From positions 588,977 through 652,976 of the forward strand of contig CAZSUC010000001.1 of assembly GCA_964610055.1 (NCBI GenBank): 64,000 nt of DNA, written 5' to 3'. The translations under genes and the position numbers were made by a program. How positions within the stretch are numbered: position 1 is the stretch's first letter; each line of letters starts with the position of its first letter. This document shows, piece by piece, positions 1 through 64,000 of this stretch. The DNA is from an uncultured Candidatus Saccharibacteria bacterium (GTDB lineage Bacteria; Patescibacteriota; Andersenbacteria; UBA10190). Below the pieces are notes generated by a model. The model worked only from the letters and a program-made list of their open reading frames with translations. It did not search any database and was not told the origin of the DNA.

Positions 1-1
1 A

Positions 2-307
2 GAAATAGTCGTTCTTCCTCACCGCTCCGCCACCCAATCAGCCATCGCCGCCTTAGCCATAGCCGCAGCTAAACCGATTATCGCATCCCGTACCGGCGCC
101 ATCCCTGAATTATTAGAAGATAATCGCACTGCCATCCTAACTAAGCCTAATGACCCCGAATCGCTTGCTAGTGCTATCAAGCAGCTCCTTAATAACCCTC
201 TCAAACAAAAAACTCTGCGCCTGAATGCCTTCCAAGACTCTCGCGAACGTTTATCTTGGAATAAAGTCAGCCAAAAATATATTGATCTTTACTCTTCCTT
301 ATTATGA
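2..307 (+). CDS. C-terminal fragment of a GT4 glycosyltransferase (5' end lies outside the window)
   Basis: An open frame from the window edge translates to ...VVLPHRSATQSAIAALAIAAAKPIIASRTGAIPELLEDNRTAIL...PESLASAIKQLL..., a typical GT4 C-terminal Rossmann motif. The TGA stop at 305-307 overlaps the next ATG. Confidence 0.6.
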   Translation, partial: EIVVLPHRSATQSAIAALAIAAAKPIIASRTGAIPELLEDNRTAILTKPNDPESLASAIKQLLNNPLKQKTLRLNAFQDSRERLSWNKVSQKYIDLYSSLL

Positions 308-1221
308 TTCCTGGTCTCTCTATAATCATTCCCACTTACAATCGGTCCCTATATTTAAACCGCCTACTTAACGCACTTACTGCTCAGTCATTGCGCCCAA
401 ATCAAATAATTATCGTGGATGACCACTCGTCCGACGACACGAAGAAAGTTGTAATTAGTCTGCAAGAAAAATTTCCCGAAATACAATATGCCCTTAATCA
501 GGGCCACTACCAACGAGACGGCAAAAAAACTGGCCTTGCGCTAGCCAACCAACCTTACCTTGGATTTTTAGACGACGACATTATTATTGAAGACCAGGAT
601 TTTATAAAAAAATTATTACCTTACCTAAAACCTGACCGCCTTATCCAAGCCAAGGTTATTCTTGAAAACCTTGGTTATCAAAACGTCCTTCAAACAAACT
701 GGCGTGACCATATTGCTCACCGCCCCTATCCAATCCTAGAACTAATTACCGGACGTTTTCACGCCGGCTCTCGCCCTCGATTTACATTTCCAACAATCGA
801 ATTCGGCATCTTCGTTCACAAAAACCATGCCCCTCATTTAATTGACGACAATCTCATTAAGGACGCTTACGGAGAAAGTTACGCTTCTTCAATTAAGCTT
901 TTCCAAAAAGGAATCCCCACCCTCCTCGTACCAGAGCTTGTCATCCGCCACCCCGGTGCCCCCTCTGGAGGGTCAAGTCGGTTTAACCGTATGTCTATGT
1001 TAAAAAACTTTACTGAATTCCATGAAGGTTACTTCTATAACATGATTTACATCCATAGCCGCTACCTACCAGCATGGATATGTCTCTGGCTGCCGTTTTA
1101 CTTGATAAAATCACTGATCGCTCTTGCGGTTAATCACAACTTATCCGGCTGGTACTCTTATGCCATCATACCCATCTCAAAATCCTTATTCCGAAACTTC
1201 TTTCGAAGGCACTATGTCTAA
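304..1221 (+). CDS. Family 2 glycosyltransferase
   Basis: N-terminus LSIIIPTYNRSLYLNRLL...IIIVDDHSSDDT is a GT2 (DXD, GT-A) signature. The 305-aa ORF starts in an ATGA overlap with the upstream gene. Confidence 0.8.
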   Translation: MIPGLSIIIPTYNRSLYLNRLLNALTAQSLRPNQIIIVDDHSSDDTKKVVISLQEKFPEIQYALNQGHYQRDGKKTGLALANQPYLGFLDDDIIIEDQDFIKKLLPYLKPDRLIQAKVILENLGYQNVLQTNWRDHIAHRPYPILELITGRFHAGSRPRFTFPTIEFGIFVHKNHAPHLIDDNLIKDAYGESYASSIKLFQKGIPTLLVPELVIRHPGAPSGGSSRFNRMSMLKNFTEFHEGYFYNMIYIHSRYLPAWICLWLPFYLIKSLIALAVNHNLSGWYSYAIIPISKSLFRNFFRRHYV

Positions 1222-2278
1222 CCAACCCTCTCTTCACTTCTTTGCATGGGTCGGCGAATCATCCGGCGGAGCCGCTAAAATAGTTTACGACCTCGCCCTC
1301 ACCGCTTCTCAAAAAGGCTTTTTAGTCACTCTAGGGGTTTTTAAAAAAAATCCTGAATATTCCCTACCCCAAATCGTTATTCCTATACCCGCCTTTGTAC
1401 CTTCGTCATTTAAGTCTTTACTTGCTTCCTTTGTCTTCCAAATCATCCATGCTCACCGCTTCCACATCGTATATGCCCATACCCTCGGTTTCTGGAAAAA
1501 TAACCACAACAAACTCTTCGTCCATGATGCGGCCGACCTAGACGAAAAATACCGCCAAATTCCCGACCAAGTCCACCGCTTGGCTTACAGTTTTTGGTCA
1601 TGGCTTTACCTAAATACCTGCCTGCGGCAAGCCGACACAGTTTTTGCGGCCACCCAAAAATTTTATGCATATTTGCAAAAACATAACATTGACACTGAAC
1701 GTATTCTTCTTAGCGGATCATACTTTGACCAAAATATTTTTCACTTCTCACCCTGCTCGCACCCCCGGCAGCCTTTTAAAATACTCTTTGTCGGCCGGCC
1801 TGATGATCCTGCCAAAAACTTCGTCTATTTGCGCCAACACCTTTACAAAGTTCCTCATCTCCAACTAACAGTCATCGGAGGAACTAAGTCATATAAAGAC
1901 CATAACTTCCGTTTCCTGGCCGCCTCCTCACCCCAAACCGTAGCCAAACACATGCACGCTTCGCATTTATTTATTCTTCCCTCAATATCTGAGGGTTTTC
2001 CGCTAGTCCTGTTAGAAGCACTTGCTTCTGGACTACCATGCTTAGCCTCTGCCGCTTCAATCCCAGCCGAACTGTCACATATAAACTCGCTCCACGTCTT
2101 TGATATCACTACCACTCCTCTACCTGCAATTCAAAACATCATGGACAACTATCCTTCTATTACCAAGCCCCCGGCCGTTCTCGCTCAGTTCCATAAAGAC
2201 CGAATCCTCAATCTGGAATGCCACGCTATCCTCCACTCTTTTGACACCGACCCACTGCCCAATAATACCAACTTTTAG
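1215..2278 (+). CDS. Family 4 (GT-B) glycosyltransferase
   Basis: C-terminal motif SEGFPLVLLEALASGLPCLAS is a GT4 E-x7-E-like region. The start is taken at the ATG at 1215 (MSNQPSLHFF...) just before the upstream stop. The ORF-track start at 1124 overlaps the preceding gene. Confidence 0.75.
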
Positions 2279-3038
2279 GCATTAACCCAGTTACCAGAAT
2301 TTCTCGAAAATATACCGGTATATTACTCGCCCATCCAGGATAATCTTTACGATATTGGTATGCCGCCGTTAAGAATAACCAGTACTGGCGCATTTTATGC
2401 TTTCCTGAAACTGTCCGAGTACTTACCCGATGCGACATGCCACACATACTTAAATTACATAGCCTATATTCCGTCCCAATCCTTAACCACAGCTCATAAT
2501 CCTGAGCATACTGTCTTTTTTCGTCATACCCTCCTAACCGCTGTAACGCTTCTCGCCTTACACAAACACTTGCGTGACCAAATGGGTTCTCACGTAGCAT
2601 TATTTTGCGAATTTCCGCATCTTGCTCCGGCATTCTTAACTGGTATAAGGCATTTCCCTTATCGTCTATCACCTGATACTGAGTTCCACATACCCCCAGC
2701 TTCGGATCCGCTTCAAATACTCGCACTTGTTCCTCTAACTTAGCCAGACTAATCCAAACATCATCGTCATCAATCCTAGCAATATATTTCCCTTGTGACC
2801 GGCTAATACCTACGTTTAACGATCTAGTTAAACCTAATCTCTTTTGGTTCACGACAATCTTAATTCGATTATCACCGATACTCTTTACCACATCAGCCGT
2901 ACCATCGTCTGAACCATCATCAATCACAATTAGCTCCCAGTCTAACAACGACTGTTCTTGCACGCTCTTAATTGCGTCGCGGATCCGATTCGCCCCATTA
3001 TAGGTCGCTAAAACCACCGAAACGATCGGTTCCCCCAT
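2226..3038 (-). CDS. Family 2 glycosyltransferase
   Basis: VSVVLATYNGANRIRDAIKSVQEQS...LIVIDDGSDDGT and IARIDDDDVW are GT2 motifs. Confidence 0.8.
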   Translation of the reverse strand: MGEPIVSVVLATYNGANRIRDAIKSVQEQSLLDWELIVIDDGSDDGTADVVKSIGDNRIKIVVNQKRLGLTRSLNVGISRSQGKYIARIDDDDVWISLAKLEEQVRVFEADPKLGVCGTQYQVIDDKGNALYQLRMPEQDAEIRKIMLRENPFGHASVCVRREALQRLGGYDEKRQYAQDYELWLRIGTEYRLCNLSMCGMSHRVSTRTVSGKHKMRQYWLFLTAAYQYRKDYPGWASNIPVYFREILVTGLMPKSWYYWAVGRCQKSGG

Positions 3039-3039
3039 A

Positions 3040-3984
3040 TTAAGCGTTTATGTTAGAGCGATACCAATCCAACGATTTCTTCAACCCATGTTCAAAATCT
3101 ATCTTTGGTTCATATCCTAAGTCGCGCTTAGCTTTACGTATGTCGGCTCGCGTACCTAAAATATCTCCGGCCCGCTTCGGAAGCCTCTTAACTTCCGGAT
3201 CAACTTTTAACAACTCTTTAAGATTTTGCAACAATTCATTAATGCTAGTTGTTTGGCCCATACCGATATTATATGCTTCTCCGCTCCGAACTTTTAAACT
3301 AGTTGCCGCTTTTAAGTTAGCCTGTACTACATTTGCCACATATGTAAAATCGCGACTTTGACGCCCGTGCCAATGCACCTCTACCGGTTCACCAGTTAGC
3401 AACGCCTGGGTCATAAGAGGAATTACAGCCGCATACGCCGAATCCGGTCTCTGGCGCGGACCAAATACGTTAAAATAACGTAAGCACACGGTTTCTAATC
3501 CATACAAATCACTAAATAGACGTGCATAATACTCCCCGGTCAGCTTACTAAGTGCATACGGAGACTCCGGATGCGTAGGCATTTTTTCGTTATTTAAATT
3601 GGCCTTAAGAGAACCATACACAGAAGAAGATGAAGCTAATACTACTCTCTTCACCCCCGCTTCTTTTGCACCTAACAAAACTTGCAGTGTGCCACCGATA
3701 TTCACTTCGTTCGTATCCCAAGGATCTTCCACTGACCGCTGCACTGCTCGCAACGCCGCCTGGTGCAACACATAATCCACTCTCTTCATTGCCCGATTAA
3801 CTACTAACGGATCTGTAACCGATCCTTCAAAAACCGTAATTTTATCCCGAACCAAATCTAAATTTTCTTGTCTACCGGTAATAAAATTATCCAAAACTGC
3901 TACTTTGTGACGACGCTTGACCAGCTCCGTCACAATATGTGAACCAATAAATCCCGCCCCACCCGTGACTAGATAATACGCCAT
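3040..3984 (-). CDS. NAD-dependent NDP-sugar epimerase/dehydratase (extended SDR, UDP-hexose/UDP-HexNAc 4-epimerase-like)
   Basis: Rossmann motif TGGAGFIGSH near the N-terminus, plus catalytic YxxxK (YALSK) and the VYGS motif. Confidence 0.8.
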   Translation of the reverse strand: MAYYLVTGGAGFIGSHIVTELVKRRHKVAVLDNFITGRQENLDLVRDKITVFEGSVTDPLVVNRAMKRVDYVLHQAALRAVQRSVEDPWDTNEVNIGGTLQVLLGAKEAGVKRVVLASSSSVYGSLKANLNNEKMPTHPESPYALSKLTGEYYARLFSDLYGLETVCLRYFNVFGPRQRPDSAYAAVIPLMTQALLTGEPVEVHWHGRQSRDFTYVANVVQANLKAATSLKVRSGEAYNIGMGQTTSINELLQNLKELLKVDPEVKRLPKRAGDILGTRADIRKAKRDLGYEPKIDFEHGLKKSLDWYRSNINA

Positions 3985-4028
3985 AATCGTGCTTTAGTGA
4001 TTATACCCACACAATAAGGGCAATTCCT

Positions 4029-5003
4029 ATGAAACGCAAAGTTTGGATTCCATACGACTGGGCCGAAATCGGCGGCCCGTCTTCTTTTTTATCATCCTTT
4101 AAATCAGGACTGGTAAACTTTGGTTTTTCTGTTTCAGCCCGACCTAACATATCTTTTGACACGCTGTTTATTATGTCCGCCTGTCCGTTATCTTATGTTA
4201 TCCTTGCAAAACTGCTAAGACGACGCATTGTTCAACGCCTTGACGGCGTTTATCACCCTGGCCTCCCGGGCCGAAACGGCCGCCTTTATTGGTTTAAAAA
4301 TTTACGCGCCCAAATCATCCATAATTACCTAGCAAATCATATTATTTACCAAAGTCAATTCAGCCAAAAGGCTTGTCATCTTCTTTTAGGAAAACCTAGC
4401 GGCCAAACTTCAATCATCTATAATGCCATCGCCTATAAATTTCCAGCACGCGCCCCAATTAGTCGTAAAAATATCCGCCTCATTACTTTTGCTAATTGGC
4501 GCCGCTTAGACCAAATCGATCCCATTATTAAAGTAATATCATTACTACCAGACAATTTTACCTTGGACATAGCCGGCCCTGCCTCCCCCTCCTTACAATC
4601 AGTTCTAACTCAAGCCAAATCGCACTCCCGCATTACCTACTTAAGCAAGATACCCCATGAAGAACTACTCTTGCGTCTCAATCAATACGACATTTTTCTA
4701 TTCTCCGACCAATCAGCCTGTCCTCACAGCGTCCTAGAAGCTCTTGCTGCCGGCCTCCCTGTCGTCGCTTTTGATCGCGGTGCCTCTGCCGAGCTTGTTC
4801 AAACTGGACAAACCGGCGAAATTATCCCTCTGCCTCCTCATAACCCTTTTAAAGATAGCTACCAATTTTCTGACCAGGATATTAGTGCATTTACTCACGC
4901 TATAACCAAAACTGCCAATAATCTCGTCGAATACCAAAAACACACATCTGAACACCAAACTGGCTACCATGATATGCTTCAAGCATACGCCAATCTACTT
5001 TAA
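4029..5003 (+). CDS. GT4-like glycosyltransferase
   Basis: C-terminal SVLEALAAGLPVVAFDRGASAELVQTGQTGEIIPL is the conserved GT-B nucleotide-sugar-binding region. Confidence 0.65.
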   Translation: MKRKVWIPYDWAEIGGPSSFLSSFKSGLVNFGFSVSARPNISFDTLFIMSACPLSYVILAKLLRRRIVQRLDGVYHPGLPGRNGRLYWFKNLRAQIIHNYLANHIIYQSQFSQKACHLLLGKPSGQTSIIYNAIAYKFPARAPISRKNIRLITFANWRRLDQIDPIIKVISLLPDNFTLDIAGPASPSLQSVLTQAKSHSRITYLSKIPHEELLLRLNQYDIFLFSDQSACPHSVLEALAAGLPVVAFDRGASAELVQTGQTGEIIPLPPHNPFKDSYQFSDQDISAFTHAITKTANNLVEYQKHTSEHQTGYHDMLQAYANLL

Positions 5004-5014
5004 CCCTGCTCTCT

Positions 5015-5674
5015 ATGCCTGTTATCTCACTATTGCTTCTTAAACTTCAAAAATCATCTTGGCGTCTCGTTATATTGCGCCACCTGCTTGACTACGATAA
5101 CCATCTGCGCCGTTGGATTACTTTCTTTGCCATGGAAAAAGGTATCCACCCGAAACACCGCCTAACTCGCTACCACGATTTTTTTCTGGACCACATCTCT
5201 GCTAACCAATCCGTCTTAGACGTTGGCTGTGGCGCAGGCTACCTCGCCTATGATATTGCTTCTAAATCCGTCTCTATTACCGGAATCGATATTAACCCGG
5301 TTTCCATCAAACACGCCCGCCGAAATTCGCTCCCAAATATTAAATTCATTGTCGGCGACGCCACCGTTTATACCTTTCCGAACACATTTGACGTTTTAGT
5401 GTTAAGTAACGTTCTTGAACACATTCAAAACCGTCCTGAATTTCTGAAAAAACTAAAACACTTAGCCCCTAAAATTCTTATCCGCGTACCCATGATTGAC
5501 CGTGATTGGACAGTACCACTAAAAAAAGAAATGAACCTCGAATACTGCTTAGATCCTACTCATGAAATCGAATACACTGAATCCATATTCCGCCAAGAAA
5601 TGGCCGCCGCCAAACTATGTGTACAAGAGCTAAGTATTCGTTGGGGAGAAATATACGCTGTTGTCACTGCCTGA
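5015..5674 (+). CDS. Class I SAM-dependent methyltransferase
   Basis: Motif I VLDVGCGAGYLA, plus the post-I and motif II spacing (ITGIDIN...FDVLVLSNVLEHI). Confidence 0.75.
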   Translation: MPVISLLLLKLQKSSWRLVILRHLLDYDNHLRRWITFFAMEKGIHPKHRLTRYHDFFLDHISANQSVLDVGCGAGYLAYDIASKSVSITGIDINPVSIKHARRNSLPNIKFIVGDATVYTFPNTFDVLVLSNVLEHIQNRPEFLKKLKHLAPKILIRVPMIDRDWTVPLKKEMNLEYCLDPTHEIEYTESIFRQEMAAAKLCVQELSIRWGEIYAVVTA

Positions 5675-6470
5675 CATGAAAAAATATTACGACCGACAAC
5701 ACCACCGACTGGTTTATCTACATACTCAGGCCAACTCTTCATTTTGGGATAACCAGTGGCAATCCCCCCGTCTTAAAGAAAAAATTCTAGCTGACAGTCG
5801 TAATCCTTTCTATGTACACATCACTCGACGTTATCTACCAGTCATAAATCCCGCCCCTAAAATTTTAGAAGGTGGCTGCGGGCAAGGAGCAGTCGTACTC
5901 AGCCTCCTCCAAGCCGGATATAAATCTGAAGGAATAGACTTTGCTCATAAAACTATCACCAAAGTAAACCAAATTTTCCCTAACCTGCCCCTTCAAACCG
6001 GCGACGTCACAAAACTACCTTATTCCTCCAACTACTTTGACGGTTACTGGTCATTAGGAGTAATTGAGCACGATTACAATGGATTTACTGCCCTAATTCA
6101 CGAAGCCCACCGCGTTCTCAAATCAAATGGATACCTTTTTCTCACTTTCCCCTACATGTCATTTACCCGAAAAACTAAAGCCGCTTTAGGCTTGTACCCC
6201 GACTGGCACGCCTCATCAACCAACCTCAGTAATTTTTACCAATTTGCCTTAGACCACCTGCAAACTTTAAACGAAATTACAAAATTTGGTTTTGTAGTTA
6301 AAGCAGGGAATCCAATCGATGGATATAAAGGCTTCCAGGAAGAAATACCCATCTCCCAACCCCTGATCAAATTAATTAAACGGCTCCCGCGTCCGCTGCC
6401 GTACGCCCTCTCTACCCTCCTCACGCCAGTTAGCGGACATATTTACCTTGCCGTCTTTCAAAAACAATAA
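5661..6470 (+). CDS. Class I SAM-dependent methyltransferase (Methyltransf_11-like)
   Basis: ILEGGCGQGAVVLSLLQAGYKSEGIDF...LPYSSNYFDGYWSLGVIEH. The start may instead be the ATG at 5676 (MKKYY...), which would avoid overlap with the upstream gene. Confidence 0.7.
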   Translation: MSLPDMKKYYDRQHHRLVYLHTQANSSFWDNQWQSPRLKEKILADSRNPFYVHITRRYLPVINPAPKILEGGCGQGAVVLSLLQAGYKSEGIDFAHKTITKVNQIFPNLPLQTGDVTKLPYSSNYFDGYWSLGVIEHDYNGFTALIHEAHRVLKSNGYLFLTFPYMSFTRKTKAALGLYPDWHASSTNLSNFYQFALDHLQTLNEITKFGFVVKAGNPIDGYKGFQEEIPISQPLIKLIKRLPRPLPYALSTLLTPVSGHIYLAVFQKQ

Positions 6471-7493
6471 TTACTTCTTAGAAACAATAGTCTTCCCCAT
6501 ACTCTTTTCCGTATCTAATTTGCCATAACGAACATGAAAATTATCTGCAATATAGCCTAAAACGTCTTTGCGTTCTTGTACGCCTTGGATTGTATCGAGC
6601 CCCGCTCCCTCGCCCAAAATGTAATCAAATACCAAAATACCATTATCTTCTAACGCCTCATGCATTCGTTTAACTGTATCCAGCGGCCTATTCAAATGTT
6701 CAAACACAGTCATACAATAAATCACTTCTACTTTTCCTTCTGTTTTTAACTGGAATTCATCCGCCGGATCTAATACCAGCGGAAACACATTCTGATTACA
6801 TCCCAACTTATACGCTCCAAAATGAAATGCTAGCGTCGCAATATCACTAATAAATATTAACCCTTGTCTGCTTTTAGGCCAAAATTCCAACAACGTGGTA
6901 GTAATTGGAGCAGTCCCGCACCCGAATTCTAAACTCTTAGCTGGCCAACGCGGCGCTACTTGTCCCATCAAATTTAATAATGCTAATTCATTAGCACGCG
7001 ACTCCTTGTAAACCAAGTGTAGCAACTGGTACAAAACTTCTGGCTGCTGCCAAGCGCTTAAATGCTGCTCCGCCCCCGCCGCTCCCGGTACGTTGCTTTG
7101 TTGAAACTTCAATCGATACCAACTACGCAAAAAGTATAAATCCTCTGGCCCCCACAACGGTCTTCCTCCCAACACCTGGGACCAGTAGCGCTGAAAGACT
7201 TCAAACCAAGACTGATCCAATCCAGTTCTCCGCCACCAATGCCACGCATAATTCCTAGCTCTTAACGGCAACCAGCTAGTTCTATACACTTTATGAAATG
7301 GGTCTTTCAACCAATCATCAGATACATCTTCTCGATTTTCCGGCGGATATTGCGCGTATAGCTCAGATACATTCACTTGCATATTTCCATACCCATCCTT
7401 ATCTAAATCTATATTCTCATTACTCAACATCTGATATATTGTGCACGAGATGACCATACCTGCCAATAGCAAACCAATTAGATTTTTTCCCAT
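6471..7493 (-). CDS. Membrane-anchored class I SAM-dependent methyltransferase
   Basis: C-terminal LEFGCGTAPITTTLLEF...VIYCMTVFEHL...GILVF is a methyltransferase fold. The chosen start MGKNLIGLLLAGMVISCTIYQ gives an N-terminal transmembrane anchor. The ORF-track start at 7571 would overlap the divergent gene even more. Confidence 0.6.
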   Translation of the reverse strand: MGKNLIGLLLAGMVISCTIYQMLSNENIDLDKDGYGNMQVNVSELYAQYPPENREDVSDDWLKDPFHKVYRTSWLPLRARNYAWHWWRRTGLDQSWFEVFQRYWSQVLGGRPLWGPEDLYFLRSWYRLKFQQSNVPGAAGAEQHLSAWQQPEVLYQLLHLVYKESRANELALLNLMGQVAPRWPAKSLEFGCGTAPITTTLLEFWPKSRQGLIFISDIATLAFHFGAYKLGCNQNVFPLVLDPADEFQLKTEGKVEVIYCMTVFEHLNRPLDTVKRMHEALEDNGILVFDYILGEGAGLDTIQGVQERKDVLGYIADNFHVRYGKLDTEKSMGKTIVSKK

Positions 7494-8460
7494 TGCCGAC
7501 ACCGCTAGTGGCTGGTATCCTGACCGAGCCTTACAAGAATTTAAACAAGCCTCCTCCCTAAAGCTTGTCACTTCCCCTCACCAAGCAGACCTAATTTGGA
7601 TATTCTCTTACTACTTATCTCTTAATCCAATTTTGTCATGGCCACACCTGCGCCATCTTCTAAACCAACCACCCCTACGACATAAATCTTTAACACACAC
7701 GCCCGTCATTACTACTATTCACCACCTCTCCCCGCAGAAAAAAAATATCTGGCATCCAATCATAACTAACCTGGAACACATCACCGACTATTGGCATACA
7801 GCCAACCCAACAGGGCACGCGACTATTTCCAGCATCAGCTCAAAACCCATTATAGATTTACCTTATTGGATTGATACCAATCTTTTTCAGCCTTTCACGT
7901 CCAGCCAAAAACAAGCTAATCGCCAAAAGTTAAACATCCCCAAAGACCATTTAATCATTGGTAGTTTTCAACGTGACACTGAAGCAGACGGACAGACCCC
8001 CAAGCTGGACAAAGGTCCCGACATCTTCTGCGATATTATCGCTAAAATCCCGCAACCAGTCTTCGTAGTACTCACAGGAACTCGTCGCCAATATGTGGAA
8101 AAACGCCTAAAATCGGATAATATTCCGTATCTTAATGTTGGACATGTGCCCTATCATGATCTTCCCCGCTTATATTCCATCCTTGACTATTATTTAGTCA
8201 CCGCTCGCCTGGAAGGCGGCCCCCAGTCTATTCTTGAAACTATGGCAACCAATACCCCTATCCTTAGCACCTCGGTTGGTATATCCGGCCTCCTGCACTC
8301 CTCCGCTATTTTCTCGCCGGAATCCTTTACCCCTGATATTCTTCGCGCTGCCAACTCACCTCAAGTCCTTGCTCAACATCTAACTACTGCCACGCAATAT
8401 AGCATACAAAACATTATTCCTCAATACGATCAGGCTTTGGCACAGATATGCACAAACTAA
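7441..8460 (+). CDS. GT-B (GT4-like) glycosyltransferase
   Basis: C-terminal half DIFCDIIAKIPQPVFVVLTGTRRQY...YYLVTARLEGGPQSILETMATNTPILSTSVGISG fits a GT-B C-domain. The 5' end overlaps the divergent methyltransferase start and may begin at a non-ATG codon further in. Confidence 0.55.
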   Translation: MHEMTIPANSKPIRFFPIADTASGWYPDRALQEFKQASSLKLVTSPHQADLIWIFSYYLSLNPILSWPHLRHLLNQPPLRHKSLTHTPVITTIHHLSPQKKNIWHPIITNLEHITDYWHTANPTGHATISSISSKPIIDLPYWIDTNLFQPFTSSQKQANRQKLNIPKDHLIIGSFQRDTEADGQTPKLDKGPDIFCDIIAKIPQPVFVVLTGTRRQYVEKRLKSDNIPYLNVGHVPYHDLPRLYSILDYYLVTARLEGGPQSILETMATNTPILSTSVGISGLLHSSAIFSPESFTPDILRAANSPQVLAQHLTTATQYSIQNIIPQYDQALAQICTN

Positions 8461-8461
8461 T

Positions 8462-9490
8462 ATGAAAGTCTTCATCTCCTTCCCAATCAAATCAAAGCCT
8501 TACGGCGGCGCTAACCAGTTTCTCAAAGCACTCGCAAAAGAGTTAGAACTCACTGGTCACTTAACTCAAAATCCTGCAACCGCAAGTTTAATTCTCGTGA
8601 ACGCCAACCCCAGTAACTTATTCTTTGGATTTCAACAAGCCTTACGCTTAAAACAAAAGTTCCCTAAAGCCAAAGCCGTTATCCGAATTGATGGTCCCAT
8701 TTCACTTATTCGGAATACCAATAACACTATTGATAAACTAATTTTAAAACTATCTAACCTCTTGGCCGACGGCATCATCTTTCAGTCGCAATGGAGCGCA
8801 AAACATAACAATCTCATCCAGACGGTCACCGCCCCTAACCAAACCGTTATCTACAACTCTCCGGATAATCACATATTTTATCCGCAAACTACCCCAAAGC
8901 CCAGCGTCCCTATCCGCCTAATTGCGACTTCTTGGTCCTCTAATCAAAACAAAGGTTTTAGCTTTTATAGGTACATTGACGAAAACCTTGATTTTAAAAA
9001 ATACCACATGACCTTTGTCGGCAATGCGCCACAAACTTTTAAAAACATCCGCTGTCTTTCCCCCGTCTCATCTCACCAACTCGCCCACTTACTTAGACAA
9101 AGCGACATCTATATTACCGCTTCACGTAACGACCCCTGTTCTAACGCTCTGATTGAAGCCCTGGCGTGTGGACTTCCCGTCGTTGCCATGAATAGCGGCG
9201 GACACCCTGAGCTAGTCCAAAACAACGGGGAACTATTCCAAAACGCAACCGAATTGATCCAGAAGCTAGAAACAATCATATCTAATTATTCTCGTTACAC
9301 AAATCGGCTTCCCCGCTTTTCAATTAGTCAGACTGCCACCGAATACGTCCAATTTTTTAGCCAGGTTTCAGACACCCGCTCCACTCCCATCTCTATCTGG
9401 AAAACTTATCGTTACTGGACAATATGGGGAAAATACTATTTCACTACCATGGTTTCCGGAATCATCTCCCGAATCTTCCCTAAAATATAG
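8462..9490 (+). CDS. GT4 glycosyltransferase
   Basis: SDIYITASRNDPCSNALIEALACGLPVVAMNSGGHPELV is a GT4 motif. Confidence 0.75.
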   Translation: MKVFISFPIKSKPYGGANQFLKALAKELELTGHLTQNPATASLILVNANPSNLFFGFQQALRLKQKFPKAKAVIRIDGPISLIRNTNNTIDKLILKLSNLLADGIIFQSQWSAKHNNLIQTVTAPNQTVIYNSPDNHIFYPQTTPKPSVPIRLIATSWSSNQNKGFSFYRYIDENLDFKKYHMTFVGNAPQTFKNIRCLSPVSSHQLAHLLRQSDIYITASRNDPCSNALIEALACGLPVVAMNSGGHPELVQNNGELFQNATELIQKLETIISNYSRYTNRLPRFSISQTATEYVQFFSQVSDTRSTPISIWKTYRYWTIWGKYYFTTMVSGIISRIFPKI

Positions 9491-10374
9491 GCTGCTGCTG
9501 CTCCGTTCTGTATGTGTTGCGCAAAGTATTTTAGATTGTTTTTCGATATTTCCTTGCGCAGATTCTCATTTTTCAGGACAGGTAAGAGCTGTTTAGCTTT
9601 CTCCTTATACTCACTGCATAATTTTAAAAACTCAGCAGATGACAAATTATTATCCATTGGTCCGCTTAAACCTAAGCTCATATAGTGCACTTTCTCCCGT
9701 ACCGGAACGGGCCAATATGAAGTCGGCGGATAATCAGCTATCACTGCTCCTCCAATACTCATATAGTCAACCATTTTGAAACTTAGACAATCATGCTTCC
9801 CCCTGTTAAGAACATTCCAACGTGCCTGGCGGTTCCATTCTAACCATTTTTGATACGGCACATTATCTTTCCAAACTTCCACCCCGGCTTCTTGTAATAG
9901 CGCCCCCCACCGCTCATGGTCATCTGAACTCACCATCCTAGCCGCCAGTTTCATTTTAAAAGGCAAAGACGCTAACGCCAAAAACATCGCCACCTTATGA
10001 GGACGCCCCCCTGAAATACCAGCCAGCCAAACAATATCATACACCCTACGTTCCTCAGGAAGCGGGAAATTATGCTTTGTTAATGTCGTGCCGTTTAAAG
10101 ACGACACAACATTAACAGGATACAACCTCCCCGGATCATAATTAGCCTTAAAGTAAACCCCGTACTGCGTCGGATCATAGGCTAAGTCCTTACTATCTGT
10201 CACATCAATCAAATACGGTAAACCGTTGACTTCAAAATAAAAACAAGCCGGAGGACTACTTTTACGCAGATGTGGATATAGCTTAATTTTTCCCTGTCGC
10301 GCCAATTGCCAAAACTGCCGCATCCAAAAGCGGCTATACCAATGCGGATTAATTGCTATCGTGACTTTATCCAT
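9436..10374 (-). CDS. Hypothetical protein, distal gene of the nonulosonic-acid operon
   Basis: 312-aa ORF in tight operon spacing after the NeuB/PseI gene. I recognise no motif. It overlaps the convergent GT4 gene by 55 nt. Confidence 0.5.
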   Translation of the reverse strand: MDKVTIAINPHWYSRFWMRQFWQLARQGKIKLYPHLRKSSPPACFYFEVNGLPYLIDVTDSKDLAYDPTQYGVYFKANYDPGRLYPVNVVSSLNGTTLTKHNFPLPEERRVYDIVWLAGISGGRPHKVAMFLALASLPFKMKLAARMVSSDDHERWGALLQEAGVEVWKDNVPYQKWLEWNRQARWNVLNRGKHDCLSFKMVDYMSIGGAVIADYPPTSYWPVPVREKVHYMSLGLSGPMDNNLSSAEFLKLCSEYKEKAKQLLPVLKNENLRKEISKNNLKYFAQHIQNGAAAAYILGKIREMIPETMVVK

Positions 10375-10380
10375 ATAAAG

Positions 10381-11436
10381 CTATTCGTCTTTAATCATGT
10401 CCCAACTTAAAGGCTGTCCTTTTTTTAAAGTATACTTTGCTTTCCTACCTAGAACATCAGACCAATATTTCGGATGCATCCCAAATCCTGGCCGAATTGA
10501 CCGAATATTTGATTCGGTAAGACTCTCTCCTTCATTCACATCCTCTGTCACAAACAAGGAACGAGAGTGTTCCCGACTTTTCTTAGCCCTATTAGTCAAC
10601 ACAAAAGACCTTGTCCCCAAAGATTTTTCAATATTTCGAACTGCTTGCGACATCGCCTTAAATTCTTTCGGATCCAAAGAGAACATAGCATCTGGGCCAC
10701 CCAGATCCTTATCTAAAATAAAATGCTTCTCTATTATTTTTGCTCCCAACGCTGTTGCCGCCACTGGCATCTCAATTCCTAATGTATGATCAGACAAACC
10801 AACCACAGTCTGGTAGATCGCTTCTATTTCTGGCATTCCTCTTAAGTTTACCTCTTCTAAAGGAGTTGGATATGCGGATGTACATTTTAATAAAGCTATT
10901 TCATTATTACCCGCTTCTTTTATGGTTTGTACCGCTAAATCAATATCTTCTTTCATAGCCACGCCAGTTGATAATATTACTGGCTTATTCTTCTGTGCTA
11001 TATATCTAATTAACGGAATATCAGTAATTTCAAAAGAAGCAACTTTATAAGCCGGTACATCCATCTTTTCTAAAAAATCAACTGCCGTTTTATCAAACGG
11101 ACTAGAAAAACATACCAACCCCACGCTCTCTGCTACCTCTTTCAGTTTTGGCTGCCAATCCCACGGCGTATACGCCTTTTCATATAACTTATATAAGGTT
11201 GTACCATCCCATATGGTTCCTTGGTTAATTTGGAAATATTCGTTATCACAGTCTATCGTGATGGTATCAGGTGTATACGTTTGTAACTTGATCGCATCCG
11301 CCCCAGCATCTTTTGCTGCTTTTATAGTTGCTACTGCAACGTCAAAATCCTGATTATGATTTGCTGACAGCTCAGCAATAATAAAAACTGGACATTCTGT
11401 CCCAATCTTACGTTTAGCAATATTCATGACTGCCAT
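10381..11436 (-). CDS. NeuB-family nonulosonic acid synthase (pseudaminic/legionaminic/N-acetylneuraminic acid synthase, PseI-like)
   Basis: CPVFIIAELSANHNQDFDVAVATIKAAKDAGADAIKLQTY...KCTSAYPTP...GLSDHT is the NeuB TIM-barrel signature. A C-terminal SAF domain is present. Confidence 0.85.
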   Translation of the reverse strand: MAVMNIAKRKIGTECPVFIIAELSANHNQDFDVAVATIKAAKDAGADAIKLQTYTPDTITIDCDNEYFQINQGTIWDGTTLYKLYEKAYTPWDWQPKLKEVAESVGLVCFSSPFDKTAVDFLEKMDVPAYKVASFEITDIPLIRYIAQKNKPVILSTGVAMKEDIDLAVQTIKEAGNNEIALLKCTSAYPTPLEEVNLRGMPEIEAIYQTVVGLSDHTLGIEMPVAATALGAKIIEKHFILDKDLGGPDAMFSLDPKEFKAMSQAVRNIEKSLGTRSFVLTNRAKKSREHSRSLFVTEDVNEGESLTESNIRSIRPGFGMHPKYWSDVLGRKAKYTLKKGQPLSWDMIKDE

Positions 11437-12056
11437 ACTTTTATCTTATTAAGAATCTTATACGCGTCATCATTGTCCATCACATTCTTAATGTGCACCG
11501 CCTCTATACTAACATTCATAGCACCTTTAATATCAGCTTCCCAGTCATCCCCTATAACTAAGGCCTCTGATGGATCAACATTAAACCTTTCCAACGCTTC
11601 CAGGAAATACTTCTGATGTGGTTTTGCGTACTGCAACCCATCCAACTGAGAGTATAAAATTAGGTCAAAATAATTCTCCAGACCTAAAGCTTCAACTTTC
11701 CGTGCCTGCACATTCGGCCACCCATTCGTAATCAAACAAAGCTGATGATCCACACCCAACCTGCCTAATAACTCAACTACTTGCTCGGACATTCGTATAT
11801 CTGGCACATGAGAACGATATACATTAATTAATTCCGGCACCACCCCTGCCCCTAAAGCAAACTTCTGTACTAAAGTTTCAATGTTCTTTCCGCGTCCATT
11901 CCTAATAAACGACTCTAATAACAATCTATACGCTTCAAAATAGCTCTTGTTGAATTTATGTTGAACATATTTCGCTACCGTTTTAAATCCACTGATAACA
12001 TAGTCACCTTCAGCATATAGAGTATTATCCAGATCAAAAATTAATAATTTAATCAT
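11424..12056 (-). CDS. HAD-superfamily hydrolase (subfamily IA-like)
   Basis: N-terminal LLIFDLDNTLY (DxD motif I), plus internal T/S and K motifs and ...LVIGDDWEADIKGA (motif IV). Confidence 0.75.
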   Translation of the reverse strand: MIKLLIFDLDNTLYAEGDYVISGFKTVAKYVQHKFNKSYFEAYRLLLESFIRNGRGKNIETLVQKFALGAGVVPELINVYRSHVPDIRMSEQVVELLGRLGVDHQLCLITNGWPNVQARKVEALGLENYFDLILYSQLDGLQYAKPHQKYFLEALERFNVDPSEALVIGDDWEADIKGAMNVSIEAVHIKNVMDNDDAYKILNKIKVWQS

Positions 12057-13027
12057 ACCTTAGACACTTCGGCATCTTCTAAAAATAAATCCTGACTAAA
12101 TCGCATCATTATTAACCCTGGTTTAAAACCCTGATAACTAACAGGTAAGTTACGCAATAAGCGCAGAATAAAAACAGGTGTGTTAGCCCCAGACGCAAAA
12201 GACAGACTGCTTCCGCCTCCGTACCGCGGATTAATCTCTAGAAGTTTCACTGACCCATCGCTCAGCTTAAAACACTGCAGTACGTTATGCCCAATGAGCT
12301 GCAACTTCTCTCCAACTGCTCTCGCCAATTCCAGCACTTCCTTATCATCCACCGTCACCCCAACTTTCGATTCCCCGTCTTCAACCAGCAGTCTCACTCG
12401 CGGCACAATACTAATAACCTTACCTTGCCAATCAGAAAAATAATCGACTGAATACTCGACCCCCACCACTTGTTCCTGAAAAAGGGGATTTGAAACCAGC
12501 TTTAAAGCCATGTCCATTTCTTCTGGATTCGACACCAATTGCACCCCTCTGCTCCCCGCCCCCCAACGCTCTTTGACTATACAAGGAAAATTTGTAACTT
12601 CTGCCTTATCCAACCAAGTTTGGATAAATGGAAAATGGTTCCGCACTAAAAATTTAAAAAAAGCATATTTATCATTGCAGACTGTCGCCGTTTCATATGA
12701 TGGAGCCACAACTTTTACTCCTGCCTGATCGAATGTTTTTTGGTTCTTTGCTAGATACAAGACATCACTATCCCGTGTTGGCACCACTAAACTTATATTA
12801 TTTTTCTTACAAGTTTCGATAATATATTCGTCAAATCTAGGATCATCTAAACGAGGAGAAACATCAAACGCATCGCATGCATACAAGCCCGCGGAATAAG
12901 GGTTAATATCAAGACCAATTACCTTGCCAATCACATTTTCGTGCTTTAGAGCGTCCTTAAACGAGTTCACCAGCGTAACTTTATTACTTACACTCGTAAT
13001 TAGAATATTAATCTGCGCATCCTTCAT
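12053..13027 (-). CDS. ATP-grasp domain protein (probable amide/peptide ligase modifying the nonulosonic acid)
   Basis: PCIVKERWGAGSRGVQLV...KLLEINPRYGGG is an ATP-grasp fold signature. The gene overlaps its neighbours within the operon. Confidence 0.7.
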   Translation of the reverse strand: MKDAQINILITSVSNKVTLVNSFKDALKHENVIGKVIGLDINPYSAGLYACDAFDVSPRLDDPRFDEYIIETCKKNNISLVVPTRDSDVLYLAKNQKTFDQAGVKVVAPSYETATVCNDKYAFFKFLVRNHFPFIQTWLDKAEVTNFPCIVKERWGAGSRGVQLVSNPEEMDMALKLVSNPLFQEQVVGVEYSVDYFSDWQGKVISIVPRVRLLVEDGESKVGVTVDDKEVLELARAVGEKLQLIGHNVLQCFKLSDGSVKLLEINPRYGGGSSLSFASGANTPVFILRLLRNLPVSYQGFKPGLIMMRFSQDLFLEDAEVSKV

Positions 13028-13547
13028 ACTCTCTTCTTAGCATAGCGTGTAAAACACTGTCGTAATAATGCCCTTTTTTGTATACATTCTCCCTGAGAAC
13101 ACCTTCTTTTCTAAAACCGATCTTCTCTAAAGCTAATATTATCCGTTTTCTAAAAACATAAGTCTCAGTAACAACTCGGTTCATATTCATATCGCCAAAC
13201 CCTACATTTAACATGTGTTTTACAAATCCAGTGAATATCCCTAAAAATTCCTCGTCTGACTCCGACAATTTCGGATCCAACAAAAACGAAATCTCTCCTT
13301 TTTGGCTCACATAATCAACATGCACCAACCCTCCGTAACCAATCAGATCTCCAGTTTCATCAACAATCGCCAGCAGCCTTTCTTGATTACCGAAACTGAT
13401 TCTTTCCCAATACCGATCCTGGTCATCATTTGTTAATTTTTGATTTTGCCGCAGAATATCCATCTGCTTGTTCCTCCAATCCTTAATCAGTGACAAATCC
13501 TGCCTTCTCAATTCTCGAATTCCGTAATCTTTATAAATATTTTGCAT
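13008..13547 (-). CDS. GNAT family N-acetyltransferase (PseH-like)
   Basis: 179 aa. The acetyl-CoA-binding region (..IVDETGDLIGYGGLVHVD..GFRKEGVLRENVY) sits between the cytidylyltransferase and ATP-grasp genes. Confidence 0.65.
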   Translation of the reverse strand: MQNIYKDYGIRELRRQDLSLIKDWRNKQMDILRQNQKLTNDDQDRYWERISFGNQERLLAIVDETGDLIGYGGLVHVDYVSQKGEISFLLDPKLSESDEEFLGIFTGFVKHMLNVGFGDMNMNRVVTETYVFRKRIILALEKIGFRKEGVLRENVYKKGHYYDSVLHAMLRREYEGCAD

Positions 13548-13548
13548 A

Positions 13549-14301
13549 CTATATCCTGTAAACCACTGGAGTATAAGCCACTTCTTGAAGAGAGGTTGTT
13601 TTTTGCTTCACTTCACAATTGACTGTTAATAGCCCGTGATTTTCCTTAAGATAATATACAATATTTTCGAACGTTAAAGATTTAACATTTTGCATAACGA
13701 TGCGAACTAGCCGGTAATCATCTTTCGTATCTAAGGTTAATCGCATCTCAGAAAAATCGCGGTTGCACACTAACGCTCCAGCGTTTACTTTATTTCTCCT
13801 GCTTCTCATATACAAAGTCACATGCTCTCGCTCTGCTTGTGTCCTGGCGTTCTGGCATGCCTGCTCTAACAACTCAAAAGAAAAAACCTCTGCGTCAAAC
13901 CCTCTTGGAAACGTCTCCGTATCAATTCTAGCATAAGCAAATTTATTTTTCTGAAACGCTTTATATAGCGCTTGAATCAAAGATGAATCCACCAAAGGAC
14001 AATCAGCAGTTATCCGAATTATGACATCATACCCACCCTCTTTAGAACACTTATAGAACCTCTCCAAAACGTCCGTTTCCGACCCCCTAAAACACTTCAC
14101 TCCATTACCTTTACACAAATCAAATATTACATCGTCCTGTCGCTGGTCAGAAGTTGCTACAATCACTTCTCCTAAATCGGCTATCTGCATCCTTCTAACC
14201 ACATGCATTAATACCGGCACGCCTTCCAGATCCAGCATAACCTTGCCCGGCAAACGAGTTGACCCCATTCTGGCCTGAATAATAATAGCTGGATTATTCA
14301 T
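13549..14301 (-). CDS. Acylneuraminate/pseudaminate cytidylyltransferase-family protein (SpsF/PseF-like)
   Basis: IIQARMGSTRLPGKVM...VIVATSD...DVIIRITADCPL is the CMP-sugar synthetase (CTP_transf_3) signature. Confidence 0.75.
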   Translation of the reverse strand: MNNPAIIIQARMGSTRLPGKVMLDLEGVPVLMHVVRRMQIADLGEVIVATSDQRQDDVIFDLCKGNGVKCFRGSETDVLERFYKCSKEGGYDVIIRITADCPLVDSSLIQALYKAFQKNKFAYARIDTETFPRGFDAEVFSFELLEQACQNARTQAEREHVTLYMRSRRNKVNAGALVCNRDFSEMRLTLDTKDDYRLVRIVMQNVKSLTFENIVYYLKENHGLLTVNCEVKQKTTSLQEVAYTPVVYRI

Positions 14302-15422
14302 TTTTTCTTTAAAAACTGTCGAACTAACCTGATAACTATATCCTGATCCTTTACCGATAAAGATGGGTACATTGGCAGACTCATGATTGTACTATAAAAC
14401 TTTTCTGCCTTAGGACATTGACCCTTCTTATAACCTTTCTTCTGATAGTAAGGATGCCAATATACCGGTATGTAGTGAACTTGGGTCATCACTCCATAAT
14501 CATGCAAAAAATCATATAATTTCCGTCTCACTATGTCATCTTTAAGTCTAATGACGTACAAATGGTAAGCGTGCTCTACGTCCCGGCTTAACGGCAGAAC
14601 CTGTAGACCTTTCAGTCCCAAAAAAGACTTATCATACCGCCGAGCAAGCATTCTTCGTCTTTCAATAAAAAAACTTATTTTATTCAACTGACTAGCACCT
14701 AAAGCAGACTGGATATCAGTCATTCTATAATTAAAACCCAAATCTACCATTTCATAACACCAAGGATCATATAGTCTATCTTCATTCTTCTGAATACCAT
14801 GGCTTCTTAACCGCAACAATTTTTGATACAAATCATCGGAATTAGTTGTTATCATACCGCCCTCACCAGTTGTAATATGCTTAACCGGATGGAAGCTAAA
14901 AACTGACATGTCAGAATACTTACAACTTCCCACTCGGCTTCCTTTATACTCTGCCCCCAATGCATGACACGCATCCTCAATTACGATTAGTCCTTGCTTT
15001 TTCGCAACCCTACTAATTTTTTCCATATTACATACCGAACCAGCGTAATGCACCGGTATAATTACTTGAGTTTTTTTAGTCACCTGGCCCAATACCAGGT
15101 TTTCATCAAGTAACCCATTAGCCTTAATATCAACAAAAACAGGCTTAGCCCCGCAATACCACGCACAATTTGCAGAAGCGACAAACGTCATCGGTGATGT
15201 TATTAATTCTTCTCCCCTTTTTAATCCGGAAGCCAGGCAAGCTAAATGCAAAGCCGCGGTCCCCGAAGATACAGCAACGGCATATTTTGCGCCAACATAC
15301 TGACTAAAGAGATTTTCAAATTCTACTACTTGCGGACCACTTGTAAGCCAATCTGACTTTAAAACATTAGCCACAGCTTCTACGTCCTTATTATCCACAA
15401 ACTGATGTCCGTACGATATCAT
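14298..15422 (-). CDS. DegT/DnrJ/EryC1-family PLP-dependent sugar aminotransferase (PseC-like)
   Basis: AVAVSSGTAALHLA... and the FSFHPVKHITTGEGG lysine motif. Overlaps by 4 nt with both neighbours. Confidence 0.85.
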   Translation of the reverse strand: MISYGHQFVDNKDVEAVANVLKSDWLTSGPQVVEFENLFSQYVGAKYAVAVSSGTAALHLACLASGLKRGEELITSPMTFVASANCAWYCGAKPVFVDIKANGLLDENLVLGQVTKKTQVIIPVHYAGSVCNMEKISRVAKKQGLIVIEDACHALGAEYKGSRVGSCKYSDMSVFSFHPVKHITTGEGGMITTNSDDLYQKLLRLRSHGIQKNEDRLYDPWCYEMVDLGFNYRMTDIQSALGASQLNKISFFIERRRMLARRYDKSFLGLKGLQVLPLSRDVEHAYHLYVIRLKDDIVRRKLYDFLHDYGVMTQVHYIPVYWHPYYQKKGYKKGQCPKAEKFYSTIMSLPMYPSLSVKDQDIVIRLVRQFLKKK

Positions 15423-16444
15423 CTTAACAACCCCAAAGAGTTAAATAGCTTTATAACCTCTTTTTTTGAAATTACCGCATCCCGCGAACTGTATTGTTCC
15501 ATTACTTTTTCGTCTAACAATTTTCCTTGCCTCATATAAGCCGGACGCGTCTTCCCGGATTGAGCTTGTATACAAGAACTAATCACATACAAATTCTTAA
15601 AATCATAAGTCCTTGGAACTTCGGCAGAATTAATCATCAGCTCATGAATCTTTTCACCAGGTCTTAACCCGATTTTTTTAATCTTACTGTTAGCCTGATA
15701 TCGCTCTGTCAGTATTTCAATTAAATCCGTAACTTTAAAAGACGGCAATTTTGGAATAAACACTTCTCCGCCCACCCCATACCTCAGAGCATCAAATATT
15801 AAATTGACAGCTTGCTTAGGGCTAATAATAAAGCGTGTCATTCGCGAATCCGTCAAAGGAATGCTTTCACCTTGCATAATCTTCTCTGTAAAAAACGGAA
15901 TTACAGATCCTGTGCTTTCTAAAACATTACCATATCTAACCGTAGTAAACACGGTTTTAATGTCCCCCTTACTATAATTACTCTCACTAAAGATCCTCTC
16001 ACTCACAAATTTGCACGCCCCATAAGTATTAACCGGAGCACACGCCTTATCGCTAGAAATAAATACAGCCTTTTGAACACGATTATGCAAACAAGCGTCA
16101 ACTACATTTAACGTTCCAATAATATTAGTCTTAATTGACTCTTCCACGTTATATTCCAGTAAATCAAGTCGTTTGAGAGCAGCTGCATGTATCACGATAT
16201 CAGCCTGCCTCGTTGCTCTTATCAGCCTCTCTCGATCGCGAATATCTCCTAGTAAATGACGAATCTTATTATTATGCTTAAACAATTCTTGAAGATGGTG
16301 GTGCTTTACTTCGTCACGGCTAAACACACGAACGCTATGCGGCCCCTTTTTTAATATCTCTGTCACTAACGAGCGCCCTAAATATCCAGTACCCCCAGTA
16401 ATTAATATTGTTTTACCCTGAAACATATTGGTTTTCTTTGCCAT
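15419..16444 (-). CDS. UDP-GlcNAc 4,6-dehydratase (5-inverting), PseB/FlaA1/CapD-short family
   Basis: KTILITGGTGYLGRSL...VRVFSRDE...GDIRD...YGACK is closely PseB/FlaA1-like. An AGGTGA SD precedes the ATG. Confidence 0.85.
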   Translation of the reverse strand: MAKKTNMFQGKTILITGGTGYLGRSLVTEILKKGPHSVRVFSRDEVKHHHLQELFKHNNKIRHLLGDIRDRERLIRATRQADIVIHAAALKRLDLLEYNVEESIKTNIIGTLNVVDACLHNRVQKAVFISSDKACAPVNTYGACKFVSERIFSESNYSKGDIKTVFTTVRYGNVLESTGSVIPFFTEKIMQGESIPLTDSRMTRFIISPKQAVNLIFDALRYGVGGEVFIPKLPSFKVTDLIEILTERYQANSKIKKIGLRPGEKIHELMINSAEVPRTYDFKNLYVISSCIQAQSGKTRPAYMRQGKLLDEKVMEQYSSRDAVISKKEVIKLFNSLGLLR

Positions 16445-16550
16445 ATATCACCTAAACTTACTATGCTTATACTGCCCTAAAAAGTAAATTTTGCAGCTAC
16501 TTAATATAAACCCATCCTGAATTTATTGACAACAAAATGTATACCACTAT

Positions 16551-17762
16551 ATGTCAAATAATATAGGTTTTGTCATATCCCGTTCTGCCGAATTAAAAGT
16601 ATATGCCCCCCTTGCCAGCGCTGCTTTAGCCAAAGGATATAAAGTTTTTTTAATATGCGGCCCAAACCCTGAACAATCATGGCCCAATACACCTACATAC
16701 AAACCCATTAAAGCCAACTTAAGGTTTCAGGATGACCAGCACATTCAATATATTCCGTATTCTGACTACAAAGATGCACACCACCAAATTATAACGCACC
16801 GGATTAAAAATATTTTTACCCTTGGCTTCCGTCCCGGTTCTTTGACTTATTATCTTGGCCACCAAATCTCACAAAAATTCCGTCTCTACGGGCTCCAGTC
16901 TTATGCCGATTACTTGGCTACTCCTCCGGAATTAATGCAAAAGTTTGACGCTTTTTTCACTTTCAGCCCAATCATGAAAGACATATATCAAAAAGTTTAT
17001 CCCAAAGCGTCTATGGCAAGTCTAAACAGCGTCTTTCAAGCTGTCGGCAATCCCATGACTGAAAACATTAACACACTTCAACAACACTCTGCCGATATCC
17101 GCTCAAAATACAGCCTGCCTAGCAACAAAAAGATTGTATTATTGTTATCCTTTAACATCGGTAACGAATTATGGAGAAAATATGTTTTTGGTTCACCCAA
17201 CTGGCTATATTCTCTTGCTGCCCTAATCTACTTTCACGAATACTCTAAGATACCTTTAATCTGGTCTCAACCCAAGCTCAAGCGTATCCTAGCCGAACTT
17301 AAGCAATGGACCCGACAAAACAACGCGATTCTTGTCACCAAAACCCGGTCCAAACAAAACGAGCCCTCTTACCTCAAACGCACAACTGATTATCTTATTA
17401 CAGACACCGGATCTTGGCTGCCCTATCCTGCCCTGGAACTCATGTCTATTTCTGATTTGGTGGTCAGCTTTAACAGCACCGGAATCATTGAATCATCCGC
17501 ACTAGGCAAATTCATGCTTTCTATAAAATTAACTGACGATAAAACCACGTCAATTGGAGACACGTTTACTCGTACAATTTATCGCCCCTCAAACGTTAGT
17601 CAAACTGTGGACTACTATGACTTTCAAAAATTTCTATCATCACACGCCTTATCAGACTTTACCAAACAATCATCTGAATTTGCGCTCTATAACAACACCT
17701 TTATTAGCAAAAATACCACCCCCGCATCGCATCAAATTCTTGATTACTTAAATCAACATTAA
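16551..17762 (+). CDS. Hypothetical protein (candidate glycosyl/nonulosonate transferase), divergent from the pse operon
   Basis: 403-aa ORF. No motif is confidently recognised. Its position suggests a role in using the activated sugar. Confidence 0.5.
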   Translation: MSNNIGFVISRSAELKVYAPLASAALAKGYKVFLICGPNPEQSWPNTPTYKPIKANLRFQDDQHIQYIPYSDYKDAHHQIITHRIKNIFTLGFRPGSLTYYLGHQISQKFRLYGLQSYADYLATPPELMQKFDAFFTFSPIMKDIYQKVYPKASMASLNSVFQAVGNPMTENINTLQQHSADIRSKYSLPSNKKIVLLLSFNIGNELWRKYVFGSPNWLYSLAALIYFHEYSKIPLIWSQPKLKRILAELKQWTRQNNAILVTKTRSKQNEPSYLKRTTDYLITDTGSWLPYPALELMSISDLVVSFNSTGIIESSALGKFMLSIKLTDDKTTSIGDTFTRTIYRPSNVSQTVDYYDFQKFLSSHALSDFTKQSSEFALYNNTFISKNTTPASHQILDYLNQH

Positions 17763-17765
17763 GAC

Positions 17766-19655
17766 TTATTCACCGAATGACATCTGCTGTGTTAACAACA
17801 TCTGATAGTACTGCCCTCTTTTTCGTAGTAGCTCTTCCGACGAACCAAACTCAATTATTCTACCCTTACTTATAACTGCTATAATATCAGCCTGAGTTAC
17901 CGTCGACAGCCGATGAGCGATTATAATTGTAGTTTTTTTATGGCTCAAAGCGTTGATTGCCTGCTGCACCTCGTGCTCTGACTTACTGTCCAGAGCACTT
18001 GTTGCTTCATCAAAGACCATTACCTGTGGATCACGTACCAGAGCCCGTGCAATTGCTATCCTCTGTCTCTGCCCTCCAGACAACCGCACTCCTCTATCAC
18101 CAATCACCGTGTCATATCCATCCGCTAAATGACTGATAAACCCATGCGCGTTAGCCGCAACCGCCGCCTTCCGAATCTTGTCTATAGGACATTCTCGTGA
18201 TGCACCATAAGCAATGTTCTGCCCGACGGTATCATGAAACAAAAACACGTCCTGACTCACCACTCCAAACAGATTACGATAACTCGCCTTTTCAAAATCT
18301 TTCACATCCACCCCATCAACCAAAATCCGGCCTTTTGTTGGATAATATAATCCTAAAATTATATCTACCAAAGTACTTTTCCCTGAACCACTTTCTCCTA
18401 CTAAAGCCAAAGTCTTTCCAGTCGGCAAGAACAGATCTATATCTCTCAGTACTAAGCCATCTCCATAGCTAAAACTCACCTTCTCAAACTTTATCCCATG
18501 CTTCACCACACTAACCCGCTTTACGCCTTTATCAGTTTCTTGAGGCTCATTCAAAAATGAATATACTCTCTCAGTTGAGGCCATGCCTTCTTTTATGCTA
18601 AACCAAACGCCTACTAAGATATTCACGGGCTGCTGGAACCTGGTTAGCACGACAAAAAACAGAATCAGCTCCGGTACCGACAACTCATTCCTTATAATCA
18701 AAACTCCCCCTAAAAACACCACGGCCCCCGATAACAACGCGCTTGTAATTTCTTTAAAACGGTTTGGCAATGCTTTGCTTGCTGCATTCAGAGCCTCTAA
18801 TCGACGCCATTCTTGTAAATACTGCCTCCAACGCGTATTTTCGTCTTGTGCACGGTTAAATATTTTCACCACCTTAATGCCACTTAACGTCTCCTGTATT
18901 ACAGATGTAACTGCCGCCTGCACAACCAATATTTTTCGTTTATTGCTTTTCATCCACTCGCCTATTCCAATGGAAAATACACTGATCAAAATCCCGACTG
19001 GAATCATAATTAAAACTAGCTTTGCATTAATGACTAATAAAACGACAAGTAAGCTCGCCGAAACAAAAAAATTAATCACTATGTTGGCCACACTTCCGGA
19101 AACCATCTGAATCACCCCTTCGATATCATTAGTCATGCGAGACAAAATCGTTCCACTCCGCTCCTTTACAAAATACTGGTATGGCAGCTTAACTAGATGC
19201 TCATAACACGTTGCTCTTAGTAAAGCGTTTCCGCCCGTTTGCACACGAATGAACAAGAAATCCACTCCAAAGCCAATTATTGCCGACAAAACAACCAGAC
19301 TAATTATAAACCCCACTAGCCGTATCAACTGAAACGACTTCGTCCCTTCCCCAGCAACCACCACATAAAAGTTATTAACAACACTTTTCACCCGACTCTC
19401 CCATTCGGACACTTTTTTAAAAGCCAAGGGCTCACCATACATTTCCGGATCACTACTACTACCAAGCCCGCTCACTTCTTCAGGAAACAAAGTTTGCACT
19501 ACAGGCAAAAAAGAGTAAGTGGCTACACTGCTAACTAAACTCAACATGATCGCCAAAACACTCGCCACCACTAACACCCGCCACTCCGGCAGAATATACC
19601 GTAATGCCCAGCCATATAAACAGATTTGTTTACGCTTGTCCATCCACTGCCACAC
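17766..19655 (-). CDS. ABC transporter, fused permease/ATPase (type I exporter, MsbA-like)
   Basis: N-terminal 6-TM domain. Walker A GESGSGKST, ABC signature LSGGQRQRIAIARAL and Walker B VMVFDEATSALD. Confidence 0.9.
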   Translation of the reverse strand: MWQWMDKRKQICLYGWALRYILPEWRVLVVASVLAIMLSLVSSVATYSFLPVVQTLFPEEVSGLGSSSDPEMYGEPLAFKKVSEWESRVKSVVNNFYVVVAGEGTKSFQLIRLVGFIISLVVLSAIIGFGVDFLFIRVQTGGNALLRATCYEHLVKLPYQYFVKERSGTILSRMTNDIEGVIQMVSGSVANIVINFFVSASLLVVLLVINAKLVLIMIPVGILISVFSIGIGEWMKSNKRKILVVQAAVTSVIQETLSGIKVVKIFNRAQDENTRWRQYLQEWRRLEALNAASKALPNRFKEITSALLSGAVVFLGGVLIIRNELSVPELILFFVVLTRFQQPVNILVGVWFSIKEGMASTERVYSFLNEPQETDKGVKRVSVVKHGIKFEKVSFSYGDGLVLRDIDLFLPTGKTLALVGESGSGKSTLVDIILGLYYPTKGRILVDGVDVKDFEKASYRNLFGVVSQDVFLFHDTVGQNIAYGASRECPIDKIRKAAVAANAHGFISHLADGYDTVIGDRGVRLSGGQRQRIAIARALVRDPQVMVFDEATSALDSKSEHEVQQAINALSHKKTTIIIAHRLSTVTQADIIAVISKGRIIEFGSSEELLRKRGQYYQMLLTQQMSFGE

Positions 19656-19688
19656 TTAAAAACACATGATATTATTACAGTAGACGTT

Positions 19689-21095
19689 ATGCCTATACAT
19701 TACAAAGCCAACTGGCAATCTATTATTGCACTGATAGGAGCTACAGTAATTCTCCTTACCCTCACCCTCCAATATCCCTTCTCTGTTACTTTCCCTATAG
19801 GCGGAGATGCACCCTCATACATCACTTATACTAAAATGCTCCTTGGCGTTTTCCATAACCCCAACGATGCCTGGTACGCCCTTACTCACACCTGGTACCC
19901 ACTTGCATACTTTTACTTCGCCCCCTTCGCTTTAATTCCAATTAGCTGGCCCATGCGCTTCGTCTGGTGGGCCGCTACAGGATACGTCATTTCTGGAGCC
20001 GCTCTCGGCTGGCTAATTTACCGGATCGGGGGTTGGAAATATGCTGCCGCCAGTATCGCTCTCTGGGCACTCGTCCCGATTGCTGGCATGCGCCACTTTG
20101 AAGATGCCACCATCGCTCAACTCTGGAGCTATACCCCCTTCTTTTTATTTATTGAACGCTTTTACTCTAAAAAAACCATTGTCACCCTGATCCTACTGGT
20201 TATTACCTGCCTGAGCCACCCCATCACCGCCATCGTACTTCTCACCGGCATGTTTGCTTTTATTCCTGCTGGCATATATTCACATAAAGGATTCCAGCCC
20301 GCCGACAAACGCTTCACTATTATTATGGTTACAGCGGCATCGATCATGGCTCTCGCTGCATTGGCGGTTGTTATTAGTCGCGCTTCCGTATTTAACGTCG
20401 TTGTCGCTCTTCCTCAACCATCCGGAATATTTGATTACATGCGACCTAACTTCATTCCAATCGCTATGCTTGCTCCAATCGGGCTAATCTTCCTCCTAGA
20501 ACACTTGCGCAACAAACCTCACGCCTTACTTATGATGACCTGTATTATATTATCCAGTACATATTTTGGCCTTAACGGAATTTTCGGACACCACGTTTGG
20601 GAAGTTAGGTTCTACGCCTTCTTCGTCATGAGCCTCATTATATTAGCTTCCTTTTCCCTGCCTCATTTAGTCCACCATATATTTCCCTCTCACATTCTCG
20701 CTAGCGCATTTTTAGTTTGTTTTTTTAGCGTTATGGCCATCACTAATTGGTCCCAGGCTGCCTATGTTTATAACTTTTACGAATCGTCTAGTCGGTACGG
20801 ACGTCTGCACTCTGATGAAATTTCCGGTATCGAGTGGATGATTAACAACCTACCAAGCCACTCCAAAGTATATGTCACCAATACTACTCGACACTCGGAA
20901 TGGATCCAGGCGCTGACTGACTTCCAGGTTCAGTTCGTTGATGAGAATTCACTGACTAACGGTCTAATCCCTATCACAGAAGGCGCACAATATCATGCCT
21001 TCTTTACACATACTGAAAGTTTTCCAAAGGATCTTATCCAATACCCTATGATCTACCAGAACCAGGGGTTTAAAGTAATCCAACTCAATTCATGA
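19689..21095 (+). CDS. Polytopic membrane protein (possible GT-C glycosyltransferase or polymerase-like)
   Basis: About 10 hydrophobic helices followed by a soluble C-terminal domain. The start is taken at MPIHYK (19689) to avoid overlapping the ABC gene start. Confidence 0.5.
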   Translation: MPIHYKANWQSIIALIGATVILLTLTLQYPFSVTFPIGGDAPSYITYTKMLLGVFHNPNDAWYALTHTWYPLAYFYFAPFALIPISWPMRFVWWAATGYVISGAALGWLIYRIGGWKYAAASIALWALVPIAGMRHFEDATIAQLWSYTPFFLFIERFYSKKTIVTLILLVITCLSHPITAIVLLTGMFAFIPAGIYSHKGFQPADKRFTIIMVTAASIMALAALAVVISRASVFNVVVALPQPSGIFDYMRPNFIPIAMLAPIGLIFLLEHLRNKPHALLMMTCIILSSTYFGLNGIFGHHVWEVRFYAFFVMSLIILASFSLPHLVHHIFPSHILASAFLVCFFSVMAITNWSQAAYVYNFYESSSRYGRLHSDEISGIEWMINNLPSHSKVYVTNTTRHSEWIQALTDFQVQFVDENSLTNGLIPITEGAQYHAFFTHTESFPKDLIQYPMIYQNQGFKVIQLNS

Positions 21096-21406
21096 TTATC
21101 AGTCACAAAACATCCAGCTGGATTATTATGGTTAGCTTGCTTATCTACTTTTTTGCAGACCACCACATCGTTTTTTACATTTGGCTCACCGGAACAACAA
21201 TCCTTTTATTAACCTCTATCCCTGTCCGTACTTTTCTGCTGTTTACTGTCCTCGCATTTTTTGCTATTGCCGCCTTAAACATCTCCATCCCATGGCCAAA
21301 CGCCTGGCCGGATCTCATTAAATTATCTGCTTCAGCTCTTACTTGGGTAGCTATTACTACTACCACTTCCGCCTGTATCCTTTCATACCACCGAAGTGCG
21401 CCTTAA
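21092..21406 (+). CDS. Small hydrophobic membrane protein (hypothetical)
   Basis: 104-aa ORF with 3 predicted transmembrane helices. ATGA start overlap with the upstream gene. The 3' end overlaps a convergent ORF. Confidence 0.35.
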   Translation: MIISHKTSSWIIMVSLLIYFFADHHIVFYIWLTGTTILLLTSIPVRTFLLFTVLAFFAIAALNISIPWPNAWPDLIKLSASALTWVAITTTTSACILSYHRSAP

Positions 21407-22093
21407 AATTTTCCGAAAGAAATAAATCAAGTCATCTAACACAACACCGGGAAAAGCAATTATAAACCAAACCCCCAACAATCCCATCAAGGCATCCCTT
21501 ATTCCTAATAGTGGTGCTTCTTTATATCCTGACCACATTTTTTCCCATAACATACTCCTACCTACCAACTTCATCTCCACATCACCCTCCTTGTTATTCT
21601 CCGCAATCCAATAATGTCCGTCAGGATAATTGGGGTCAGCTTTTTCCACAAACACCCGCGGCGCCCGCGCCTGGTTTTCATGTGCAATCTTAGAACCGTT
21701 AAATACCACTTCTAAATCCCCGTCCAGCCAAACCGCAGGATTAATCTCAAATACTTCCTCCCAAGTCCGCCCCGCTTCACCTTGCCGCCGCCAACGCTGT
21801 ACTAATTTCCCGTTCCGACGCAAATCAATCTGCAACTCTTCAGTTTCTTCCGGCCAATAGATTGGCACAACTATTTTTGTCGCTTCAAACGGCTCTTCCA
21901 CCCTTAAAGTCTGAGTAACTATAAATTGCGCAAAAACAGGCATACCATTTTCTGGCACATCATGAGCAGCTAAAATCCGAATAGCTGCAAACTCTTGATA
22001 TTGACCCAACCAATTCCATCCCCACCACCCAAACACCAACAATAATATTCCGCTCGCACTCATTCGAACTATTTTGATCCAGCTTTGCGACAT
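21383..22093 (-). CDS. Membrane-anchored hypothetical protein
   Basis: N-terminal TM (ASGILLLVFGWWGW) and C-terminal TM. It is in the same reading frame as the upstream ORF, separated only by TGA plus 3 codons. Confidence 0.45.
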   Translation of the reverse strand: MSQSWIKIVRMSASGILLLVFGWWGWNWLGQYQEFAAIRILAAHDVPENGMPVFAQFIVTQTLRVEEPFEATKIVVPIYWPEETEELQIDLRRNGKLVQRWRRQGEAGRTWEEVFEINPAVWLDGDLEVVFNGSKIAHENQARAPRVFVEKADPNYPDGHYWIAENNKEGDVEMKLVGRSMLWEKMWSGYKEAPLLGIRDALMGLLGVWFIIAFPGVVLDDLIYFFRKILRRTSVV

Positions 22094-22102
22094 AAAACTG
22101 AC

Positions 22103-23503
22103 TCAAACGTTCTTCCGCCGCCGCAAACCGATCGCCAACCACGCCCACGGCATCAACCAAACAAAATACTGATGCAATAAAGTAGGGAAAAACCCGATCA
22201 ATATCGTAAAGATTGCCAGCCCGGCTTCATATATATTTATCTTCCGCCACCAAAGCGCTGCGTACACGAGCGCCATCATTCCTCCCACCACCACCATCTT
22301 CCCCACGCTCCCGAAGTCCAACACAACCGGTAATGCCGGCAAATCATAATCCATCCGCGCCTCCCGCGTCACTGAATATGTCAGCCCCTTCACTACCGCC
22401 GCCGGATTATCCCAGACAAACGGCAAAATACTTACAACCGGTATAGCACTAACCAGCACCGCTGCTAACAACGTGATTTTCACTTTTTTCCCCGGCCGTG
22501 TCCGCTGCCAAACACTAATCAAAAATACCGGCACAAACACCACTGCCACCTGCTTCACCGAAAGCGATACTCCTAAAATCAACGCTGCCCATAACGCATG
22601 CTGCTCGACCAACGTCACTGCCCCTATCAAAGACACAACACCTAAGAAATCCGTATGCGCTATTCGTGCCACATACAAAGACCAGCGGTTAAACAGCCAA
22701 AATAAAGCGGCCAGAACGCCCAAAACCGGCTGCTTCCGCCGCCAAAGCCAAGCCCCTAATAATCCGGCTCCCCCAAACCAAACTATCGTCACAATTACCC
22801 GCCAGACTTCAATCCAGTCTTCATATTCAGTTAAGCCTAGCTGCTGCATTCCGGCCGACATCCAATACACCAAAGGAAAATGAGCCGGATAACCAATACA
22901 AGTATTGTCTAAAGCACATTTATACGGATTTTCTCCTGATTTAATTTGCCCACCCCGTTGCCAATAATATCCAATATCATCTCCCGCCGTATCATGACTC
23001 CAAAAAGAATTTAGAACTGCTGCCAACGCTCCCATTCTCGTCTGAAACACTATGGCTATATTAACGTCCTCATTATCTTCAGCCATATCTTGATTTCCAG
23101 GCTTCCATTTCACCTCATTCCCGTAATTTACAAACCTCAACCTCGCGATTGATGTAGTTTTTGCCTTAATTTTTGCAAATTCAAACACCCATTTCACCTC
23201 TGCCTTTTTACCAATATCTCTTTTTCCACTTACCTCTCGAATCACATTTCCTTGTTCGTCCTGAACTTGCATTATTATTTCACCCGGATTAAGCGCTTTT
23301 TGTTCCTGTGTAATAATTTCCGAAAGTCCGCTCATTGGTACCTGAATTACTTGCTCTAGCTGTTCGTTCGTCTCTAGCACCACAGGATCGATTTCGCCTT
23401 CCTGAGGCTCAATCACACGCACCGGAACTGTAACTGGCCATATTGCCAATATAGTTAGCAACAATACCACTATTCCTAATTGTATATATAAAAACTTTTT
23501 CAT
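22103..23503 (-). CDS. Polytopic membrane protein with an N-terminal extracytoplasmic domain (GT-C/DUF2029-like?)
   Basis: Signal-anchor, a soluble domain of about 200 aa, then about 9 TM helices. Ends ...GLRRRKNV* with TGA. Confidence 0.5.
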   Translation of the reverse strand: MKKFLYIQLGIVVLLLTILAIWPVTVPVRVIEPQEGEIDPVVLETNEQLEQVIQVPMSGLSEIITQEQKALNPGEIIMQVQDEQGNVIREVSGKRDIGKKAEVKWVFEFAKIKAKTTSIARLRFVNYGNEVKWKPGNQDMAEDNEDVNIAIVFQTRMGALAAVLNSFWSHDTAGDDIGYYWQRGGQIKSGENPYKCALDNTCIGYPAHFPLVYWMSAGMQQLGLTEYEDWIEVWRVIVTIVWFGGAGLLGAWLWRRKQPVLGVLAALFWLFNRWSLYVARIAHTDFLGVVSLIGAVTLVEQHALWAALILGVSLSVKQVAVVFVPVFLISVWQRTRPGKKVKITLLAAVLVSAIPVVSILPFVWDNPAAVVKGLTYSVTREARMDYDLPALPVVLDFGSVGKMVVVGGMMALVYAALWWRKINIYEAGLAIFTILIGFFPTLLHQYFVWLMPWAWLAIGLRRRKNV

Positions 23504-23568
23504 TATCTCACGTATTTATAGCATACCGCATTGCCAGGCTCCCCCTCCAGCGATTACCCTTATACTTA

Positions 23569-26346
23569 ATGTTACAACGACTCTGGCAAACAGAACGCTC
23601 CGGAATTATATGGATCGGACTTACTTGGTTTTTTTTCTTCGTCCGTATTCTCAGTGGTACTCATGTTTATTTTCTCGATGACCTCAAATTATTTTATTAC
23701 CCCATTGAAACCATCTACGCTGAGTTTCAACATTCTGGCCACCTACCTCTTTGGAGTAACGTTTTTGGTTTCGGACACCCCTTACTTGCCTGGGGACAAC
23801 TTGGCTTCTTCACTCCCTTACATTTTCTGCTTCGCGCACTTTATATCCCCGCCCTGAATCTTCTTCAAATTTCACTGGTCACTTATTTTGCCATTGGTCT
23901 CTCGGGACTATACACCTTTCTCCGCCAGTGTCGCCTCTCACCGCTTGCCTCAGCTTTTGGTAGTATCGTCTTTATCTTTGCCGGATTCAATATTGGTCAC
24001 TTAAATCATGTGAATTTTTACGTTGGCACCATGGTTCTACCATGGCTCTTAGTTGCCATTCTACGTTTCACTAAACAACCCTCTTTGCGTTTATCAAGCA
24101 TTGTTGCTTTACTTGGCGCCACTATCGCTGTCAGTGCTCAGCCCCAAATCGTGGCTTATTGTTTTGTTATCGCTGGCATTACAGCCATCATTTTTTTCGT
24201 TCATCATTTTTTTTCTCTGACACGCTCACATCGTCTCCATTATCTTATTCATTTTCTCGTTTTGGGCATTATTGCCACTATCCTAGCCTTGGGTATTTCT
24301 TCAATTACCCTGCTTCCTCTTTTTGAGTTCTTACCATATACAGAACGTAGCGCCGGACTCAGCACCACTGAGCTTCTCGACTTCAGCTTTCCTCCCTACC
24401 ATTTTATTACTTTCCTTGCTCCTTATTTCTTCGGAGACCATGCCAATTATTGGGGCCCTAAAGGCTTTCAAGAACTTGCTGCCTATACTGGCATGATTCC
24501 GCTTTTACTTGCTGCTAGTTCGCTTTTCTCTTGGCGCACGCATCGCCCTCTTCGTATCCTTGGTCTCGCTTTAATCTGCTTTAGTCTCCCGTTACTCCTC
24601 GGTTCATATTCCCCGTTATATCGTTACCTTGTCTCACATGAGATTATTTCTGCCCTTTCTATTCCTGGACGATTCGTTTTACTTCTTGATTTTGGTCTCG
24701 CTCTTCTGGCTGCCATCGGTTTATCTGATTTCTTAAACCAAAAACTAAAACTATCACGTTATTTTGGGGCCATTCTCATTACCATTGCCATTTTTCTGCC
24801 TTTTGCCTATACCGCCACACTTACCCCTCAAATTCGCCTCCGTCTTTATCAGCTAATCAGTCAACTCAACTGGTCTTTTCTCCTAGCTGGTCTCGGATTT
24901 ATTGCCACTCTCTGGGCTTGGCTCTGGCCATTTCGACTCCAACGTCGTCATTATGCTAGCATCCTTCTAGGTATCACAGCTTTTACTCTTATTGCTTACG
25001 GCTGGAGTTATAATCCCATTACTTCACGCGCTCAAGTTCAATCTACCTCTCCTTTACTAACTAACACTACTCTCATTACTCCCGCTCGAATTTTCAGTCA
25101 GCACCAGCTTCTCATTTCTCAAGCTGCCACTAAATTGCATACTACTGAGGATCTTTCACCTTCTTTCTCAATCAAACAACCAATCTTCACCTGGCCAGAG
25201 TCTGGTTGTTTTTCCATTGCCATGCACGCGAAACCAGAAATTAACTCTCACATTACCGTCACTATATCCAGTGATCTTGATAGTCGTGAAATCCTCGCCT
25301 CTCAATCAATTGCCAGTAGTCTTATCACTTCAAACGACAATCAAATTATCTGTTTTCCTTCTTTTACTCCGACAGCCGATCAAAACCTCATCTTGTCTTT
25401 CACGAGCTTAACTGATTCTGGCGTTAATCTATATTACCAATCCGAACCAGCCACCAGCTCAACATATCTAATCAGAGTTGCGAACCCAACTCTCAGTCAG
25501 CTTCAAGCATCAGCAAAACCAGGTCAAATTATGTATCAAACATACGATTTTGACGACACCGAATCGATCACTTTAAATCGTCATCTTAACGCCGCTGCTG
25601 GTTTAAGTAGTGCAAATTGGATTGGATCGCTCTCAATTCTATCGTATCGAGAATTTGTTGATACTTTCTTCGGTAATGATCAGGAAAACGTCGATGGTGA
25701 CGGTCATCATGTTTTAGCAAAAAATCGTCATATTTTTAACATGGCTAGCGTCAATTATTTTGCTCAAATCTTGAATCCCAACACTCAGGATATTATGCCA
25801 TCAGCTGATTTCTCAGAAGAATCTGTGTATCAATTCGGCGACAAAACCGCTAAGCTTTACTTTAACCCCGAAGCTTTTCCTAAAGCCTATTTAGTACGCA
25901 ATGCCGAATATGTACCCCCTGCCGACGAAGCTCGCACAATTATGCTTGATCCCGAATTCAACCCTTCTCAACTTGTTCTTATTAGCGGAACAAGCGAACC
26001 TAAACATTTACCTGCGTATAGCTCCGACCCAATCAATGGCACAGTTAATACAACCGTTTACGAGCCAACTCGTATTGACATTGACGTCACTACTGATACC
26101 GAAGCTTGGCTTGTAGTCACTGATGCTAGTATCCCTTTATGGCAAACTTATATTGATGGCGAACTTGCCCCATACTATGTTGCTAACACCGTGTTCAAAA
26201 CTGCTCGTGTTCCTGCCGGAAATCACACCGTCAGCTTTCGCTATATATCGCCAGCTACTCAATTAGCTTCCAAACTATGTCTTTCTGCTTTAGCTATTAG
26301 TATATTGATATTAATTATTCCTTTTAAGCGCCTTTCTCATAAATGA
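23569..26346 (+). CDS. YfhO-family membrane glycosyltransferase-like protein
   Basis: 925 aa, multi-TM N-terminal half with YfhO-type loop motifs (PLWSNVFGFGHPLLA) and a large extracytoplasmic C-terminal region. Confidence 0.7.
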   Translation: MLQRLWQTERSGIIWIGLTWFFFFVRILSGTHVYFLDDLKLFYYPIETIYAEFQHSGHLPLWSNVFGFGHPLLAWGQLGFFTPLHFLLRALYIPALNLLQISLVTYFAIGLSGLYTFLRQCRLSPLASAFGSIVFIFAGFNIGHLNHVNFYVGTMVLPWLLVAILRFTKQPSLRLSSIVALLGATIAVSAQPQIVAYCFVIAGITAIIFFVHHFFSLTRSHRLHYLIHFLVLGIIATILALGISSITLLPLFEFLPYTERSAGLSTTELLDFSFPPYHFITFLAPYFFGDHANYWGPKGFQELAAYTGMIPLLLAASSLFSWRTHRPLRILGLALICFSLPLLLGSYSPLYRYLVSHEIISALSIPGRFVLLLDFGLALLAAIGLSDFLNQKLKLSRYFGAILITIAIFLPFAYTATLTPQIRLRLYQLISQLNWSFLLAGLGFIATLWAWLWPFRLQRRHYASILLGITAFTLIAYGWSYNPITSRAQVQSTSPLLTNTTLITPARIFSQHQLLISQAATKLHTTEDLSPSFSIKQPIFTWPESGCFSIAMHAKPEINSHITVTISSDLDSREILASQSIASSLITSNDNQIICFPSFTPTADQNLILSFTSLTDSGVNLYYQSEPATSSTYLIRVANPTLSQLQASAKPGQIMYQTYDFDDTESITLNRHLNAAAGLSSANWIGSLSILSYREFVDTFFGNDQENVDGDGHHVLAKNRHIFNMASVNYFAQILNPNTQDIMPSADFSEESVYQFGDKTAKLYFNPEAFPKAYLVRNAEYVPPADEARTIMLDPEFNPSQLVLISGTSEPKHLPAYSSDPINGTVNTTVYEPTRIDIDVTTDTEAWLVVTDASIPLWQTYIDGELAPYYVANTVFKTARVPAGNHTVSFRYISPATQLASKLCLSALAISILILIIPFKRLSHK

Positions 26347-28313
26347 AAATTTCACTCGTCTTTGTTTCTCTTTGGGGGCTTATTTCACTTTGTCTTTCAC
26401 TTGGCTTATTTTATCTCGCTAATCAAGCTCCTAATACTCTTAAGGCCTTACCTGTAATTGACGCACCTACCTGGCTAACTTATGGTCTCTGGCAAGGACT
26501 TCTGGTCGGATCCGCTTTCTTATGTACCGTTTTGCTGATTAATCGTTTACCCCGCCATCGTTGGTTAGCTGCCAGTATCGCACTCGTCATTTTTACTCCT
26601 CTAGCCATTGGTGGTTTTTGGTTTTCTACCTCCAATCTTGGCATTTCTGACTGGGATTATTATTTTTCTTATCACGAAGTTTTACGTCAAGGTATTCTCG
26701 TTCATCACACTTTTCCTTTTTGGAATCCATATATTTGCGGCGGTACCGCCGGCTTAGGCGATCCCGAATTTCCTGTCTTTACTCCTACATTCTTGTTAGA
26801 GCTCATCTTTGGTATTCCAATCGGATTTCGTCTCGCTATTATGTTTTCAACTGCCATGACCGCTCTTGGCATGCTTATGCTAGGTAAGCGCTTAAAACTT
26901 TCAGTTAATGCTTCTCTACTTGCTGCTTTAGTTGTTGCTTTTGGCAGCGTTAACTTACTAGAAATTGTTGAAGGCCATCCTAACATTTTTTCGGCCATGT
27001 GGGTACCATGGATATTTTGGGCCTGGCTTGCGGAGTATAAATCTTTTCGTCTTAAACACTCCATCCTAACCGGCACCTTCTTAGCTCTCACTTTCTTCCA
27101 GGGCGGAATTTATATGCTGATGTACGTCACAATTACTCTGGGTCTCTTAATTATCTTCCTTCCAAAACATAAACGCTCATTTCTTATTACCGCTACTGCT
27201 GGTTTATGGGCTCTGGGCTTCGCTGCCATTAAACTTATCCCTGTCTTATTTTGGTTAAACCAATTTCAAGACCAAGTATATGCCAGCTCAGCTAACACAT
27301 TATTATCTTTACATAAAATTCTTCTCGGCCGTTTTCTTCATGGAGAAACTAATGCCAATCTCATTTCAAGCCAAGGTAGTGGATGGCATGAATATGGCGC
27401 TTATATTGGCCCGATCGCCTTCGCCCTCGCCTTTGTTCGTCTCTCTCGTCTAAAAACACACCGTCTCACTCAACTTTTAATTGCTTTTGCTTTAATTTTC
27501 CTTCTCTTCTCAGCTTTAGGACCAACTCTAAAGCCCTTCTTCAATCAAGTCTCTTATTTCCCTCGCTCTAATATCTCCCGCATTATCCTATTTGCAGTTT
27601 TACCTTTAGCCTTATTAGCCGGACAAGGTCTAGATCAATTTTCCAAACGCTTTAAATATCTTGGCGCCGCTATCGTCGGGTTAGCCGCTATTGATCTCTT
27701 TTCTCTGGCTTACCCGTTATCATTACAAGCTTTTACTCTCGTGCCTGCTGTACCCACTCCAGAAACCGCTGCTTATCCCTTAGAACGCACTGTCGGCACT
27801 TTCATGGTTCGTTCTAACGGAGTTGACTACACTCGTGCTTACACTGCTATCAAATCTGGCTATGGCACCGAAACCTATTGCTCAGTTCTTACTCCAACTA
27901 ATTCTACTACCGCTATAGAAGAAGGCGAATCAGATCAAGACCGCGCCTACGTCACCTTATCAAATTCAAATGACGGTACAACCCAGCTACTTGATTGGAA
28001 CTATAACCGAGTAGCAGTCAGTGTTAATTCCTCACAACCGACTCAAGTGATCCTTAACAGTAATTATGCCTCTGGTTGGCTCACTAACGGTAAACCAGCC
28101 AAAGAAATTAACAATCGCCTAGGCGCATCTATTCCCAAAGGACACAGTGAAATCATTTTTACTTACCGTTCACCTGGGTTTATAGCCGGCTTAGTTGTTA
28201 CTTTACTTTCGTTAATAGCAGCCCTTACAAGCTATATCTTCTCCACCACAAAATATTTCAACTCTGGACACGCTTCTATCCCTGATAAAGACTCCGTTTT
28301 ACCATCACGATAA
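26343..28313 (+). CDS. YfhO-like polytopic membrane protein
   Basis: FPFWNPYICGGTAGLGDPEFP matches the YfhO-type W-N-P-Y-I-x-GG loop. 656 aa. ATGA start overlap with the upstream gene. Confidence 0.6.
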   Translation: MKISLVFVSLWGLISLCLSLGLFYLANQAPNTLKALPVIDAPTWLTYGLWQGLLVGSAFLCTVLLINRLPRHRWLAASIALVIFTPLAIGGFWFSTSNLGISDWDYYFSYHEVLRQGILVHHTFPFWNPYICGGTAGLGDPEFPVFTPTFLLELIFGIPIGFRLAIMFSTAMTALGMLMLGKRLKLSVNASLLAALVVAFGSVNLLEIVEGHPNIFSAMWVPWIFWAWLAEYKSFRLKHSILTGTFLALTFFQGGIYMLMYVTITLGLLIIFLPKHKRSFLITATAGLWALGFAAIKLIPVLFWLNQFQDQVYASSANTLLSLHKILLGRFLHGETNANLISSQGSGWHEYGAYIGPIAFALAFVRLSRLKTHRLTQLLIAFALIFLLFSALGPTLKPFFNQVSYFPRSNISRIILFAVLPLALLAGQGLDQFSKRFKYLGAAIVGLAAIDLFSLAYPLSLQAFTLVPAVPTPETAAYPLERTVGTFMVRSNGVDYTRAYTAIKSGYGTETYCSVLTPTNSTTAIEEGESDQDRAYVTLSNSNDGTTQLLDWNYNRVAVSVNSSQPTQVILNSNYASGWLTNGKPAKEINNRLGASIPKGHSEIIFTYRSPGFIAGLVVTLLSLIAALTSYIFSTTKYFNSGHASIPDKDSVLPSR

Positions 28314-29662
28314 TAAATTCTATATTCTGCTTCGCTTAAATCTTCTTCGCCTACTATCTTAATCGCGCTATTTCCATGGCTTAAATACAAAAGCCGATCA
28401 TAAATATGCACATTTTCCGTACCGATCGCACCCAGCCCCGACACACATTGAATTAAAGGTTGTACATCAACTAAATCAGCCGCACTATTTGTCCTATTTC
28501 CTAATGAAAAATCATTTAAACTCCCTCCTGTTTTCAGGAATGGCCATATCACTAAACCTAAAAACACCACCGCTCCCGCACCACTGACAGTTATTGTTCC
28601 TAATTGAATCCAACGCACACTATATCTCTTTAAAAACTTTCCGTACCCAATGCCGGACAATACCCATATTCCCAAACTTACTAAAACAAAATAACGCAAT
28701 GTAAACCGATCAATCATATACAGTAAAGCGCTTAAATGTATCACTAACCCAATCAGCCACGCCCCAGCCTGCACTCGTTTTCGCGGCAATACAATAGCTA
28801 AAATTACTCCCACACATAATAATCCTAAAATAGTTATTTGCACTCCGCCCGGAAATTCCTGCCCCGTATAACGCGCTATAAACGATGACCCGCTCACAGC
28901 CACGCGCAAAATACCGGGTAAATCATGCCAACGCTGACCCATTAAATCGGCCACAGCCGTCGGATCACCTTGGTCATCCGTAAACAACTGCAACATAATC
29001 ATCTGTGTCCCAAAGGCAGCCCAAAAACCCACCGCTGCCGGCCACCATTCCCACCATGTCCGTAAAATTCGCCGAATCATATGTTTATTACCTTTTCTCT
29101 GTACTGCCTCAACCGTTTCTTTGATTAACCACACTAGTGCAATCGCTAATACCGTCGGCGCAAATAAAATATGCGTATGCATCCCTAAACCAGCCACCAC
29201 CCCCGCTAACAAATGCTTATAACGCCATTTCTTTTCTAACACCCACAATAACAAAAATGACCAGAAGGGAATTAAAGTAATCCCCCAACCAATTCGTTGA
29301 TAAGTTAAATAAATAGGCGAAAATCCCATCATCACTGCTCCTATTAAACCAACTGATCGCCCGAATGTTTTTTCCAACACAGCAATCGCCAATAAATAGG
29401 TTATTATCGACACTATCAGCATCGGCACCCGTAACGCCAAGGCTGTATATCCAAACACTTTAATAAAAGGCACACGCACGTAATCCATTAAAGGCCCAAT
29501 ATATGACCTTTCTCCTTTGAAGACCAACTCTTCTGCTTGAGTCAGCTCCCATGCATTTTCTCCCTCCGACCCCTCATCTCCCATTAACCCCGGCACACTT
29601 CCCAGCCAGGCCATATTAATCACTATAAACAGTCCTAATAAACCTAATTTCACTTTATCCAT
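28232..29662 (-). CDS. GT-C glycosyltransferase, ArnT/PMT (GT39/GT83)-like
   Basis: N-terminal TM followed by a DE-containing first loop (LMGDEGSEGENAW) and about 11 TM helices typical of polyprenyl-P-sugar dependent transferases. Confidence 0.6.
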   Translation of the reverse strand: MDKVKLGLLGLFIVINMAWLGSVPGLMGDEGSEGENAWELTQAEELVFKGERSYIGPLMDYVRVPFIKVFGYTALALRVPMLIVSIITYLLAIAVLEKTFGRSVGLIGAVMMGFSPIYLTYQRIGWGITLIPFWSFLLLWVLEKKWRYKHLLAGVVAGLGMHTHILFAPTVLAIALVWLIKETVEAVQRKGNKHMIRRILRTWWEWWPAAVGFWAAFGTQMIMLQLFTDDQGDPTAVADLMGQRWHDLPGILRVAVSGSSFIARYTGQEFPGGVQITILGLLCVGVILAIVLPRKRVQAGAWLIGLVIHLSALLYMIDRFTLRYFVLVSLGIWVLSGIGYGKFLKRYSVRWIQLGTITVSGAGAVVFLGLVIWPFLKTGGSLNDFSLGNRTNSAADLVDVQPLIQCVSGLGAIGTENVHIYDRLLYLSHGNSAIKIVGEEDLSEAEYRIYYRDGKTESLSGIEACPELKYFVVEKI

Positions 29663-29664
29663 AG

Positions 29665-31620
29665 CTAAAGTTGGTATGCAATATCACCTGACTTAGCGAC
29701 CGGCTCTGTCTCTCCTTTGCGTTGCAAAAACATATTACCGGGACGTAGATCTTCATCAATGTACCGGACAGTTACTGCGTTTCCGGCTGTCCCGTCAGGA
29801 CTGGTAATAGCCACGTAAAATTCATGTCCCGCCGCTTCTGTAATCGGATCAAACTCAAAGCGCTTCCATTCGTTGTCTATAATTTCACTGGCATTCACTG
29901 TCACTCGTCGCAACGCGGTTGCCGAATCTGGCCGCTCCTTAATTTCCAACACGACTTCCGCTGTATTATTTCGACTCGAAAAAGTCGCAAACCCAATTTC
30001 GACCGCATTCCAATTATCCTGCTCGGGCTGCACAGTTTGCCCCACTTCCATTCCGCTCGTTAACTCGCCTACATGCTTCGTGAAATATCCAACTGTCATT
30101 GTCTCGTAAATCCAGGCATAAGGCACACCATGTATTGAAACAGTATGTACTGGCGTCTTGTCTTTCACTTCATCTAAAACGTTACTCGCTTGATCATCCA
30201 GAGCTCTTCCCCCCATATTACGATAAGTAATAATGTAACCTACTCGATAATCGTCTCTCGCACTTAAGCTAAATACTTTTCCCTGAAAATACGGCCGCAT
30301 CACGTTCGGATACCAAGAAGCAACTGTTAATTTGTCTCCCAACGGATTTTCATTCAACCAATCAGCCGCTAAATCTAACCCTTCCCCCCACCCCTGCTGA
30401 CTCAAAGAACGCACATTAGGAAATATCGGATTATTATACGCAATCGCATACGGCGCCCACCGCCACCATGTCACTCCCGCTAATATAACTACCAACCCAA
30501 TCAGAATTAATTTATCTCGCTTCTTACTGTGCCACCACGTCATCCCTTGCGCTAACATCCAACCTGATAGAATAGGCCCTATAACCAATGCCGGCATTGC
30601 GTAACGATCCCCTTTCTTAGCCGCCAACGAAATCAATACTAGAAAACCAACAGCATACACAATCATCCAAACCATTGTCTGCGCTCCTTTATCTCGTCGT
30701 TTAACCGCCGCATATAACACATAAACCACAGCCGCTATACTCAAAATTTGTACCCACGGAGTTACTCTCCCTAAAACTGTTCGCACATAAAACGAGGCTG
30801 GCGAAATAGGCTCATCTGATATTTCTAACGCCACATGCTCATCCTCTAAAACCGTCTGCGTATCTTTAGCAATATATCCTAATTGAAAATCCTTCCGAGT
30901 TAACATTGTCGGCCATAAAATTACCAAGACCACCACCGCTATTACGCCCCACATTGCCATTTCACCTAAAACTCGCTTCCAATTCTTCCCTCGCTCCCAA
31001 TACAAATCAATCATCCACATTAAACCAGCAACTGGCCCCAACCAAAATGCTAATACCATTTTTACTCCTAACGCCGCCCCCGCAAAAACTGCGCTAGTAA
31101 TCAAATAACCAGTCTTACGCCGTCGTCGAAACTGAATAAACCACAACAAAGACGTTAACATCAGCATCGCTTGTAACATATCCAAATGCGCCACCATACT
31201 CATCCCTACTACATACGGCTCCAACGCCAACATTATTCCTGCCAACCACGCCATCTCTTTTCCCCAGATCTGACTTAATAGATACGCCACTAATCCAATC
31301 AGACCTGACACAACTATCGCAACTGGCACAGTCGCTGCTTTTCTAAAGCCAATCACATTATTGTCATCTAATTCCACTCCGCTTATTTTTTCTTTTACCA
31401 CAATTCCCGCTCCCATGATCCACATTCCCGTTGCACCCGGATGACTCGTTAAGAATGTCCCGCTAATATCACCAGCGGCTAACTTAGCGTAAAACTCATT
31501 ACTTCGCATCATCCAGTTTTCTTCATCGGCCGTCATAAACGATCCAATCCCAACCAATCGCACACTTATCGCTAGCATCCCGATTACAATCCCAATTATA
31601 ATGTCTTTTACTTTTATCAT
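29665..31620 (-). CDS. GT-C glycosyltransferase, PMT_2/GT39-like, with a C-terminal extracytoplasmic beta-domain
   Basis: MTADEENWMMRS...TSHPGATGMWIMG first-loop motif. Paralogous to 40168-41676 at both ends (LTVASWYP...ITYRNMGGR). The C-terminal domain RFEFDPI..AITSP..GNAVTV recurs in 41673-44324. Confidence 0.65.
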   Translation of the reverse strand: MIKVKDIIIGIVIGMLAISVRLVGIGSFMTADEENWMMRSNEFYAKLAAGDISGTFLTSHPGATGMWIMGAGIVVKEKISGVELDDNNVIGFRKAATVPVAIVVSGLIGLVAYLLSQIWGKEMAWLAGIMLALEPYVVGMSMVAHLDMLQAMLMLTSLLWFIQFRRRRKTGYLITSAVFAGAALGVKMVLAFWLGPVAGLMWMIDLYWERGKNWKRVLGEMAMWGVIAVVVLVILWPTMLTRKDFQLGYIAKDTQTVLEDEHVALEISDEPISPASFYVRTVLGRVTPWVQILSIAAVVYVLYAAVKRRDKGAQTMVWMIVYAVGFLVLISLAAKKGDRYAMPALVIGPILSGWMLAQGMTWWHSKKRDKLILIGLVVILAGVTWWRWAPYAIAYNNPIFPNVRSLSQQGWGEGLDLAADWLNENPLGDKLTVASWYPNVMRPYFQGKVFSLSARDDYRVGYIITYRNMGGRALDDQASNVLDEVKDKTPVHTVSIHGVPYAWIYETMTVGYFTKHVGELTSGMEVGQTVQPEQDNWNAVEIGFATFSSRNNTAEVVLEIKERPDSATALRRVTVNASEIIDNEWKRFEFDPITEAAGHEFYVAITSPDGTAGNAVTVRYIDEDLRPGNMFLQRKGETEPVAKSGDIAYQL

Positions 31621-31659
31621 GCATTACTTATAGTACAATAATTCTAATTAATAAACCGA

Positions 31660-33930
31660 ATGTCGCCTTTTTCTCGTCCTTACTTTGCCTTATTAATTGT
31701 TAGCGCTTTAGCGCTCTGGCCGCTTTTTTTCGGCCGTTTTTACGGTATTGGCGATACACGCTCCGTTTATATTCCCATCGAGCATTTTTTTGCTGAGCAA
31801 CAACGGCACTTTAATTTACCGGCCTGGATGCCAGACACTGCTTGGGGTTTTCCGGTAATTGCTTCTGCTCAAATCGGTTTCTTTTATCCGCCTCTTTTAC
31901 TGACACGCTTCTTACCTATCTTTATTTACCTGCCGTTATTACTCTGGCTCCACATCTTTTTTCTCGGTATCGGCGCCTATCGTTTGGCCCGAACCCTAAA
32001 TATTAGTCAAAACGGCGCCCTGATTACCGCCCTATCCATTGCTCTTAACGCCTTTCTTTGGCAGCACTTAACCCACCTAAACATTATTTTTGCTTTGGCT
32101 TGGTTTCCTTGGCAATTACTCGCCGCTCATTACTTAGCCAGATCACATCGACCTAATTTCAAACAATTTGCCGGCTTAGTTTTCACTTTAGGCCTCCCGT
32201 TTTTAGCTGGCCAACTTCAAGTTCCTTTTCTCACCGCTCTTTTCTCTACCATTTATTATTTCGTTTCTTTACCCAAAAAGCCTTTCCCCTCTCGACATCT
32301 CCTCATTTTCCTCGGCGCAACTCTTTTGACTATTACTCTCACCGCCGTCCAAACATTTCCCACCCTAGAGCTCACATTCCTTTCCAGCCGTGGATCAACT
32401 AATGAATTTTCTTTGGAACGAGCTAATCAACATAGTTTTCCTATTTATCATCTACCCACCTTACTTTTTCCACGCTTTTTCGGCTCAGATAATACTTATT
32501 GGGGGAAACGTATTGAAATAGAATACGGCTTTTTCTTCGGCGTCATTCCGCTATGCCTCAGCTTTATTGCTATATTCAACAAATCACGTCGTTACCGTTT
32601 CTGGATTATCAGCGGCTTCATAGCTTTTCTGTTAAGCCTGGGCGAATTTTCTCCTTTTCGCTTAGTTGGCTTAGAGCCATCGCTCTGGTACTTTTCTGCT
32701 CCCGCCCGTTGGCTATTCTTCACCGTTTTTTCTGGATCAATCCTTGCTGGTTTTGGTTATGATCTTTTGCCTAATATCTCACCTCGTTACCTGCGCATCC
32801 TTAAATCAACTATTGTAACCATATTAAGCTGCGTCATTTTATATAATCTCGTCCTTTGGCTCTTGCCGGAAAATTTTGCTTCTTATGTTCTAACCTGGTT
32901 GCAATCACAAAATCTCACCGGCGCTCGCGATTCAGCCTATTATTTAGATAAGATTAATTCCTTACTCTCCTCTGCAAAACACACGGGCTTATCACTTGCT
33001 TCGCCATATACTTACATCACTCTCATTCCTTTGCTCGCCATTCCATGGCTCTTCCAAAAACATCACTCGTGGCTTATTCCTCTCACAGCTATTGAACTCA
33101 TCTTAATTGCCAGTACGGCCAATCCAAGTGTTACTTGGTCCAATATTCTAACTCCTCCTGCCAGCATCTCTGCCCTTCCTCAAAGTGTTACCAGCGATCA
33201 CGCTCGCATCATTTCAATCTCAGCTCCCGGCGATACAGGGCTTTGGCTAACTAACCCTGAAACCCGTGCCGATACCGCTCGTCGCGAACAATATCGTCAA
33301 CAACTCGAACCACTCACTCACTCACTTTTTAATCTTGCCGGTTCTCAATGGCCCGCCTCGCTGGATCTACAATCTCAGGCACATACTTTAGAAAATTTAC
33401 TCGAATCACGCCAAGATCAACTATACATTGATTCTGACAAAGCCGCTGCTCTCAATATCGGTGCTGCCTTAATTGCCAACGAAGCTCCCCACACTGTTTC
33501 AGAAGTACTACCCCAAAATATTGCACCGAATATCTTCTTGTATTCCTTCTCTCCTCAACCTCGCGCTTCTCTTTTAACTGAAGACCAAACCGAATTAGCG
33601 CTTCCATACGACAACACTAATCCTAATCACCAAACTTATACCCTCTCATCATCTACTCCCGCGACCCTTATTATTCGCGACACCTGGTACCCTGGTTGGC
33701 AAGCCACACTTGACGACCAACCCGTTAACATTGATACCTATAACAATATTTTCCGTTCTGTTTCGGTTCCCTCCGGATCACATACCGTTTCTTTCACCTA
33801 TCATCCTACTTGGCTTTATTACGGTCTAGCTATTTCGCTTACCACTCTTGGTTTTCTAATATTTGTGCTGATGTACAATAATCATATCTACACTGTTCCC
33901 TTTATTTTAAGGAGGAAGACCATTGGCTGA
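31660..33930 (+). CDS. YfhO-family membrane protein
   Basis: 756 aa. The N-terminal region is paralogous to 23569-26346 (GIGDTRSVYIPIEHFFAEQQ...NLPAWMPDTAWGFPVIA versus LDDLKLFYYPIETIYAEFQ...HLPLWSNVFGFGHPLLA). Confidence 0.7.
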   Translation: MSPFSRPYFALLIVSALALWPLFFGRFYGIGDTRSVYIPIEHFFAEQQRHFNLPAWMPDTAWGFPVIASAQIGFFYPPLLLTRFLPIFIYLPLLLWLHIFFLGIGAYRLARTLNISQNGALITALSIALNAFLWQHLTHLNIIFALAWFPWQLLAAHYLARSHRPNFKQFAGLVFTLGLPFLAGQLQVPFLTALFSTIYYFVSLPKKPFPSRHLLIFLGATLLTITLTAVQTFPTLELTFLSSRGSTNEFSLERANQHSFPIYHLPTLLFPRFFGSDNTYWGKRIEIEYGFFFGVIPLCLSFIAIFNKSRRYRFWIISGFIAFLLSLGEFSPFRLVGLEPSLWYFSAPARWLFFTVFSGSILAGFGYDLLPNISPRYLRILKSTIVTILSCVILYNLVLWLLPENFASYVLTWLQSQNLTGARDSAYYLDKINSLLSSAKHTGLSLASPYTYITLIPLLAIPWLFQKHHSWLIPLTAIELILIASTANPSVTWSNILTPPASISALPQSVTSDHARIISISAPGDTGLWLTNPETRADTARREQYRQQLEPLTHSLFNLAGSQWPASLDLQSQAHTLENLLESRQDQLYIDSDKAAALNIGAALIANEAPHTVSEVLPQNIAPNIFLYSFSPQPRASLLTEDQTELALPYDNTNPNHQTYTLSSSTPATLIIRDTWYPGWQATLDDQPVNIDTYNNIFRSVSVPSGSHTVSFTYHPTWLYYGLAISLTTLGFLIFVLMYNNHIYTVPFILRRKTIG

Positions 33931-34126
33931 TGACAAAGACCAAGACGAACGAAACCGACGACTTACAGAAGCCCTTGCGCCGTTAGGGCGAGGCGAGCTT
34001 CCTGACGGTACACCCATTGACCTAGCCGCCATCTCTGAACGTGCAAATCGGAAAGCCTGGATTTTTGCGCGCCGGCTTAGAGATAGCGCAGTACGTGACA
34101 ACCGCCGATACAAGGGTCAACACTAG
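33923..34126 (+). CDS. Small basic hypothetical protein, TTG start (paralog 1)
   Basis: TTG at 33923 lies 8 nt after AGGAGG. The 67-aa product shares ERNR(R/Q)LT.AL.PL...DL.AI... and a C-terminal YKG with the ORF at 34285. A strong intrinsic terminator follows. Confidence 0.55.
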   Translation: MADDKDQDERNRRLTEALAPLGRGELPDGTPIDLAAISERANRKAWIFARRLRDSAVRDNRRYKGQH

Positions 34127-34141
34127 CCCACCTCCTTACGT

Positions 34142-34169
34142 CCCGTGCCACATCGGCACGGGCTTTTTT
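34142..34169 (+). terminator. Rho-independent terminator after small paralog 1
   Basis: CCCGTGCC-ACATC-GGCACGGG 8-bp GC-rich stem followed by C+TTTTTT. Confidence 0.75.
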
Positions 34170-34284
34170 ACAATTTATTCCGTCCCAGTCTCTCATACCG
34201 GTATAAAATTTCTACTTTTGTAGATCGATATAGTATATTAACTTTATCTTTTGTTCCCTTCACTTTTAGTAGGAGGATAAACCG

Positions 34285-34476
34285 TTGGATAATGAAAACG
34301 AACGAAACCGACAACTTACCGTGGCTCTCAATCCATTAAGGACAGGTCTATCATTATCTGACCTCTCCGCAATCGCTGACCATGCCACAGACGACGCCAT
34401 GTCGCATGCCAAAGCAGTTCGTTCAGGAACAGCAAGGACCAGAGCTAAACACAGGTTAGGCCCATACAAAGGCTGA
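34285..34476 (+). CDS. Small basic hypothetical protein, TTG start (paralog 2)
   Basis: Same SD and TTG context as 33923 (AGGAGGATAAACCGTTGGAT). 63 aa, with protein-level similarity to paralog 1. Confidence 0.55.
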   Translation: MDNENERNRQLTVALNPLRTGLSLSDLSAIADHATDDAMSHAKAVRSGTARTRAKHRLGPYKG

Positions 34477-34509
34477 CCTTTGCGCACCATCACAGTCAGG
34501 AGAATTTTC

Positions 34510-34788
34510 ATGGCAGCAGAAACTTATCATTTCATCCTTTTAGGAAGCCCTCTCTCACGAACAGACTTCCTTAATCCGCTTAAAAGGCGGATACAATTCG
34601 ACATGGGCAAGACAGCTCTCGCTCAAGTCCCAGGCATACGTTTCGGTACCGAATTTCCTATTGCTTGCGCCGTAACCATCACCTGCCCGCGAGAATCACT
34701 GCCAGAACTCCACCGGATCATGACTGAACACAGTTTTCAAGAAGGTAGCCAGGAGATTTCAATCAAAACAGCCAGAGAAATCGCCTAA
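34510..34788 (+). CDS. Hypothetical protein
   Basis: 92-aa ORF from an ATG with an AGGAGA SD 7 nt upstream. Followed by a hairpin plus T-run. Confidence 0.45.
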   Translation: MAAETYHFILLGSPLSRTDFLNPLKRRIQFDMGKTALAQVPGIRFGTEFPIACAVTITCPRESLPELHRIMTEHSFQEGSQEISIKTAREIA

Positions 34789-34814
34789 CACACCTCCTCC
34801 TTCATCATCCTACT

Positions 34815-34841
34815 CCACCAAGCCAGTCTTGGTGGATTTTT
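34815..34841 (+). terminator. Rho-independent terminator between the convergent 34510 (+) and 34840 (-) genes
   Basis: CCACCAAG-CCAGT-CTTGGTGG 8-bp stem followed by ATTTTT. Confidence 0.65.
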
Positions 34842-36135
34842 ATATCCACATCCTATCAATCAATTCTCGCGGTTGTCCGTACCGTAATCGATTTACCGCC
34901 TGCACCTCTACCTTCCCTATAGCCGTTTCTAAACTTAACGGCGGCAAACTCTGCCCCCGAAATGCTCGGTACGTAATTCCGGCCTGAGTCAGACGGATAA
35001 AAAAGTGATATGGCGGCAAGTCCTGAAAATCCTCCACTTGAATCGCCTGCCCCTTATCCCACGATGTTTGCTGAAAGGCCGGCAGTAACGCTTCCGCATC
35101 ATTTGCCCCTATTTGAAAAGCCACCAACGTTCCTACATTACCCAACACCGCCTCTCGCACCTCGTCAGTTAATTGCGCCACATACTGATTAGTTAAATGC
35201 ACAGCTAATCCGTACTTGCGCGCTTCCGACAACATAGAAATGAATGTTTCCGTCATCACATTCTGAAATTCATCGACGTATAAATAAAAGGGAACCCTGT
35301 CTTCGACCGGCATATCGGCACGACGCATTATCGCCGCCTGTAACTTTGCCATCAAAATCAATCCCAACATATATGAATTTAATTCTCCCAGTCTTCCTTT
35401 AGACAAATTCACAATCAAAATTTTGCCATGATTCACAATCTCATCAAACGCCAAAGCATTGCGCTTCTGACCGATGATATTGCGCATCGTCGTATTTGTC
35501 ATAAAGCGACCAAACTTGGAAGTAAAATAATTCAACATTTCCGAGCGATGAAACTGCGCGGTTTTTGCCATCTGCTCTTCCCAAAATGACAATACGACCC
35601 GATCTCGCACATGGCGACGTTTTTCTTGCTCAAATTTTTCATCCGTAAATAAGCGCGGAATCTCAATCAAAGTTCCGCCCGCCGGATCGGCCATAACTGT
35701 TAAAGCCGCATTTCGCATCCAGTGTTCAAACTGCGGCCCAATAATTCCCTGCTGATCCGGATCAAATAGTTTATAAAATATCTGAATCGCCTCGGCCACC
35801 AAAAAATCTTTCTCACTTTCAGTTTTACCATCCAATAAGTTCAAGCCTAATGGCCATTCCGTATCAGCCGGATCAAACAACACTACATCATCCAACCGCT
35901 CCGCCGGAATATTATTTAACAGCCAATCGCACACTTCTCCATGCGGATCAACAAAACAACACCCCGCCCCAGCCTGAATATCCTGCAAAATCATATTTTG
36001 ATACAAAGTCGATTTACCCGTCCCAGTTTTTCCAATGCAATACATATGTCGCATCCGATCTTGCGGTGCTGTTTGAATACTGCGCATTTGATTGCGAAAT
36101 TCAGCGTGTCCAATTACATTCATTCTTTCTGTCAT
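34840..36135 (-). CDS. Soluble VirD4/TraD/TraG-like P-loop ATPase (FtsK-HerA superfamily, type IV coupling-protein-like)
   Basis: Walker A CIGKTGTGKST, downstream FVDPHGE (DPxGE motif) and Walker B FYLYVDEFQNV. No N-terminal TM segment. Terminal gene of a 4-gene minus-strand operon. Confidence 0.65.
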   Translation of the reverse strand: MTERMNVIGHAEFRNQMRSIQTAPQDRMRHMYCIGKTGTGKSTLYQNMILQDIQAGAGCCFVDPHGEVCDWLLNNIPAERLDDVVLFDPADTEWPLGLNLLDGKTESEKDFLVAEAIQIFYKLFDPDQQGIIGPQFEHWMRNAALTVMADPAGGTLIEIPRLFTDEKFEQEKRRHVRDRVVLSFWEEQMAKTAQFHRSEMLNYFTSKFGRFMTNTTMRNIIGQKRNALAFDEIVNHGKILIVNLSKGRLGELNSYMLGLILMAKLQAAIMRRADMPVEDRVPFYLYVDEFQNVMTETFISMLSEARKYGLAVHLTNQYVAQLTDEVREAVLGNVGTLVAFQIGANDAEALLPAFQQTSWDKGQAIQVEDFQDLPPYHFFIRLTQAGITYRAFRGQSLPPLSLETAIGKVEVQAVNRLRYGQPRELIDRMWI

Positions 36136-36136
36136 T

Positions 36137-36361
36137 TCAGCTCCTTTCTACCATTGTAAAATAATTAGCCGGAATAGGACGTGGCGGCAATCCCGGTCGC
36201 ATCACCATAACTACTTTTGTTTCCACCTTAGCTTCAGACGTAATCTTCACTGTCCGCCGCCATGCTTCCAAACGGTTTTTAATTACTCTCTGCGTTTCTA
36301 TTGGCAGCCAATGCTTAATTCGCTCATACTCCTCTTCTACTTTGTGTAATTTTGCTATCAT
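36137..36361 (-). CDS. Small hypothetical protein, translationally coupled
   Basis: Start taken at the ATG in an ATGA overlap with the Clp-like gene stop (MIAKLHKVEEEYERIK...). 74 aa. Its stop is 1 nt before the downstream ATG. Confidence 0.45.
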   Translation of the reverse strand: MIAKLHKVEEEYERIKHWLPIETQRVIKNRLEAWRRTVKITSEAKVETKVVMVMRPGLPPRPIPANYFTMVERS

Positions 36362-38043
36362 ATTGTTTCTTTCATCATCCATTGCCCGATCGCTGATTCC
36401 GCCGTTTGTTCTAGCCATCTTTTCAACGGCCTAACCCCGAACCGCGGATCATATTTCTGCTCAATGTGTTGTCTAATCATATTATCCGACATCGACAAAT
36501 TAACTCCCAAATGACTGAATCGTCTTTCAATCTTCTGTAGTTCCAACCGTCCGATCATCACTAAAGTTTCCGGCGCAAACGGAGCAAAAACAGCAATTCC
36601 CTCAAACCGATTCAAAAACTCCCACCGAAAATATTTAGTCAGCAATGGCAACATCCGCCGACTTAACCATTCCGCACTTGTTACATCCTCTCCTGCCTGC
36701 CAATCAGTCACAATTTCACTTATCCCTATATTCGAAGTCGCCACAATCACGGTTTTCCGGAAATCGATTGTTCGTCCTTGCCCATCAGTTAAACGCCCAT
36801 CTTCTAACACTTGTAAAAAAATATCAAACACCGCTTTATCGGCTTTTTCAATTTCATCCAATAAAACTAACGAATATGGCCTTTGTTGTACTGGATTAGT
36901 TAATTGACCACCACTCTCATACCCAACATAACCAGGTGGCGCACCAATTAAACGCTGTACATTATGTGCTTCCTGGTATTCCGACATATCAACCCTTACC
37001 ATCGCCTTATCTCCGCCGTACAATTCTCGCGCCAACACACGCGCCACCTCTGTTTTACCGACTCCGGATGGACCTAAAAACAAAAATGAACCCAATGGTC
37101 GATCCGGATTCTTCAATCCTAACCATGACCTTTCGATTACTTTTGTTACCATATTTACTGCTTGATCCTGACCAATGACCTGCGCTGCTAATCTACCCCC
37201 CAACCCAGCAATGGCCTTCCTATCTCGCGTTTGAACTTTTATTGTCGACATCCCCAACTTATCACTCAAAACCCGCTGCGCATCTTCATATGCCACAATC
37301 CTCCGCCCCTGCACCACCGCCTCCGCTCCAATGTCATCTAAAAACCTAATTGCCCGTTCGGGCATCGCTAAGCTCGCTGGTAACTGACTCGCTAAATCAT
37401 AGATTGCTTCCGGCATATTAGCAGCCATCTTAATATTATGTTTGAATCCAAAATAAGCGGCGCGATCTCTTAAAATTTCCACCACATCTGCTTTTCCTAA
37501 TTCATCTAATCGAATCCATTCGAACTCACGTACATACTTCGGATAATTTTCCTTAAATTTTATTTCTCCTTCTAACGACAACGCTAACACTAATCTATGC
37601 CTCTGTTTCTGCCAAAACTTACTCCACACATCCGCCATCTGCGCTGTATTCATCACATACTCCAACAGCACCTCTGCCTTATCAATCACCAAAATACAGG
37701 CTGGTAGCGCTCCTAGTGCTTCTCCGTAAAGCCGTAATTTCGCGGCCGGATCATGCGCTCGATTCATTTTTTCCTGCCACCATTTCAAATCTAACTCCAG
37801 AATTGGTGTTTGAATTATCCCCTGCAAACTGCCTTTGACCGCCGCCTGCGCCAACCCTCTCAACAACGCTGTTTTGCCTACTCCTTCTCCTCCTGTCACC
37901 ACCACGTTATTCATTTGATCACGCTCAAATACTCGCGCCATCAAACTCAACTCTCGCTCCCGACCTCTCACTGGCCACTGACGAACTTGAGTAGCCTCTC
38001 GCACTAAATCAATTATATGTATTGTTTCTAATCGCTCAGGCAT
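36358..38043 (-). CDS. Clp/Hsp100-family double AAA+ ATPase (ClpB/ClpA-like, lacking N- and M-domains)
   Basis: D1 Walker A VVVTGGEGVGKTAL with a degenerate D1 Walker B (ILVIDKAE). D2 Walker A FLFLGPSGVGKTEVAR, Walker B LVLLDEIEKA, and sensor FLQVLEDGRLTDGQGRTIDFRKTVIVATSNIG, all characteristic of ClpB D2. Confidence 0.75.
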   Translation of the reverse strand: MPERLETIHIIDLVREATQVRQWPVRGRERELSLMARVFERDQMNNVVVTGGEGVGKTALLRGLAQAAVKGSLQGIIQTPILELDLKWWQEKMNRAHDPAAKLRLYGEALGALPACILVIDKAEVLLEYVMNTAQMADVWSKFWQKQRHRLVLALSLEGEIKFKENYPKYVREFEWIRLDELGKADVVEILRDRAAYFGFKHNIKMAANMPEAIYDLASQLPASLAMPERAIRFLDDIGAEAVVQGRRIVAYEDAQRVLSDKLGMSTIKVQTRDRKAIAGLGGRLAAQVIGQDQAVNMVTKVIERSWLGLKNPDRPLGSFLFLGPSGVGKTEVARVLARELYGGDKAMVRVDMSEYQEAHNVQRLIGAPPGYVGYESGGQLTNPVQQRPYSLVLLDEIEKADKAVFDIFLQVLEDGRLTDGQGRTIDFRKTVIVATSNIGISEIVTDWQAGEDVTSAEWLSRRMLPLLTKYFRWEFLNRFEGIAVFAPFAPETLVMIGRLELQKIERRFSHLGVNLSMSDNMIRQHIEQKYDPRFGVRPLKRWLEQTAESAIGQWMMKETI

Positions 38044-38044
38044 A

Positions 38045-39895
38045 TTAGACCATCATTGTCCGATTAACAGTTGTGCCACCCGTAATCTGACTGGATCTTA
38101 TCGTTCCTTCCTCTTCATCTTCTGTTCCTATAATTATCCCGCCACGATGACGCGCTTCTGCCGCTAACTCAATCTCTGTCCCTCTTTGCTTAATCTGACC
38201 AACATAATTATCTAAATCTACTCGCCAACCCGGCTTCTCTCTTTCATTTCTCCAATTTTCTCTTTCCGCCTCTGCTCTCCATTCATATCCAACCGGACCA
38301 TCTGTCACTTGCTCTAAACTATCCGGCTTCGTTTTCGCCTCATAAAAACGATACCTAACTGCATCCCCATCTCGCTCCACTACCGTTACATCCAACACTT
38401 CGCCTTTTACCGTACGCTCTCCCGAAAAATACTGCTGTTCTCTGTTTACTGCGCCTCTAATCACTTTTTCTAGCTCTCCTCGCTCTTCCACCGGCCACAA
38501 ATCCATCACACTCTTTTCTATTTGCTCCGGCATCAACGTTAAAGCGACTTTCTCTTCCATATCTAACTCAACATCAATACCCTGAATTTCCTCTCTTCTT
38601 ACCTCCGCCTTATAAACCGTTTCTACCTTCGGGTACTCTTTCTTTTCCCCAACCTTCACATCTACATTCACATCTACATCTATATTCTCTACATTATTTT
38701 CTCTTCCCTTTTCTAAAATCACTGGTCTTTCAGCTATTTTTTTCTCCTCCGTAATCGCAACTTCAACTCTTTCCTTAACTCTCGTAACGCTTTGCTCCGA
38801 TAAAACCTGGTCGGCTTTCACATCCACCGCTTTCGGCACTAGTCCCGGAAACATCTCCTGTAAACTCACTTCTACTTTCCTAGATTCATTTTTCTGTCCT
38901 AAATCAGTTTGCACTACTTCTGGCATTGAAGCAGCTTCTCTTTCCCCCGCATTTACATACTTTATCTCTATGGCTTCACTCGGCGTATTTTCTATCACCC
39001 GTACCTCTCCTGTCTTCGTCTCACCAGGTTCCTCTTGCTTTAACAACTCCTTACGCAACTCCTCATGATTCCAAACTTCTTCTAGCTGCGGCTCTTCAAC
39101 CTGCCTCTGCTCCACAAACACATCAGAATTAATCGTATTTTCAGATGCTTGTTCTTCTAGTTCTTCTCTTTGATCATCTACTTCCACTCTTTCACCAACC
39201 ATATCCATCGCATTTATATAATTTATCTCAATGCCTTCACTCGACGTATTTTCTATCACTTGCACCTCTTCTTCTCTCACCTCATTGCTTTGCTGTTCTT
39301 GTACCACTACCACTTCTTCTCTAACAAGCTCTTCACTTATCTCATCAACCATACTTTCTGCTTGCGCTTCAATCTCTACTTGTTCTACTTGCGCTTCATC
39401 TTCACTGCCTATCCACTCGTCGCTTTCTTCATTCAAATTAACCGGTACTTCACGAAATTGCACTAACATATATTCTGTTTCTCGTTCTCCCCACTCATTC
39501 ACTTCGTCTTTGACCACCACTGCACAACTTTTAAACTCATGATAAGCCACATATCCACTTTTCGCGCCACATAATGTTTCAAATTGCCCTTCTTCATCCA
39601 TTCCTTCACTACTAATCTCCTGATCATTCCAAAATACCCGTCTCTTACCAGTCGCGTCTTCCCTCACCACGCATTTATATGTCTGCGCCATTTCTAGTCT
39701 TTGCCCTGTCCCTTGCTCTAAATCAACTCGAGCTGATTCTAATCTCATTGTCATTCGCTCATGTTCTTCTGTCTGGCGTTCCTTTTCCGATGCTAATTCT
39801 TCTGCTTGAACCTGTACCTCAGATTCAATCTCTTCAACATCCAACATTTCCTCTAGGCTTTCTTCGGTTTCCGCTATGTTTATACTTTCAGGCAT
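38045..39895 (-). CDS. Highly acidic glutamate-rich protein with an internal sequence repeat (no recognisable domain)
   Basis: 616 aa from the ATG at 39895, which lies 9 nt after AGGAG. Low-complexity E/V/Q-rich sequence with duplicated segment QVIENTSSEGIEINYINA / RVIENTPSEAIEIKYVNA. Less acidic C-terminal 150 aa. The ORF-track start at 39925 would include the SD. Confidence 0.6.
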   Translation of the reverse strand: MPESINIAETEESLEEMLDVEEIESEVQVQAEELASEKERQTEEHERMTMRLESARVDLEQGTGQRLEMAQTYKCVVREDATGKRRVFWNDQEISSEGMDEEGQFETLCGAKSGYVAYHEFKSCAVVVKDEVNEWGERETEYMLVQFREVPVNLNEESDEWIGSEDEAQVEQVEIEAQAESMVDEISEELVREEVVVVQEQQSNEVREEEVQVIENTSSEGIEINYINAMDMVGERVEVDDQREELEEQASENTINSDVFVEQRQVEEPQLEEVWNHEELRKELLKQEEPGETKTGEVRVIENTPSEAIEIKYVNAGEREAASMPEVVQTDLGQKNESRKVEVSLQEMFPGLVPKAVDVKADQVLSEQSVTRVKERVEVAITEEKKIAERPVILEKGRENNVENIDVDVNVDVKVGEKKEYPKVETVYKAEVRREEIQGIDVELDMEEKVALTLMPEQIEKSVMDLWPVEERGELEKVIRGAVNREQQYFSGERTVKGEVLDVTVVERDGDAVRYRFYEAKTKPDSLEQVTDGPVGYEWRAEAERENWRNEREKPGWRVDLDNYVGQIKQRGTEIELAAEARHRGGIIIGTEDEEEGTIRSSQITGGTTVNRTMMV

Positions 39896-40167
39896 ACAAA
39901 AAACTCCTACATGCACAACACGCATGAGGAGAAATCACTAAAAATCCTTATGCGCGTAGGCTCAACAAAGGATTCAGGCACTCTGACTTATGGCTTTTAG
40001 CCCATCACAGTTGCGGCATACCAGCGCCGGATTCTCACCGGCTTTCCCTGATCACACTTTTCAGTGCGCGTGGTGCGAACCACGCCAATCCTCTTTAAAA
40101 ATTAATGTGCACTCTTAGCTTACCGCCGTTCCCTTGGCCCCACAATCAGTTTTTTGCACAGGCTCGT

Positions 40168-41676
40168 TTATTTAGCGTATATCCAAACATAAGGCACGTC
40201 GTGCACCTTTATAACCTCCACCGGCACGACATCTTTCATTGCCGCTAACGCCTGACTCGCCAAAGTGTCTTCTCCGCGACCACCCATGTTTCTATAGGTC
40301 ACAATATAATCAACATGTTCATTCTCCCGAGCCGCTAAACTAACTACCTCGCCCCTAAAATATGTTTGCAACACTTGCGGATACCAAGATGCAACCGTTA
40401 ATTGTTCCGCCTCTGTCTGCGCGTTTAACCAAGCTGCCGCCGCTTCTAACCCCTCACCCCATCCTTGCTGACTTAGTGGCCGTATCTCCGGTAATAAAGA
40501 ATTATTATACGCAATCAAATAACTATCTCGCCAATTAGCCCATGTCCAAACGGATAGAAATACCACCACGCCTATCGCAAACCCTTGCCATGTTTTTTTT
40601 CGTCTCGCCAAAGTTATCTTTGCCGTTACCCATCCCGTCAACACCGGCCCCACAACCAACGCTGGCAATGCATACCGATCCGCTTTTTTCGCCGCCCAAG
40701 TCATAATAACCAAAAAGCCAATCGCATAAACATACATCCAAACCATTTCTTGGCTGTGCTTTTGTTTCCGCACTATTACTATTAATGCTGCTACCCAGCC
40801 AAATAACACCAGCGGCGTACTCCGACCCAATGCGGTTCGCATATAAAAAGTCGCGGGCTGAATCGCATCCGTCCCAGCATCTAACTCAACATGCTCCCAA
40901 GTAACTGCTGTCCCAATATCACGCGTAAATGAACGACTCATATCTGCTTTCACCCACGCCGCTGGCCATGCCACCCAAAACACCAGTCCTGCTACTCCAA
41001 TCACCGTGCCCAAAGTTCGCAACATTATATTTATTTTTCCTGACTTGCCCCATAACTTCCACACCACCCACCCCATCATCATTGGCACTAGCCATAACGC
41101 TAAAATTAATTTCGTTGCCGCTGCTAGCCCAAACCAAATACCTGCTCCAACTAGCCAACGCCATTTTTGCTTTTGCCACCAGACCATCCACGCCAACCAA
41201 CTATTCAACATGAACAATGCCAATAATCCATCCAAATGCACAATCTGCGTCGCTCCTGCTAAATACGGATCTAACGCCAAAAATATTCCAGCTAACCAAC
41301 CGACTGGCGCCCCTCCTAAGATCGTCAACATAAATGCCGCTATCCCAATCATCCCAGCCGCCGCTAAACTCACGGGCAGAACAGCTGCCTTACGAAAATG
41401 TTGTAAATTACCTGGCTGAACTGTTACTCCTAAACGTGTTTCTTGCACCACTTCCCCTGCCCCTGCTAGCCACATTAAAGGCGCCCCCGGATGAGTTGTC
41501 ACAAATGTCGACGCTGGATCCATGGCTCGAATTGCCTGCCAATATTGAGCGCTGCGTAACATCCACGCCTCTTCATCCACTGTCATATATTGCCCTAACC
41601 CCGGCCACCGCGCCAATAACGCTAAAACTCCGATACTAACTGGTATTATTCCTGCTTTCGCTTTAATCCAATTCAC
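40168..41676 (-). CDS. GT-C glycosyltransferase, PMT_2/GT39-like (paralog of 29665-31620)
   Basis: MTVDEEAWMLRS...TTHPGAPLMWLAG and C-terminal LTVASWYPQVLQTYFRGEVVSLAARE...VTYRNMGGRGED align to the 29665 ORF. Confidence 0.65.
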   Translation of the reverse strand: MNWIKAKAGIIPVSIGVLALLARWPGLGQYMTVDEEAWMLRSAQYWQAIRAMDPASTFVTTHPGAPLMWLAGAGEVVQETRLGVTVQPGNLQHFRKAAVLPVSLAAAGMIGIAAFMLTILGGAPVGWLAGIFLALDPYLAGATQIVHLDGLLALFMLNSWLAWMVWWQKQKWRWLVGAGIWFGLAAATKLILALWLVPMMMGWVVWKLWGKSGKINIMLRTLGTVIGVAGLVFWVAWPAAWVKADMSRSFTRDIGTAVTWEHVELDAGTDAIQPATFYMRTALGRSTPLVLFGWVAALIVIVRKQKHSQEMVWMYVYAIGFLVIMTWAAKKADRYALPALVVGPVLTGWVTAKITLARRKKTWQGFAIGVVVFLSVWTWANWRDSYLIAYNNSLLPEIRPLSQQGWGEGLEAAAAWLNAQTEAEQLTVASWYPQVLQTYFRGEVVSLAARENEHVDYIVTYRNMGGRGEDTLASQALAAMKDVVPVEVIKVHDVPYVWIYAK

Positions 41677-44324
41677 ACTGCACTCGCTTTAATTCGATGC
41701 ATGAACACCAGCGTGTTTGATCCATTCTCTACTTCATGAACTGTTTCAAAATCAGTTTCCATCCCTGCCTCAATCTCGGAATACTCCATCAAAAATGAAA
41801 ACCCAGTTTGTTTTTCTAGTAACACCCATTCCGCCTCACGCCAAGCCTGAACCATCTCTTCGGCGGAAGGCAAAAACACATTCAGTCTTTCTGGGTTCTT
41901 TCGTGTAAATTCATAGGCATACCAACGCGGATGAGCAATATCTAACGACACATGATGACCAGATAAATATGGTACTGCCGCTGCTCCCGTAAAAATCGGT
42001 TTATCTGATGGAATATTTTCCTGCGCCCATTCTGCCGCCTCACGCAAAGAATCTTGCTGAAAAGTTCCAGTGTGCTCAAACGTTGCCGTAATATAATTTG
42101 ATAAATAAACTGCCCACATAATCACTAGTATACTTATCACCGCCAATGGGCGGCGTACCATTTCTCCTTTACCTACCACAAACAAACGTCTCCACAACCA
42201 ATAAGCTCCTACCGCCGCCAATATCGTCAGAGGTGGCAAAAATTCAATAATGTAATTCGCATGAAACTTAATCCAATTCCAGTAAAAGAAGGCTAAGCCT
42301 AAAAACCACGCCAACAAGACCAATGCACTCGCTAGCATCTGTCCCGCCGATTGTTCTCCCGGTGCCACTTTAATTGACTGTTTAATTTCAAATTGAGCTT
42401 GTGCTCCTGAAACTACATTCATCGGTATATTCACCCCTGCATCCGGCTGCGTACTAGCTTTAACTTGAGATGACGCCACCCATCCTTCTTCATTACTACG
42501 CGGCCATACAGTTGCAATCAGTAAAACACTCATCATACCCCACCATAACCCTCGCATTCCACCCATTGATAAAAACGGTTCTCCTTCATATTCAAAGAAA
42601 AATCCATGCGCCCACCACCACCCTAACCATGCCAATAACCAGCCTATTTTTGGCAGCACATGATCGACAATTACAATAGTGATCTTGTCCGACTTATCAC
42701 TGACCCACTTTCGCGCTATCACCCGTAACCATCTTTCCCACATCATTCCAACTCCCACCAGCGCCAAAATTATTAGCGGCAATGATTCTCGGAAAAACGG
42801 CGTCATGCCTCGAATTGAATATTCGCGCACTTGTTCCGCCTCTGCCGGATCAATTGCGGTTTGCCCATCTTCCGCTGAATTAAAACCACTCACTTCCCAC
42901 AAGCCTTGTGTACCATACTGACCATATGCCCACCCTAACAACGCCGAAATTACTAACAAAAATCCCGCCCCAATCAAAACTAAACGCTGGAATTTATTGC
43001 GCCATCCTCGCGACTCAATCCAGACTAATAATAACGGCACAATCCCTAACGCTAGAATACTCTTACGCGAAGCAACACCTAACCCCAATAAAAGACCACC
43101 TATTAACAAGCGATATCCTAATTTCCGGCCTCCCAGATGACCCCGCAACGCCGTCCATATCACCGCGATTCCACTAATCCCAAATAACATCGCCACTGGC
43201 TGAGTGTGCACATACACTGTACTCACTGCTGCCGATCCCAACATCCCCCACATTACCGCTGCCAATAATCCTGTTCGTTTGTTATGTGCTTCTCGTCCAA
43301 TAAAATACATCGGAATGATTGTCAGCACTCCAGCCATAATTGATCCCATGCGTCCCGCTAAAATTGTCGGTCCCATTATTAACTGCCATAATGCCACCCA
43401 TAACAACATAATCGGCGCCTTCACATAACCATCCCCTCCGGCTAAGTGTCCGCGCAATAATGTTTGCGCATCATACAAATAATTACCCTCATCATTAGTC
43501 ACCGGCATTTCTACGGCATATCTGATACGCCATAAAGTCGCCAATATCATGACTAAAGCAATAATCGTTCCCACTACTACTCGATTTAATTCTTTTTCCT
43601 GAGCTTGCCCGCTCAAAACTACTATTGCTCCTACAACCACCGCAGCCGCCAACGCTAAAATCATCCAGTTATAATACGTTCCTTCCCGTGTATCCCAAGT
43701 TCCCACTACCCACCGCGCCTGATTCCCAACAGTGGTAATAATAGCTTCTCGCAACGTCACATCATGATGAGCTATAAACGCCACATCCACCGTTGGCTTT
43801 CCTGACCGCGCAATTACCTCCGCCCCTATCTGCCCTTCGCTGTTCCGCACTAAAAATGCTGACCCTAAGTGATAAGGATCTTGCGTGTTCAAATCAACAG
43901 TCACTGCATTTCCCACCACTGACGCCGGCGAAGTAATCGCGAAGAAATAAGTTTTTCCTTTGCTATTCGCAATCGGATCAAACTCAAACCGATAAAATTG
44001 ATTATCTCCTAGCTCCTGCGGCTCAGCTATGACAGTCCGCAAATTTTCATCACTTGTATAGGACTCTCGTAAATAGAAATAAACCGGCGCCGTGTTGTCC
44101 CTCCCCGAATACGTTGCAAACATTACGCTTACTGCCGACAAGTCATCTGCATCCGCCACAAAAGTCTGTCCTACTAACGCATCGCCCGTTAATTCACCTG
44201 CGTTAGTTGTATATTCCTTAATTTCCGTGTCATTTTGCTTAACCTTAATAAAATTCGCTGACACTGCTGCAGCCGCTAAAACAACTACCACAATTAAAAA
44301 CCAAATTTTTGTTGATGATCGCAT
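41673..44324 (-). CDS. Large GT-C (ArnT/PMT-like) membrane glycosyltransferase with an N-terminal extracytoplasmic beta-domain
   Basis: Signal-anchor, then a domain RFEFDPIANSKGKTYFFAITSPASVVGNAVTV homologous to the C-terminus of 29665-31620. Then about 13 TM helices with a PMT/ArnT-like first loop (NDEGNYLYDAQ) and a long C-terminal region. 883 aa. Confidence 0.6.
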   Translation of the reverse strand: MRSSTKIWFLIVVVVLAAAAVSANFIKVKQNDTEIKEYTTNAGELTGDALVGQTFVADADDLSAVSVMFATYSGRDNTAPVYFYLRESYTSDENLRTVIAEPQELGDNQFYRFEFDPIANSKGKTYFFAITSPASVVGNAVTVDLNTQDPYHLGSAFLVRNSEGQIGAEVIARSGKPTVDVAFIAHHDVTLREAIITTVGNQARWVVGTWDTREGTYYNWMILALAAAVVVGAIVVLSGQAQEKELNRVVVGTIIALVMILATLWRIRYAVEMPVTNDEGNYLYDAQTLLRGHLAGGDGYVKAPIMLLWVALWQLIMGPTILAGRMGSIMAGVLTIIPMYFIGREAHNKRTGLLAAVMWGMLGSAAVSTVYVHTQPVAMLFGISGIAVIWTALRGHLGGRKLGYRLLIGGLLLGLGVASRKSILALGIVPLLLVWIESRGWRNKFQRLVLIGAGFLLVISALLGWAYGQYGTQGLWEVSGFNSAEDGQTAIDPAEAEQVREYSIRGMTPFFRESLPLIILALVGVGMMWERWLRVIARKWVSDKSDKITIVIVDHVLPKIGWLLAWLGWWWAHGFFFEYEGEPFLSMGGMRGLWWGMMSVLLIATVWPRSNEEGWVASSQVKASTQPDAGVNIPMNVVSGAQAQFEIKQSIKVAPGEQSAGQMLASALVLLAWFLGLAFFYWNWIKFHANYIIEFLPPLTILAAVGAYWLWRRLFVVGKGEMVRRPLAVISILVIMWAVYLSNYITATFEHTGTFQQDSLREAAEWAQENIPSDKPIFTGAAAVPYLSGHHVSLDIAHPRWYAYEFTRKNPERLNVFLPSAEEMVQAWREAEWVLLEKQTGFSFLMEYSEIEAGMETDFETVHEVENGSNTLVFMHRIKASAV

Positions 44325-44333
44325 TAACGCCTC

Positions 44334-45353
44334 TTACCAATAATACTCTTTATTCTTGCGATAAAACTCGACCATTTCACGAATACCGTCCTTAAAATCT
44401 ATCTGTGGTTTCCAGGCACATGCCATTTCCAATTTATGCGTATCAGCAATATAATCCCCTGTCTCATTTTTTTCATAATCTTCCGGCCAGGGTACGTATT
44501 TCTTCGTCCCCGCCCCCGCCGCTGCGATAATCATATCTACCATCTCTCCAAATTTAATCCGCTCATGACTCCCCACATTATACGCTTCTCCCGCCTGTCC
44601 TTTGACGATTAAGCGCATCATCCCATTTACAATATCATCAATATAAATATAATCTCGCTCCTGTTCTCCATCTCCAAAAATCTGAATTTCTTGCCCCTCT
44701 AAAGCCTGCCTCACAAACCAACCAACTATTGAATACTTACCATGTTTCATCTGCTGTCGTGGACCATATGGATTTGGGATCCGCATAGACACGCCTTGCA
44801 CTCCAAAAGTATGCGCATAATATCGATAATACTTTTCTCCTAATAGCTTATGAATTCCATACAAAGACAAAGGATCAGTCGGATGCGTCTCTTTAACCGG
44901 TAATTCTAAAATTTTTCCATACACTAATCGAGATGACGAAAAAAGAATCCGCGCTTCTGGTGCAAAATTTTTGACTGCTTCCAAAATCACTAAATTGCCT
45001 CGGCCGTTAAAATCCAAATCCATAAACGGCTTATCCTTTGATTCCAAATAACTCACTTGTCCCGCTAAATGAAACACAAACTGTTTGCCTTGCACTAATT
45101 TATTCATTAGTTCCTCATCCCGAATATCACCATCTACCAGCTCTAACTTCTCTTCTATATCCGCTACGTTAAACCGATTACCTCCATACGGCGGCAATAA
45201 CGCATCCAAAATTGTTACTTTTGCTCCAGCTGCTGTTAGCGCTCTTGCCAAATTACTGCCAATAAATCCTAGGCCACCAGTAATCAACACCTGTGCTCCA
45301 GTTAGGGCTGTTTTTATATCTTCCGGCAAATCGCTTGTTAATTGCTTATCCAT
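44334..45353 (-). CDS. NAD-dependent NDP-sugar epimerase/dehydratase family protein
   Basis: VLITGGLGFIGSNLAR Rossmann motif, YGIHK catalytic dyad. 339 aa. Confidence 0.75.
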   Translation of the reverse strand: MDKQLTSDLPEDIKTALTGAQVLITGGLGFIGSNLARALTAAGAKVTILDALLPPYGGNRFNVADIEEKLELVDGDIRDEELMNKLVQGKQFVFHLAGQVSYLESKDKPFMDLDFNGRGNLVILEAVKNFAPEARILFSSSRLVYGKILELPVKETHPTDPLSLYGIHKLLGEKYYRYYAHTFGVQGVSMRIPNPYGPRQQMKHGKYSIVGWFVRQALEGQEIQIFGDGEQERDYIYIDDIVNGMMRLIVKGQAGEAYNVGSHERIKFGEMVDMIIAAAGAGTKKYVPWPEDYEKNETGDYIADTHKLEMACAWKPQIDFKDGIREMVEFYRKNKEYYW

Positions 45354-45405
45354 TGCCTATCACGGTAGCAGAAAAATTCTGTGTCTGCATCTCTAATTCT
45401 TTAAC

Positions 45406-45439
45406 AAAACCCCTTAAAGAAAGACGCATTTCCTTAAGG
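45406..45439 (-). terminator. Probable intrinsic terminator downstream of the 45453-45902 gene
   Basis: Interrupted hairpin (CCCTTAA/TTAAGGG outer stem, GAAA/TTTC inner stem) followed on the minus strand by TTTTGTT. Confidence 0.5.
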
Positions 45440-45452
45440 GGCGAATAAACAC

Positions 45453-45902
45453 TCAGGATTGCAAGCGAATCAAGAGAGCGTAAGATTCCCTCAGCCGCGG
45501 AACACAGTGATTCATTGCCAAACCACGTGTCGTGCAAGACTTATACAGCCACGATCCGCGGGTAAGACCAAACTTATCGCGAGTATCCAGTTGCACAATC
45601 TTGGCATATGGCAACAACAAACCACGCAGAAAAAAATGAGCGCCCACAGCCAAAAGATCGCACTGATCCGCTAACCAAACACGCTTCTTCTCAACCCAAT
45701 CCATCGCTTGCATATCAGTCGTTTCAACTCCAAAGCAAACGAGTTCCAAAGGCGCTAAACCAGCCGCATGGGGCGCACACCAATCTTGAGGTATAGTCAC
45801 CCCGGTCACCATGTCATACTTAGCACTATCAACGCGTTCCTGTAAAGATACACTCCGGGGCGGCAACCAGACATCACGCAGTTTCGTTATAACCACTGTC
45901 AT
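45453..45902 (-). CDS. Hypothetical protein
   Basis: 149-aa ORF from MTVVITKLRDVWLPP. Its composition is more CG-rich and Trp/Cys-containing than its neighbours. Followed by a minus-strand hairpin plus U-run. Confidence 0.4.
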   Translation of the reverse strand: MTVVITKLRDVWLPPRSVSLQERVDSAKYDMVTGVTIPQDWCAPHAAGLAPLELVCFGVETTDMQAMDWVEKKRVWLADQCDLLAVGAHFFLRGLLLPYAKIVQLDTRDKFGLTRGSWLYKSCTTRGLAMNHCVPRLRESYALLIRLQS

Positions 45903-45969
45903 CTCTCTTCTCCTGTATGAGTGAAACTTTGTCTCAGTGAAAGGTACGATCAATTACACTCTCACGATT

Positions 45970-47109
45970 TTACCCCTGTTTATATTCCCGATACAACCGG
46001 TCGTATTCACTCATGATTGCACTCCAATCGTATTGCAAAGCCATCTCTCGACTTGCTTTCCCCATTCGTTCTCGTAAATCTTGATCATCAATCAATCGTA
46101 CCAATCTCTCGGCAATCTGTTCTTCATTTTCTCCCACTAAAAATCCATTTTCGCCCTCTTTAACGATTTCGTTATTTCCTCCCACATCACTCGCCACCAC
46201 CGGCAATCCGCACCCCATTGCTTCTAAAATTACTGATGGCATACCTTCTGATAATGACGTCAACACAAACACGTCAGCATACTGATAAGATTTTTCTAAT
46301 TTGTCGTAAGGCACAGTCCCCACATACTTAATCACATCTGACACGCCTAATGAAGTCGCCAACTGGTCCAGTTCACTACGATAAGTTCCTGTCCCCACTA
46401 CTTCAACTTCAAACGGATACTGCGCTCGCTCCCTCACTAACGGCAATGCCTTCACTACCCGCTGAAACCCTTTCCGCGGAATCAAACGACCAATAAACAA
46501 TAGTCTGACTTTGGGGTTAGCTGACCGTTCAATCGGAGAAAACCTTTTCGTATCCACCCCATTTGGAATCAACTTAAACTCCGCTTTCGGATCAACTTGT
46601 TGACCTAAGCGAACCAATTCTTCTGAACAAACAGTTCTAAACTCCGCTCGTTGCCAAATTAATTTTAATAGGGGAGTAATCACCGGATACACCCGTTTGT
46701 ATCGCGATGGATTCGCCCCCGGAATATCCGATCCGCCAAAATAAACAGCGTAGGGGAGACCTCGCACTAATGAAATCACCCACGCCACCCATCCCGCCGG
46801 CACCGCAAAATACGCCTGAATAAAGTCCACTTTATGCCTTAAGGTGTACCACCACACGTATCCCAATGCTGATATTCCAAATATGACTAACTCCCACATC
46901 GCCGCATAGTCAGCAAATCGCCGCACTGCCGGAATCCTAATCACTTCAGCTCCATCAATCACTTCCCTGCGCGGCAATCCCTTATATCCCGATGTCACTA
47001 AAGTCACTTCATGCCCAGCCGCCACTAAATATTTAATCGCATATTTTGTAACCGTTGATCCTCCCCCGCCAATCGGCGGAAATTCATTGTTAATTAGCAG
47101 CAGCTTCAT
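45970..47109 (-). CDS. GT4 glycosyltransferase
   Basis: LLLINNEFPPIGGGGSTV N-terminal domain and SEGMPSVILEAMGCGLPVVASDVGGNNEIV C-terminal motif. Confidence 0.85.
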   Translation of the reverse strand: MKLLLINNEFPPIGGGGSTVTKYAIKYLVAAGHEVTLVTSGYKGLPRREVIDGAEVIRIPAVRRFADYAAMWELVIFGISALGYVWWYTLRHKVDFIQAYFAVPAGWVAWVISLVRGLPYAVYFGGSDIPGANPSRYKRVYPVITPLLKLIWQRAEFRTVCSEELVRLGQQVDPKAEFKLIPNGVDTKRFSPIERSANPKVRLLFIGRLIPRKGFQRVVKALPLVRERAQYPFEVEVVGTGTYRSELDQLATSLGVSDVIKYVGTVPYDKLEKSYQYADVFVLTSLSEGMPSVILEAMGCGLPVVASDVGGNNEIVKEGENGFLVGENEEQIAERLVRLIDDQDLRERMGKASREMALQYDWSAIMSEYDRLYREYKQG

Positions 47110-47114
47110 TGCAA

Positions 47115-48053
47115 TTATTCAAATCCAACTGTTCTCCGGATTGTATAGGGCTTTTTTTCCGTGTAATAAGTTTTTGCCACCTGATCAGCCAATACTCCGG
47201 ACAATAAAAATTGAAAACCTAATAAAACTAATAAAACAGCCAGCAGGGGAGAAGTTCGATTCGCCAACCCAATAATCCGAAATAACCACAGTGCGCCTAG
47301 CGTACCACCCAAGACAAATCCAGTTCCGATAAATCCCGCCCCGATCGCTCCAAAAAAGTGCATCGGCCTAGCTGAATATTGAATCCAAAATTTCACCACA
47401 AATAAATCCAAAAACCCTTTTAATTTCTTTTTGATTGAATATTTCGTCTTACCGTATTTACGAGGATGATGCCTTACCACCATCTCTCCCACTCGAAATC
47501 CTTTCCATGACAACAACGCTGTAATATACCGATGCATTTCTCCGTATAATTCCAGTCCTTCCAAAGCTTCTTTGCGGTACACTTTCAAACTGCACCCTTG
47601 ATCGTGAATTTTTTCGCCTGTTACTCTCCGTCGCACCCAATTCCCAATCTTACTCCCCAGCATCAATAGTTGCTTATCATGCCGCTCTTTTCGCCATCCG
47701 GATACGACATCTAATTTATCCTCCTCTAACTTCTTAATCATCGCCGGAATATCTTCCGGATCATTCTGTAAATCAGCATCTAACACAATCACGTATTTCC
47801 CTTGCGCTTTATCAAACCCAGCCGACCAAGCCGCTGTCTGTCCAAACTGTCGTCGGAATTCAATTAGCTTCACGCGCTTATCTTGTTCAGTCAGGCGCAC
47901 AACTCGTTTCAATGTCTCATCCGTGCTACCGTCATCAATAATAATCAATTCCCACTCTCCTGCCATTTCACCCACTACCCGCTTAACCGACTCATACAAA
48001 GGCAGGATTGAATCTTCTTCGTTATGTGCTGGGACAACAATTGAATATTGCAT
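47115..48053 (-). CDS. Polyprenyl-phosphate glycosyltransferase (GT2; Dpm1/ArnC/GtrB-like)
   Basis: SIVVPAHNEEDSI...LIIIDDGSTDET...VIVLDADLQNDPEDI plus two C-terminal TM helices. This architecture is typical of undecaprenyl/dolichyl-phosphate sugar synthases. Confidence 0.85.
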   Translation of the reverse strand: MQYSIVVPAHNEEDSILPLYESVKRVVGEMAGEWELIIIDDGSTDETLKRVVRLTEQDKRVKLIEFRRQFGQTAAWSAGFDKAQGKYVIVLDADLQNDPEDIPAMIKKLEEDKLDVVSGWRKERHDKQLLMLGSKIGNWVRRRVTGEKIHDQGCSLKVYRKEALEGLELYGEMHRYITALLSWKGFRVGEMVVRHHPRKYGKTKYSIKKKLKGFLDLFVVKFWIQYSARPMHFFGAIGAGFIGTGFVLGGTLGALWLFRIIGLANRTSPLLAVLLVLLGFQFLLSGVLADQVAKTYYTEKKPYTIRRTVGFE

Positions 48054-48068
48054 ATCTTTGTCTTTCTA

Positions 48069-48953
48069 TTATGAAACAGTCTGGTCAGCTACCTCAAGCA
48101 GATAATCTCCATACCCACTTTTTTTCAATGGCTCCGCTAAAGCAATGAGTTGTTCTCGAGTGATATACCCCATCCGATAAGCCGTTTCTTCAATACAGCC
48201 CACTTTCAAACCCTGTCTCTTTTCAATCACTTGGACAAAATTCGCCGCCTGCAACAAAGAATCATGGGTTCCCGAGTCTAACCACGCCGTCCCACGATTT
48301 AATTTCGCTACCCGCAAATTCCCCGCTTGCAAATACAGCTTATTAATATCTGTAATCTCTAATTCGCCTCGCGCTGACGGCTTTAAGTTTCGCGCCATCT
48401 CCACCACTGCGTTGTCGTAAAAATATATTCCTGGCACCGCATATGACGATTTCGGTTGCAATGGCTTTTCTTCAATACTCAACACCTTACCTACCTCATC
48501 AAAATCAACTACTCCATACCTTTCCGGATCAGACACGTGATAGGCAAACACTAACCCTCCGCCTTGGTTCTCTACTTCTTGCTTCGCTTCTTGTAACACT
48601 TCTTGAATTCCGCCGCCGTAAAAAATATTATCGCCTAGAATCAATGCCACGCTTTCTTGACTAACAAAATCCGCACCAATCACAAAAGCCTGCGCTAAAC
48701 CTTCTGGCCGCGGTTGTTCGGCATATGTAAAATGCATGCCTAATTGCTGACCATCGCCCAGCAGCTTCTTGAACAACGGCAAATCATACGGTGTTGAAAT
48801 AATTAAAACTTCCTGAATCCCAGCCAAAATCATCATTGATAAGGGATAATAAATCATTGGTTTGTCGTAGACTGGAACCAATTGTTTACTTACTGCAATT
48901 GTTGCCGGATTTAATCTTGTCCCTGCCCCACCTGCTAAAATAATCCCTTTCAT
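48069..48953 (-). CDS. rfbA: Glucose-1-phosphate thymidylyltransferase
   Basis: [36 protein letters not shown] is the canonical RmlA N-terminus. 294 aa. Confidence 0.9.
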
Positions 48954-49077
48954 AAGTCTTCTGCTTAATTAAGACTAACCTATAATTATAACACTTTTAC
49001 CCTAATATTGTCAATAGGAATAGGGGAGTCCCCTCCGCCATTTATCATATACTTATCGCCTGCCGGCTACCACTCCT

Positions 49078-50055
49078 TTATTCACCTAGATGCTTGTGCG
49101 GCTCCAAATAATCTTGTACATACTCACGTACTGCATCCTCTAATAAAGTACTATCCTTCGCAAACCCTGTCCCCCATAATTTCTTCATTATCGCTTCAGT
49201 GTGATTTTGATACTGGTTTTTTATATTATCCGGCAAGTCAATGTATTGAATTCGAGTTTCTTTTCCTAACGCATCAAACAACGCCTTCATCGTATCATTC
49301 CACGTCCGCGCCTTGCCTGTGCCAACATTAAATACCCCATTAGCCTCCGGATGATCCATTAAAAACAGTGTCGCCCGCACCGCGTCTTTAACATAAATAA
49401 AATCTCGATCTTGTTCCCCGTCAGCATAATCCGAATGATTTGACTTAAATAACTGCACCACTCCCTGCTCTTTTGCTTCGGGATACTTTTTCAAAATAAC
49501 ACTACGCATCCCTTCCTTGTGCCATTCATTCGGTCCAAACACATTAAAATACCTTACCCCCGCCACGTTATTTAAATAACCACCATCTCGTGCCCAAATA
49601 TCAACCTTTAGTTTTGATTTGCCATACAAATTCAAAGGCCGCAATTCATCAAATAAATCATGATCATCATCAAACCCATTGGAACCGTCACCGTACGTCG
49701 CTGCACTCGATGCATATACGCAGCGCACTCCTCGATCAGCACTCCACCGAATTATATCCTGTGAATATTCCACGTTATTATCCTGCAAATAATTCCAATT
49801 TTGTTCTGTCGTGCTCGAACATGCACCCATATGTAAAATTGCTGTCACTTCTCGCTCATTCCAAACTCCTTCCAATAATTGTTGTCTAAAATCTTGCGGA
49901 GTCACTAACTCCTCATACTGCAAACTGCCAACATTATGTTCTTTTTCATCGTGATCCAACTCATCTACGATCACAATTCCTCGCTCCCCTTTTTCATTCA
50001 AAGCCCATACCAAAGCACTCCCAATCAACCCTGCTCCCCCTGTTACAATAATCAT
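49078..50055 (-). CDS. hldD: ADP-L-glycero-D-manno-heptose 6-epimerase
   Basis: MIIVTGGAGLIGSALVWALNEKG...ILHMGACSSTTE...YGKSK matches the RfaD/HldD family. Confidence 0.8.
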   Translation of the reverse strand: MIIVTGGAGLIGSALVWALNEKGERGIVIVDELDHDEKEHNVGSLQYEELVTPQDFRQQLLEGVWNEREVTAILHMGACSSTTEQNWNYLQDNNVEYSQDIIRWSADRGVRCVYASSAATYGDGSNGFDDDHDLFDELRPLNLYGKSKLKVDIWARDGGYLNNVAGVRYFNVFGPNEWHKEGMRSVILKKYPEAKEQGVVQLFKSNHSDYADGEQDRDFIYVKDAVRATLFLMDHPEANGVFNVGTGKARTWNDTMKALFDALGKETRIQYIDLPDNIKNQYQNHTEAIMKKLWGTGFAKDSTLLEDAVREYVQDYLEPHKHLGE

Positions 50056-50097
50056 TTCCTTATTATTCCTAATTATCTTTAAAAAAGGAACTGCAGT

Positions 50098-50601
50098 TTA
50101 CTTACTTCTCCGTATTTTCGCTACAATATCTGATGTCGCCAGCCCAGGACGTCGTTCTACCGTATAAGGCTTAACTCCATATCGCTGCATTACCGGCCAT
50201 TCAATCCAAGTTTCAGGCGCACCGTACTCGCTCCCATTAACATGCACATCTGGTTGCACCGTCTCAATCAAAACATCCTGCACCTTATTATATGGCGCAT
50301 CTATCACCACTACATAATCTACACAACTCAAAGCCGCCAACATGGCCGCTCTTTCTGCTTCCGGAATAAACGGACGCATTGATCCTTTGCCATCTTTTAC
50401 GGAAGCATCGGAATTCATCCCTATAATCAACAAATCACCCTGCTGCTTAGCCTCTTCTAACATATCTAAATGTCCAGCATGCAAAATATCAAAAGCACCA
50501 TTTAAGGTCACCAGCTTCTTTCTAGCCTGCTTCCATTCTCCTGTCCGCGCCGCCGCTTCAGCAATTGTTAAGATTTTTTCTGTTCGCCAATGATGTTTCA
50601 T
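50098..50601 (-). CDS. hldC: D-glycero-beta-D-manno-heptose 1-phosphate adenylyltransferase (RfaE domain II-like, cytidylyltransferase fold)
   Basis: LNGAFDILHAGHLDMLEEAK (HxGH nucleotidyltransferase motif). 167 aa. A stand-alone gene. Confidence 0.75.
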   Translation of the reverse strand: MKHHWRTEKILTIAEAAARTGEWKQARKKLVTLNGAFDILHAGHLDMLEEAKQQGDLLIIGMNSDASVKDGKGSMRPFIPEAERAAMLAALSCVDYVVVIDAPYNKVQDVLIETVQPDVHVNGSEYGAPETWIEWPVMQRYGVKPYTVERRPGLATSDIVAKIRRSK

Positions 50602-50606
50602 AGTTA

Positions 50607-51149
50607 TTAAGATAACATAATCTTATTCGCCGCTTCATCTAACGACTCCACTATCATATCCGGCTGAACTGATAATTCTTCCGCTTGCCAGTACTGGCTT
50701 TTTATCAACGCTGTTTTTGTTCCTAGCTTTTTACCGAACAATAAATCCGCCTCTTTATCCCCAATTGTCCAACTCGCCGCATAATCAATCTTCCCGATTT
50801 TTTCTTCAATCTGTCGCGCCATTCCAATTTCCGGCTTCCGACACTCACACCCCGCTTCTCGATGATGAGGGCAATACGCAATCACATCTAATTCTGCTCC
50901 TGATTTTTTCAATTCGGCCTGCATATATATATGCAAAGCTTCTACATCCGCTTCCGTGTACAACCCATGCCCAATACCAGACTGATTCGTAATCAACGCT
51001 AATTTAAACCCGGCTGCTTTCAAGTTATGCAACGCCTCTTTGGCTCGTGGCTTAAACTGCCAATCTTCCTTCCGATATACATATCCACAATCATGATTAA
51101 TCGTCCCGTCACGATCCAAAAAAACTACCTTATTCTCCTCGCTCGGCAT
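50607..51149 (-). CDS. gmhB: D,D-heptose 1,7-bisphosphate phosphatase
   Basis: VFLDRDGTIN (HAD DxDGT) and CxHx..C.CRKP (the zinc-binding CxH...CxC of GmhB). Confidence 0.8.
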   Translation of the reverse strand: MPSEENKVVFLDRDGTINHDCGYVYRKEDWQFKPRAKEALHNLKAAGFKLALITNQSGIGHGLYTEADVEALHIYMQAELKKSGAELDVIAYCPHHREAGCECRKPEIGMARQIEEKIGKIDYAASWTIGDKEADLLFGKKLGTKTALIKSQYWQAEELSVQPDMIVESLDEAANKIMLS

Positions 51150-52131
51150 AATGCGCTAATAAATCTATAATTTCATCAGCCGTTACTCCGGTTGCTCCAA
51201 TTTTATGAGCATTGATTGTTCCCGCCGCGTGACCTAAAATCGCTGCCTCTTCATCACTTGCTCCAACTAACTTGGCTAACAAGATTGCCGCCGAAGCCGA
51301 ATCACCGCAGCCGGACGTATCCAAAACTTCATCATCACCCGTAAATTCTTGTTGCGCATGATATGACTTCCCGTCTCGATTCAAAACATAAATTCCATTC
51401 TCAGACAAAGTTAAAAATACATTCGTGTTAAATGTATCTCGCAACAACCCCGCTAATTCACTCGGCTCCTTCTGATTATCAAACTGGTTAAGGCCCAAAA
51501 ACTCATAGGCTTCCTTCCGATTAGGAGATATATAATCTGCTCCGGTAAAGAAGTTTATCCGCGACGGTTTTACATCCGCCATCACTGGCACCCCGGCTGA
51601 ACGCGCCGCCTCCATTACTGCTAACGCTGTCTTTTGCGTCACACAACCTTTGGCATAATCTGACACTAAAACCCCGTCTACTTCTGAAATAATATCTTGA
51701 ATTGCTTGCACCGCCTCTGCTTCCGCCGCTCCTTTAACTTCCCGCTTGTCTTCATAATCAACTCTCAACATCTGCTGTGTGCGCACGACATATCTAATTT
51801 TTTCTGTCGTTGGCCGCGTTGCATCACTAATCAGTCTAATCTTATACCCTTCCTGTTCTGCTGCCTGCTCCAACTCACGCGCCACCGCATCGCCACCACC
51901 AACTGCCACTAATTCCGCTTGGCCGCCAATCGTCACTATATTCTTAGCCACGTTCCCCGCACCACCCGTAACTTTTCTCTCATCTGTTACTTCCAGAATA
52001 GGTACCGGCGCCTCTGGATTTAATCGTTCCACTTTACCGGTAATATACCGATCCAACATTACATCGCCAAATACTAATACTTTTTTGGATTTAAACTCAC
52101 TTAAAATTTGTCGTGCTTTGTCTGCTTTCAT
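51130..52131 (-). CDS. hldA: D-glycero-beta-D-manno-heptose 7-phosphate kinase (RfaE domain I-like, pfkB/ribokinase family)
   Basis: KVLVFGDVMLDRY..GKVERLNPEAPVPI and C-terminal DTSGCGDSASAA (ribokinase anion-hole). 333 aa. Confidence 0.8.
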   Translation of the reverse strand: MKADKARQILSEFKSKKVLVFGDVMLDRYITGKVERLNPEAPVPILEVTDERKVTGGAGNVAKNIVTIGGQAELVAVGGGDAVARELEQAAEQEGYKIRLISDATRPTTEKIRYVVRTQQMLRVDYEDKREVKGAAEAEAVQAIQDIISEVDGVLVSDYAKGCVTQKTALAVMEAARSAGVPVMADVKPSRINFFTGADYISPNRKEAYEFLGLNQFDNQKEPSELAGLLRDTFNTNVFLTLSENGIYVLNRDGKSYHAQQEFTGDDEVLDTSGCGDSASAAILLAKLVGASDEEAAILGHAAGTINAHKIGATGVTADEIIDLLAHYAERGE

Positions 52132-52136
52132 ATGTT

Positions 52137-52742
52137 TTAAACTTCTAAATTCATATCTTCACCTGGTCCGGGTGCCTCAATTACCGGTACCTCGTTTTCA
52201 AATAATTCACACAGCAAATGAATCGCGTGTAAATGCATTTCCTGAATCCTAGCATTCGTATGTGAAGGCGAGATGATGGCATAATCAGCCGTATCTTTCA
52301 ACGTCCCCTTTGGCCCTGTCATTGCGATAATCGTCATTCCTTGTGCCCGTGCCTGTTCAGCCGCTGCAAGAATATTTTTGCTATTCCCTGAAGTTGTTAA
52401 CCCCACCAAAATATCACCTTCTCGGCCTAAAGCTTCCACCTGGCGCTTAAACACATCTTCATATCCATAATCATTTCCAATACAAGTTATCACCGCTCCG
52501 TCCGCCGTTAAAGCAATTACAGGATACGCCTCTCTATTCTCTTTATACCTTCCCACCATCTCATCAGATAAATGTTGGGCTTCGGCCGCCGAACCACCGT
52601 TTCCTGCTACCAACACCTTATTGCCTCGCGCAAACGCTGCTTTCATTTGCTCCGCCACCAGCCTAATCTGTTCGTGAAATTCTTGTGTATTTTCTAAAAC
52701 TGTTTTTAGCTCCTCGGAATGTTGTTTAAATAAGTCGTTCAT
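52137..52742 (-). CDS. gmhA: Phosphoheptose (sedoheptulose-7-phosphate) isomerase
   Basis: SIS-domain motifs VLVAGNGGSAAEAQH and LTTSGNS. 201 aa. Confidence 0.85.
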   Translation of the reverse strand: MNDLFKQHSEELKTVLENTQEFHEQIRLVAEQMKAAFARGNKVLVAGNGGSAAEAQHLSDEMVGRYKENREAYPVIALTADGAVITCIGNDYGYEDVFKRQVEALGREGDILVGLTTSGNSKNILAAAEQARAQGMTIIAMTGPKGTLKDTADYAIISPSHTNARIQEMHLHAIHLLCELFENEVPVIEAPGPGEDMNLEV

Positions 52743-52751
52743 ATTTTTATC

Positions 52752-53591
52752 CTACGTCTCCGCCTTACGATTTCGCAAATAATCACTTAAGGCCTCTTCC
52801 CAGGTTCTCATATTCGGACCTCGATCATTAATCAGCACACTCCATTCTGGTCGTTGAGCCGGCCGCGGATATTCGACTGCTTTGATCGGCACCACCTTAA
52901 CTTGTTTATTCGCCAACTCAAAAATCTTCTGTGCAAAACCATACCAAGTTGTCATGCCTTGATTAACTCCATGATAAATTCCCGGCTTATAGCCAGCTTG
53001 CACTAATTCTTTAGTATACCTGGCTAAATCAACCGTATAAGTGGGTGAGCCATGCTGGTCATTTACTACTTTGATTTCATTTTGCGAATCAGCCAACTTC
53101 AGCATCGTTTCCACAAAATTACGCCCACCCGCTCCATACAACCAAGCTGTACGCACTAAAAAATACTCACCACCCACAGTGGCTAAGGCCTTCTCACCGG
53201 CTAATTTTGACTCGCCATACGCATTCACTGCCGGACCAGGCATATCATTTTCTTGATACCCCTCCGCTTTATCCCCTGGAAAAACATAGTCAGTACTGTA
53301 ATGCACTAAACTAATCTCCAACTCACGGGCTACCTGAGCAATATTTCTAACCCCTATCTCATTAACTGCCAAAGCTGCTTCTTGATCAGTTTCCGCTCCA
53401 TCAACATTCGTATACGCCGCTGCATTCAAAATCCAAGCTGGTTTTTCTGCTGTAATTTTTTCTCTCACTGCCTGGACGTCAGTAACATCCAACTGCTCCC
53501 GATCCCACGCCACCACTTCTTGGTCACTCCAAACTTCCGTTAAAGCCTGGCCTAACATTCCTCCCGCACCCAAAATCACAACTTTGCTCAT
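52752..53591 (-). CDS. rfbD: dTDP-4-dehydrorhamnose reductase
   Basis: MSKVVILGAGGMLGQAL...YTNVD...YGESK. Start chosen at the ATG in an ATGA overlap with the upstream stop. Confidence 0.8.
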   Translation of the reverse strand: MSKVVILGAGGMLGQALTEVWSDQEVVAWDREQLDVTDVQAVREKITAEKPAWILNAAAYTNVDGAETDQEAALAVNEIGVRNIAQVARELEISLVHYSTDYVFPGDKAEGYQENDMPGPAVNAYGESKLAGEKALATVGGEYFLVRTAWLYGAGGRNFVETMLKLADSQNEIKVVNDQHGSPTYTVDLARYTKELVQAGYKPGIYHGVNQGMTTWYGFAQKIFELANKQVKVVPIKAVEYPRPAQRPEWSVLINDRGPNMRTWEEALSDYLRNRKAET

Positions 53592-54544
53592 CGCTTCTGA
53601 GGCAAATACCAATTTTTCATCCATTCCACTAAATCACGCACACCATCTTGAACCGATATCTCTGGAATCCAACCTAATAGTTTTTGCGCTTTCGTTGTAT
53701 CAGCATACGTTACTCGCATTTCTCCCGCCGGTGATTCCATCGGCACAATTATTGGCGATTTTCCAGCCGCCTCGGCAATTGCATCCACTAACTTACGTAA
53801 AGGCACTGGTTCACCTCGGCCAGCATTAATAATCTCAAATCCCAAATCTTTATCGACCGCCGCCCCAATTGCTCGCACTAAATCATTGATATGCGTTACA
53901 TCTCTTTGTCGATCATCCTTATTTAACGGCACCTCTGCCTCCGTTAGAATTTTTTCCGCAAAAATCATTGGTGCCATATCTGGCCGACCCCATGGCCCAT
54001 ACACACTGAAAAAACGTAGTACAGTAATCGGTAAACCGTGCAAATCATGCCACATCGAACAATAATCTTCTGCTGCTGCTTTACTGGCTCCATATGGAGA
54101 TTTCGGCCGTAACGGATAAGTAGTTTCTTCAAACGGAGTCTGTTCATCGTTATACACCGACGAGCTCCCCGCAAAAACCAAGCGCTTCACATCGTATTTA
54201 GTCGCCGCCTCTAATACTGCCAAAGTACCATTTACATTCGTATACGTATATTCTTGCGCTCGTATTACACTCTCTTTCGGATTTGCATGTGCCGCCAAAT
54301 GAAGTACTACTTCAAACTTCCCCTCTCTAAAAGTTTTTTCTAACAACTCAGCGTCAGTAATATCACCCTCAATCACCGGTACTTCATTCTTCAGAAAGTC
54401 TGTTACCCGTGCTCGTTTTAACCACGATGGATACAAAAAATCACTAAAATTATCCCATAACACCACTTCATCCCCGCGCTCTTGCAACATTTTTGCCGCG
54501 TGACTCCCTACAAATCCCGCTCCACCAGTAATTAATACTTTCAT
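53588..54544 (-). CDS. NAD-dependent epimerase, UDP-glucuronate 4-epimerase-like
   Basis: MKVLITGGAGFVGSH..., YGASK, and the diagnostic RFFSVYGPWGRPDMAPMIF motif. It occupies the slot where rmlB would be expected. Confidence 0.7.
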   Translation of the reverse strand: MKVLITGGAGFVGSHAAKMLQERGDEVVLWDNFSDFLYPSWLKRARVTDFLKNEVPVIEGDITDAELLEKTFREGKFEVVLHLAAHANPKESVIRAQEYTYTNVNGTLAVLEAATKYDVKRLVFAGSSSVYNDEQTPFEETTYPLRPKSPYGASKAAAEDYCSMWHDLHGLPITVLRFFSVYGPWGRPDMAPMIFAEKILTEAEVPLNKDDRQRDVTHINDLVRAIGAAVDKDLGFEIINAGRGEPVPLRKLVDAIAEAAGKSPIIVPMESPAGEMRVTYADTTKAQKLLGWIPEISVQDGVRDLVEWMKNWYLPQKR

Positions 54545-54545
54545 A

Positions 54546-55091
54546 TTAAAAACCTTCCGCTTGTTCTAATTTCGGCAAAGCCGCGTCTCGTTTTGATAAA
54601 ATAGGTTCTTTGACCGGCCAATCCACGCCAATCTTAGCATCATTCCAAACAATTCCTCCTTCTGTTTCCGGCGCATAATAGTCAGAACATAAATACAAAA
54701 CATCAGCTGTCTCCGAAGTTACGCAAAAACCATGCGCAAATCCTGTCGGAATGTATAGCATCTCAGCTTTTTCTGCCTTCAGCATTGCTCCGGCCCACAT
54801 GCCATAAGTCGGCTTATCTCTGCGCAAATCAACTGCTACATCAAAAATCTCTCCACTTAAAGGCATAATTAATTTTGCCTGCGCTTGTGGAAATTTCTGA
54901 TAATGTAATCCTCGCAAGACATTTTTCTTGCTACGCGATCGATTAAACTGCACCCATGGCCCCCGCACCCCGTAATCATTAAAAATATTCTCCCGCACCA
55001 TTTCACTAAAAAAACCTCTCTCATCCGGATAAACATCCGACGTAATATGTAAAACTTCCGGCAATGATAGTTTTTCAATCACAAAAGCCAT
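54546..55091 (-). CDS. rfbC: dTDP-4-dehydrorhamnose 3,5-epimerase
   Basis: RGFFSEMVR...RGLHYQ...HGFCV cupin motifs. Start taken at MAFVIEKL. Confidence 0.85.
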   Translation of the reverse strand: MAFVIEKLSLPEVLHITSDVYPDERGFFSEMVRENIFNDYGVRGPWVQFNRSRSKKNVLRGLHYQKFPQAQAKLIMPLSGEIFDVAVDLRRDKPTYGMWAGAMLKAEKAEMLYIPTGFAHGFCVTSETADVLYLCSDYYAPETEGGIVWNDAKIGVDWPVKEPILSKRDAALPKLEQAEGF

Positions 55092-55150
55092 AAAGGAAAA
55101 AGTTAACAATCTTTGACCTGACAATACCGGTTTTGTCCCGGTTGGTCAAT

Positions 55151-55495
55151 TCACTTCTCCTGTTGCTTAACTAAAAACGCATCTAACCATTCACGCGCTT
55201 CTTCCGACTGCATTTTTATATCCGGACTCTTAGCTATACTTTCCATAACATCGATCTCTTGAGTAGCGGTATCTTGCCAATCAGTCCGAGCAGTTAAACG
55301 TAATGTTTCTTTCTCAGCCGATATTTTCTGGCGCGGAACATTCAACCATGCAATTCCGATTACCCCCATTCCGAGCACAGCTAAAAAGAATAGTTTCTTT
55401 GGTTCCGCTTCAAAATATATACCTACCGCCAATCCCCACGTTGCCCCTACTAAGATCCAAGTTCCCAGCGCTAACTTTTCCCATTGATTCATCAT
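55151..55495 (-). CDS. Small two-TM membrane protein (hypothetical)
   Basis: 114-aa ORF immediately downstream of lepA with two hydrophobic helices. Confidence 0.45.
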   Translation of the reverse strand: MMNQWEKLALGTWILVGATWGLAVGIYFEAEPKKLFFLAVLGMGVIGIAWLNVPRQKISAEKETLRLTARTDWQDTATQEIDVMESIAKSPDIKMQSEEAREWLDAFLVKQQEK

Positions 55496-55500
55496 ATTTC

Positions 55501-57273
55501 TTACCTTTTTAAAACTGCTAAATACGCTTCCGGCGGAATATCCACTGAACCATGTTCGCTCATACGCTTCTTCCCTTTTTTCTGCTTTTCTAATAATTTG
55601 CGCTTACGTGAATAATCACCACCGTACAAATGTCCCGTGACATCTTTCCGCATTGCCGGCAAAGTTTCCCGCGCGACAATACTTCCTCCAATCGCTGCTT
55701 GCAAAGGTACTGCAAATAATTGCCGCGGTAATACTTCCTTTAATTTCGCTACCAGGCGCCTGCCTGTTGCCTCTGCCTTACTACGCGCCACAATTACCGC
55801 CAGTGCTTCTACCTCCACTTTATTCACTAACAAAGACAGCTTCACCACCTCGGCCGGTCGCCACTCTTTCATCTCATAGCTCATTGAGCCATACCCCGCT
55901 GTCACTGACTTTAATTTGTCATAAAAATCAACCACTAATTCACGCATCGGTATTAAATAGGTTAACTGCACCCGCTCCCCCTCTAAATGCTGTTGATTTA
56001 CAATTTCCGCTTCTCGATCCTGCATTACTTCAAAGACGGCTCCCATGTACCCAACTGGCGTTAAAATATCAACCTGAGCATACCGCTCTTCAATCGCTTC
56101 AATCTGAGATGGGTCCGGAAATTCTACCGGCGTCGCCGCTTCCATATCCTCACCGTTTCGCAACTTAATTCGATACGCCACACTCGGAGTCGTAATCACT
56201 AAATCTAAATTATATTCTCGACGTAAACGCTCTTGAATAATTTCCATATGCAGCATCCCTAAAAATCCACATCGAAACCCTTGTCCTAAAGCTTCGCTTC
56301 TCTCTTGTAATGCCGTTAGGCTCGCATCGTTTAACATCAATTCACTAATCGCATCTTTTAATAAGGGAAAATCATCACCCCGAGCAGGAAAAATTCCGGC
56401 AAACACTTTGGGCTGCGGAATTCTAAAACCCGGCAAAGCTTGTAAACCTGACCGCCGACTTGCCAAAGCAATCGTATCGCCCACCCGCGCTTGTCGCACG
56501 TCTTTTAACCCCGTTGCTATATATCCAATTTCTCCCGCATCAATCATTTGATCAGGATGCCATTCGGGTGCAAATGAACCAACTTCCACTGCCCGATCAG
56601 TCGCCCCTGTCCCTAGAAAAATCACTTCATCTCGTGCTGATACTTTACCTTCTATGACCCGCACGTAAGTTACAACTCCTTTATAATCATCGTACACAGA
56701 ATCAAAAATAAGGGCTCGCAAAGGCTTAGTATTGTCCTGCTGTGCCGCCGGTATTCGCTGCACCACTGCATCCAAAACTTCTTTGACTCCTTCTCCTGTC
56801 TTAGCTGAAATCTTGAGAATATCAGTCGCCTTGCCACCCAATAAAGCGAGTATCTCTTGAGTGACTCGCGGTACATCTGCTGCCGGTAAATCCACTTTAT
56901 TAATCACTGGAATAATCTCCAAATTATTCTCAATCGCAAAATACAAATTAGAAATAGTTTGCGCTTGCACACCCTGGGTTGCATCCACCAGTAATACGGC
57001 TCCCTCCACCGCCTGCAAACTCCGACTCACCTCATATTGAAAATCAACATGACCCGGCGTATCAATCAAATTCAGCATGACCCCATTCCACTGCATGCGC
57101 ACTGGCTGTAACTTAATTGTAATTCCCTTTTCCCTCTCTAATTCCATTGAATCTAATAGCTGTGCTCGCATCTTCCGACTCTCCACTGTTCCGGTCAGCT
57201 CTAACATCCGGTCGGCTAAAGTCGACTTCCCGTGATCCACATGCGCAATAATGCAAAAATTACGTATCTCCAT
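55501..57273 (-). CDS. lepA: Translation elongation factor 4
   Basis: MEIRNFCIIAHVDHGKSTLADR (G1), DTPGHVDF (G3), NKVD (G4) and the LepA-specific C-terminal domain. The ORF-track N-terminal extension is not supported. Confidence 0.95.
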   Translation of the reverse strand: MEIRNFCIIAHVDHGKSTLADRMLELTGTVESRKMRAQLLDSMELEREKGITIKLQPVRMQWNGVMLNLIDTPGHVDFQYEVSRSLQAVEGAVLLVDATQGVQAQTISNLYFAIENNLEIIPVINKVDLPAADVPRVTQEILALLGGKATDILKISAKTGEGVKEVLDAVVQRIPAAQQDNTKPLRALIFDSVYDDYKGVVTYVRVIEGKVSARDEVIFLGTGATDRAVEVGSFAPEWHPDQMIDAGEIGYIATGLKDVRQARVGDTIALASRRSGLQALPGFRIPQPKVFAGIFPARGDDFPLLKDAISELMLNDASLTALQERSEALGQGFRCGFLGMLHMEIIQERLRREYNLDLVITTPSVAYRIKLRNGEDMEAATPVEFPDPSQIEAIEERYAQVDILTPVGYMGAVFEVMQDREAEIVNQQHLEGERVQLTYLIPMRELVVDFYDKLKSVTAGYGSMSYEMKEWRPAEVVKLSLLVNKVEVEALAVIVARSKAEATGRRLVAKLKEVLPRQLFAVPLQAAIGGSIVARETLPAMRKDVTGHLYGGDYSRKRKLLEKQKKGKKRMSEHGSVDIPPEAYLAVLKR

Positions 57274-57333
57274 AGAATACCGCCCAGCATACCAATTCAC
57301 GCCCTTTTCGCCAATATCTCTCTTGTTCATCAT

Positions 57334-57385
57334 AAAAAAACGCCCCAAGGACAATCCGACCGGGCCATCGGGAAAGCCTTGGGGC
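57334..57385 (-). terminator. Rho-independent terminator (T2), 60 nt upstream of the lepA start
   Basis: On the minus strand: GCCCCAAGG...CCTTGGGGC 9-bp stem with a nested CCGA/TCGG stem, followed by GTTTTTTT. Confidence 0.7.
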
Positions 57386-57485
57386 ACACATGAAGGAACA
57401 ACGCAACAGGGTAAAGAGAGCTATGCGCATGGCACCAGCCGCTCGGTCTCAACTTAAACCACACGCATAGCCCACACGTAGTTTT

Positions 57486-57513
57486 ATCATATCCCGCCTA
57501 CTCCAGATGTCAA
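57486..57513 (-). promoter_or_regulatory. Sigma70-like promoter (P2) immediately after T1
   Basis: TTGACA, 16-nt spacer, TATGAT on the minus strand. Confidence 0.5.
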
Positions 57514-57519
57514 CCAAAG

Positions 57520-57589
57520 AAAAAAACCGCCGAAAAGCGATTGTGTGGCACGGCGGGAGAATATCGCCACACAAAGAGCTTTTCGACGG
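57520..57589 (-). terminator. Strong rho-independent terminator (T1) in the lepA upstream region
   Basis: On the minus strand: CCGTCGAAAAGC...(inner 8-bp stem TGTGTGGC/GCCACACA)...GCTTTTCGGCGG, a 12-bp outer stem with one mismatch, followed by TTTTTTT. Confidence 0.7.
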
Positions 57590-57846
57590 CAACCGGGAAA
57601 GGGTAATCTCGCATCTCTTGCAAATTTGAGTCACCATTCTCAAGCTAGCCCGGCGGAGTCATGTACGACCTCCTTTCTAAAATGAGATCAGCCGACAGAC
57701 AACGCAAGGGGCCCTACCAACTTCAAAAAAAGAAAGAAAAAGAGAACAATATAACCGCCCGGAGGGGTTCATGAGAACCTACTTGGGGCACTAGCAGTCC
57801 CCTACAACACCCTCCAGACGGCTCGCACGACAGGTGCTGTTAAGTT

Positions 57847-57875
57847 CTTATACTCTTACCCGCTTTTTTTGTCAA
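57847..57875 (-). promoter_or_regulatory. Sigma70-like promoter (P1) downstream of murJ
   Basis: TTGACA, 17-nt spacer, TATAAG, read on the minus strand. It transcribes into a structured non-coding region. Confidence 0.5.
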
Positions 57876-57896
57876 CGGTCAAATTATCGTCTACCC

Positions 57897-59519
57897 TTAT
57901 TCCAACATTCCACCAAACCTTGGCGTCTCGGTCCCTGCATCTAATTTAACTTTCCATTTCCGCGGCAAATATTTTCGCAACACTTCTAACTCCTCACATC
58001 GGAATAACATACATAACCCTAAATAGGCCATTGCCCCGCCTACAAAGGCTCCAACCATCTGTACGCTCACACCCCAAAACCGCGTCATATTCACCCAAGG
58101 CTCAATTGCATACTTTAATCCTTGTACCACCATACCAGCCAATCCGCTCGCCACCGCGATCCTGATCATACTTGCCACCACCGCTTTATCATCAAACCCA
58201 TTCAGTTCTATATGCAGTTTTCCTAGCAATAACACCAAAGTTATAATCGCTGATGCCGAAAAAGCCAAGGCCAATCCTTCCACCCCCATACGCGGCGACA
58301 ACCAAATTGCCAATCCAATATTCGCCGCCATACTAATCAAAGAAATAACAACTGGTGTTGCTGTATTTTGTCTGACATAAAAAGCCCTAATCAACAACGG
58401 AGCGGCTGCTTGAGCAAATAAACTAACCAACAATAGACCTAAAATTGAATACGTCATAATAGTATCATTCCAATCAAACGCCCCATCACCAAACAAAACT
58501 CGCACAATTTGAGCGCGTAATAAATAAGCAAAAGCCGCGGTTGGTACTGTTAAAAAGATAATATAACGAAATGTTCGCGTTAGCGTCATCCGAAAATCTT
58601 TCGCCTGCTTCCGCGCCCATTGTTCGGCTAATGTTGGAAAAGCCGCTTGCGCAAATGCCAATCCAAAAATACCCACCGGTACGCTTTGAATGTTATTCGC
58701 CAAATGAAATGTCGCAATACTGCCAGCCGAAAGAGTCGAGCCAATAATGGTTACTAAAAACAAATTCATTTGTTGGCCTGCCATACCAAACATTCTCGGT
58801 ATAATCATCCGCCGTAAAGTTTTTACGTCTTTTGATTTCCATTTCATAACCGGACGCCACCGCCATCCCAACCGCCAAACACTCGGCAATTGAACTAAAG
58901 CATGCAAAGCTGCTCCTAACACCACCCCCCATCCTAACCCCGCCACTCCTAACCATGGCACCAGCCACACCACACCAACAATAATACCGATGTTGTAAAC
59001 AATCGGAGCCAACGCATACGCCACAAATCGCTTAAATGAATTCAGCACCCCTGAAAACATAAAGCTAATACTCAATAAAATTGGCTGTAATGCCATTATG
59101 CGAGATAAAGTGATCGTCATTTCTAACTTATCTCCCATAAAACCAGGTGTAATTAAAGGCACAATCCAACGCGCCCCTAATGCATATCCTGCGCTCAACA
59201 CTATCACTGTTAACAACACAATATTTAAGACCGACAAAGAGAAGTCAAAGGCCTCCTCATGATTACCTTTTTTACCTTTAACTAATTTCTCCGTAAACAA
59301 CGGAATGAAGGCTGCCGATAAAGCGCCCATCACTACTAAATTAAAAATCAAATCCGGCAAACGGAAAGCTGCAACAAACGCATCAAAAATATCGCCGGCC
59401 CCAAAAGTCGTAGTCATCACCCGTTCCCGTAACAACCCCACGACACGCGACCCTAACGACGCTACCGAGAGCCACAAAGCTGCTGAAATTAATTTTTGTG
59501 TATTGCCGTTCTTAATCAC
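57897..59519 (-). CDS. murJ: Lipid II flippase MurJ/MviN
   Basis: 540 aa, 14 predicted TM helices, N-terminus LGSRVVGLLRERVMTTTFGAGDIFDAFVAAFRLPD typical of MurJ. Confidence 0.85.
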   Translation of the reverse strand: MIKNGNTQKLISAALWLSVASLGSRVVGLLRERVMTTTFGAGDIFDAFVAAFRLPDLIFNLVVMGALSAAFIPLFTEKLVKGKKGNHEEAFDFSLSVLNIVLLTVIVLSAGYALGARWIVPLITPGFMGDKLEMTITLSRIMALQPILLSISFMFSGVLNSFKRFVAYALAPIVYNIGIIVGVVWLVPWLGVAGLGWGVVLGAALHALVQLPSVWRLGWRWRPVMKWKSKDVKTLRRMIIPRMFGMAGQQMNLFLVTIIGSTLSAGSIATFHLANNIQSVPVGIFGLAFAQAAFPTLAEQWARKQAKDFRMTLTRTFRYIIFLTVPTAAFAYLLRAQIVRVLFGDGAFDWNDTIMTYSILGLLLVSLFAQAAAPLLIRAFYVRQNTATPVVISLISMAANIGLAIWLSPRMGVEGLALAFSASAIITLVLLLGKLHIELNGFDDKAVVASMIRIAVASGLAGMVVQGLKYAIEPWVNMTRFWGVSVQMVGAFVGGAMAYLGLCMLFRCEELEVLRKYLPRKWKVKLDAGTETPRFGGMLE

Positions 59520-59522
59520 ACC

Positions 59523-61466
59523 TTATTGCCTTTCTAAAACCGCCCCTACCAACACGTCTTGGTTAAGCTCTCCTCGATAAACCAACTCTTGGCTGCTTGT
59601 TGTTGTAATTCCGTCATGAGGGATAGTATGCACAATCCCTATGTTTTCGGGAAGCCGTATTTCTACTCGCACTTCTGTTCGATTATCACCTGGTTGTTTT
59701 ACTACATAAGTTTCGTATCTCTCTGCTGGATCTAACAAATCCGGTAAGTCCGCTGCGCCCGGTAATCGATAGCGGTAAATTCCCACTGTCGTTGCTCCCG
59801 GTTTAGTTATCATCCAATTAGCAAAAAACTTATATCCACTTTCTTGACCAATCACCGTGCCGCTAACATCCGCCACTTGCGCTCGTTGCCATTCCGCTAA
59901 ATCAGGATCAGCCGTTAATTCCTCTGGCAATTCTGGAAAATCATATCGCGGCACATCTGCAGCTTCTGTAAAACCTCGTGCCTCTATTAACTCTGCCTCA
60001 TCCGGTACTAATACTCGCTGCCAAACTACATTATCTTTATACGCTGGGTTTTCGCCATCAGGATATTCACGATCCAATATCTCTTCCGGACCCCGATGCG
60101 TTCGCCTAATCGTAACTGTCACTTCCACATCGCCATTGCTTTGCACATCGCTGCGATAATCAATCTCTTGATCCATAAACTGATCACTCTTATGCCCTCC
60201 AATATTTGTATTATTTACATAAAGCAAGCCTAACTGTTCCTCAGGCAACTCTCCACTCCAATTTAACTCATGTACTCGCGCCTGTTCCTCTGTTCTTGTT
60301 AAATTAACTAATAAACTTTTTTTCTGAATTGCATTATTCATGACATTTAACACATCTAATACTGCTTTCGAATCTTGTGCGAACACTCGATTCAACAAAA
60401 CCGGCGTTAAGTCAGCCAAAAATTGTTTCGGCCGATTAACTTCTTTATCGTAATCATATGTCACCTCGTCTTGAGTTAGCGCAATGAAGTTATCCTCATC
60501 CACCGTCACGTTATAAGTTGGCATTTCAATTGGACCAGTAATCGCTAACAAATCTTGAATAATCTCTGGAGTAATTGCAATGACTCCATCCACCTTTGAT
60601 CCACCCTCCTTTTCCCAAAACGACTGAATTTTCTCTGCACTTAAGTCAAAATCAACAAACCAATTAGCATCTCGTAAGTACCATCTATCCGTAATTCCTC
60701 GCATCGGATCAGGTGGTGCAATATATTCTTTTAATTGTCCGTCCGGATCATATACTGTTTGCACATCTACTTCTTCCACCTGACCTCGACTAACATTTAC
60801 CACTCCTAGACTTCCAATAAATCCACCTGTTGGCCGCAATTCATGATTGTTTTGAAACACTAACAAATAACGTCGATCTTCTTGCGCTCCTAAAACTGAT
60901 AACAATAAATCACTTTGTTCATTGAAAGATTGAATTGATGCTAATAATTCTGGCACTACTTCTTTCAACATTTGCGCAGGCTCTTTTACGGATGCTGGCA
61001 ACAACAAAGTATTAACGCCATTTAAGTTTTCGACTGCGTCTTCCAACGCCGCTTGTGCCACTCCCATATTCTCTTGTGTAATCTCCAGCGCGCCAACCAA
61101 AGTCCTTTCCGACTTTTGATTACTACCGATTACCGACCCACTTGAAGCCATTAAAACAGACAACGCTTCCGTAACTCTCTGCCCTGCCTCAGTTACACTT
61201 TCCGCTGCCGCTAACATATTATCGCCTGAACGGACTGTGCCTGTAACATCTAAAGTTTCTAGAACTAATCGCGATGCTGATAAAGCATCCCGCAGTTGCT
61301 CTCGCGCTTCCATCAATTGCTCCTTGGCGTTAGCAAAATTTTCACTCCCAGTTTCAAAATCGCTTTGCGATACCGCCGCCTGCGCAGCTGCCACTTCATT
61401 CAAAGCCTCTTTCGTGCGTCTAATAATTGGGCCAATTGCAACATACCCTCGACCCAAAGCTTGCAA
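59523..61466 (-). CDS. DUF4012-domain protein, membrane-anchored extracytoplasmic part (apparently frameshifted from its N-terminal region)
   Basis: YLLVFQNNHELRPTGGFIGSLG is the DUF4012 signature. The frame stays open upstream through a TM helix (LVSNALILIIGCGIGWLAL) to a stop inside the A9 tract with no canonical start. The ORF-track start is TTG. Confidence 0.6.
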   Translation of the reverse strand: MQALGRGYVAIGPIIRRTKEALNEVAAAQAAVSQSDFETGSENFANAKEQLMEAREQLRDALSASRLVLETLDVTGTVRSGDNMLAAAESVTEAGQRVTEALSVLMASSGSVIGSNQKSERTLVGALEITQENMGVAQAALEDAVENLNGVNTLLLPASVKEPAQMLKEVVPELLASIQSFNEQSDLLLSVLGAQEDRRYLLVFQNNHELRPTGGFIGSLGVVNVSRGQVEEVDVQTVYDPDGQLKEYIAPPDPMRGITDRWYLRDANWFVDFDLSAEKIQSFWEKEGGSKVDGVIAITPEIIQDLLAITGPIEMPTYNVTVDEDNFIALTQDEVTYDYDKEVNRPKQFLADLTPVLLNRVFAQDSKAVLDVLNVMNNAIQKKSLLVNLTRTEEQARVHELNWSGELPEEQLGLLYVNNTNIGGHKSDQFMDQEIDYRSDVQSNGDVEVTVTIRRTHRGPEEILDREYPDGENPAYKDNVVWQRVLVPDEAELIEARGFTEAADVPRYDFPELPEELTADPDLAEWQRAQVADVSGTVIGQESGYKFFANWMITKPGATTVGIYRYRLPGAADLPDLLDPAERYETYVVKQPGDNRTEVRVEIRLPENIGIVHTIPHDGITTTSSQELVYRGELNQDVLVGAVLERQ

Positions 61467-61525
61467 ATTTTGTAACGCTAACCAACCAATCCCACATCCA
61501 ATAATTAGGATCAGGGCATTAGAAA

Positions 61526-62218
61526 CTAATCGACGTACAGTTTTTTTTTACGCCAAGCCTCCTTTAACGCTTCTGTTAACTCTATGTCTTGTCCGGCTTT
61601 TGCCGGAACAATATTTTTCGGAAAAATACTAAAGTGCAGAGGTAAGGCAAACCGACGCTTAGGCGGTTGGATTGCATTTTGCTCATTTACTTTAATCTCT
61701 GCTCCGTCAGGTTTTTGCTTTTTGTCTTCCCATTCATACGGCATATCTCGCTCTTTTGTAATCAGTACCTTAACCGGCTTTGGTTGCATCATTTTTGTTT
61801 TATTGGTTCCTCGGGCTGGAGGAGTCATTCTTTTCGATTGCGCCAACATGTTTCCATACGGCGGCAACATTACACTCGCCCCCGGCTTATTCTCTCGCCA
61901 TACATCGCCAGTATGTTGTTCTACTCCTCGTTTCGGTTTCGGCGTTCGCCGCATAGAATATAGAGGATACTTTGAAGGTAATTCAGAATATAAAGGTCTC
62001 CGCTCAAATTGAATAATTGCTTGCTGTTGTCGCCTCTTGCGTCTTTGTCTTTCTAATTCATATCGTACTGGGCGGCGCAAACGTGCTGGCAATTTCCAAT
62101 CAAACTGCACAACTGGCGGCTGCGGTTTAGCCGCTTTCTTCGGTACTCGCCGTGTCTTTCCGTGCGCAATTTTTCGCTCCGGTCTTAACGGTTTTTTTGG
62201 AGGAACTACATCGTACAC
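61526..62218 (-). CDS. Basic proline/lysine-rich ORF, probable N-terminal cytoplasmic region of the DUF4012 protein
   Basis: 230-aa K/R/P-rich low-complexity ORF ending ...WRKKKLYVD* in the A9 tract at 61541-61549. A +1 A would fuse it in frame to the TM helix and DUF4012 domain. Confidence 0.45.
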   Translation of the reverse strand: MYDVVPPKKPLRPERKIAHGKTRRVPKKAAKPQPPVVQFDWKLPARLRRPVRYELERQRRKRRQQQAIIQFERRPLYSELPSKYPLYSMRRTPKPKRGVEQHTGDVWRENKPGASVMLPPYGNMLAQSKRMTPPARGTNKTKMMQPKPVKVLITKERDMPYEWEDKKQKPDGAEIKVNEQNAIQPPKRRFALPLHFSIFPKNIVPAKAGQDIELTEALKEAWRKKKLYVD

Positions 62219-62252
62219 ACGCTTATTATATCATCATGCTACACTATAACCA

Positions 62253-63644
62253 ATGTCACAGTTTCTCCCTCTTGGTCAGCATGATCTACCACCCGCCCTA
62301 TCTTTCCGCCGCTTGATTGGCCCCAGCTTTATTATCTTAGGTCTCGGCTTAGGTAGCGGCGAGGTCATTCTTTGGCCTTATCTTTCTAGTAACTATGGTC
62401 TCGGTATTGTTTGGGCTATTGTCGTCGGTATTACCATGCAGTTTTTCATCAACTTAGAAGTCGAACGATACGCTTTAATTTATGGTGAAAGCATTTTTGT
62501 CGGTTTCGCACGCATGCTGCGTTATCTTCCCGCCTGGTTTATTCTCACCACCTTCTTTGGTTTCGGCTGGCCCGGTATCGGTTTAGCCGGCGCAACTTTA
62601 CTTGCTCATGCTTTCGGTATTTCTAATGTAAACATCGCGGCCATCGCCATCTTTCTCCTTATCGGACTTATCTTGTCTTTTGGACGCGTTCTTTACCAAA
62701 CCGTTGAAAATATTCAAAAATGGCTGATCGGCTTAGGTGTCCCGGCAATTATTCTGCTCACTCTTTACCTATCTTCTCGAGCTGACTTTGTTGTTCTCGC
62801 CCAAGGTTTAATTGGCCACGGTCACAATTTTTGGTTCTTACCCGACGGCTTAGCAATTGCTGCTTTTTTAGGCGCTCTGGCTTTCTCTGGGGCAGGCGGA
62901 AATCTTAATCTGGCTCAATCTTTTTACGTGCGCGACAAAGGTTACGGCATGGGAAAATATTCTGCACGAATTACTAATCTGCTCCACGAAAATCAAGATG
63001 ACGCTCACTTTCACCTCACCGGCTCCACTTTCCCTCTGTCTTCTTCTAACCTCAGTCGCTTTCATCGTTGGTGGCGCATCATGAATCTCGAACACTTTTT
63101 AATTTTTTGGGTTCTCGGTTTGATTACAATGTTAACCCTAGCTTTATTAGCTTACGTCACCGCTTACGGCACACCTGGCAATGAGCAAAATATTACTTTC
63201 GTTCTCAATGAAGCCACTGCCATCAGCCAACTCACTCTTCCTGTTATCAGCCTGTTATTCCTGATCATAACTGGCATCATGCTTTCCGCCACCCAGATGA
63301 CTGTGCTTGATTCCACTAGTCGTATCATCGCCGAAAATTGGCTGCTCTTTACGCGCAAAGCTAAAGGCAAAATGGCACACCTGTATTATTTTATTCTTTG
63401 GGCTCAAATCGCTTTTGGAATCCTGGTTTTCCTGGCTGGATTTAACGAACCGAAACAATTAATTATTACTTCCGCTGTCATTAATGCTTTCACCATGTTT
63501 ATTTACACCGGACTTTTACTTTGGTTAAATAATAGTCGCTTGCCTCAACCTCTTAAACCTCGTGCCTGGCGCAATGTCGCTCTCGCTATTACTTTTCTCT
63601 TTTTCGGTGTTTTCTGCGTTTTGTATCTCATTGATAAATTTTAA
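62253..63644 (+). CDS. NRAMP-family-like divalent metal transporter
   Basis: 463 aa, 11-12 TM helices. N-terminal GPSFIILGLGLGSGEVILWP and a MQFF...E-containing TM3 resemble Nramp/MntH-like proteins. Confidence 0.5.
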   Translation: MSQFLPLGQHDLPPALSFRRLIGPSFIILGLGLGSGEVILWPYLSSNYGLGIVWAIVVGITMQFFINLEVERYALIYGESIFVGFARMLRYLPAWFILTTFFGFGWPGIGLAGATLLAHAFGISNVNIAAIAIFLLIGLILSFGRVLYQTVENIQKWLIGLGVPAIILLTLYLSSRADFVVLAQGLIGHGHNFWFLPDGLAIAAFLGALAFSGAGGNLNLAQSFYVRDKGYGMGKYSARITNLLHENQDDAHFHLTGSTFPLSSSNLSRFHRWWRIMNLEHFLIFWVLGLITMLTLALLAYVTAYGTPGNEQNITFVLNEATAISQLTLPVISLLFLIITGIMLSATQMTVLDSTSRIIAENWLLFTRKAKGKMAHLYYFILWAQIAFGILVFLAGFNEPKQLIITSAVINAFTMFIYTGLLLWLNNSRLPQPLKPRAWRNVALAITFLFFGVFCVLYLIDKF

Positions 63645-64000
63645 TTGAAATATAAAAGCCGGTGCGCTATGCACCAGCATTGCCGTTACGGCGGCATTTA
63701 ATCAAGGGAACCAAAGAGAGGCTGACAACCAGGCGGAACGATACTATTTAGCGAGTAGCACCCCGCTTCAATGTATGGCAATTGCCCGCACTTCTGTATC
63801 AGACTCACATACAGAATCATTGAAGTCCCCCGTGGAGACCTCAACACAGTGCCCAAAAAATCACGATGCAAGACCGTCTCCTCTGGAAATACCTTAGCCA
63901 GCAAAGAATCCCGCTCTTGCTCTGTCGGCTTCTCTGTCCTTTGAAAATCATCAAGCAAATCAAGAAATTGGGACAATCCCAACGGACACAGCAAAGTATG

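Follow-up and report, generated by a model that had tools for sequence, protein, structure and literature searches.

A minus-strand operon encoding a strongly acidic repeat-containing protein, Clp-like and T4CP-like ATPases, and a candidate cobalamin riboswitch leader

Comparison with described systems

T4SS substrates require unfolding, and several Hsp100/Clp ATPases are known to work with particular clients or adaptors, among them ClpV with the VipA/VipB sheath, ClpC with MecA, and Mpa with Pup. Within a 64-kb stretch of DNA, here called the window, we identified a minus-strand operon in which genes for a 616-aa acidic protein, a Clp-like double AAA+ ATPase, a small protein, and a T4CP-like ATPase follow one another in that order. 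As in the ClpV-VipA/VipB, MecA-ClpC, and Pup-Mpa systems, an AAA+ threading motor is encoded beside, and probably acts on, one partner, which appears to combine a docking element with a long flexible chain. Unlike the ATPases of those systems, that of the window lacks both an N domain, the usual docking site, and an M domain, and its D1 module is degenerate; the acidic protein likewise resembles neither VipB nor MecA nor Pup, and its interaction with the ATPase is one that we infer.

The other proteins and features of the locus also have described counterparts. The T4CP-like ATPase contains the T4CP nucleotide-binding and TraG-D_C regions found in TrwB, TraD, and VirD4, and at 431 aa it is close in length to the soluble TrwB fragment (436-437 aa), whereas it differs from these proteins in having no N-terminal membrane anchor and no relaxase or channel genes nearby, and its scores are far under the curated cut-off of every NCBIfam T4CP model. 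The strong net negative charge of the acidic protein is shared with the DNA mimics Ocr and ArdA; these, however, fold into compact dimers of 110-170 aa, while the window protein is a 616-aa low-complexity chain that matches no family. As a lead only, the magnetosome protein MamJ, an acidic repetitive scaffold, is similar by description in being acidic and Glu/Val-rich with a repeat period of ~87-88 residues, although the organism and context differ and no sequence relation is expected. In Patescibacteria, thousands of VirD4-like genes lie away from virB4, and their role is open (PMC12102498).

The acidic gene and its product

The gene for the acidic protein, delineated by its open reading frame, codon usage, and an independent assembly, lies at 38045..39895 on the minus strand. 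The frame itself spans 38045..39925, and the ATG at 39895 yields the 616 aa of the original prediction. An AGGAG SD motif at 39904-39908 is present as predicted, although it lies 8 nt rather than 9 nt 5' of this ATG; an alternative in-frame ATG at 39925 is without an SD and sits within the anti-SD hairpin described below. Codon-usage log-odds were +0.26 in frame, a level that matches neighbouring genes, versus -0.53 and -0.58 out of frame, and the in-frame codon bias equalled that of real genes in each of three segments, so the poor coding potential that had been named as a possible objection was not seen. An independent Logan assembly proved 100% identical to the window across 10,057 bp, and the internal repeat discussed below is therefore no assembly artefact, the other objection that had been raised. 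The 616-aa frame is a genuine protein-coding gene.

The computed composition of the 616-aa product bears out its description as polyanionic, with a pI of 4.36 and a net charge of -83 that make it the charge outlier among 50 ORFs of the window. Its sequence had been described as dominated by Glu, Val, Gln, and Ile; this holds for Glu (20.5%) and Val (12.3%) but not for Gln (5.7%) or Ile (4.9%). Self-comparison of the protein and DNA revealed that residues 197-229 align without gaps to residues 284-316 with a score of 87, whereas none of 30 shuffles scored above 59, and that the corresponding DNA repeat covers 69 nt at 84% identity, with copies in frame and 261 nt (87 codons) apart. The first copy (containing EEEVQVIENTSSEGIEINYINA) occupies 39204..39272 and the second (containing TGEVRVIENTPSEAIEIKYVNA), 261 nt downstream, 38943..39011, both on the minus strand. 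This is a dispersed duplicate of a motif of ~23 residues, and since the ~64 residues separating the copies are unrelated, there is no full tandem duplication; the duplicated blocks that had been noticed are thus significant, but their tandem arrangement is not upheld. Similarly, a relaxed EE[VLIM]x(2-3)EE[VLIM] motif occurs three times against 0.14 expected, while the strict EEVxxxEEL form reported as recurring occurs once only. Beta-like pentads of alternating hydrophobic and polar residues are also enriched in this protein, but as the other acidic proteins described below show no such enrichment, we rejected them as a family trait.

Three regions can be distinguished in the protein, all encoded on the minus strand. 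The P0004 match described next and an AlphaFold model define a conserved N-terminal region (residues 36-147; 39455..39790) that comprises the end of a long acidic helix and a beta-rich domain; composition and a low-confidence model define an acidic low-complexity middle (residues 151-455; 38531..39445; net charge -50); and composition defines a C-terminal region (residues 456-616; 38048..38530; net charge -10). Searched exhaustively, 1.84 billion representative proteins yielded one credible homologue, P0004 (E 8e-6), which is 38% identical across 112 aa. As this homology is confined to residues 36-147, the conserved part of the protein is an N-terminal alpha/beta domain and not the C-terminal region. 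AlphaFold modelled residues 1-169 with a pLDDT of 71, placing a helix at residues 7-63 and strands at 66-150, and residues 36-147 are probably the folded part of the protein; comparison of the modelled fold gave no informative match. For the full-length chain, AlphaFold run on the single sequence gave an uninformative model (pLDDT 38).

The original prediction had instead placed a globular domain at the C-terminus. Residues 456-616 are indeed less acidic and richer in aromatic residues (6.8% versus 2.6%), yet a search for homologues of this region found none, its structure model is of low confidence, and neither positional homologue has a counterpart of it; a globular domain is not established there. 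Word-indexed homology searches returned the query alone for the full protein and no match for its C-terminal 172 aa; Pfam, NCBIfam, PADLOC, and PHROGs gave no match even at E<=10 for the acidic protein, its N- and C-terminal parts, or the small proteins; and a PDB sequence search with the acidic protein was likewise negative. The proposed search for homologues with the repeat unit yielded a single protein among 1.84 billion representatives, matched in the N-terminal domain, and the repeat motif is not significantly shared. The acidic protein is fast-evolving, strongly acidic, and largely of low complexity and, to judge from these searches, almost unique among known sequences.

The operon, its leader, and related loci

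The four genes are translationally coupled, with the acidic gene first and junctions that are either 1-nt gaps or an ATGA overlap. The acidic gene ends in TAA, followed after one base, as had been claimed, by the ATG of a gene at 36358..38043 (minus strand) for a 561-aa Clp/Hsp100-like double AAA+ ATPase, identified by profile searches and alignment to ClpA. Matches to PF07724 (7e-58) and PF10431 (1.6e-9) indicate two AAA+ modules with an AAA_2-type D2 and a ClpB_D2-small region. The ClpA model aligns over residues 9-552, beginning at ClpA residue 171-187, and the protein corresponds in length to ClpA minus its N domain, with no insertion; this alignment shows neither an N-terminal Clp_N substrate/adaptor domain nor an M domain. 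Its D1 retains Walker A, but Walker B reads IDK, without the catalytic Glu, and the KYR pore loop is missing, while D2 is canonical (LLDEIE, GAPPGYVGY). Inspection of the Clp-like sequences found no [LIV]G[FL] at the position of the IGF/IGL ClpP-docking loop, and the ATPase accordingly carries neither of the marks (M domain, ClpP-docking loop) of a ClpB or ClpA/C/X subtype.

Next in the operon is a small protein of 74 aa (36137..36361, minus strand, from ORF reading) that begins at an ATG overlapping the Clp-like stop (ATGA); counted from the first ATG of this ORF, at 36418, it would have 93 aa. One nucleotide past its stop begins the gene for a 431-aa P-loop ATPase of TraD/VirD4 (T4CP)/HerA-like type, without a membrane anchor, at 34840..36135 (minus strand). 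Profile searches placed this protein above the cut-offs of PF10412 and PF12696, indicating a P-loop nucleotide-binding domain and a TraG-D_C/TrwB_AAD region; its TIGR03743 match has an E-value of 2.7e-13, yet it lies far under the cut-off, and TrwB was matched in the PDB at E 0.007. The highest 19-residue hydropathy of the T4CP-like ATPase, 1.35, indicates that it has no N-terminal transmembrane anchor, and no membrane segment was found in any of the four operon proteins. Directly 3' of its stop, a GC-rich palindromic hairpin read from the sequence at 34814..34836 is the probable end of the operon. Envelope glycosylation genes flank the operon, with no integrase or tRNA, and neither T4SS channel genes (VirB4/VirB6-type) nor relaxase genes occur within the 64-kb window. 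The T4CP-like protein also matches phrog_5156 and Bacillus phage proteins; its relative in Bacillus phage G adjoins a VirB-like gene, and we rejected it as a comparable locus as neither a Clp-like nor an acidic gene lies beside it.

The 5' leader of the acidic gene, which had escaped notice in the first reading of the sequence, contains a probable cobalamin riboswitch aptamer (RF00174) at 39957..40105 on the minus strand, in a short form that lacks the peripheral P6 extension. Flanked by the upstream stop (40168) and the ATG at 39895, this covariance-model match is on the strand of the acidic gene and is the sole Rfam match with E<1 across the 64-kb window. Its score of 27.4 bits is below the Rfam gathering score of 31.5, with an E-value of 3e-5 when 401 nt were searched and 0.0048 for the whole window. 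The alignment spans the full-length model and includes the conserved core GGGAA..GCCGGUGAGAAUCCGGC and the B12-box-like element AAGUCAGAGUGCCUG; the candidate aptamer thus resembles RF00174 members in its core, B12-box-like element, 5' leader position, orientation, and downstream SD-sequestering hairpin, and differs from them in its lower score and in the reduction of 59 model positions, the peripheral extension, to 5 nt. The putative expression platform (39904..39974, minus strand), delineated from the sequence and from MFE and constrained folds, contains the 3' P1 strand AAUCCUUU (39967-39974), a P1-mimic AAGGAUU followed by a U run (39940-39949), and an anti-SD CUCCU (39927-39931) that pairs with the AGGAG at 39904-39908. 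In these folds the anti-SD hairpin keeps the SD paired as long as the 3' P1 strand is free, whereas P1 formation largely frees the SD. The candidate riboswitch and the SD-sequestering hairpin probably gate the whole operon, in a direction of regulation that we infer. The operon genes match no member of the usual B12 regulon, which comprises transport, synthesis, and B12-independent isozymes, and a literature search turned up no relevant report on cobalamin riboswitches in Patescibacteria.

Two related loci were found, L082, which encodes P0004, and L083, and both keep the gene order as far as their contigs reach. P0004 has a net charge of -48, and 15 nt after its gene begins a Clp-like D1 sharing 33% identity with that of the window. 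L083 contains a 5'-truncated acidic ORF (net charge -45) and a 553-aa Clp-like protein that is 38% identical to the window protein and scores 403 bits, whereas generic Clps score <=57 bits in D1; an ORF of 93 aa takes the position of the small protein, and the start of a T4CP-like gene at 48% identity follows. Across the window and the related loci the Clp-like proteins have 553-561 aa and the small proteins ~74-93 aa, and the positional homologues of the acidic protein carry net charges of -45 to -48 over 500-740 aa. The co-occurrence that had been suggested for checking, of the acidic protein with a short Clp-like ATPase, was seen at both other loci, each a singleton on one contig of 3 kb or less, for three loci including the window. 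In all three family Clp-like proteins the D1 Walker B reads IDK, IDG, or IDD rather than DE and KYR is absent; D2, which the contig covers in the window and L083 only, is canonical in both.

All three acidic proteins repeat internally at a period of 71-87 aa, the repeat of L083 being marginal (score 51 versus a shuffle maximum of 49). Beyond the N domain the three have no significant common sequence: the window motif VIENTxSExIEIxY could not be equated with the P0004 motif VIIxExPSxxxRVIExxV, as 25 of 300 shuffles were as good, nor was it significant versus shuffles in L083. Based on sequence, we propose these proteins as a putative new family of acidic partners of short Clp-like ATPases, comprising an N-terminal domain, an acidic low-complexity chain, and a 71-87-aa repeat; the window protein and P0004 show all of these features, and L083 all except the N domain, which is off the contig. 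The operon is a very rare module. Scanning genome contigs with the whole Clp-like query returned only generic 800-900-aa ClpB/ClpC proteins, Patescibacteria included, with no acidic neighbour; a word-indexed search with a Clp-like D1 profile returned only two generic Clp fragments in unrelated contexts; scans of viral contigs with this profile and with the T4CP-like protein gave no match; and a literature search for a Clp/T4CP/acidic-protein module found nothing relevant.

Possible functions of the acidic protein

The reading that we favour, at roughly even chances, is that the acidic protein is a dedicated client or substrate-like adaptor of the Clp-like and T4CP-like pair, encoded with it in a coupled, probably cobalamin-gated operon. 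The recurring acidic/Clp-like pair and the translational coupling fit the earlier idea of a chaperone or adaptor substrate. Cobalamin would gate expression of the operon via the riboswitch and SD-sequestering hairpin; the N domain (~36-147) would most likely anchor the acidic protein to the ATPases encoded downstream and, because the Clp-like protein lacks a substrate-binding N domain of its own, would dock on that protein; the long polyanionic chain would be threaded through the active D2 ring; and the T4CP-like ring would work on it too. Adjacency and coupling to an ATPase gene need not make the acidic protein a substrate. If the client or adaptor reading is true, the operon would represent a compact, self-contained set in which a dedicated polyanionic client is combined with an Hsp100-type unfoldase and a T4CP-type ATPase, and would bear on the open question of where T4SS-type ATPases obtain unfolded substrates.

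In a bolder and improbable version, an ultrasmall bacterium, possibly of Patescibacteria type, would use a cobalamin-gated protein-threading machine in which a ClpB-type unfoldase whose D1 ring is dead and an anchor-less T4CP act in series on a dedicated polyanionic and DNA-like polypeptide, for example for T4SS export into a host cell, with B12 as the cue. If true, this would suggest a function for one class of orphan T4CP genes, and so bear on the many Patescibacteria VirD4-like genes far from virB4 (PMC12102498), and would supply an unfoldase for T4SS substrates. A cobalamin riboswitch before such an operon would widen the B12 regulon past transport, synthesis, and isozyme switching.

Among the alternatives to a client or adaptor role within the cell, export of the acidic protein as cargo survives best, although we consider it unlikely. 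The Clp-like ATPase would unfold the protein and the T4CP-like ATPase would pass the chain to a T4SS channel encoded elsewhere, for delivery outside or into a host bacterium. The T4CP-type ATPase within the same coupled operon, the general need of T4SS substrates for unfolding, and the virB4-distant VirD4-like genes of Patescibacteria are consistent with this, as are the last 100 residues of P0004 (+4) and L083 (+7), which are net basic like many T4SS signals. The window protein's own C-terminus, however, is net acidic (-3 over its last 30 residues, versus +3 in both P0004 and L083), and the T4CP-like protein has no anchor in an operon that encodes no transmembrane segment and a window that holds no VirB4/VirB6-type gene.

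That the acidic protein is a DNA mimic or polyanionic regulator, titrating DNA-binding proteins such as restriction enzymes or the adjoining T4CP/FtsK-like translocase, is very improbable. Its charge and Glu content, and a neighbouring ATPase from a DNA-translocase-related superfamily, would suit such a role, yet Ocr and ArdA are small rigid folds, whereas this protein is long, of low complexity, and modelled with low confidence; no ArdA/Ocr-type or other family was matched in Pfam, NCBIfam, PADLOC, PHROG, or the PDB, and the positional homologues are far less charged. Equally doubtful is an anti-phage or mobile-element module with the acidic protein as sensor or decoy. The distribution is very patchy, the PADLOC candidates PDC-M37B and DolB are matched in the Clp-like D2 region, and the PADLOC models mad8 and HerA by the T4CP-like protein, which also has phage relatives; but the matches are confined to generic ATPase domains, no nuclease or other effector domain is present, codon usage is like that of the neighbours, the glycosylation flanks lack an integrase or tRNA, the viral contig scans had no match, and a B12 riboswitch would be odd in a defence system.

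The riboswitch-like leader and the Glu-rich repetitive sequence raise the highly improbable alternative of a polyanion that binds or stores cations such as cobalt, or of an acidic repetitive scaffold, tied to the B12/cobalt economy, which would leave both motor ATPases unexplained in an operon with no transporter or corrinoid enzyme and a protein with no metal-binding motif. That the ORF is spurious or decaying, a by-product of a purine-rich coding strand, is already largely refuted and has a negligible chance of being correct: the extreme strand skew (GC skew -0.49) and near absence of homologues would fit, but the gene-like codon bias in all three segments, the SD, the coupling to the Clp-like gene, the conserved N domain, and the conserved synteny do not. 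The four genes of the operon are small and their products soluble, and the hypotheses set out here, including the favoured client or adaptor role, are therefore directly accessible in vitro.

The acidic gene and its internal repeat

The acidic protein is real and lineage-restricted and carries a conserved N-terminal domain. Its gene opens a conserved module of four coupled genes, two of which encode ring ATPases. Mechanical ORF calling extended its gene over 38045..39925 on the minus strand. As the in-frame ATG at 39925 lacks an SD and lies inside a hairpin, the gene likely starts at 39895, where an ATG preceded by AGGAG (39904-39908, 8-nt spacer) yields the 616-aa product of the original prediction. 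The extreme charge anticipated there was confirmed by computation (E 20.5%, V 12.3%, pI 4.36, net charge -83), the protein being a clear outlier in charge among the 50 window ORFs compared. A spurious ORF is essentially excluded. With a codon-usage model trained on the window's other genes, log-odds were +0.26 in frame versus -0.53 and -0.58 out of frame and, like those of the neighbours, exceeded zero in each third of the gene. This native codon usage upholds the coding potential and rules out an ORF that merely mirrors the strong purine skew of its strand, while a Logan assembly of SRR8925805, 100% identical over 10,057 bp (window 30716-40772), rules out an assembly artefact, both for the ORF and for the repeat within it.

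The internal tandem duplication proposed for this protein held in part. Residues 197-229 and 284-316 gave an ungapped alignment score of 87 (30 shuffles: mean 48, maximum 59), defining a duplicated 23-residue motif, EVxVIENTxSExIEIxYxNA, but the duplication is not a complete tandem one, as the ~64 residues separating the copies are unrelated. At the DNA level the copies (39204-39272 and 38943-39011; 69 nt, 84% identical) are offset by 261 nt (87 codons), with 13 of the 20 core codons identical; because this spacing is in frame, recombination between them would presumably gain or lose one 87-residue module. Motifs of the EEVxxxEEL type recur in a looser form, the relaxed pattern EE[VLIM]x(2-3)EE[VLIM] occurring three times versus 0.14 expected.

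Homologues and related loci

A word-indexed search of 5.8 billion proteins with the full acidic protein returned only the query itself, the C-terminal 172 aa searched separately gave no match, and no part of the protein matched family libraries or PDB sequences. When 1.84 billion representatives were searched exhaustively with phmmer, a single credible relative emerged, P0004 (739 aa, E 8e-6), with the match confined to query residues 33-169 and 38% identity by BLASTP across residues 36-147; a second match, to a TPR-repeat protein over a 33-residue stretch, is probably noise. Modelled by AlphaFold from two sequences, residues 1-169 (pLDDT 71) are predicted to form a long acidic helix (7-63) and then a beta-rich domain (66-150); the full-length single-sequence model was uninformative (pLDDT 38). 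Given the restriction of the P0004 match to this region and the confidence of the model, the conserved and probably folded module is N-terminal. The distinct domain had been placed at the C-terminus, where the last 160 residues indeed show weaker acidity (net -10) and more aromatics, but globularity did not find support, as the region has no homologue.

P0004 is encoded on a 2.9-kb Logan contig (L082, 24-2243), where a Clp-like D1, the first AAA+ module, starts 15 nt after it. This D1 is 33% identical to that of the window and scores 102 bits against it, versus at most 57 for generic Clp D1. A metagenome scan using the D1 alignment yielded one further locus, L083, from a landfill metagenome (PMC9723747), bringing the known loci of the module to three. 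It carries, in order, a 5'-truncated acidic ORF (1-1514; >503 aa, net -45), a Clp-like gene (553 aa, 38% identity to the window protein, 403 bits full length), a 93-aa ORF and a T4CP-like gene of which the first 44 residues are on the contig (48% identity). The 93-aa ORF shows no detectable similarity to its positional counterpart in the window. Thus the acidic and Clp-like genes co-occur at both additional loci, as looked for in the original prediction. Both relatives are singletons, found on a single short contig apiece, which makes the family exceedingly rare among public sequences.

All three Clp-like proteins have a degenerate D1, and each of the acidic proteins combines a net negative charge (pI 4.4-4.6) with an internal repeat (periods of 87, 75 and 71 residues) that is significant in the window protein and P0004 and marginal in L083. 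Outside the N domain no significant similarity was found among the three, and homologues with the same repeat unit, sought in the original prediction, did not emerge, the resemblance between the duplicated motifs of the window protein and P0004 failing to beat shuffles. The P0004 and L083 proteins have basic, Pro-rich tails ending in ...QRAAQAA and ...PLPIALAA, respectively, which recall the C-terminal LAA degron of ssrA type; the last residues of the window protein are instead ...NRTMMV.

Four coupled genes, two of them for ring ATPases

Four minus-strand genes lie in series with coupling-type junctions. The acidic gene stops 1 nt ahead of the Clp-like gene (36358..38043), as predicted (TAA-T-ATG), the Clp-like TGA overlaps the ATG of a small ORF (36137..36361) as ATGA, and TGA-A-ATG joins the latter to the T4CP-like gene (34840..36135), whose stop is directly followed by a GC-rich hairpin. 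The 561-aa Clp-like protein belongs to the double AAA+ proteins of Hsp100/Clp type (AAA_2 at 7e-58, ClpB_D2-small). Its alignment to ClpA begins at about residue 171-187, so that it lacks the N domain; it has no M-domain insertion. In its D1, Walker A is intact, IDK replaces the DE of Walker B and the KYR pore loop is missing, its D2 is canonical (LLDEIE, GAPPGYVGY), and no IGF/IGL ClpP loop was seen in its sequence. Read from its first ATG, the small ORF would encode 93 aa and overlap the Clp-like 3' end by 61 nt (36358-36418, minus strand), whereas the coupled ATG gives 74 aa; because this internal start codon shares ATGA with the Clp stop, the true product is probably the 74-aa form. The 431-aa T4CP-like protein contains TrwB_AAD_bind and TraG-D_C regions, matches TIGR03743 far under the cut-off (2.7e-13) and TrwB weakly in the PDB, and equals the soluble TrwB fragment in size. 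No hydrophobic stretch that could serve as a membrane anchor occurs in any of the four operon proteins.

In the Clp-like motor, D1 activity and the N domain that binds substrates would both have been lost, and in the acidic protein a docking-type domain may be joined to a polyanionic chain that is long and flexible. As such a motor has such a protein as its conserved neighbour, the acidic protein is most likely a dedicated client or substrate-like adaptor of the motor pair. The original observation was largely right, and its interpretation, which spanned DNA mimicry, a chaperone/adaptor substrate and a secreted cargo, right in part only. The module is uncharacterised and very rare, joining known motor families to a new partner family. 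Patescibacteria carry 5,713 VirD4-like genes, just 148 of them near virB4, and exaptation is possible (PMC12102498); with most of these genes away from virB4, the module would be a candidate context for one orphan VirD4-like class. Among phage proteins, the T4CP-like ATPase is closest to gp156 of Bacillus phage G (stretch 86999-98123; 26% identity), which directly follows the VirB-like gp155 in this jumbo phage, suggesting a T4SS-type ATPase pair in phages.

Leader and genomic setting

The stretch from the stop of the upstream gene (40168) to the acidic-gene ATG contains a candidate cobalamin riboswitch (39957-40105, minus strand), a full-length Rfam model match that is sub-threshold (27.4 bits versus a gathering score of 31.5; E 0.0048). 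No family reached its gathering score in the 64-kb window, and this was the sole match with E<1. The match retains the conserved core and a B12-box-like element but not the peripheral extension. The operon is probably under corrinoid control, an unexpected association for this module, whose genes are unlike the usual B12 regulon. Downstream of the match, CUCCU (39927-39931) can pair with the SD in the predicted fold, and AAGGAUU (39943-39949), which duplicates the 5' P1 strand and precedes a U run, can pair with 3' P1. In constrained folds the SD was sequestered when 3' P1 was free and largely released when P1 formed, which hints, speculatively, that the leader may be an ON switch.

The operon is flanked by envelope glycosylation genes (PMT_2, YfhO, GT2/GT4, sugar-nucleotide enzymes) together with LepA, MurJ and DUF4012. 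No tRNA or integrase was found near it, and ARAGORN detected no tRNA or tmRNA gene over the 64 kb; in gene content the window resembles small-genome bacteria, and the longest contig with the acidic gene measures 698,565 bp. An unusual concentration of large polytopic membrane proteins, of PMT/PMT_2/YfhO/ALG3 glycosyltransferase type, lies at 22103-33930 and 40168-44324, and two further proteins at 23569-28313 (plus strand; 925 and 656 aa, ~11 hydrophobic segments each) have no Pfam match. Strand asymmetry is very strong and uniform, with a GC skew close to -0.3 in almost every 2-kb bin between 1 and 62 kb (range -0.21 to -0.49) that weakens to -0.14 in the last bin; as the skew is maintained where genes lie on the plus strand (23.5-28.3 and 31.7-33.9 kb), the asymmetry looks linked to replication rather than transcription.

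What the first reader, a model, noticed from the sequence alone, without database searches (positions are those of the whole stretch)
57274..57896. 620-bp non-coding region upstream of lepA with two promoter-hairpin-terminator units and a PPG mini-ORF
On the minus strand: promoter P1 (TTGACA-17-TATAAG), a three-way-junction hairpin (GGAGGG.../GGGG-loop-CCCC/GTTC-TCAT-GAAC/...CCCTCC), a 22-nt pyrimidine tract, a perfect SD (AAAGGAGGT) driving a 5-codon ORF (MTPPG stop), then a long terminator T1 with U7. Immediately after comes promoter P2 (TTGACA-16-TATGAT), a 13-bp stem with two G-U pairs, and a second terminator T2 with U7 60 nt before the lepA ATG. This looks like one or two small RNAs, or a tandem transcription-attenuation leader for lepA. 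The Pro-Pro-Gly mini-ORF is a classic ribosome-stalling motif. A stall-sensing leader in front of the EF4 (LepA) gene would be a plausible but undescribed regulatory logic.
Basis: partly seen in the sequence, partly recalled or inferred. Interest (0 to 1): 0.6.

Follow-up and report, generated by a model that had tools for sequence, protein, structure and literature searches.

The report
Two small-RNA cassettes with Pro-Pro mini-ORF
The 623-base gap in front of the lepA gene of this tiny uncultured bacterium holds two self-contained promoter-to-terminator units, probably small RNA genes rather than a lepA leader, and the first carries a five-codon Pro-Pro reading frame that is kept in two related genomes, so ribosome pausing on it is probably selected for.

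Summary
The described features are all in the sequence. P1 and P2 are two of only four near-consensus sigma-70 promoters in the 64 kb window, and each is followed by a stable hairpin domain and a strong U7 terminator. No Rfam family, tRNA or tmRNA matches.

The tandem lepA attenuation leader reading is not supported. lepA has its own -10 box 12 nt before the ATG, conserved in relatives. Most relatives have a short lepA upstream region or carry zwf and an 86-aa gene there. No antiterminator structure appears in folding, with or without a stalled ribosome.

The stalling idea gains partial support. A strong SD, an ATG, Pro-Pro at or next to the C-terminus, a UAG stop and a terminator recur in two related genomes (MHPP*, MMTSGVPP*) inside otherwise unalignable DNA. 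The genome itself rarely uses SD sequences.

Best reading: two lineage-specific small-RNA genes in a gene-loss scar, the first with a translated, pause-prone mini-ORF of unknown output. This is a new variant of known kinds and of moderate interest. A link to lepA remains possible but unshown.

The parts
57897..59519 (-). murJ (lipid II flippase), the upstream gene. There is no terminator between its stop codon and P1.
   Evidence: Pfam PF03023, E = 5.7e-93.
57847..57875 (-). Promoter P1: TTGACA, 17 nt spacer, TATAAG. It matches 11 of 12 consensus positions, but the last base of the -10 box is G.
   Evidence: Not listed by the scanner because of the final G.
57754..57822 (-). 5' three-way-junction domain of RNA1. 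P1 is GCCGUCUGGAGGG paired with CCCUCCGGGCGGU, with two hairpins (GGGG...CCCC and GGUUC-UCAU-GAACC).
   Evidence: MFE and centroid folds. Absent from L083, and only loosely paralleled in L088.
57725..57749 (-). CU-rich single-stranded tract. The 15-mer TTGTTCTCTTTTTCT is identical in L083.
57668..57676 (-). Strong Shine-Dalgarno sequence AAAGGAGGT, 6 nt from the ATG.
   Evidence: Strong SDs are rare in this window.
57645..57662 (-). Mini-ORF ATG ACT CCG CCG GGC TAG, encoding MTPPG*.
   Evidence: Counterparts are MHPP* in L081 and MMTSGVPP* in L088.
57520..57590 (-). Intrinsic terminator T1, a bipartite stem of 13 + 10 bp followed by U7.
   Evidence: Alignable to the terminator that precedes lepA in L081.
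57486..57513 (-). Promoter P2: TTGACA, 16 nt spacer, TATGAT (11 of 12).
57418..57473 (-). RNA2 hairpin of 16 bp, whose 5' arm contains AUGCGUGUGG.
   Evidence: The same arm sequence in a hairpin occurs in L081 (14 anchored pairs kept, 2 with both sides changed) and, shorter, in L088.
57386..57417 (-). Unpaired CU-rich linker of RNA2 (UCUUUACCCUGUUGCGUUGUUCCUUCAUGUGU).
   Evidence: A similar UUCUUCAU stretch lies in L081 between the hairpin and the terminator.
57334..57385 (-). Intrinsic terminator T2 (GCCCCAAGG...CCUUGGGGC followed by U7).
57286..57314 (-). lepA's own promoter P3: TTGGCG, 17 nt spacer, TATGCT. The -10 box lies 12 nt before the ATG.
   Evidence: Read. The -10 box is conserved at this spacing in L081, L084, L085, L089 and L091.
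55501..57273 (-). lepA (EF4), 590 aa.
   Evidence: Pfam, homolog lengths, start check.

Best explanation
The murJ-lepA spacer of this Andersenbacteria-like (Patescibacteria) genome carries two autonomous transcription units on the lepA strand. RNA1 is about 325 nt, running from P1 to T1. RNA2 is about 145 nt, running from P2 to T2. lepA is transcribed from a third, proximal promoter that gives a leader of only a few nucleotides. The units are lineage-specific small-RNA genes. They occupy the place where related genomes carry zwf and an 86-aa gene on the opposite strand.

RNA1 is more than a plain non-coding RNA. A rare strong SD loads a ribosome onto a 5-codon ORF whose only conserved content is Pro-Pro at or next to the C-terminus and a UAG stop. 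Pro-Pro-Gly elongation and Pro-Pro-stop termination are both intrinsically slow.

Inferred mechanism: the mini-ORF parks a ribosome on RNA1, and how long it stays depends on EF-P, RF1 and prolyl-tRNA capacity. That occupancy sets the fate of RNA1, meaning its protection from nucleases or the exposure of its CU-rich tract, rather than switching a terminator. RNA2 has the classic trans-acting sRNA layout of a 5' hairpin, an unpaired CU-rich stretch and a terminator.

Shown here: the sequence signals, their rarity, conservation of the mini-ORF design and of the RNA2 hairpin, lepA's own promoter, and the lack of an antiterminator. Inferred only: that the RNAs are made, that the ORF is translated and stalls, and what the output is.
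For: Promoters and terminators:
- P1 and P2 are 2 of only 4 near-consensus promoters in 128 kb of strand, and each is followed by a strong hairpin plus U7 terminator.
- The units fold with z about -3.9 and -3.8, against a genome background mean of -0.16, sd 1.14.

lepA has its own promoter:
- A -10 box TAT(A/G)CT sits 12-13 nt before the lepA ATG in the window, L081, L084, L085, L089 and L091.

The mini-ORF design is conserved:
- Window AGGAGG-6-ATG ACT CCG CCG GGC TAG; L081 AGGAGG-6-ATG CAT CCG CCG TAG; L088 AAGGAG-8-ATG ATG ACG AGC GGC GTT CCC CCC TAG.
- The SD, start codon, Pro-Pro and UAG are kept. The spacer, codon 2, ORF length and the Pro codons themselves (CCG versus CCC) differ. This is the pattern expected if translation, not RNA sequence, is under selection.
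- The surrounding DNA is unalignable.
- Background: apart from these three, only 2 of about 296 SD-led mini-ORFs in roughly 1.4 Mb of strand searched end in PP or PPx. In the four non-coding spacers it is 3 of 9.
- The genome is SD-poor. Only 7 of 53 ORFs have any SD-like tetramer, so a perfect SD is exceptional.
- A C-terminal Pro-Pro interferes with termination and arrests ribosomes in all contexts tested in E. coli (PMC3834316).

The RNA2 hairpin is conserved between the window and L081: 14 anchored pairs are kept, 2 with both sides changed and 3 with one side changed.
Against: - There is no expression data of any kind.
- Only three or four genomes carry the element, and they are related by descent, so recurrence reflects conservation rather than independent origin.
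- In L083 the homologous SD-ATG opens a 15-codon ORF without Pro-Pro.
- Module order differs between genomes. In L088 the hairpin is upstream of the mini-ORF, while in the window and L081 it is downstream.
- The three-way junction is not conserved.
- The P1 -10 box lacks the final T, so RNA1 could be mainly the murJ 3' UTR.
- No consistent pairing partner for the SD region was found.
- The central part of RNA1 is not unusually structured.
- No output for the parked ribosome could be identified.
Confidence: 0.45

Rival explanations
1. Stall-sensing attenuator for lepA. A ribosome pausing at Pro-Pro(-Gly or -stop) on the mini-ORF lowers termination at T1 (and T2). Upstream transcription then reads into lepA when Pro-Pro translation is compromised.
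For: - The PP mini-ORF is always followed by an intrinsic terminator, and always lies upstream of and co-oriented with lepA, in the three genomes that have it.
- In L088 the arrangement is simple: promoter, about 340 nt, mini-ORF, a terminator 14 nt after the stop, then about 65 nt to the lepA ATG.
- In L081 the long terminator hairpin starts 10 nt after the stop, right at the leading edge of a ribosome paused on the stop codon.
Against: - Terminators stay intact in folds with the ribosome footprint constrained, and the pairing of the terminator 5' arm does not change with ribosome position.
- In the window the stop-to-T1 distance is 54 nt, and P2, RNA2 and T2 intervene before lepA.
- lepA has a conserved proximal -10 box.
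- The element is absent upstream of lepA in the other Andersenbacteria-like loci examined (L082, L084-L087, L089, L091, L095, L105).
- Co-location in three genomes is explained by shared synteny.
Confidence: 0.13
2. Gene-loss scar with ordinary punctuation. After zwf and the 86-aa gene were lost, the spacer drifted. T1 is simply the murJ operon terminator. P2 and P3 are a duplicated lepA promoter. The hairpins and the mini-ORF have no function of their own.
For: - The ancestral layout murJ, then zwf and the 86-aa gene on the opposite strand, then lepA, is seen in L084, L091 and L105/L106. L087 still keeps the 86-aa gene.
- There is a weak zwf-like remnant in L081 (28 bits).
- Sequence turnover is very fast.
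- The T1-P2 and T2-P3 junctions both resemble the single terminator-promoter junction of L081, which points to a local duplication.
- The P1 -10 box is imperfect.
Against: - The exact SD, ATG, Pro-Pro and UAG design is retained across 72-87% LepA-identity relatives while the flanks are randomised.
- The RNA2 hairpin is maintained with compensatory changes.
- Two of the four best promoters in the window are here.
- No Pfam signal appears in any reading frame of the spacers.
Confidence: 0.2
3. Purely base-pairing small RNAs. The unpaired CU-rich stretches act as seeds against purine-rich translation-initiation regions of other mRNAs. These are UUGUUCUCUUUUUCU in RNA1 and UUGUUCCUUCAU in RNA2, with related UUGUUC motifs in L083 and L088. 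The mini-ORF would be incidental.
For: - RNA2 has the hairpin, single-stranded linker and terminator layout of a trans-acting sRNA.
- The 15-mer of the RNA1 tract is identical in L083.
- UUGUUC(C/U)(C/U)U recurs in the window RNA1 and RNA2, L083 and L088.
Against: - Short CU-rich motifs are low-complexity, and pairwise 9-mer sharing between 600-nt sequences is expected by chance.
- No target search was done, because only 64 kb of a roughly 700 kb genome is available.
- It does not explain why the SD, ATG, Pro-Pro and UAG are conserved.
Confidence: 0.15

Closest known systems
Ribosome-mediated transcription attenuators and stalling leader peptides (trpL, pheL, pyrL; ermCL; tnaC, which arrests at Pro-stop)
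   Same: A very short, efficiently initiated ORF whose informative codons cause ribosome pausing, followed by an intrinsic terminator and placed upstream of a gene on the same strand.
   Different: - No mutually exclusive antiterminator and terminator pairing was found.
- The downstream gene has its own promoter.
- In the window, another promoter and terminator unit intervenes.
- The element is not conserved with the gene it would regulate.
C-terminal Pro-Pro termination arrest (E. coli YbeL-PP) and EF-P-dependent Pro-Pro-Gly stalling
   Same: L081 and L088 end in Pro-Pro-stop, and the window has Pro-Pro-Gly-stop. These are the two best-known proline stalling contexts (PMC3834316 for PP-stop; PPG from general knowledge of EF-P).
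   Different: The known cases are motifs within ordinary proteins, where the stall is a burden. Here the motif is essentially the whole ORF, which suggests the pause itself is the purpose. Stalling was not tested.
Ribosome or 30S 'parking' RNA stabilisers (STAB-SD of cryIIIA; erythromycin-stalled ribosome in the ermC leader). Recalled from memory, not checked here.
   Same: A strong SD (GAAAGGAGG in both STAB-SD and the window) or a stalled ribosome on a short ORF inside a non-coding stretch, which would shield downstream RNA.
   Different: Those elements sit at the 5' end of long mRNAs in Firmicutes. Here the SD is about 170 nt into a roughly 325-nt RNA with nothing but a terminator downstream. 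No decay data exist.
Rare strong SD in SD-blind lineages (rpsU of Flavobacteriia)
   Same: In a genome that hardly uses SD sequences, a single very strong SD marks a specially regulated initiation site (PMC7797042, PMC9976891).
   Different: That case is a ribosomal-protein gene with autoregulation through bS21. Here the ORF is 5 codons long, and the state of the 16S anti-SD in this organism is unknown.
Dual-function small RNAs (SgrS/SgrT, RNAIII/hld, SR1/SR1P). From general knowledge.
   Same: A small terminator-ended transcript that both has structured or seed regions and contains a translated short ORF.
   Different: The known peptides are 26-43 aa and act as peptides. A 4-8 residue product with only Pro-Pro conserved is unlikely to act as a peptide.

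Membership tests
Any Rfam family (riboswitches, leaders, 6S, SRP, RNase P, tmRNA, known sRNAs) | Covariance-model match at or near the gathering score. | tested here: not met
   - 0 hits at gathering score on the whole window.
- Only a 21.9-bit mir-4867 noise hit at E <= 10 on 57150-58050.
- Nothing relevant in L081, L083 or L088.
- ARAGORN found no tRNA or tmRNA.
Ribosome-mediated transcription attenuator (leader-peptide type) | A short leader ORF with regulatory codons and a functional ribosome-binding site. | tested here: met
   AAAGGAGGT, 6 nt, then ATG..CCG CCG GGC TAG. Counterparts exist in L081 and L088.
Ribosome-mediated transcription attenuator (leader-peptide type) | An intrinsic terminator downstream of the leader ORF. 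| tested here: met
   T1, and the terminators in L081 and L088.
Ribosome-mediated transcription attenuator (leader-peptide type) | An alternative antiterminator structure whose formation depends on ribosome position. | tested here: not met
   Constrained folds keep the terminators, and pairing of the 5' arm is unchanged with or without the footprint. This rests on thermodynamic prediction only.
Ribosome-mediated transcription attenuator (leader-peptide type) | The regulated gene follows directly and depends on read-through, and the leader co-occurs with that gene across relatives. | tested here: not met
   - lepA has a conserved -10 box 12 nt upstream of the ATG.
- P2, RNA2 and T2 intervene in the window.
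- Nine other related lepA loci lack the element.
Riboswitch or cis-regulatory aptamer (for the three-way junction) | A conserved aptamer architecture with covariation across homologs. | tested here: not met
   The three-way junction is absent from L083, whose transcript starts right at the CU tract. It is replaced by a different hairpin in L088. There is no Rfam match.
Independent bacterial small-RNA gene | Own promoter and own Rho-independent terminator in an intergenic region. | tested here: met
   P1 with T1 and P2 with T2. This is sequence evidence only.
Independent bacterial small-RNA gene | Structure conserved with compensatory changes in relatives. | tested here: inconclusive
   The RNA2 hairpin keeps 14 anchored pairs between the window and L081, with 2 double and 3 single changes. 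Only 2-3 sequences are available, and the automatic alignment was poor. RNA1 as a whole is not alignable.
Independent bacterial small-RNA gene | A discrete transcript is detected. | not testable with these tools
   No transcriptome data are accessible.
Proline-dependent ribosome stalling motif (EF-P clients; PP-stop arrest) | A Pro-Pro-Gly or C-terminal Pro-Pro sequence. | tested here: met
   MTPPG*, MHPP*, MMTSGVPP*. PP-stop arrest is documented in PMC3834316.
Proline-dependent ribosome stalling motif (EF-P clients; PP-stop arrest) | A measured pause or arrest on this mRNA. | not testable with these tools
   This needs toeprinting or ribosome profiling. Very short nascent chains may behave differently from the tested proteins.
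Repeated or mobile intergenic element (REP- or MITE-like) | Multiple copies in the genome. | tested here: not met
   No second copy in the 64 kb window at word size 7. No plasmid match. The rest of the genome was not available.
zwf (G6PD) pseudogene remnant | Residual protein similarity on the opposite strand. | tested here: not met
   - Window: only hits of 18 bits or less.
- Pfam on six-frame translations found nothing.
- L081 has a weak 28-bit match in the expected orientation.

The most novel reading that the evidence does not exclude
The SD-led Pro-Pro mini-ORF is a dedicated sensor of the cell's ability to get through proline stalls, or more generally of a ribosome sub-population with an accessible anti-SD in an SD-poor organism. 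Its read-out is coupled to the neighbouring lepA (EF4) gene, a factor that acts on stalled or immature ribosomes. That would be a previously undescribed feedback loop between ribosome stalling and EF4 supply in Patescibacteria.
Probability: 0.1. Interest if true: 0.7.

Novelty: new variant of a known kind. Interest (0 to 1): 0.4.

Why it matters
Patescibacteria have genomes of about 0.7 Mb with very little non-coding DNA, and almost nothing is known about their regulatory RNAs. A 600-nt spacer packed with two strong promoters, two strong terminators and a selected Pro-Pro mini-ORF is therefore likely to do something.

If the mini-ORF is a parked-ribosome device, it would be a minimal natural example of a stalling motif used as the whole functional content of an ORF. 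It could be tested directly in vitro with and without EF-P.

If the link to lepA were real, it would give EF4, whose physiological role is still debated, a regulatory input. If none of this holds, the region is still useful as a documented case of how a gene-loss scar is re-punctuated with promoters and terminators.

It also corrects an over-extended lepA call: the product on record in the searched protein collection is 628 aa, and that ORF runs through terminator T2.

Tried and rejected
- **Known RNA families.** Rfam at gathering score on the whole window, and at E <= 10 on the region and on three relatives, found nothing. ARAGORN found no tRNA or tmRNA.
- **Plasmid-borne or mobile origin.** No plasmid match, and no repeat of the region elsewhere in the window.
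- **zwf or 86-aa pseudogene.** tblastn with three G6PD proteins and the 86/94-aa protein gave only noise for the window and 28 bits for L081. Pfam on six-frame translations found nothing. It did show that the long 'spacer' in L087 is really the 86-aa gene.
- **Read-through of the UAG into a longer ORF.** The continuation has no similarity to anything and no conservation, so this was dropped.
- **lepA starting at ATG 57333/57330 or GTG 57387.** Rejected from homolog lengths and the in-frame stop in L081.
- **Antiterminator search.** Nascent-transcript and footprint-constrained folds found none.
- **SD sequestration by the CU tract.** Duplex energies are no better than shuffles, except in L088, where the SD region pairs with the terminator tail.
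- **Finding more homologs.** The genome-contig scan with LepA was swamped by distant LepA sequences of 55% identity or less. The metagenome scan with the lineage-specific 114-aa neighbour gave only 7 loci, none with the element. Viral-contig scans with the mini-ORF pattern gave 8 hits, which I judged (without inspecting them) to be about the number expected by chance for 17 specified bases, and 0 hits.
- **Whole-spacer alignment by MAFFT.** The result was unreliable. Pairwise RNAalifold of the RNA2 hairpin mis-aligned the 3' arm, so pairs were read from single-sequence folds anchored on the shared 9-mer.
- **A z = -5.4 folding outlier at 38000-37851** from the coarse scan shrank to -2.7 with 200 shuffles and was dropped.
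- **A wrong argument of my own.** I first reasoned that lepA lacking an SD argues against translation from a read-through transcript. I withdrew this after finding that the genome is SD-poor throughout.
Full report
**Context**

The window comes from a Patescibacteria genome. The best named LepA relatives are Candidatus Andersenbacteria, and the proteins on record sit on a 698,565-nt contig. On the minus strand the gene order is:

- a DUF4012 protein (59523-61466)
- murJ (57897-59519)
- the 623-nt spacer
- lepA (55501-57273)
- a 114-aa protein
- dTDP-rhamnose genes

lepA starts at ATG 57273. Most homologs are 589-597 aa, and the closest relative, L081, has an in-frame stop 12 nt upstream of the homologous ATG. 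The protein on record is 628 aa and starts at GTG 57387, which runs through terminator T2. It is almost certainly over-extended.

**Observation**

The exact coordinates are in the parts list.

- The P1 -10 box (TATAAG) lacks the nearly invariant final T, so the scanner did not list it.
- The RNA2 stem is 16 bp in the fold, not 13.

The signals exceed chance:
- Only four sites in the whole window, counting both strands, match TTGACA-N16-18-TATAAT at 11 or more of 12 positions. Two of them are P1 and P2, 362 nt apart on the same strand.
- The two units fold with z = -3.95 and -3.79. Genome-wide 150-nt windows have mean z -0.16, sd 1.14, and about 2% fall below -3.
- The excess stability lies in the three-way junction, the RNA2 hairpin and the two terminators. 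The centre of RNA1 (57800-57551), which includes the mini-ORF, is not unusually structured.

**It is not a known RNA**

- Rfam gives no hit at gathering score in 64 kb.
- At E <= 10 the region gives only a microRNA noise hit, and three related spacers give nothing relevant.
- ARAGORN finds no tRNA or tmRNA.
- There is no match to plasmids and no second copy in the window.

**It is not a conserved lepA leader**

I retrieved lepA loci from relatives with 64-87% LepA identity.

*lepA has its own promoter.* A -10 box TAT(A/G)CT sits 12-13 nt before the ATG in six loci: the window, L081, L084, L085, L089 and L091. In the window this box belongs to P3 (TTGGCG-17-TATGCT, 57314-57286), downstream of T2. 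lepA mRNA from this promoter would have a leader of only a few nucleotides.

*Long non-coding spacers are the exception.* The common layout is murJ, then zwf and an 86-aa Cys-rich gene on the opposite strand, then lepA (L084, L091, L105/L106). L087 keeps the 86-aa gene (50% identity, E = 4e-31). L082, L085 and L086 have other neighbours and short upstream regions. Only the window, L081, L083 and L088 carry spacers of 590-700 nt with nothing coding in them; L081 reaches its contig end after 700 nt.

The spacer is therefore a lineage-specific replacement of zwf and the 86-aa gene. Residual similarity to those genes is absent in the window and only weak in L081 (28 bits).

**What is conserved inside the spacers**

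DNA alignment of the four spacers is essentially impossible. This is expected for neutral sequence at this divergence, and it makes the few conserved islands informative.

*Island 1, the mini-ORF.*

| Genome | SD | Gap to ATG | ORF | Peptide |
|---|---|---|---|---|
| Window | AGGAGG | 6 nt | ATG ACT CCG CCG GGC TAG | MTPPG* |
| L081 (87% LepA identity) | AGGAGG | 6 nt | ATG CAT CCG CCG TAG | MHPP* |
| L088 (72%) | AAGGAG | 8 nt | ATG ATG ACG AGC GGC GTT CCC CCC TAG | MMTSGVPP* |

- The kept features are the strong SD at ideal spacing, the ATG, Pro-Pro at or next to the C-terminus, the UAG stop and a downstream intrinsic terminator.
- The varying features are the SD-ATG spacer, the other codons, the ORF length and the Pro codons themselves (CCG versus CCC). 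That pattern points to selection on translation rather than on RNA sequence.
- Elsewhere in the sequence scanned at that point, about 1.4 Mb of strand, only 2 of about 296 SD-led mini-ORFs end in PP or PPx. In the four spacers the figure is 3 of 9.
- L083 (74%) has the homologous SD-ATG, and GGGAAGCTCGAGAAAAGG matches the window's GGGCTAGCTTGAGAATGG. It has lost the Pro codons and the stop, giving a 15-codon ORF.
- The perfect SD is itself unusual. Taking longest-ORF starts, only 7 of 53 ORFs in the window have any SD-like tetramer 4-12 nt upstream, and one has a 5-mer.

*Island 2, the RNA2 hairpin.* Its 5' arm, AUGCGUGUGG, recurs in a hairpin in L081. All 14 anchored pairs are kept, 2 with both sides changed and 3 with one side changed. 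It recurs in a shorter hairpin in L088.

*Island 3, the CU tract.* The 15-mer TTGTTCTCTTTTTCT is identical in L083, directly after that spacer's promoter.

*Island 4, the terminator-promoter junctions.* T1-P2 and T2-P3 in the window both resemble the single terminator-promoter junction before lepA in L081, which suggests a local duplication.

Module order is not fixed. In the window and L081 the mini-ORF unit comes first and the hairpin unit second. In L088 the hairpin lies upstream of the mini-ORF in a single transcript.

**Mechanism**

A C-terminal Pro-Pro impairs termination and arrests ribosomes in every context tested in E. coli (PMC3834316). Pro-Pro-Gly is the classic EF-P-dependent elongation stall (general knowledge). 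Selection for a ribosome pause on this ORF is therefore a reasonable inference.

I tested whether such a pause could act as an attenuator.
- With the 28-nt footprint of a ribosome at the pause site held unpaired, the terminators of the window, L081 and L088 remain in the minimum-energy fold.
- In nascent-transcript folds, where the 3' arm is not yet made, the partner of the terminator 5' arm does not change with ribosome position.
- The stop-to-terminator distance is 54 nt in the window, 10 nt in L081 and 14 nt in L088.
- The SD region has no consistent sequestering partner. Only in L088 does it pair unusually well, with the terminator tail.

The classical attenuator design is therefore not met, at least by thermodynamic prediction.

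My best reading, with confidence of about 0.45, has three parts:
- There are two autonomous small-RNA genes.
- RNA1 carries a translated, pause-prone mini-ORF that parks a ribosome on the RNA.
- The output is more likely the fate or accessibility of RNA1 than read-through into lepA.

RNA2 has the standard layout of a trans-acting sRNA. The rivals are a lepA attenuator (0.13), a functionless gene-loss scar with ordinary punctuation (0.20) and purely base-pairing sRNAs (0.15, not exclusive with the best reading).

**Comparison with known systems and novelty**

The element works most like a stalling leader peptide or a ribosome-parking RNA stabiliser. It fails the defining tests for membership of the leader-peptide attenuator class: there is no antiterminator, the downstream gene has its own promoter, and the element does not co-occur with that gene. 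It matches no curated RNA family.

The rare strong SD in an SD-poor genome recalls rpsU in Flavobacteriia (PMC7797042, PMC9976891). That is an analogy only.

I rate it a new variant of known kinds. Interest is moderate: the conservation of a 'nothing but Pro-Pro' ORF is unusual and testable in vitro. Against that, the sample is three related genomes, there is no expression evidence, and the link to lepA that made the finding attractive is not supported.

Noticed in passing
window 57286-57291 (-); L081, L084, L085, L089, L091 at -18 to -13 relative to the lepA ATG: lepA in this clade has a conserved -10 box TAT(A/G)CT exactly 12-13 nt before the ATG and no SD. This implies a leader of only a few nucleotides, close to a leaderless mRNA.
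   Followed up: partly
window 55501-57387 (-): The LepA product on record in the searched protein collection is 628 aa, starting at GTG 57387. That ORF runs through terminator T2 and promoter P3. Homolog lengths and the stop codon in L081 place the real start at ATG 57273 (590 aa).
   Followed up: yes
window 55151-55495 (-); homologs in L082-L089: The 114-aa protein immediately downstream of lepA has no Pfam domain. It is syntenic across Andersenbacteria-like genomes, with a variable N-terminal part that looks hydrophobic by eye (not tested) and an invariant C-terminal motif A-R-x-W-L-D-x-F-L-x-x-Q-Q.
   Followed up: partly
L084 1469-2926, L091 247-2072, L105 600-2401, L087 about 2054-2340 (opposite strand): Relatives carry zwf (G6PD) and an 86-aa Cys-rich (CPxxY...CPKC) gene between murJ and lepA on the opposite strand. 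The window lineage has lost both, and L087 has lost only zwf.
   Followed up: partly
whole window (ORF starts): The genome is SD-poor. Only 7 of 53 ORFs (longest-ORF starts) have any SD-like tetramer upstream. The exceptions with strong SDs are the mini-ORF, the 431-aa gene at 34840-36135 (-) and the two small ORFs in the next item.
   Followed up: partly
window 33923-34126 (+) and 34285-34476 (+): There are two paralogous small ORFs of 67 and 63 aa (shared motif (D/N)ERNR(R/Q)LT.AL.PL). Each has an AGGAGG SD and a TTG start, and they lie in a roughly 900-nt gene-poor stretch next to a P-loop NTPase-like 431-aa gene. A plus-strand terminator lies at 34142-34162. This may be a mobile or defence island.
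   Followed up: no
window 48985-49014 (-): This is the only perfect 12 of 12 sigma-70 consensus promoter in the window (TTGACA-18-TATAAT). It lies about 30 nt upstream of the ORF that starts at 48953.
   Followed up: no
L088 934-1030: In L088 the SD region of the mini-ORF (GAAAAGGAGAGCUU) is almost perfectly complementary to the 3' arm and U-tract of the downstream terminator. The duplex energy is -17.8 kcal/mol, against a shuffle mean of -11.0, sd 1.6. This was not seen in the window or in L081.
   Followed up: partly

What the first reader, a model, noticed from the sequence alone, without database searches (positions are those of the whole stretch)
61526..61560. A9 homopolymer splits a DUF4012 envelope protein from its basic N-terminal domain (frameshift or slippage site)
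The 230-aa K/R/P-rich ORF ends ...KKKLYVD* inside AAAAAAAAA (minus strand, plus-strand coordinates 61541-61549). The downstream DUF4012 frame is open right through the tract (KKTVRRLVSNALILIIGCGIGWLALQNL...) but has no ATG or GTG. The ORF-track start is a TTG after the TM helix. Inserting a single A fuses the two into one protein of about 900 aa: cytoplasmic basic domain, then TM, then DUF4012. That is the usual architecture for this family. It is either a homopolymer sequencing error, a recent pseudogenisation, or a site of transcriptional or ribosomal slippage on A9.
Basis: seen in the sequence. Interest (0 to 1): 0.5.

Follow-up and report, generated by a model that had tools for sequence, protein, structure and literature searches.

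The report
Conserved poly-A frameshift in envelope gene
A run of nine A's splits a cell-envelope gene of an uncultured Patescibacteria (Andersenbacteria) bacterium into two reading frames, and the same split recurs in at least 14 related genomes, so it is probably a built-in slippage site that yields a short cytoplasmic protein and a full-length membrane protein, not a sequencing error.

Summary
On the minus strand, T-A9 (61550; 61549-61541) encodes KKK at the end of a 230-aa basic ORF. The stop is 12 nt after the tract, not inside it. The transmembrane helix and DUF4012 ectodomain continue in the -1 frame, and one extra A gives an 898-aa protein that aligns end to end with full-length Andersenbacteria orthologs.

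It is not a one-off. Fifteen independent loci, from different assemblers and samples, carry the same split at the same site. Fourteen have exactly A9 and one has A8, and all need the same -1 correction. All nine short orthologs I looked up were split there, and 30 stand-alone N-terminal ORF clusters end KKK plus 0-13 residues. Four sister lineages carry the tract in frame (A9 or A10). Runs of nine or more A/T are otherwise almost absent from about 400 kb of these genomes. I found no conserved Shine-Dalgarno-like motif or downstream hairpin.

Best explanation: slippage during expression, most likely RNA polymerase adding one A. Unslipped mRNA would give the cytoplasmic domain alone; slipped mRNA the full-length protein. 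DNA-level phase variation is the main rival. This is a new member of a known kind, and I found no report of recoding in CPR bacteria.

The parts
61526..62218 (-). Zero-frame ORF (230 aa, GTG start). It encodes the basic, mostly disordered cytoplasmic N-terminal domain and ends ...AWRKKKLYVD*.
   Evidence: It is homologous to the N-terminus of full-length orthologs and to 30 stand-alone N-terminal ORF clusters. AF2 pLDDT is below 50 for residues 1-226 except the helix at 51-68. No Pfam hit.
61541..61549 (-). A9 tract (T9 on the + strand) encoding KKK (fused residues 224-226). Proposed slippage site; in the zero frame it also forms the heptamer A_AAA_AAA.
   Evidence: Exactly A9 at the homologous site in 14 of 15 split loci and A8 in one. 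The same site holds 19 of the 20 A/T runs of 9 or more found in about 406 kb of Andersenbacteria DNA.
61550..61550 (-). T immediately 5' of the tract. With the first two A's it forms TAA (61550-61548), which closes the -1 frame right up to the tract.
   Evidence: T at this position in 17 of 19 tract-bearing loci, although the preceding codon encodes nine different amino acids. Its role is unexplained.
61526..61528 (-). Zero-frame stop TAG, four codons after the tract.
   Evidence: Zero-frame tails after the tract are 1-13 codons in the 15 split loci.
59523..61547 (-). -1 frame ORF (674 codons plus stop): juxtamembrane segment, TM helix, coiled-coil and DUF4012 ectodomain. It is reached only by a -1 shift, or one extra A, within the tract.
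   Evidence: tblastn frame change at fused residue about 225. The conserved x-N-hydrophobic-(I/V)GC motif is read in this frame in all split loci.
61473..61529 (-). Predicted transmembrane helix (fused residues 231-249, LVSNALILIIGCGIGWLAL). It lies upstream of the first canonical start codon of this frame (TTG at 61466).
   Evidence: nearly invariant G/C/L columns; helix 217-284.
60465..60881 (-). Pfam DUF4012 (PF13196) domain, fused residues 447-585.
   Evidence: E = 1.6e-33, 116.6 bits against a cutoff of 28.
61558..61564 (-). Shine-Dalgarno-like AAGGAGG, 8 nt upstream of the tract. A possible local stimulator of ribosomal -1 slippage, but not conserved.
   Evidence: An SD-like motif at 12-16 nt is present in only 4 of 15 split loci.

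Best explanation
**What it is.** The two ORFs are one gene for a bitopic envelope protein: a basic, disordered cytoplasmic domain, one TM helix, and a DUF4012 ectodomain. A conserved T-A9 tract sits at the cytoplasm/membrane boundary and leaves the gene one A short of being in frame.

**How it works (inferred).** During expression a fraction of molecules is shifted at the tract. Most likely RNA polymerase slips on the nine A:T pairs and adds one untemplated A. A minor contribution from -1 ribosomal slippage on A_AAA_AAA is possible.
- Shifted mRNA (A10) gives the full-length 898-aa membrane protein, reading ...RKKK-TVRRLVSN...
- Templated mRNA (A9) gives the 230-aa cytoplasmic domain alone, with a 4-residue tail.

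Sister lineages carry the same tract in frame (A9 or A10). There the same slippage would produce the truncated form as the minor product. The tract therefore either sets a ratio of two isoforms or rescues a fixed one-base deletion, as in endosymbionts.

**Shown here:** the anatomy, the homology, and conservation of the tract, the frame and the direction of the shift.
**Inferred:** that slippage occurs, at which level, and that both products matter.

The confidence of 0.65 is for transcription-dominant recoding. Recoding at either level (this explanation plus the ribosomal rival) I put at about 0.77.
For: 1. The fused protein aligns over 96-100% of its length with single-ORF orthologs, including N-terminal motifs and the juxtamembrane/TM segment.
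2. Fifteen loci from independent sources (GTDB MAGs, JGI, ENA, Logan; MEGAHIT and SPAdes contig names) are split at the homologous site. Fourteen have A9 and one has A8, and all need -1. If the two directions were equally likely, agreement of all 15 has probability about 6e-5. Adding one A is also the commonest RNAP slippage product on A runs (Gueguen 2014).
3. All 9 short (about 650-aa) orthologs I looked up are split there. Thirty stand-alone N-terminal ORF clusters all end KKK plus 0-13 residues.
4. A clade of 15 sequences sharing only about 45-55% identity is entirely split: 9 confirmed at the DNA level, 6 inferred from gene calls. The state is therefore stably inherited, with both ORFs intact.
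5. The tract is conserved at the nucleotide level. Lys codons elsewhere in these genes are only 58% AAA, so three AAA in 14 loci has probability about 1e-10 if independent.
6. A/T runs of 9 or more are otherwise nearly absent: 1 elsewhere against 19 at this site in about 406 kb. In the window, 1 is observed against 6.4 expected. Baranov et al. 2005 treat such depletion as a sign that runs of this length are slippage-prone.
7. Twelve of 15 split loci have no ATG, GTG or TTG between the tract and the TM helix, and there is no promoter-like site between the ORFs.
8. No conserved SD or downstream hairpin and no Rfam element. This fits polymerase slippage, which needs only the run, as argued for tssM.
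9. Experimentally shown precedents exist: T. thermophilus dnaX (A9, about 50%), Shigella mxiE, C. rodentium tssM (A11), and frameshifted cell-wall genes of Buchnera rescued at poly(A).
Against: - There are no RNA, protein or read-level data, so slippage itself is not shown.
- In-frame A10 (L171, L001) and in-frame A9 (L002, L009) relatives exist. The frame state has therefore changed several times in evolution, which a DNA-level switch would also produce.
- The loci are phylogenetically related, so the probabilities quoted overstate independence.
- Every split tract is also a valid -1 ribosomal heptamer, and the window has an AAGGAGG at dnaX-like spacing, so the level of slippage is not resolved. 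Both mechanisms give the same protein sequence.
- Many related lineages have no tract at all, so the short isoform cannot be universally required.
- Four stand-alone N-terminal ORFs end KKKI..., which hints at other tract lengths whose DNA I could not retrieve.
Confidence: 0.65

Rival explanations
1. DNA-level phase variation. The tract is a hypermutable contingency locus that toggles A9 (OFF) and A10 (ON) by replication slippage. The full-length envelope protein would be made only in ON cells, and assemblies report the majority state.
For: The gene encodes a predicted surface-exposed envelope protein with a homopolymer in its coding region. Both in-frame A10 (L171, L001) and out-of-frame A9 states occur among relatives, with several transitions on the tree. 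Baranov 2005 notes that such runs are also hypermutable in replication.
Against: Fifteen of 19 tract-bearing loci are OFF-looking, and an entire clade of 15 diverged lineages is OFF. Close relatives from different samples share the same state and the same zero-frame tail, for example the KKKVLQRVYG trio and the GKKKL pair. Tract length is confined to 8-10, with 14 of 15 split loci at exactly 9. No A11 or A12, and no state needing the opposite shift, is seen. No other long tracts occur in about 406 kb, unlike organisms with multiple contingency loci. No full-length variant at 90% identity or more to the window protein exists in the 5.8-billion-cluster collection, though sampling of this species is thin.
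Confidence: 0.15
2. Programmed -1 ribosomal frameshifting is the main mechanism. tRNA-Lys slips on A_AAA_AAA (A_AAA_AAG in L010), or ribosomes slide on iterated AAA codons, with no change in the mRNA.
For: In all 15 split loci the tract contains a canonical X_XXY_YYZ heptamer in the zero frame, in three different phasings. The window has AAGGAGG 8 nt upstream of the tract, which resembles the E. coli dnaX stimulator spacing (spacing recalled from my own knowledge; motif). A few loci have a hairpin 5-8 nt downstream (L084, L162, L169). Ribosome sliding on iterated AAA Lys codons has been reported (Koutmou 2015, PMC4363877, abstract only).
Against: Stimulators are not conserved: an SD-like motif appears in 4 of 15 loci, downstream folding z-scores average about -0.6, and 10 of 15 lie between -1 and +1. 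Seven A's would suffice for ribosomal slippage, yet nine are kept in 14 of 15 loci and synonymous AAG is never used. Nine is the length at which polymerase slippage becomes evident in many bacteria.
Confidence: 0.12
3. Gene fission. The frameshift split the gene into two independently translated proteins, or left the C-terminal part as a decaying pseudogene, and the tract is a relic.
For: Gene callers annotate two genes in every split locus. Two or three loci (L162, L169, possibly L170) have a GTG or TTG upstream of the TM helix.
Against: Twelve of 15 loci have no canonical start before the TM helix, so an independently initiated product would lack its membrane anchor. The C-terminal ORF is intact and well conserved in all split lineages. 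A relic would not keep exactly A9 with the T in front. The -1 frame is read as conserved juxtamembrane sequence immediately after the tract.
Confidence: 0.05
4. Homopolymer sequencing or assembly error: the true sequence is A10.
For: A single-base length error in a long homopolymer is a common artefact of some platforms. The sequencing platform of the window's assembly is unknown, and its 698-kb contig could not be traced to an accession.
Against: The same state appears in 15 independent assemblies from at least four pipelines. In-frame A10 tracts were assembled correctly elsewhere (L171 from the same SRA project series as several A9 loci; L001). The ORF1 product ending KKKLYVD is recorded on 3 contigs from NCBI and Logan. 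Of the 49 other runs in the window (A/T 7 or more, C 6 or more, G 5 or more), 44 lie inside intact long ORFs and none splits a gene.
Confidence: 0.02

Closest known systems
Thermus thermophilus dnaX (transcriptional slippage on A9 giving tau and gamma)
   Same: Exactly nine A's in the sense strand of a cellular, non-mobile gene. Slippage yields two products from one gene, one of them a truncated N-terminal form with a short out-of-frame tail. The in-frame A9/A10 Andersenbacteria lineages (L002, L009, L171, L001) have exactly this layout.
   Different: In dnaX the long product is the templated one. In the window and 14 other loci the long product needs the slip. The protein family and cellular process differ. 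Slippage has been shown experimentally for dnaX but not here.
Citrobacter rodentium / Yersinia pseudotuberculosis tssM, and Shigella mxiE and spa13 (transcriptional frameshifting needed for the longer product)
   Same: An envelope or secretion-system gene is interrupted at a poly-A (or T) run. Untemplated A's restore the frame, short and full-length variants are both made, and no SD or hairpin stimulators are present.
   Different: tssM has A11 and the event is known in a few enterobacterial strains. Here A9 is conserved across dozens of deeply diverged CPR lineages, and it sits exactly at the cytoplasm/TM boundary, so the short form lacks the membrane anchor altogether.
Poly(A)-tract frameshifted genes of Buchnera and Blochmannia rescued by polymerase slippage (Tamas et al. 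2008, as summarised in Atkins et al. 2016)
   Same: Small-genome bacteria with a one-base indel in a long poly(A) run inside cell-wall genes. The tract is conserved, and 12-50% of transcripts are corrected.
   Different: Those genomes are over 70% A+T with many long tracts. These genomes are 42-58% G+C, and long tracts are otherwise almost absent, so the site stands out as specifically retained.
E. coli dnaX / IS3-family -1 programmed ribosomal frameshifting (A_AAA_AAG)
   Same: A lysine slippery heptamer in the zero frame, a -1 direction, and a truncated versus extended product. The window has an upstream SD-like AAGGAGG.
   Different: The defining stimulators (upstream SD and downstream stem-loop) are not conserved here, and the run is longer than a ribosomal site needs.
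Phase-variable homopolymer contingency loci of surface proteins (Neisseria, Haemophilus, Campylobacter, Helicobacter, Mycoplasma; from my own knowledge)
   Same: A homopolymer inside an envelope-protein gene, with in-frame and out-of-frame states both seen among relatives.
   Different: The length range is narrow (8-10), the out-of-frame state is stably inherited through a whole clade, and there are no other tracts in the available DNA.

Membership tests
Programmed transcriptional slippage site (T. thermophilus dnaX / mxiE / tssM type) | Homopolymeric A or T run long enough to fill the RNA:DNA hybrid (about 9 or more) inside a coding region | tested here: met
   A9 at 61541-61549. A9 in 14 of 15 split orthologous loci and A8 in one.
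Programmed transcriptional slippage site (T. thermophilus dnaX / mxiE / tssM type) | Insertion of one untemplated base joins two ORFs into a product homologous to single-ORF proteins | tested here: met
   The fused 898-aa protein covers 96-100% of the full-length orthologs.
Programmed transcriptional slippage site (T. thermophilus dnaX / mxiE / tssM type) | Run and frame disruption conserved among orthologs from diverged lineages | tested here: met
   Fifteen loci, all needing -1. A 15-member clade is entirely split. Thirty N-terminal ORF clusters end at KKK.
Programmed transcriptional slippage site (T. thermophilus dnaX / mxiE / tssM type) | Heterogeneous mRNA population with extra A's not present in the DNA | not testable with these tools
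   No reads or transcriptomes are accessible.
-1 programmed ribosomal frameshift (E. coli dnaX / IS3 type) | Slippery heptamer X_XXY_YYZ in the zero frame | tested here: met
   CGT AAA AAA AAA C contains A_AAA_AAA. L010 has A_AAA_AAG and L169 has A_AAA_AAA.
-1 programmed ribosomal frameshift (E. coli dnaX / IS3 type) | Conserved stimulators: an upstream SD-like element and/or a downstream stem-loop or pseudoknot at fixed spacing | tested here: not met
   SD-like motif in 4 of 15 loci. Downstream 59-60-nt folds have z-scores from -2.7 to +0.75, mean about -0.6, with no common structure. No Rfam match.
Phase-variable contingency locus (slipped-strand mispairing) | Tract-length polymorphism giving ON and OFF states within a species or population | tested here: inconclusive
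   In-frame A10 and A9 and out-of-frame A9 and A8 occur in different species. No within-species variant was found, but no read data are available.
Phase-variable contingency locus (slipped-strand mispairing) | Several such tracts per genome in surface or envelope genes | tested here: not met
   Only 1 other A/T run of 9 or more in about 406 kb of Andersenbacteria DNA, and none elsewhere in the 64-kb window. Whole genomes were not examined.
DUF4012 (Pfam PF13196) | Match to the family HMM above the gathering score | tested here: met
   116.6 bits against 28; residues 447-585 of the fused protein, profile positions 2-142 of 144.

The most novel reading that the evidence does not exclude
The T-A9 tract is a selected recoding switch, not merely a tolerated lesion. 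It would fix the stoichiometry between a soluble, disordered, basic cytoplasmic protein and the full-length membrane-anchored DUF4012 protein, as dnaX does for tau and gamma. Andersenbacteria lineages would then tune that ratio over evolutionary time by moving between the in-frame (A10/A9) and one-short (A9) genotypes. That would make it the first programmed recoding event described in CPR/Patescibacteria, and one conserved over dozens of species in a core envelope gene next to murJ.
Probability: 0.3. Interest if true: 0.75.

Novelty: new member of a known kind. Interest (0 to 1): 0.62.

Why it matters
- Conserved recoding in non-mobile bacterial genes is rare (dnaX, prfB, copA, mxiE/spa13, tssM and a few others). 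I found no report for CPR/Patescibacteria or for DUF4012.
- This case is unusually well replicated by comparative data, and it sits exactly at the cytoplasm/membrane boundary of a conserved envelope protein encoded next to the lipid II flippase gene.
- It gives a testable example of how reduced-genome bacteria keep, or exploit, a one-base lesion.
- It also has a practical consequence. In dozens of MAGs the gene is annotated as two hypothetical proteins, one of them a DUF4012 protein that appears to lack its membrane anchor.
- The conserved T in front of the tract may say something about the sequence requirements of polymerase slippage.

Tried and rejected
- Conserved Shine-Dalgarno-like stimulator: present in the window (AAGGAGG) but in only 4 of 15 split loci.
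- Conserved downstream hairpin or pseudoknot: folding of the tract plus 59-60 nt in 15 loci gave no common structure and mostly insignificant z-scores.
- Rfam scan of 61200-61800: no match.
- Internal promoter between the ORFs: none. The only plausible promoter-like site lies upstream of ORF1.
- Second homopolymer-linked frameshift in the window, at the 20-nt overlap of 51130-52131 and 50607-51149 near an A7/T7 run: rejected, because these are complete PfkB and HAD domains.
- IMG/VR scan for more loci: nothing found.
- Exact look-up of the window's own DUF4012 ORF to find the source record: not on record. The cluster look-up gave no accession.
- Function of DUF4012 from structure: the AF2 model is good for the ectodomain, but PDB Foldseek hits are weak. 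These were OST subunit 1, an M1 peptidase domain, and the LCP-family protein YvhJ at TM 0.41. I draw no functional conclusion beyond 'extracytoplasmic envelope protein'.
- The L012 frame change seen in tblastn is caused by a run of N's, not by a frameshift.

Full report
**1. The observation**

On the minus strand the sequence reads GCT TGG CGT AAA AAA AAA CTG TAC GTC GAT TAG. The A9 run occupies 61549-61541 and is preceded by T at 61550. The zero-frame stop TAG is at 61528-61526, which is 12 nt after the run and not inside it. ORF1 (61526-62218, minus strand) is 230 aa, 36.5% K+R+P, pI 10.6.

The -1 frame is closed by TAA (61550-61548). It then runs open from 61547 to 59523 and encodes KK-TVRRLVSNALILIIGCGIGWLAL..., followed by the DUF4012 protein. 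Its first canonical start is the TTG at 61466, after the hydrophobic helix. Adding one A gives an 898-aa protein with Pfam DUF4012 at residues 447-585.

The run is the only homopolymer of 9 or more in the window. By count alone it is not unusual. Dinucleotide shuffles give 6.4 +/- 3.5 A9/T9 matches against 1 observed, so long runs are depleted.

**2. ORF1 is the N-terminus of the same protein**

The fused sequence retrieved 77 close relatives (E below 1e-185), named Candidatus Andersenbacteria where a name was given. That group belongs to the Parcubacteria group of Patescibacteria. About two thirds of these relatives are single ORFs of 740-970 aa covering 92-100% of the query. The rest are about 585-700 aa and cover only the C-terminal 65-75%.

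In alignment A1, ORF1 aligns with the N-terminal region of the long proteins. Shared motifs are WKLPARLRRP, FERRP, GAEHHTGDVY, PPY, RDVPY and PKRRFALPLHFSIFP. The -1-frame segment aligns with their juxtamembrane and TM segment (x-N-hydrophobic...GC).

An AlphaFold2 model predicts that:
- residues 1-226 are disordered except for a helix at 51-68;
- a long helix starts at 217 and includes the TM segment;
- the ectodomain is well folded (helical bundle, alpha/beta domain, beta-sandwich).

**3. The split is conserved**

I fetched DNA for relatives from GTDB genomes, JGI metagenomes and exact-protein look-ups. tblastn with the fused protein, followed by inspection of the junctions, shows a change to the -1 frame at the homologous position in 15 loci, counting the window.

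| Class | Loci |
|---|---|
| A9 followed by C | window, L081, L006, L007, L084, L162, L163, L166, L170 |
| A9 followed by G | L164, L165, L167, L168 |
| A9 in a different codon phase (GTA AAA AAA AAG) | L010 |
| A8 | L169 |

Further points:
- All nine short DUF4012 proteins I looked up turned out to be split at the tract.
- The contigs come from different samples and assemblers, judging by k141 (MEGAHIT) and NODE (SPAdes) contig names and by Logan and JGI records.
- A search with ORF1 alone found 30 stand-alone N-terminal ORF clusters. Every one runs from the conserved M-x-D-[VI]-x-P start to KKK plus 0-13 residues.
- In 12 of 15 split loci there is no ATG, GTG or TTG between the tract and the TM helix.
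- Both unproductive frames stop within 1-20 codons of the tract in all 19 tract-bearing loci.

**4. The tract itself is under selection**

- Lys codons elsewhere in these genes are 58% AAA, yet the three Lys codons at the site are AAA in all 14 A9 loci. If the loci were independent, the probability would be about 1e-10.
- In about 406 kb of Andersenbacteria DNA, 19 of the 20 A/T runs of 9 or more lie at this site.
- The base before the tract is T in 17 of 19 loci, although the preceding codon encodes nine different amino acids. I cannot explain this. A weak rU:dA pair that extends an all-A/U hybrid is one possibility.

**5. The tract also occurs in frame**

| Locus | Tract and reading |
|---|---|
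| L002 | in-frame A9 (KKKV...) |
| L009 (identical to L085) | in-frame A9 (KKKV...) |
| L171 (P0003, the closest full-length relative) | in-frame A10 (GTC AAA AAA AAA ATC) |
| L001 | in-frame A10 (AGT AAA AAA AAA ATT) |

About 25 other loci have no tract.

On a neighbour-joining tree of the C-terminal domain, one clade of 15 is entirely split: 9 members are confirmed at the DNA level and 6 are inferred from gene calls that begin in or after the TM helix. Its sister clade mixes split and in-frame members, and L010 (split) pairs with L002 (in-frame A9) elsewhere on the tree. The frame state has therefore changed several times, but it is stable within clades that share only about 45-55% identity.

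**6. Mechanism**

All 15 split loci need the same correction: one more A in the mRNA, or equivalently a -1 ribosomal slip. I found no conserved stimulator. An SD-like motif is present in 4 of 15 loci, including the window's AAGGAGG at 61564-61558. Downstream folds are mostly insignificant and share no structure. There is no Rfam match and no internal promoter.

Relevant precedents from the literature:
- Nine A's is the length at which selection against slippage-prone runs becomes evident in many bacteria, and it is the run used by T. thermophilus dnaX, where about 50% of product is shorter (Baranov et al. 2005).
- tssM in C. rodentium is rescued by untemplated A's at an A11 run that lacks SD or hairpin signals, and both length variants are needed (Gueguen et al. 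2014).
- Frameshifted cell-wall genes of aphid endosymbionts are corrected in 12-50% of transcripts (Atkins et al. 2016).

My conclusion is that RNA polymerase slippage is the most likely route. Ribosomal -1 slippage or sliding on iterated AAA codons may contribute. Both routes give the same protein...RKKK-TVRR...

**7. Rivals**

- *Phase variation* is the serious rival, because in-frame A10 relatives exist. Against it: the out-of-frame state dominates (15 of 19 loci) and fills a whole clade; close relatives from different samples share the same state and the same tail; tract length is confined to 8-10; and the available DNA holds no other tracts. Only read data can settle this.
- *Sequencing error* is excluded by replication across 15 assemblies, by correctly assembled A10 tracts, and by the intact ORFs around the other homopolymers in the window.
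- *Gene fission or pseudogenisation* does not explain the missing start codon, the orphaned TM helix, or the conserved tract.

**8. Context and function**

The synteny GT4 glycosyltransferase - [N-terminal ORF - DUF4012] - MurJ is conserved. In the window the gene is followed by murJ, lepA and dTDP-rhamnose genes. DUF4012 has been noted as enriched in CPR and Gram-positive bacteria and as linked to a capsule/EPS cluster in Bifidobacterium (Meheust et al. 2019). PDB fold matches are weak. I infer an envelope-assembly role but cannot be more specific.

**9. Novelty and verdict**

Full-text searches found no report of recoding in CPR/Patescibacteria and none for DUF4012. The mechanism class is well known, so this is a new member of a known kind. 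It is unusually well supported by comparative evidence, sits at a structurally meaningful position, and can be tested directly. Interest: 0.62.

Noticed in passing
window 1-64000 (whole window); also L081, L007, L004, L005: Extreme strand compositional asymmetry. GC skew is about -0.3 in every 2-kb bin whatever the gene orientation. Third-codon-position skew is -0.46 to -0.66 for plus-strand genes and +0.49 to +0.69 for minus-strand genes. G4 runs number 24 against 182 C4 runs. The closest relative L081 shares it (0.30). Most other Andersenbacteria loci are at 0.0-0.1.
   Followed up: partly
window 61550; homologous positions in L001, L002, L006, L007, L009, L010, L081, L084, L162-L168, L170: The base immediately 5' of the poly-A tract is T in 17 of 19 tract-bearing loci, in split and in-frame forms alike, although the preceding codon encodes nine different amino acids. 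It creates a TAA in the -1 frame, but it is also kept where that frame is irrelevant. Unexplained.
   Followed up: partly
L171 1485-1494; L001 4742-4751; L002 4679-4687; L009 4514-4522 (identical to L085 1719-1727): Sister lineages carry the same tract in frame (A10 reading KKKI, or A9 reading KKKV). If RNA polymerase slips there too, these genes would produce the truncated N-terminal form as a minor product, as in the Thermus dnaX layout.
   Followed up: partly
proteins P0123, P0128, P0138, P0149 (stand-alone N-terminal ORFs): Four N-terminal ORFs end KKKI... rather than KKK[LVRQA]. If all Lys codons are AAA, the tract would be A10 and still out of frame. The DNA could not be retrieved because the look-ups were exhausted.
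   Followed up: no
window 57897-59519(-), 52752-55124(-); L162-L170 flanks: The synteny GT4 glycosyltransferase - split DUF4012 gene - murJ is conserved. In the window, lepA and the dTDP-rhamnose genes (RmlC, RmlB-like, RmlD) follow, which suggests an envelope-polysaccharide neighbourhood.
   Followed up: partly
window 62253-63644(+); L081 1752-3146(-): A 463-aa ORF with no Pfam match lies divergently upstream of ORF1. From reading its sequence it appears to be a multi-pass membrane protein. It is conserved in the same position in the closest relative L081 (464 aa).
   Followed up: no
record titles of L006, L008-L011, L013-L015 and others: Many GTDB MAG records holding Andersenbacteria-type DUF4012 loci are titled 'uncultured Candidatus Saccharibacteria bacterium', and a few 'Gammaproteobacteria' or 'Rickettsiaceae'. 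These look like generic or wrong labels from an automated submission pipeline.
   Followed up: no
fused protein residues 1-226 (window 61541-62218, minus strand): The conserved N-terminal domain is predicted to be almost entirely disordered (pLDDT below 50), yet it carries six short, strongly conserved linear motifs. That pattern suggests a docking region for cytoplasmic partners rather than a folded domain.
   Followed up: no
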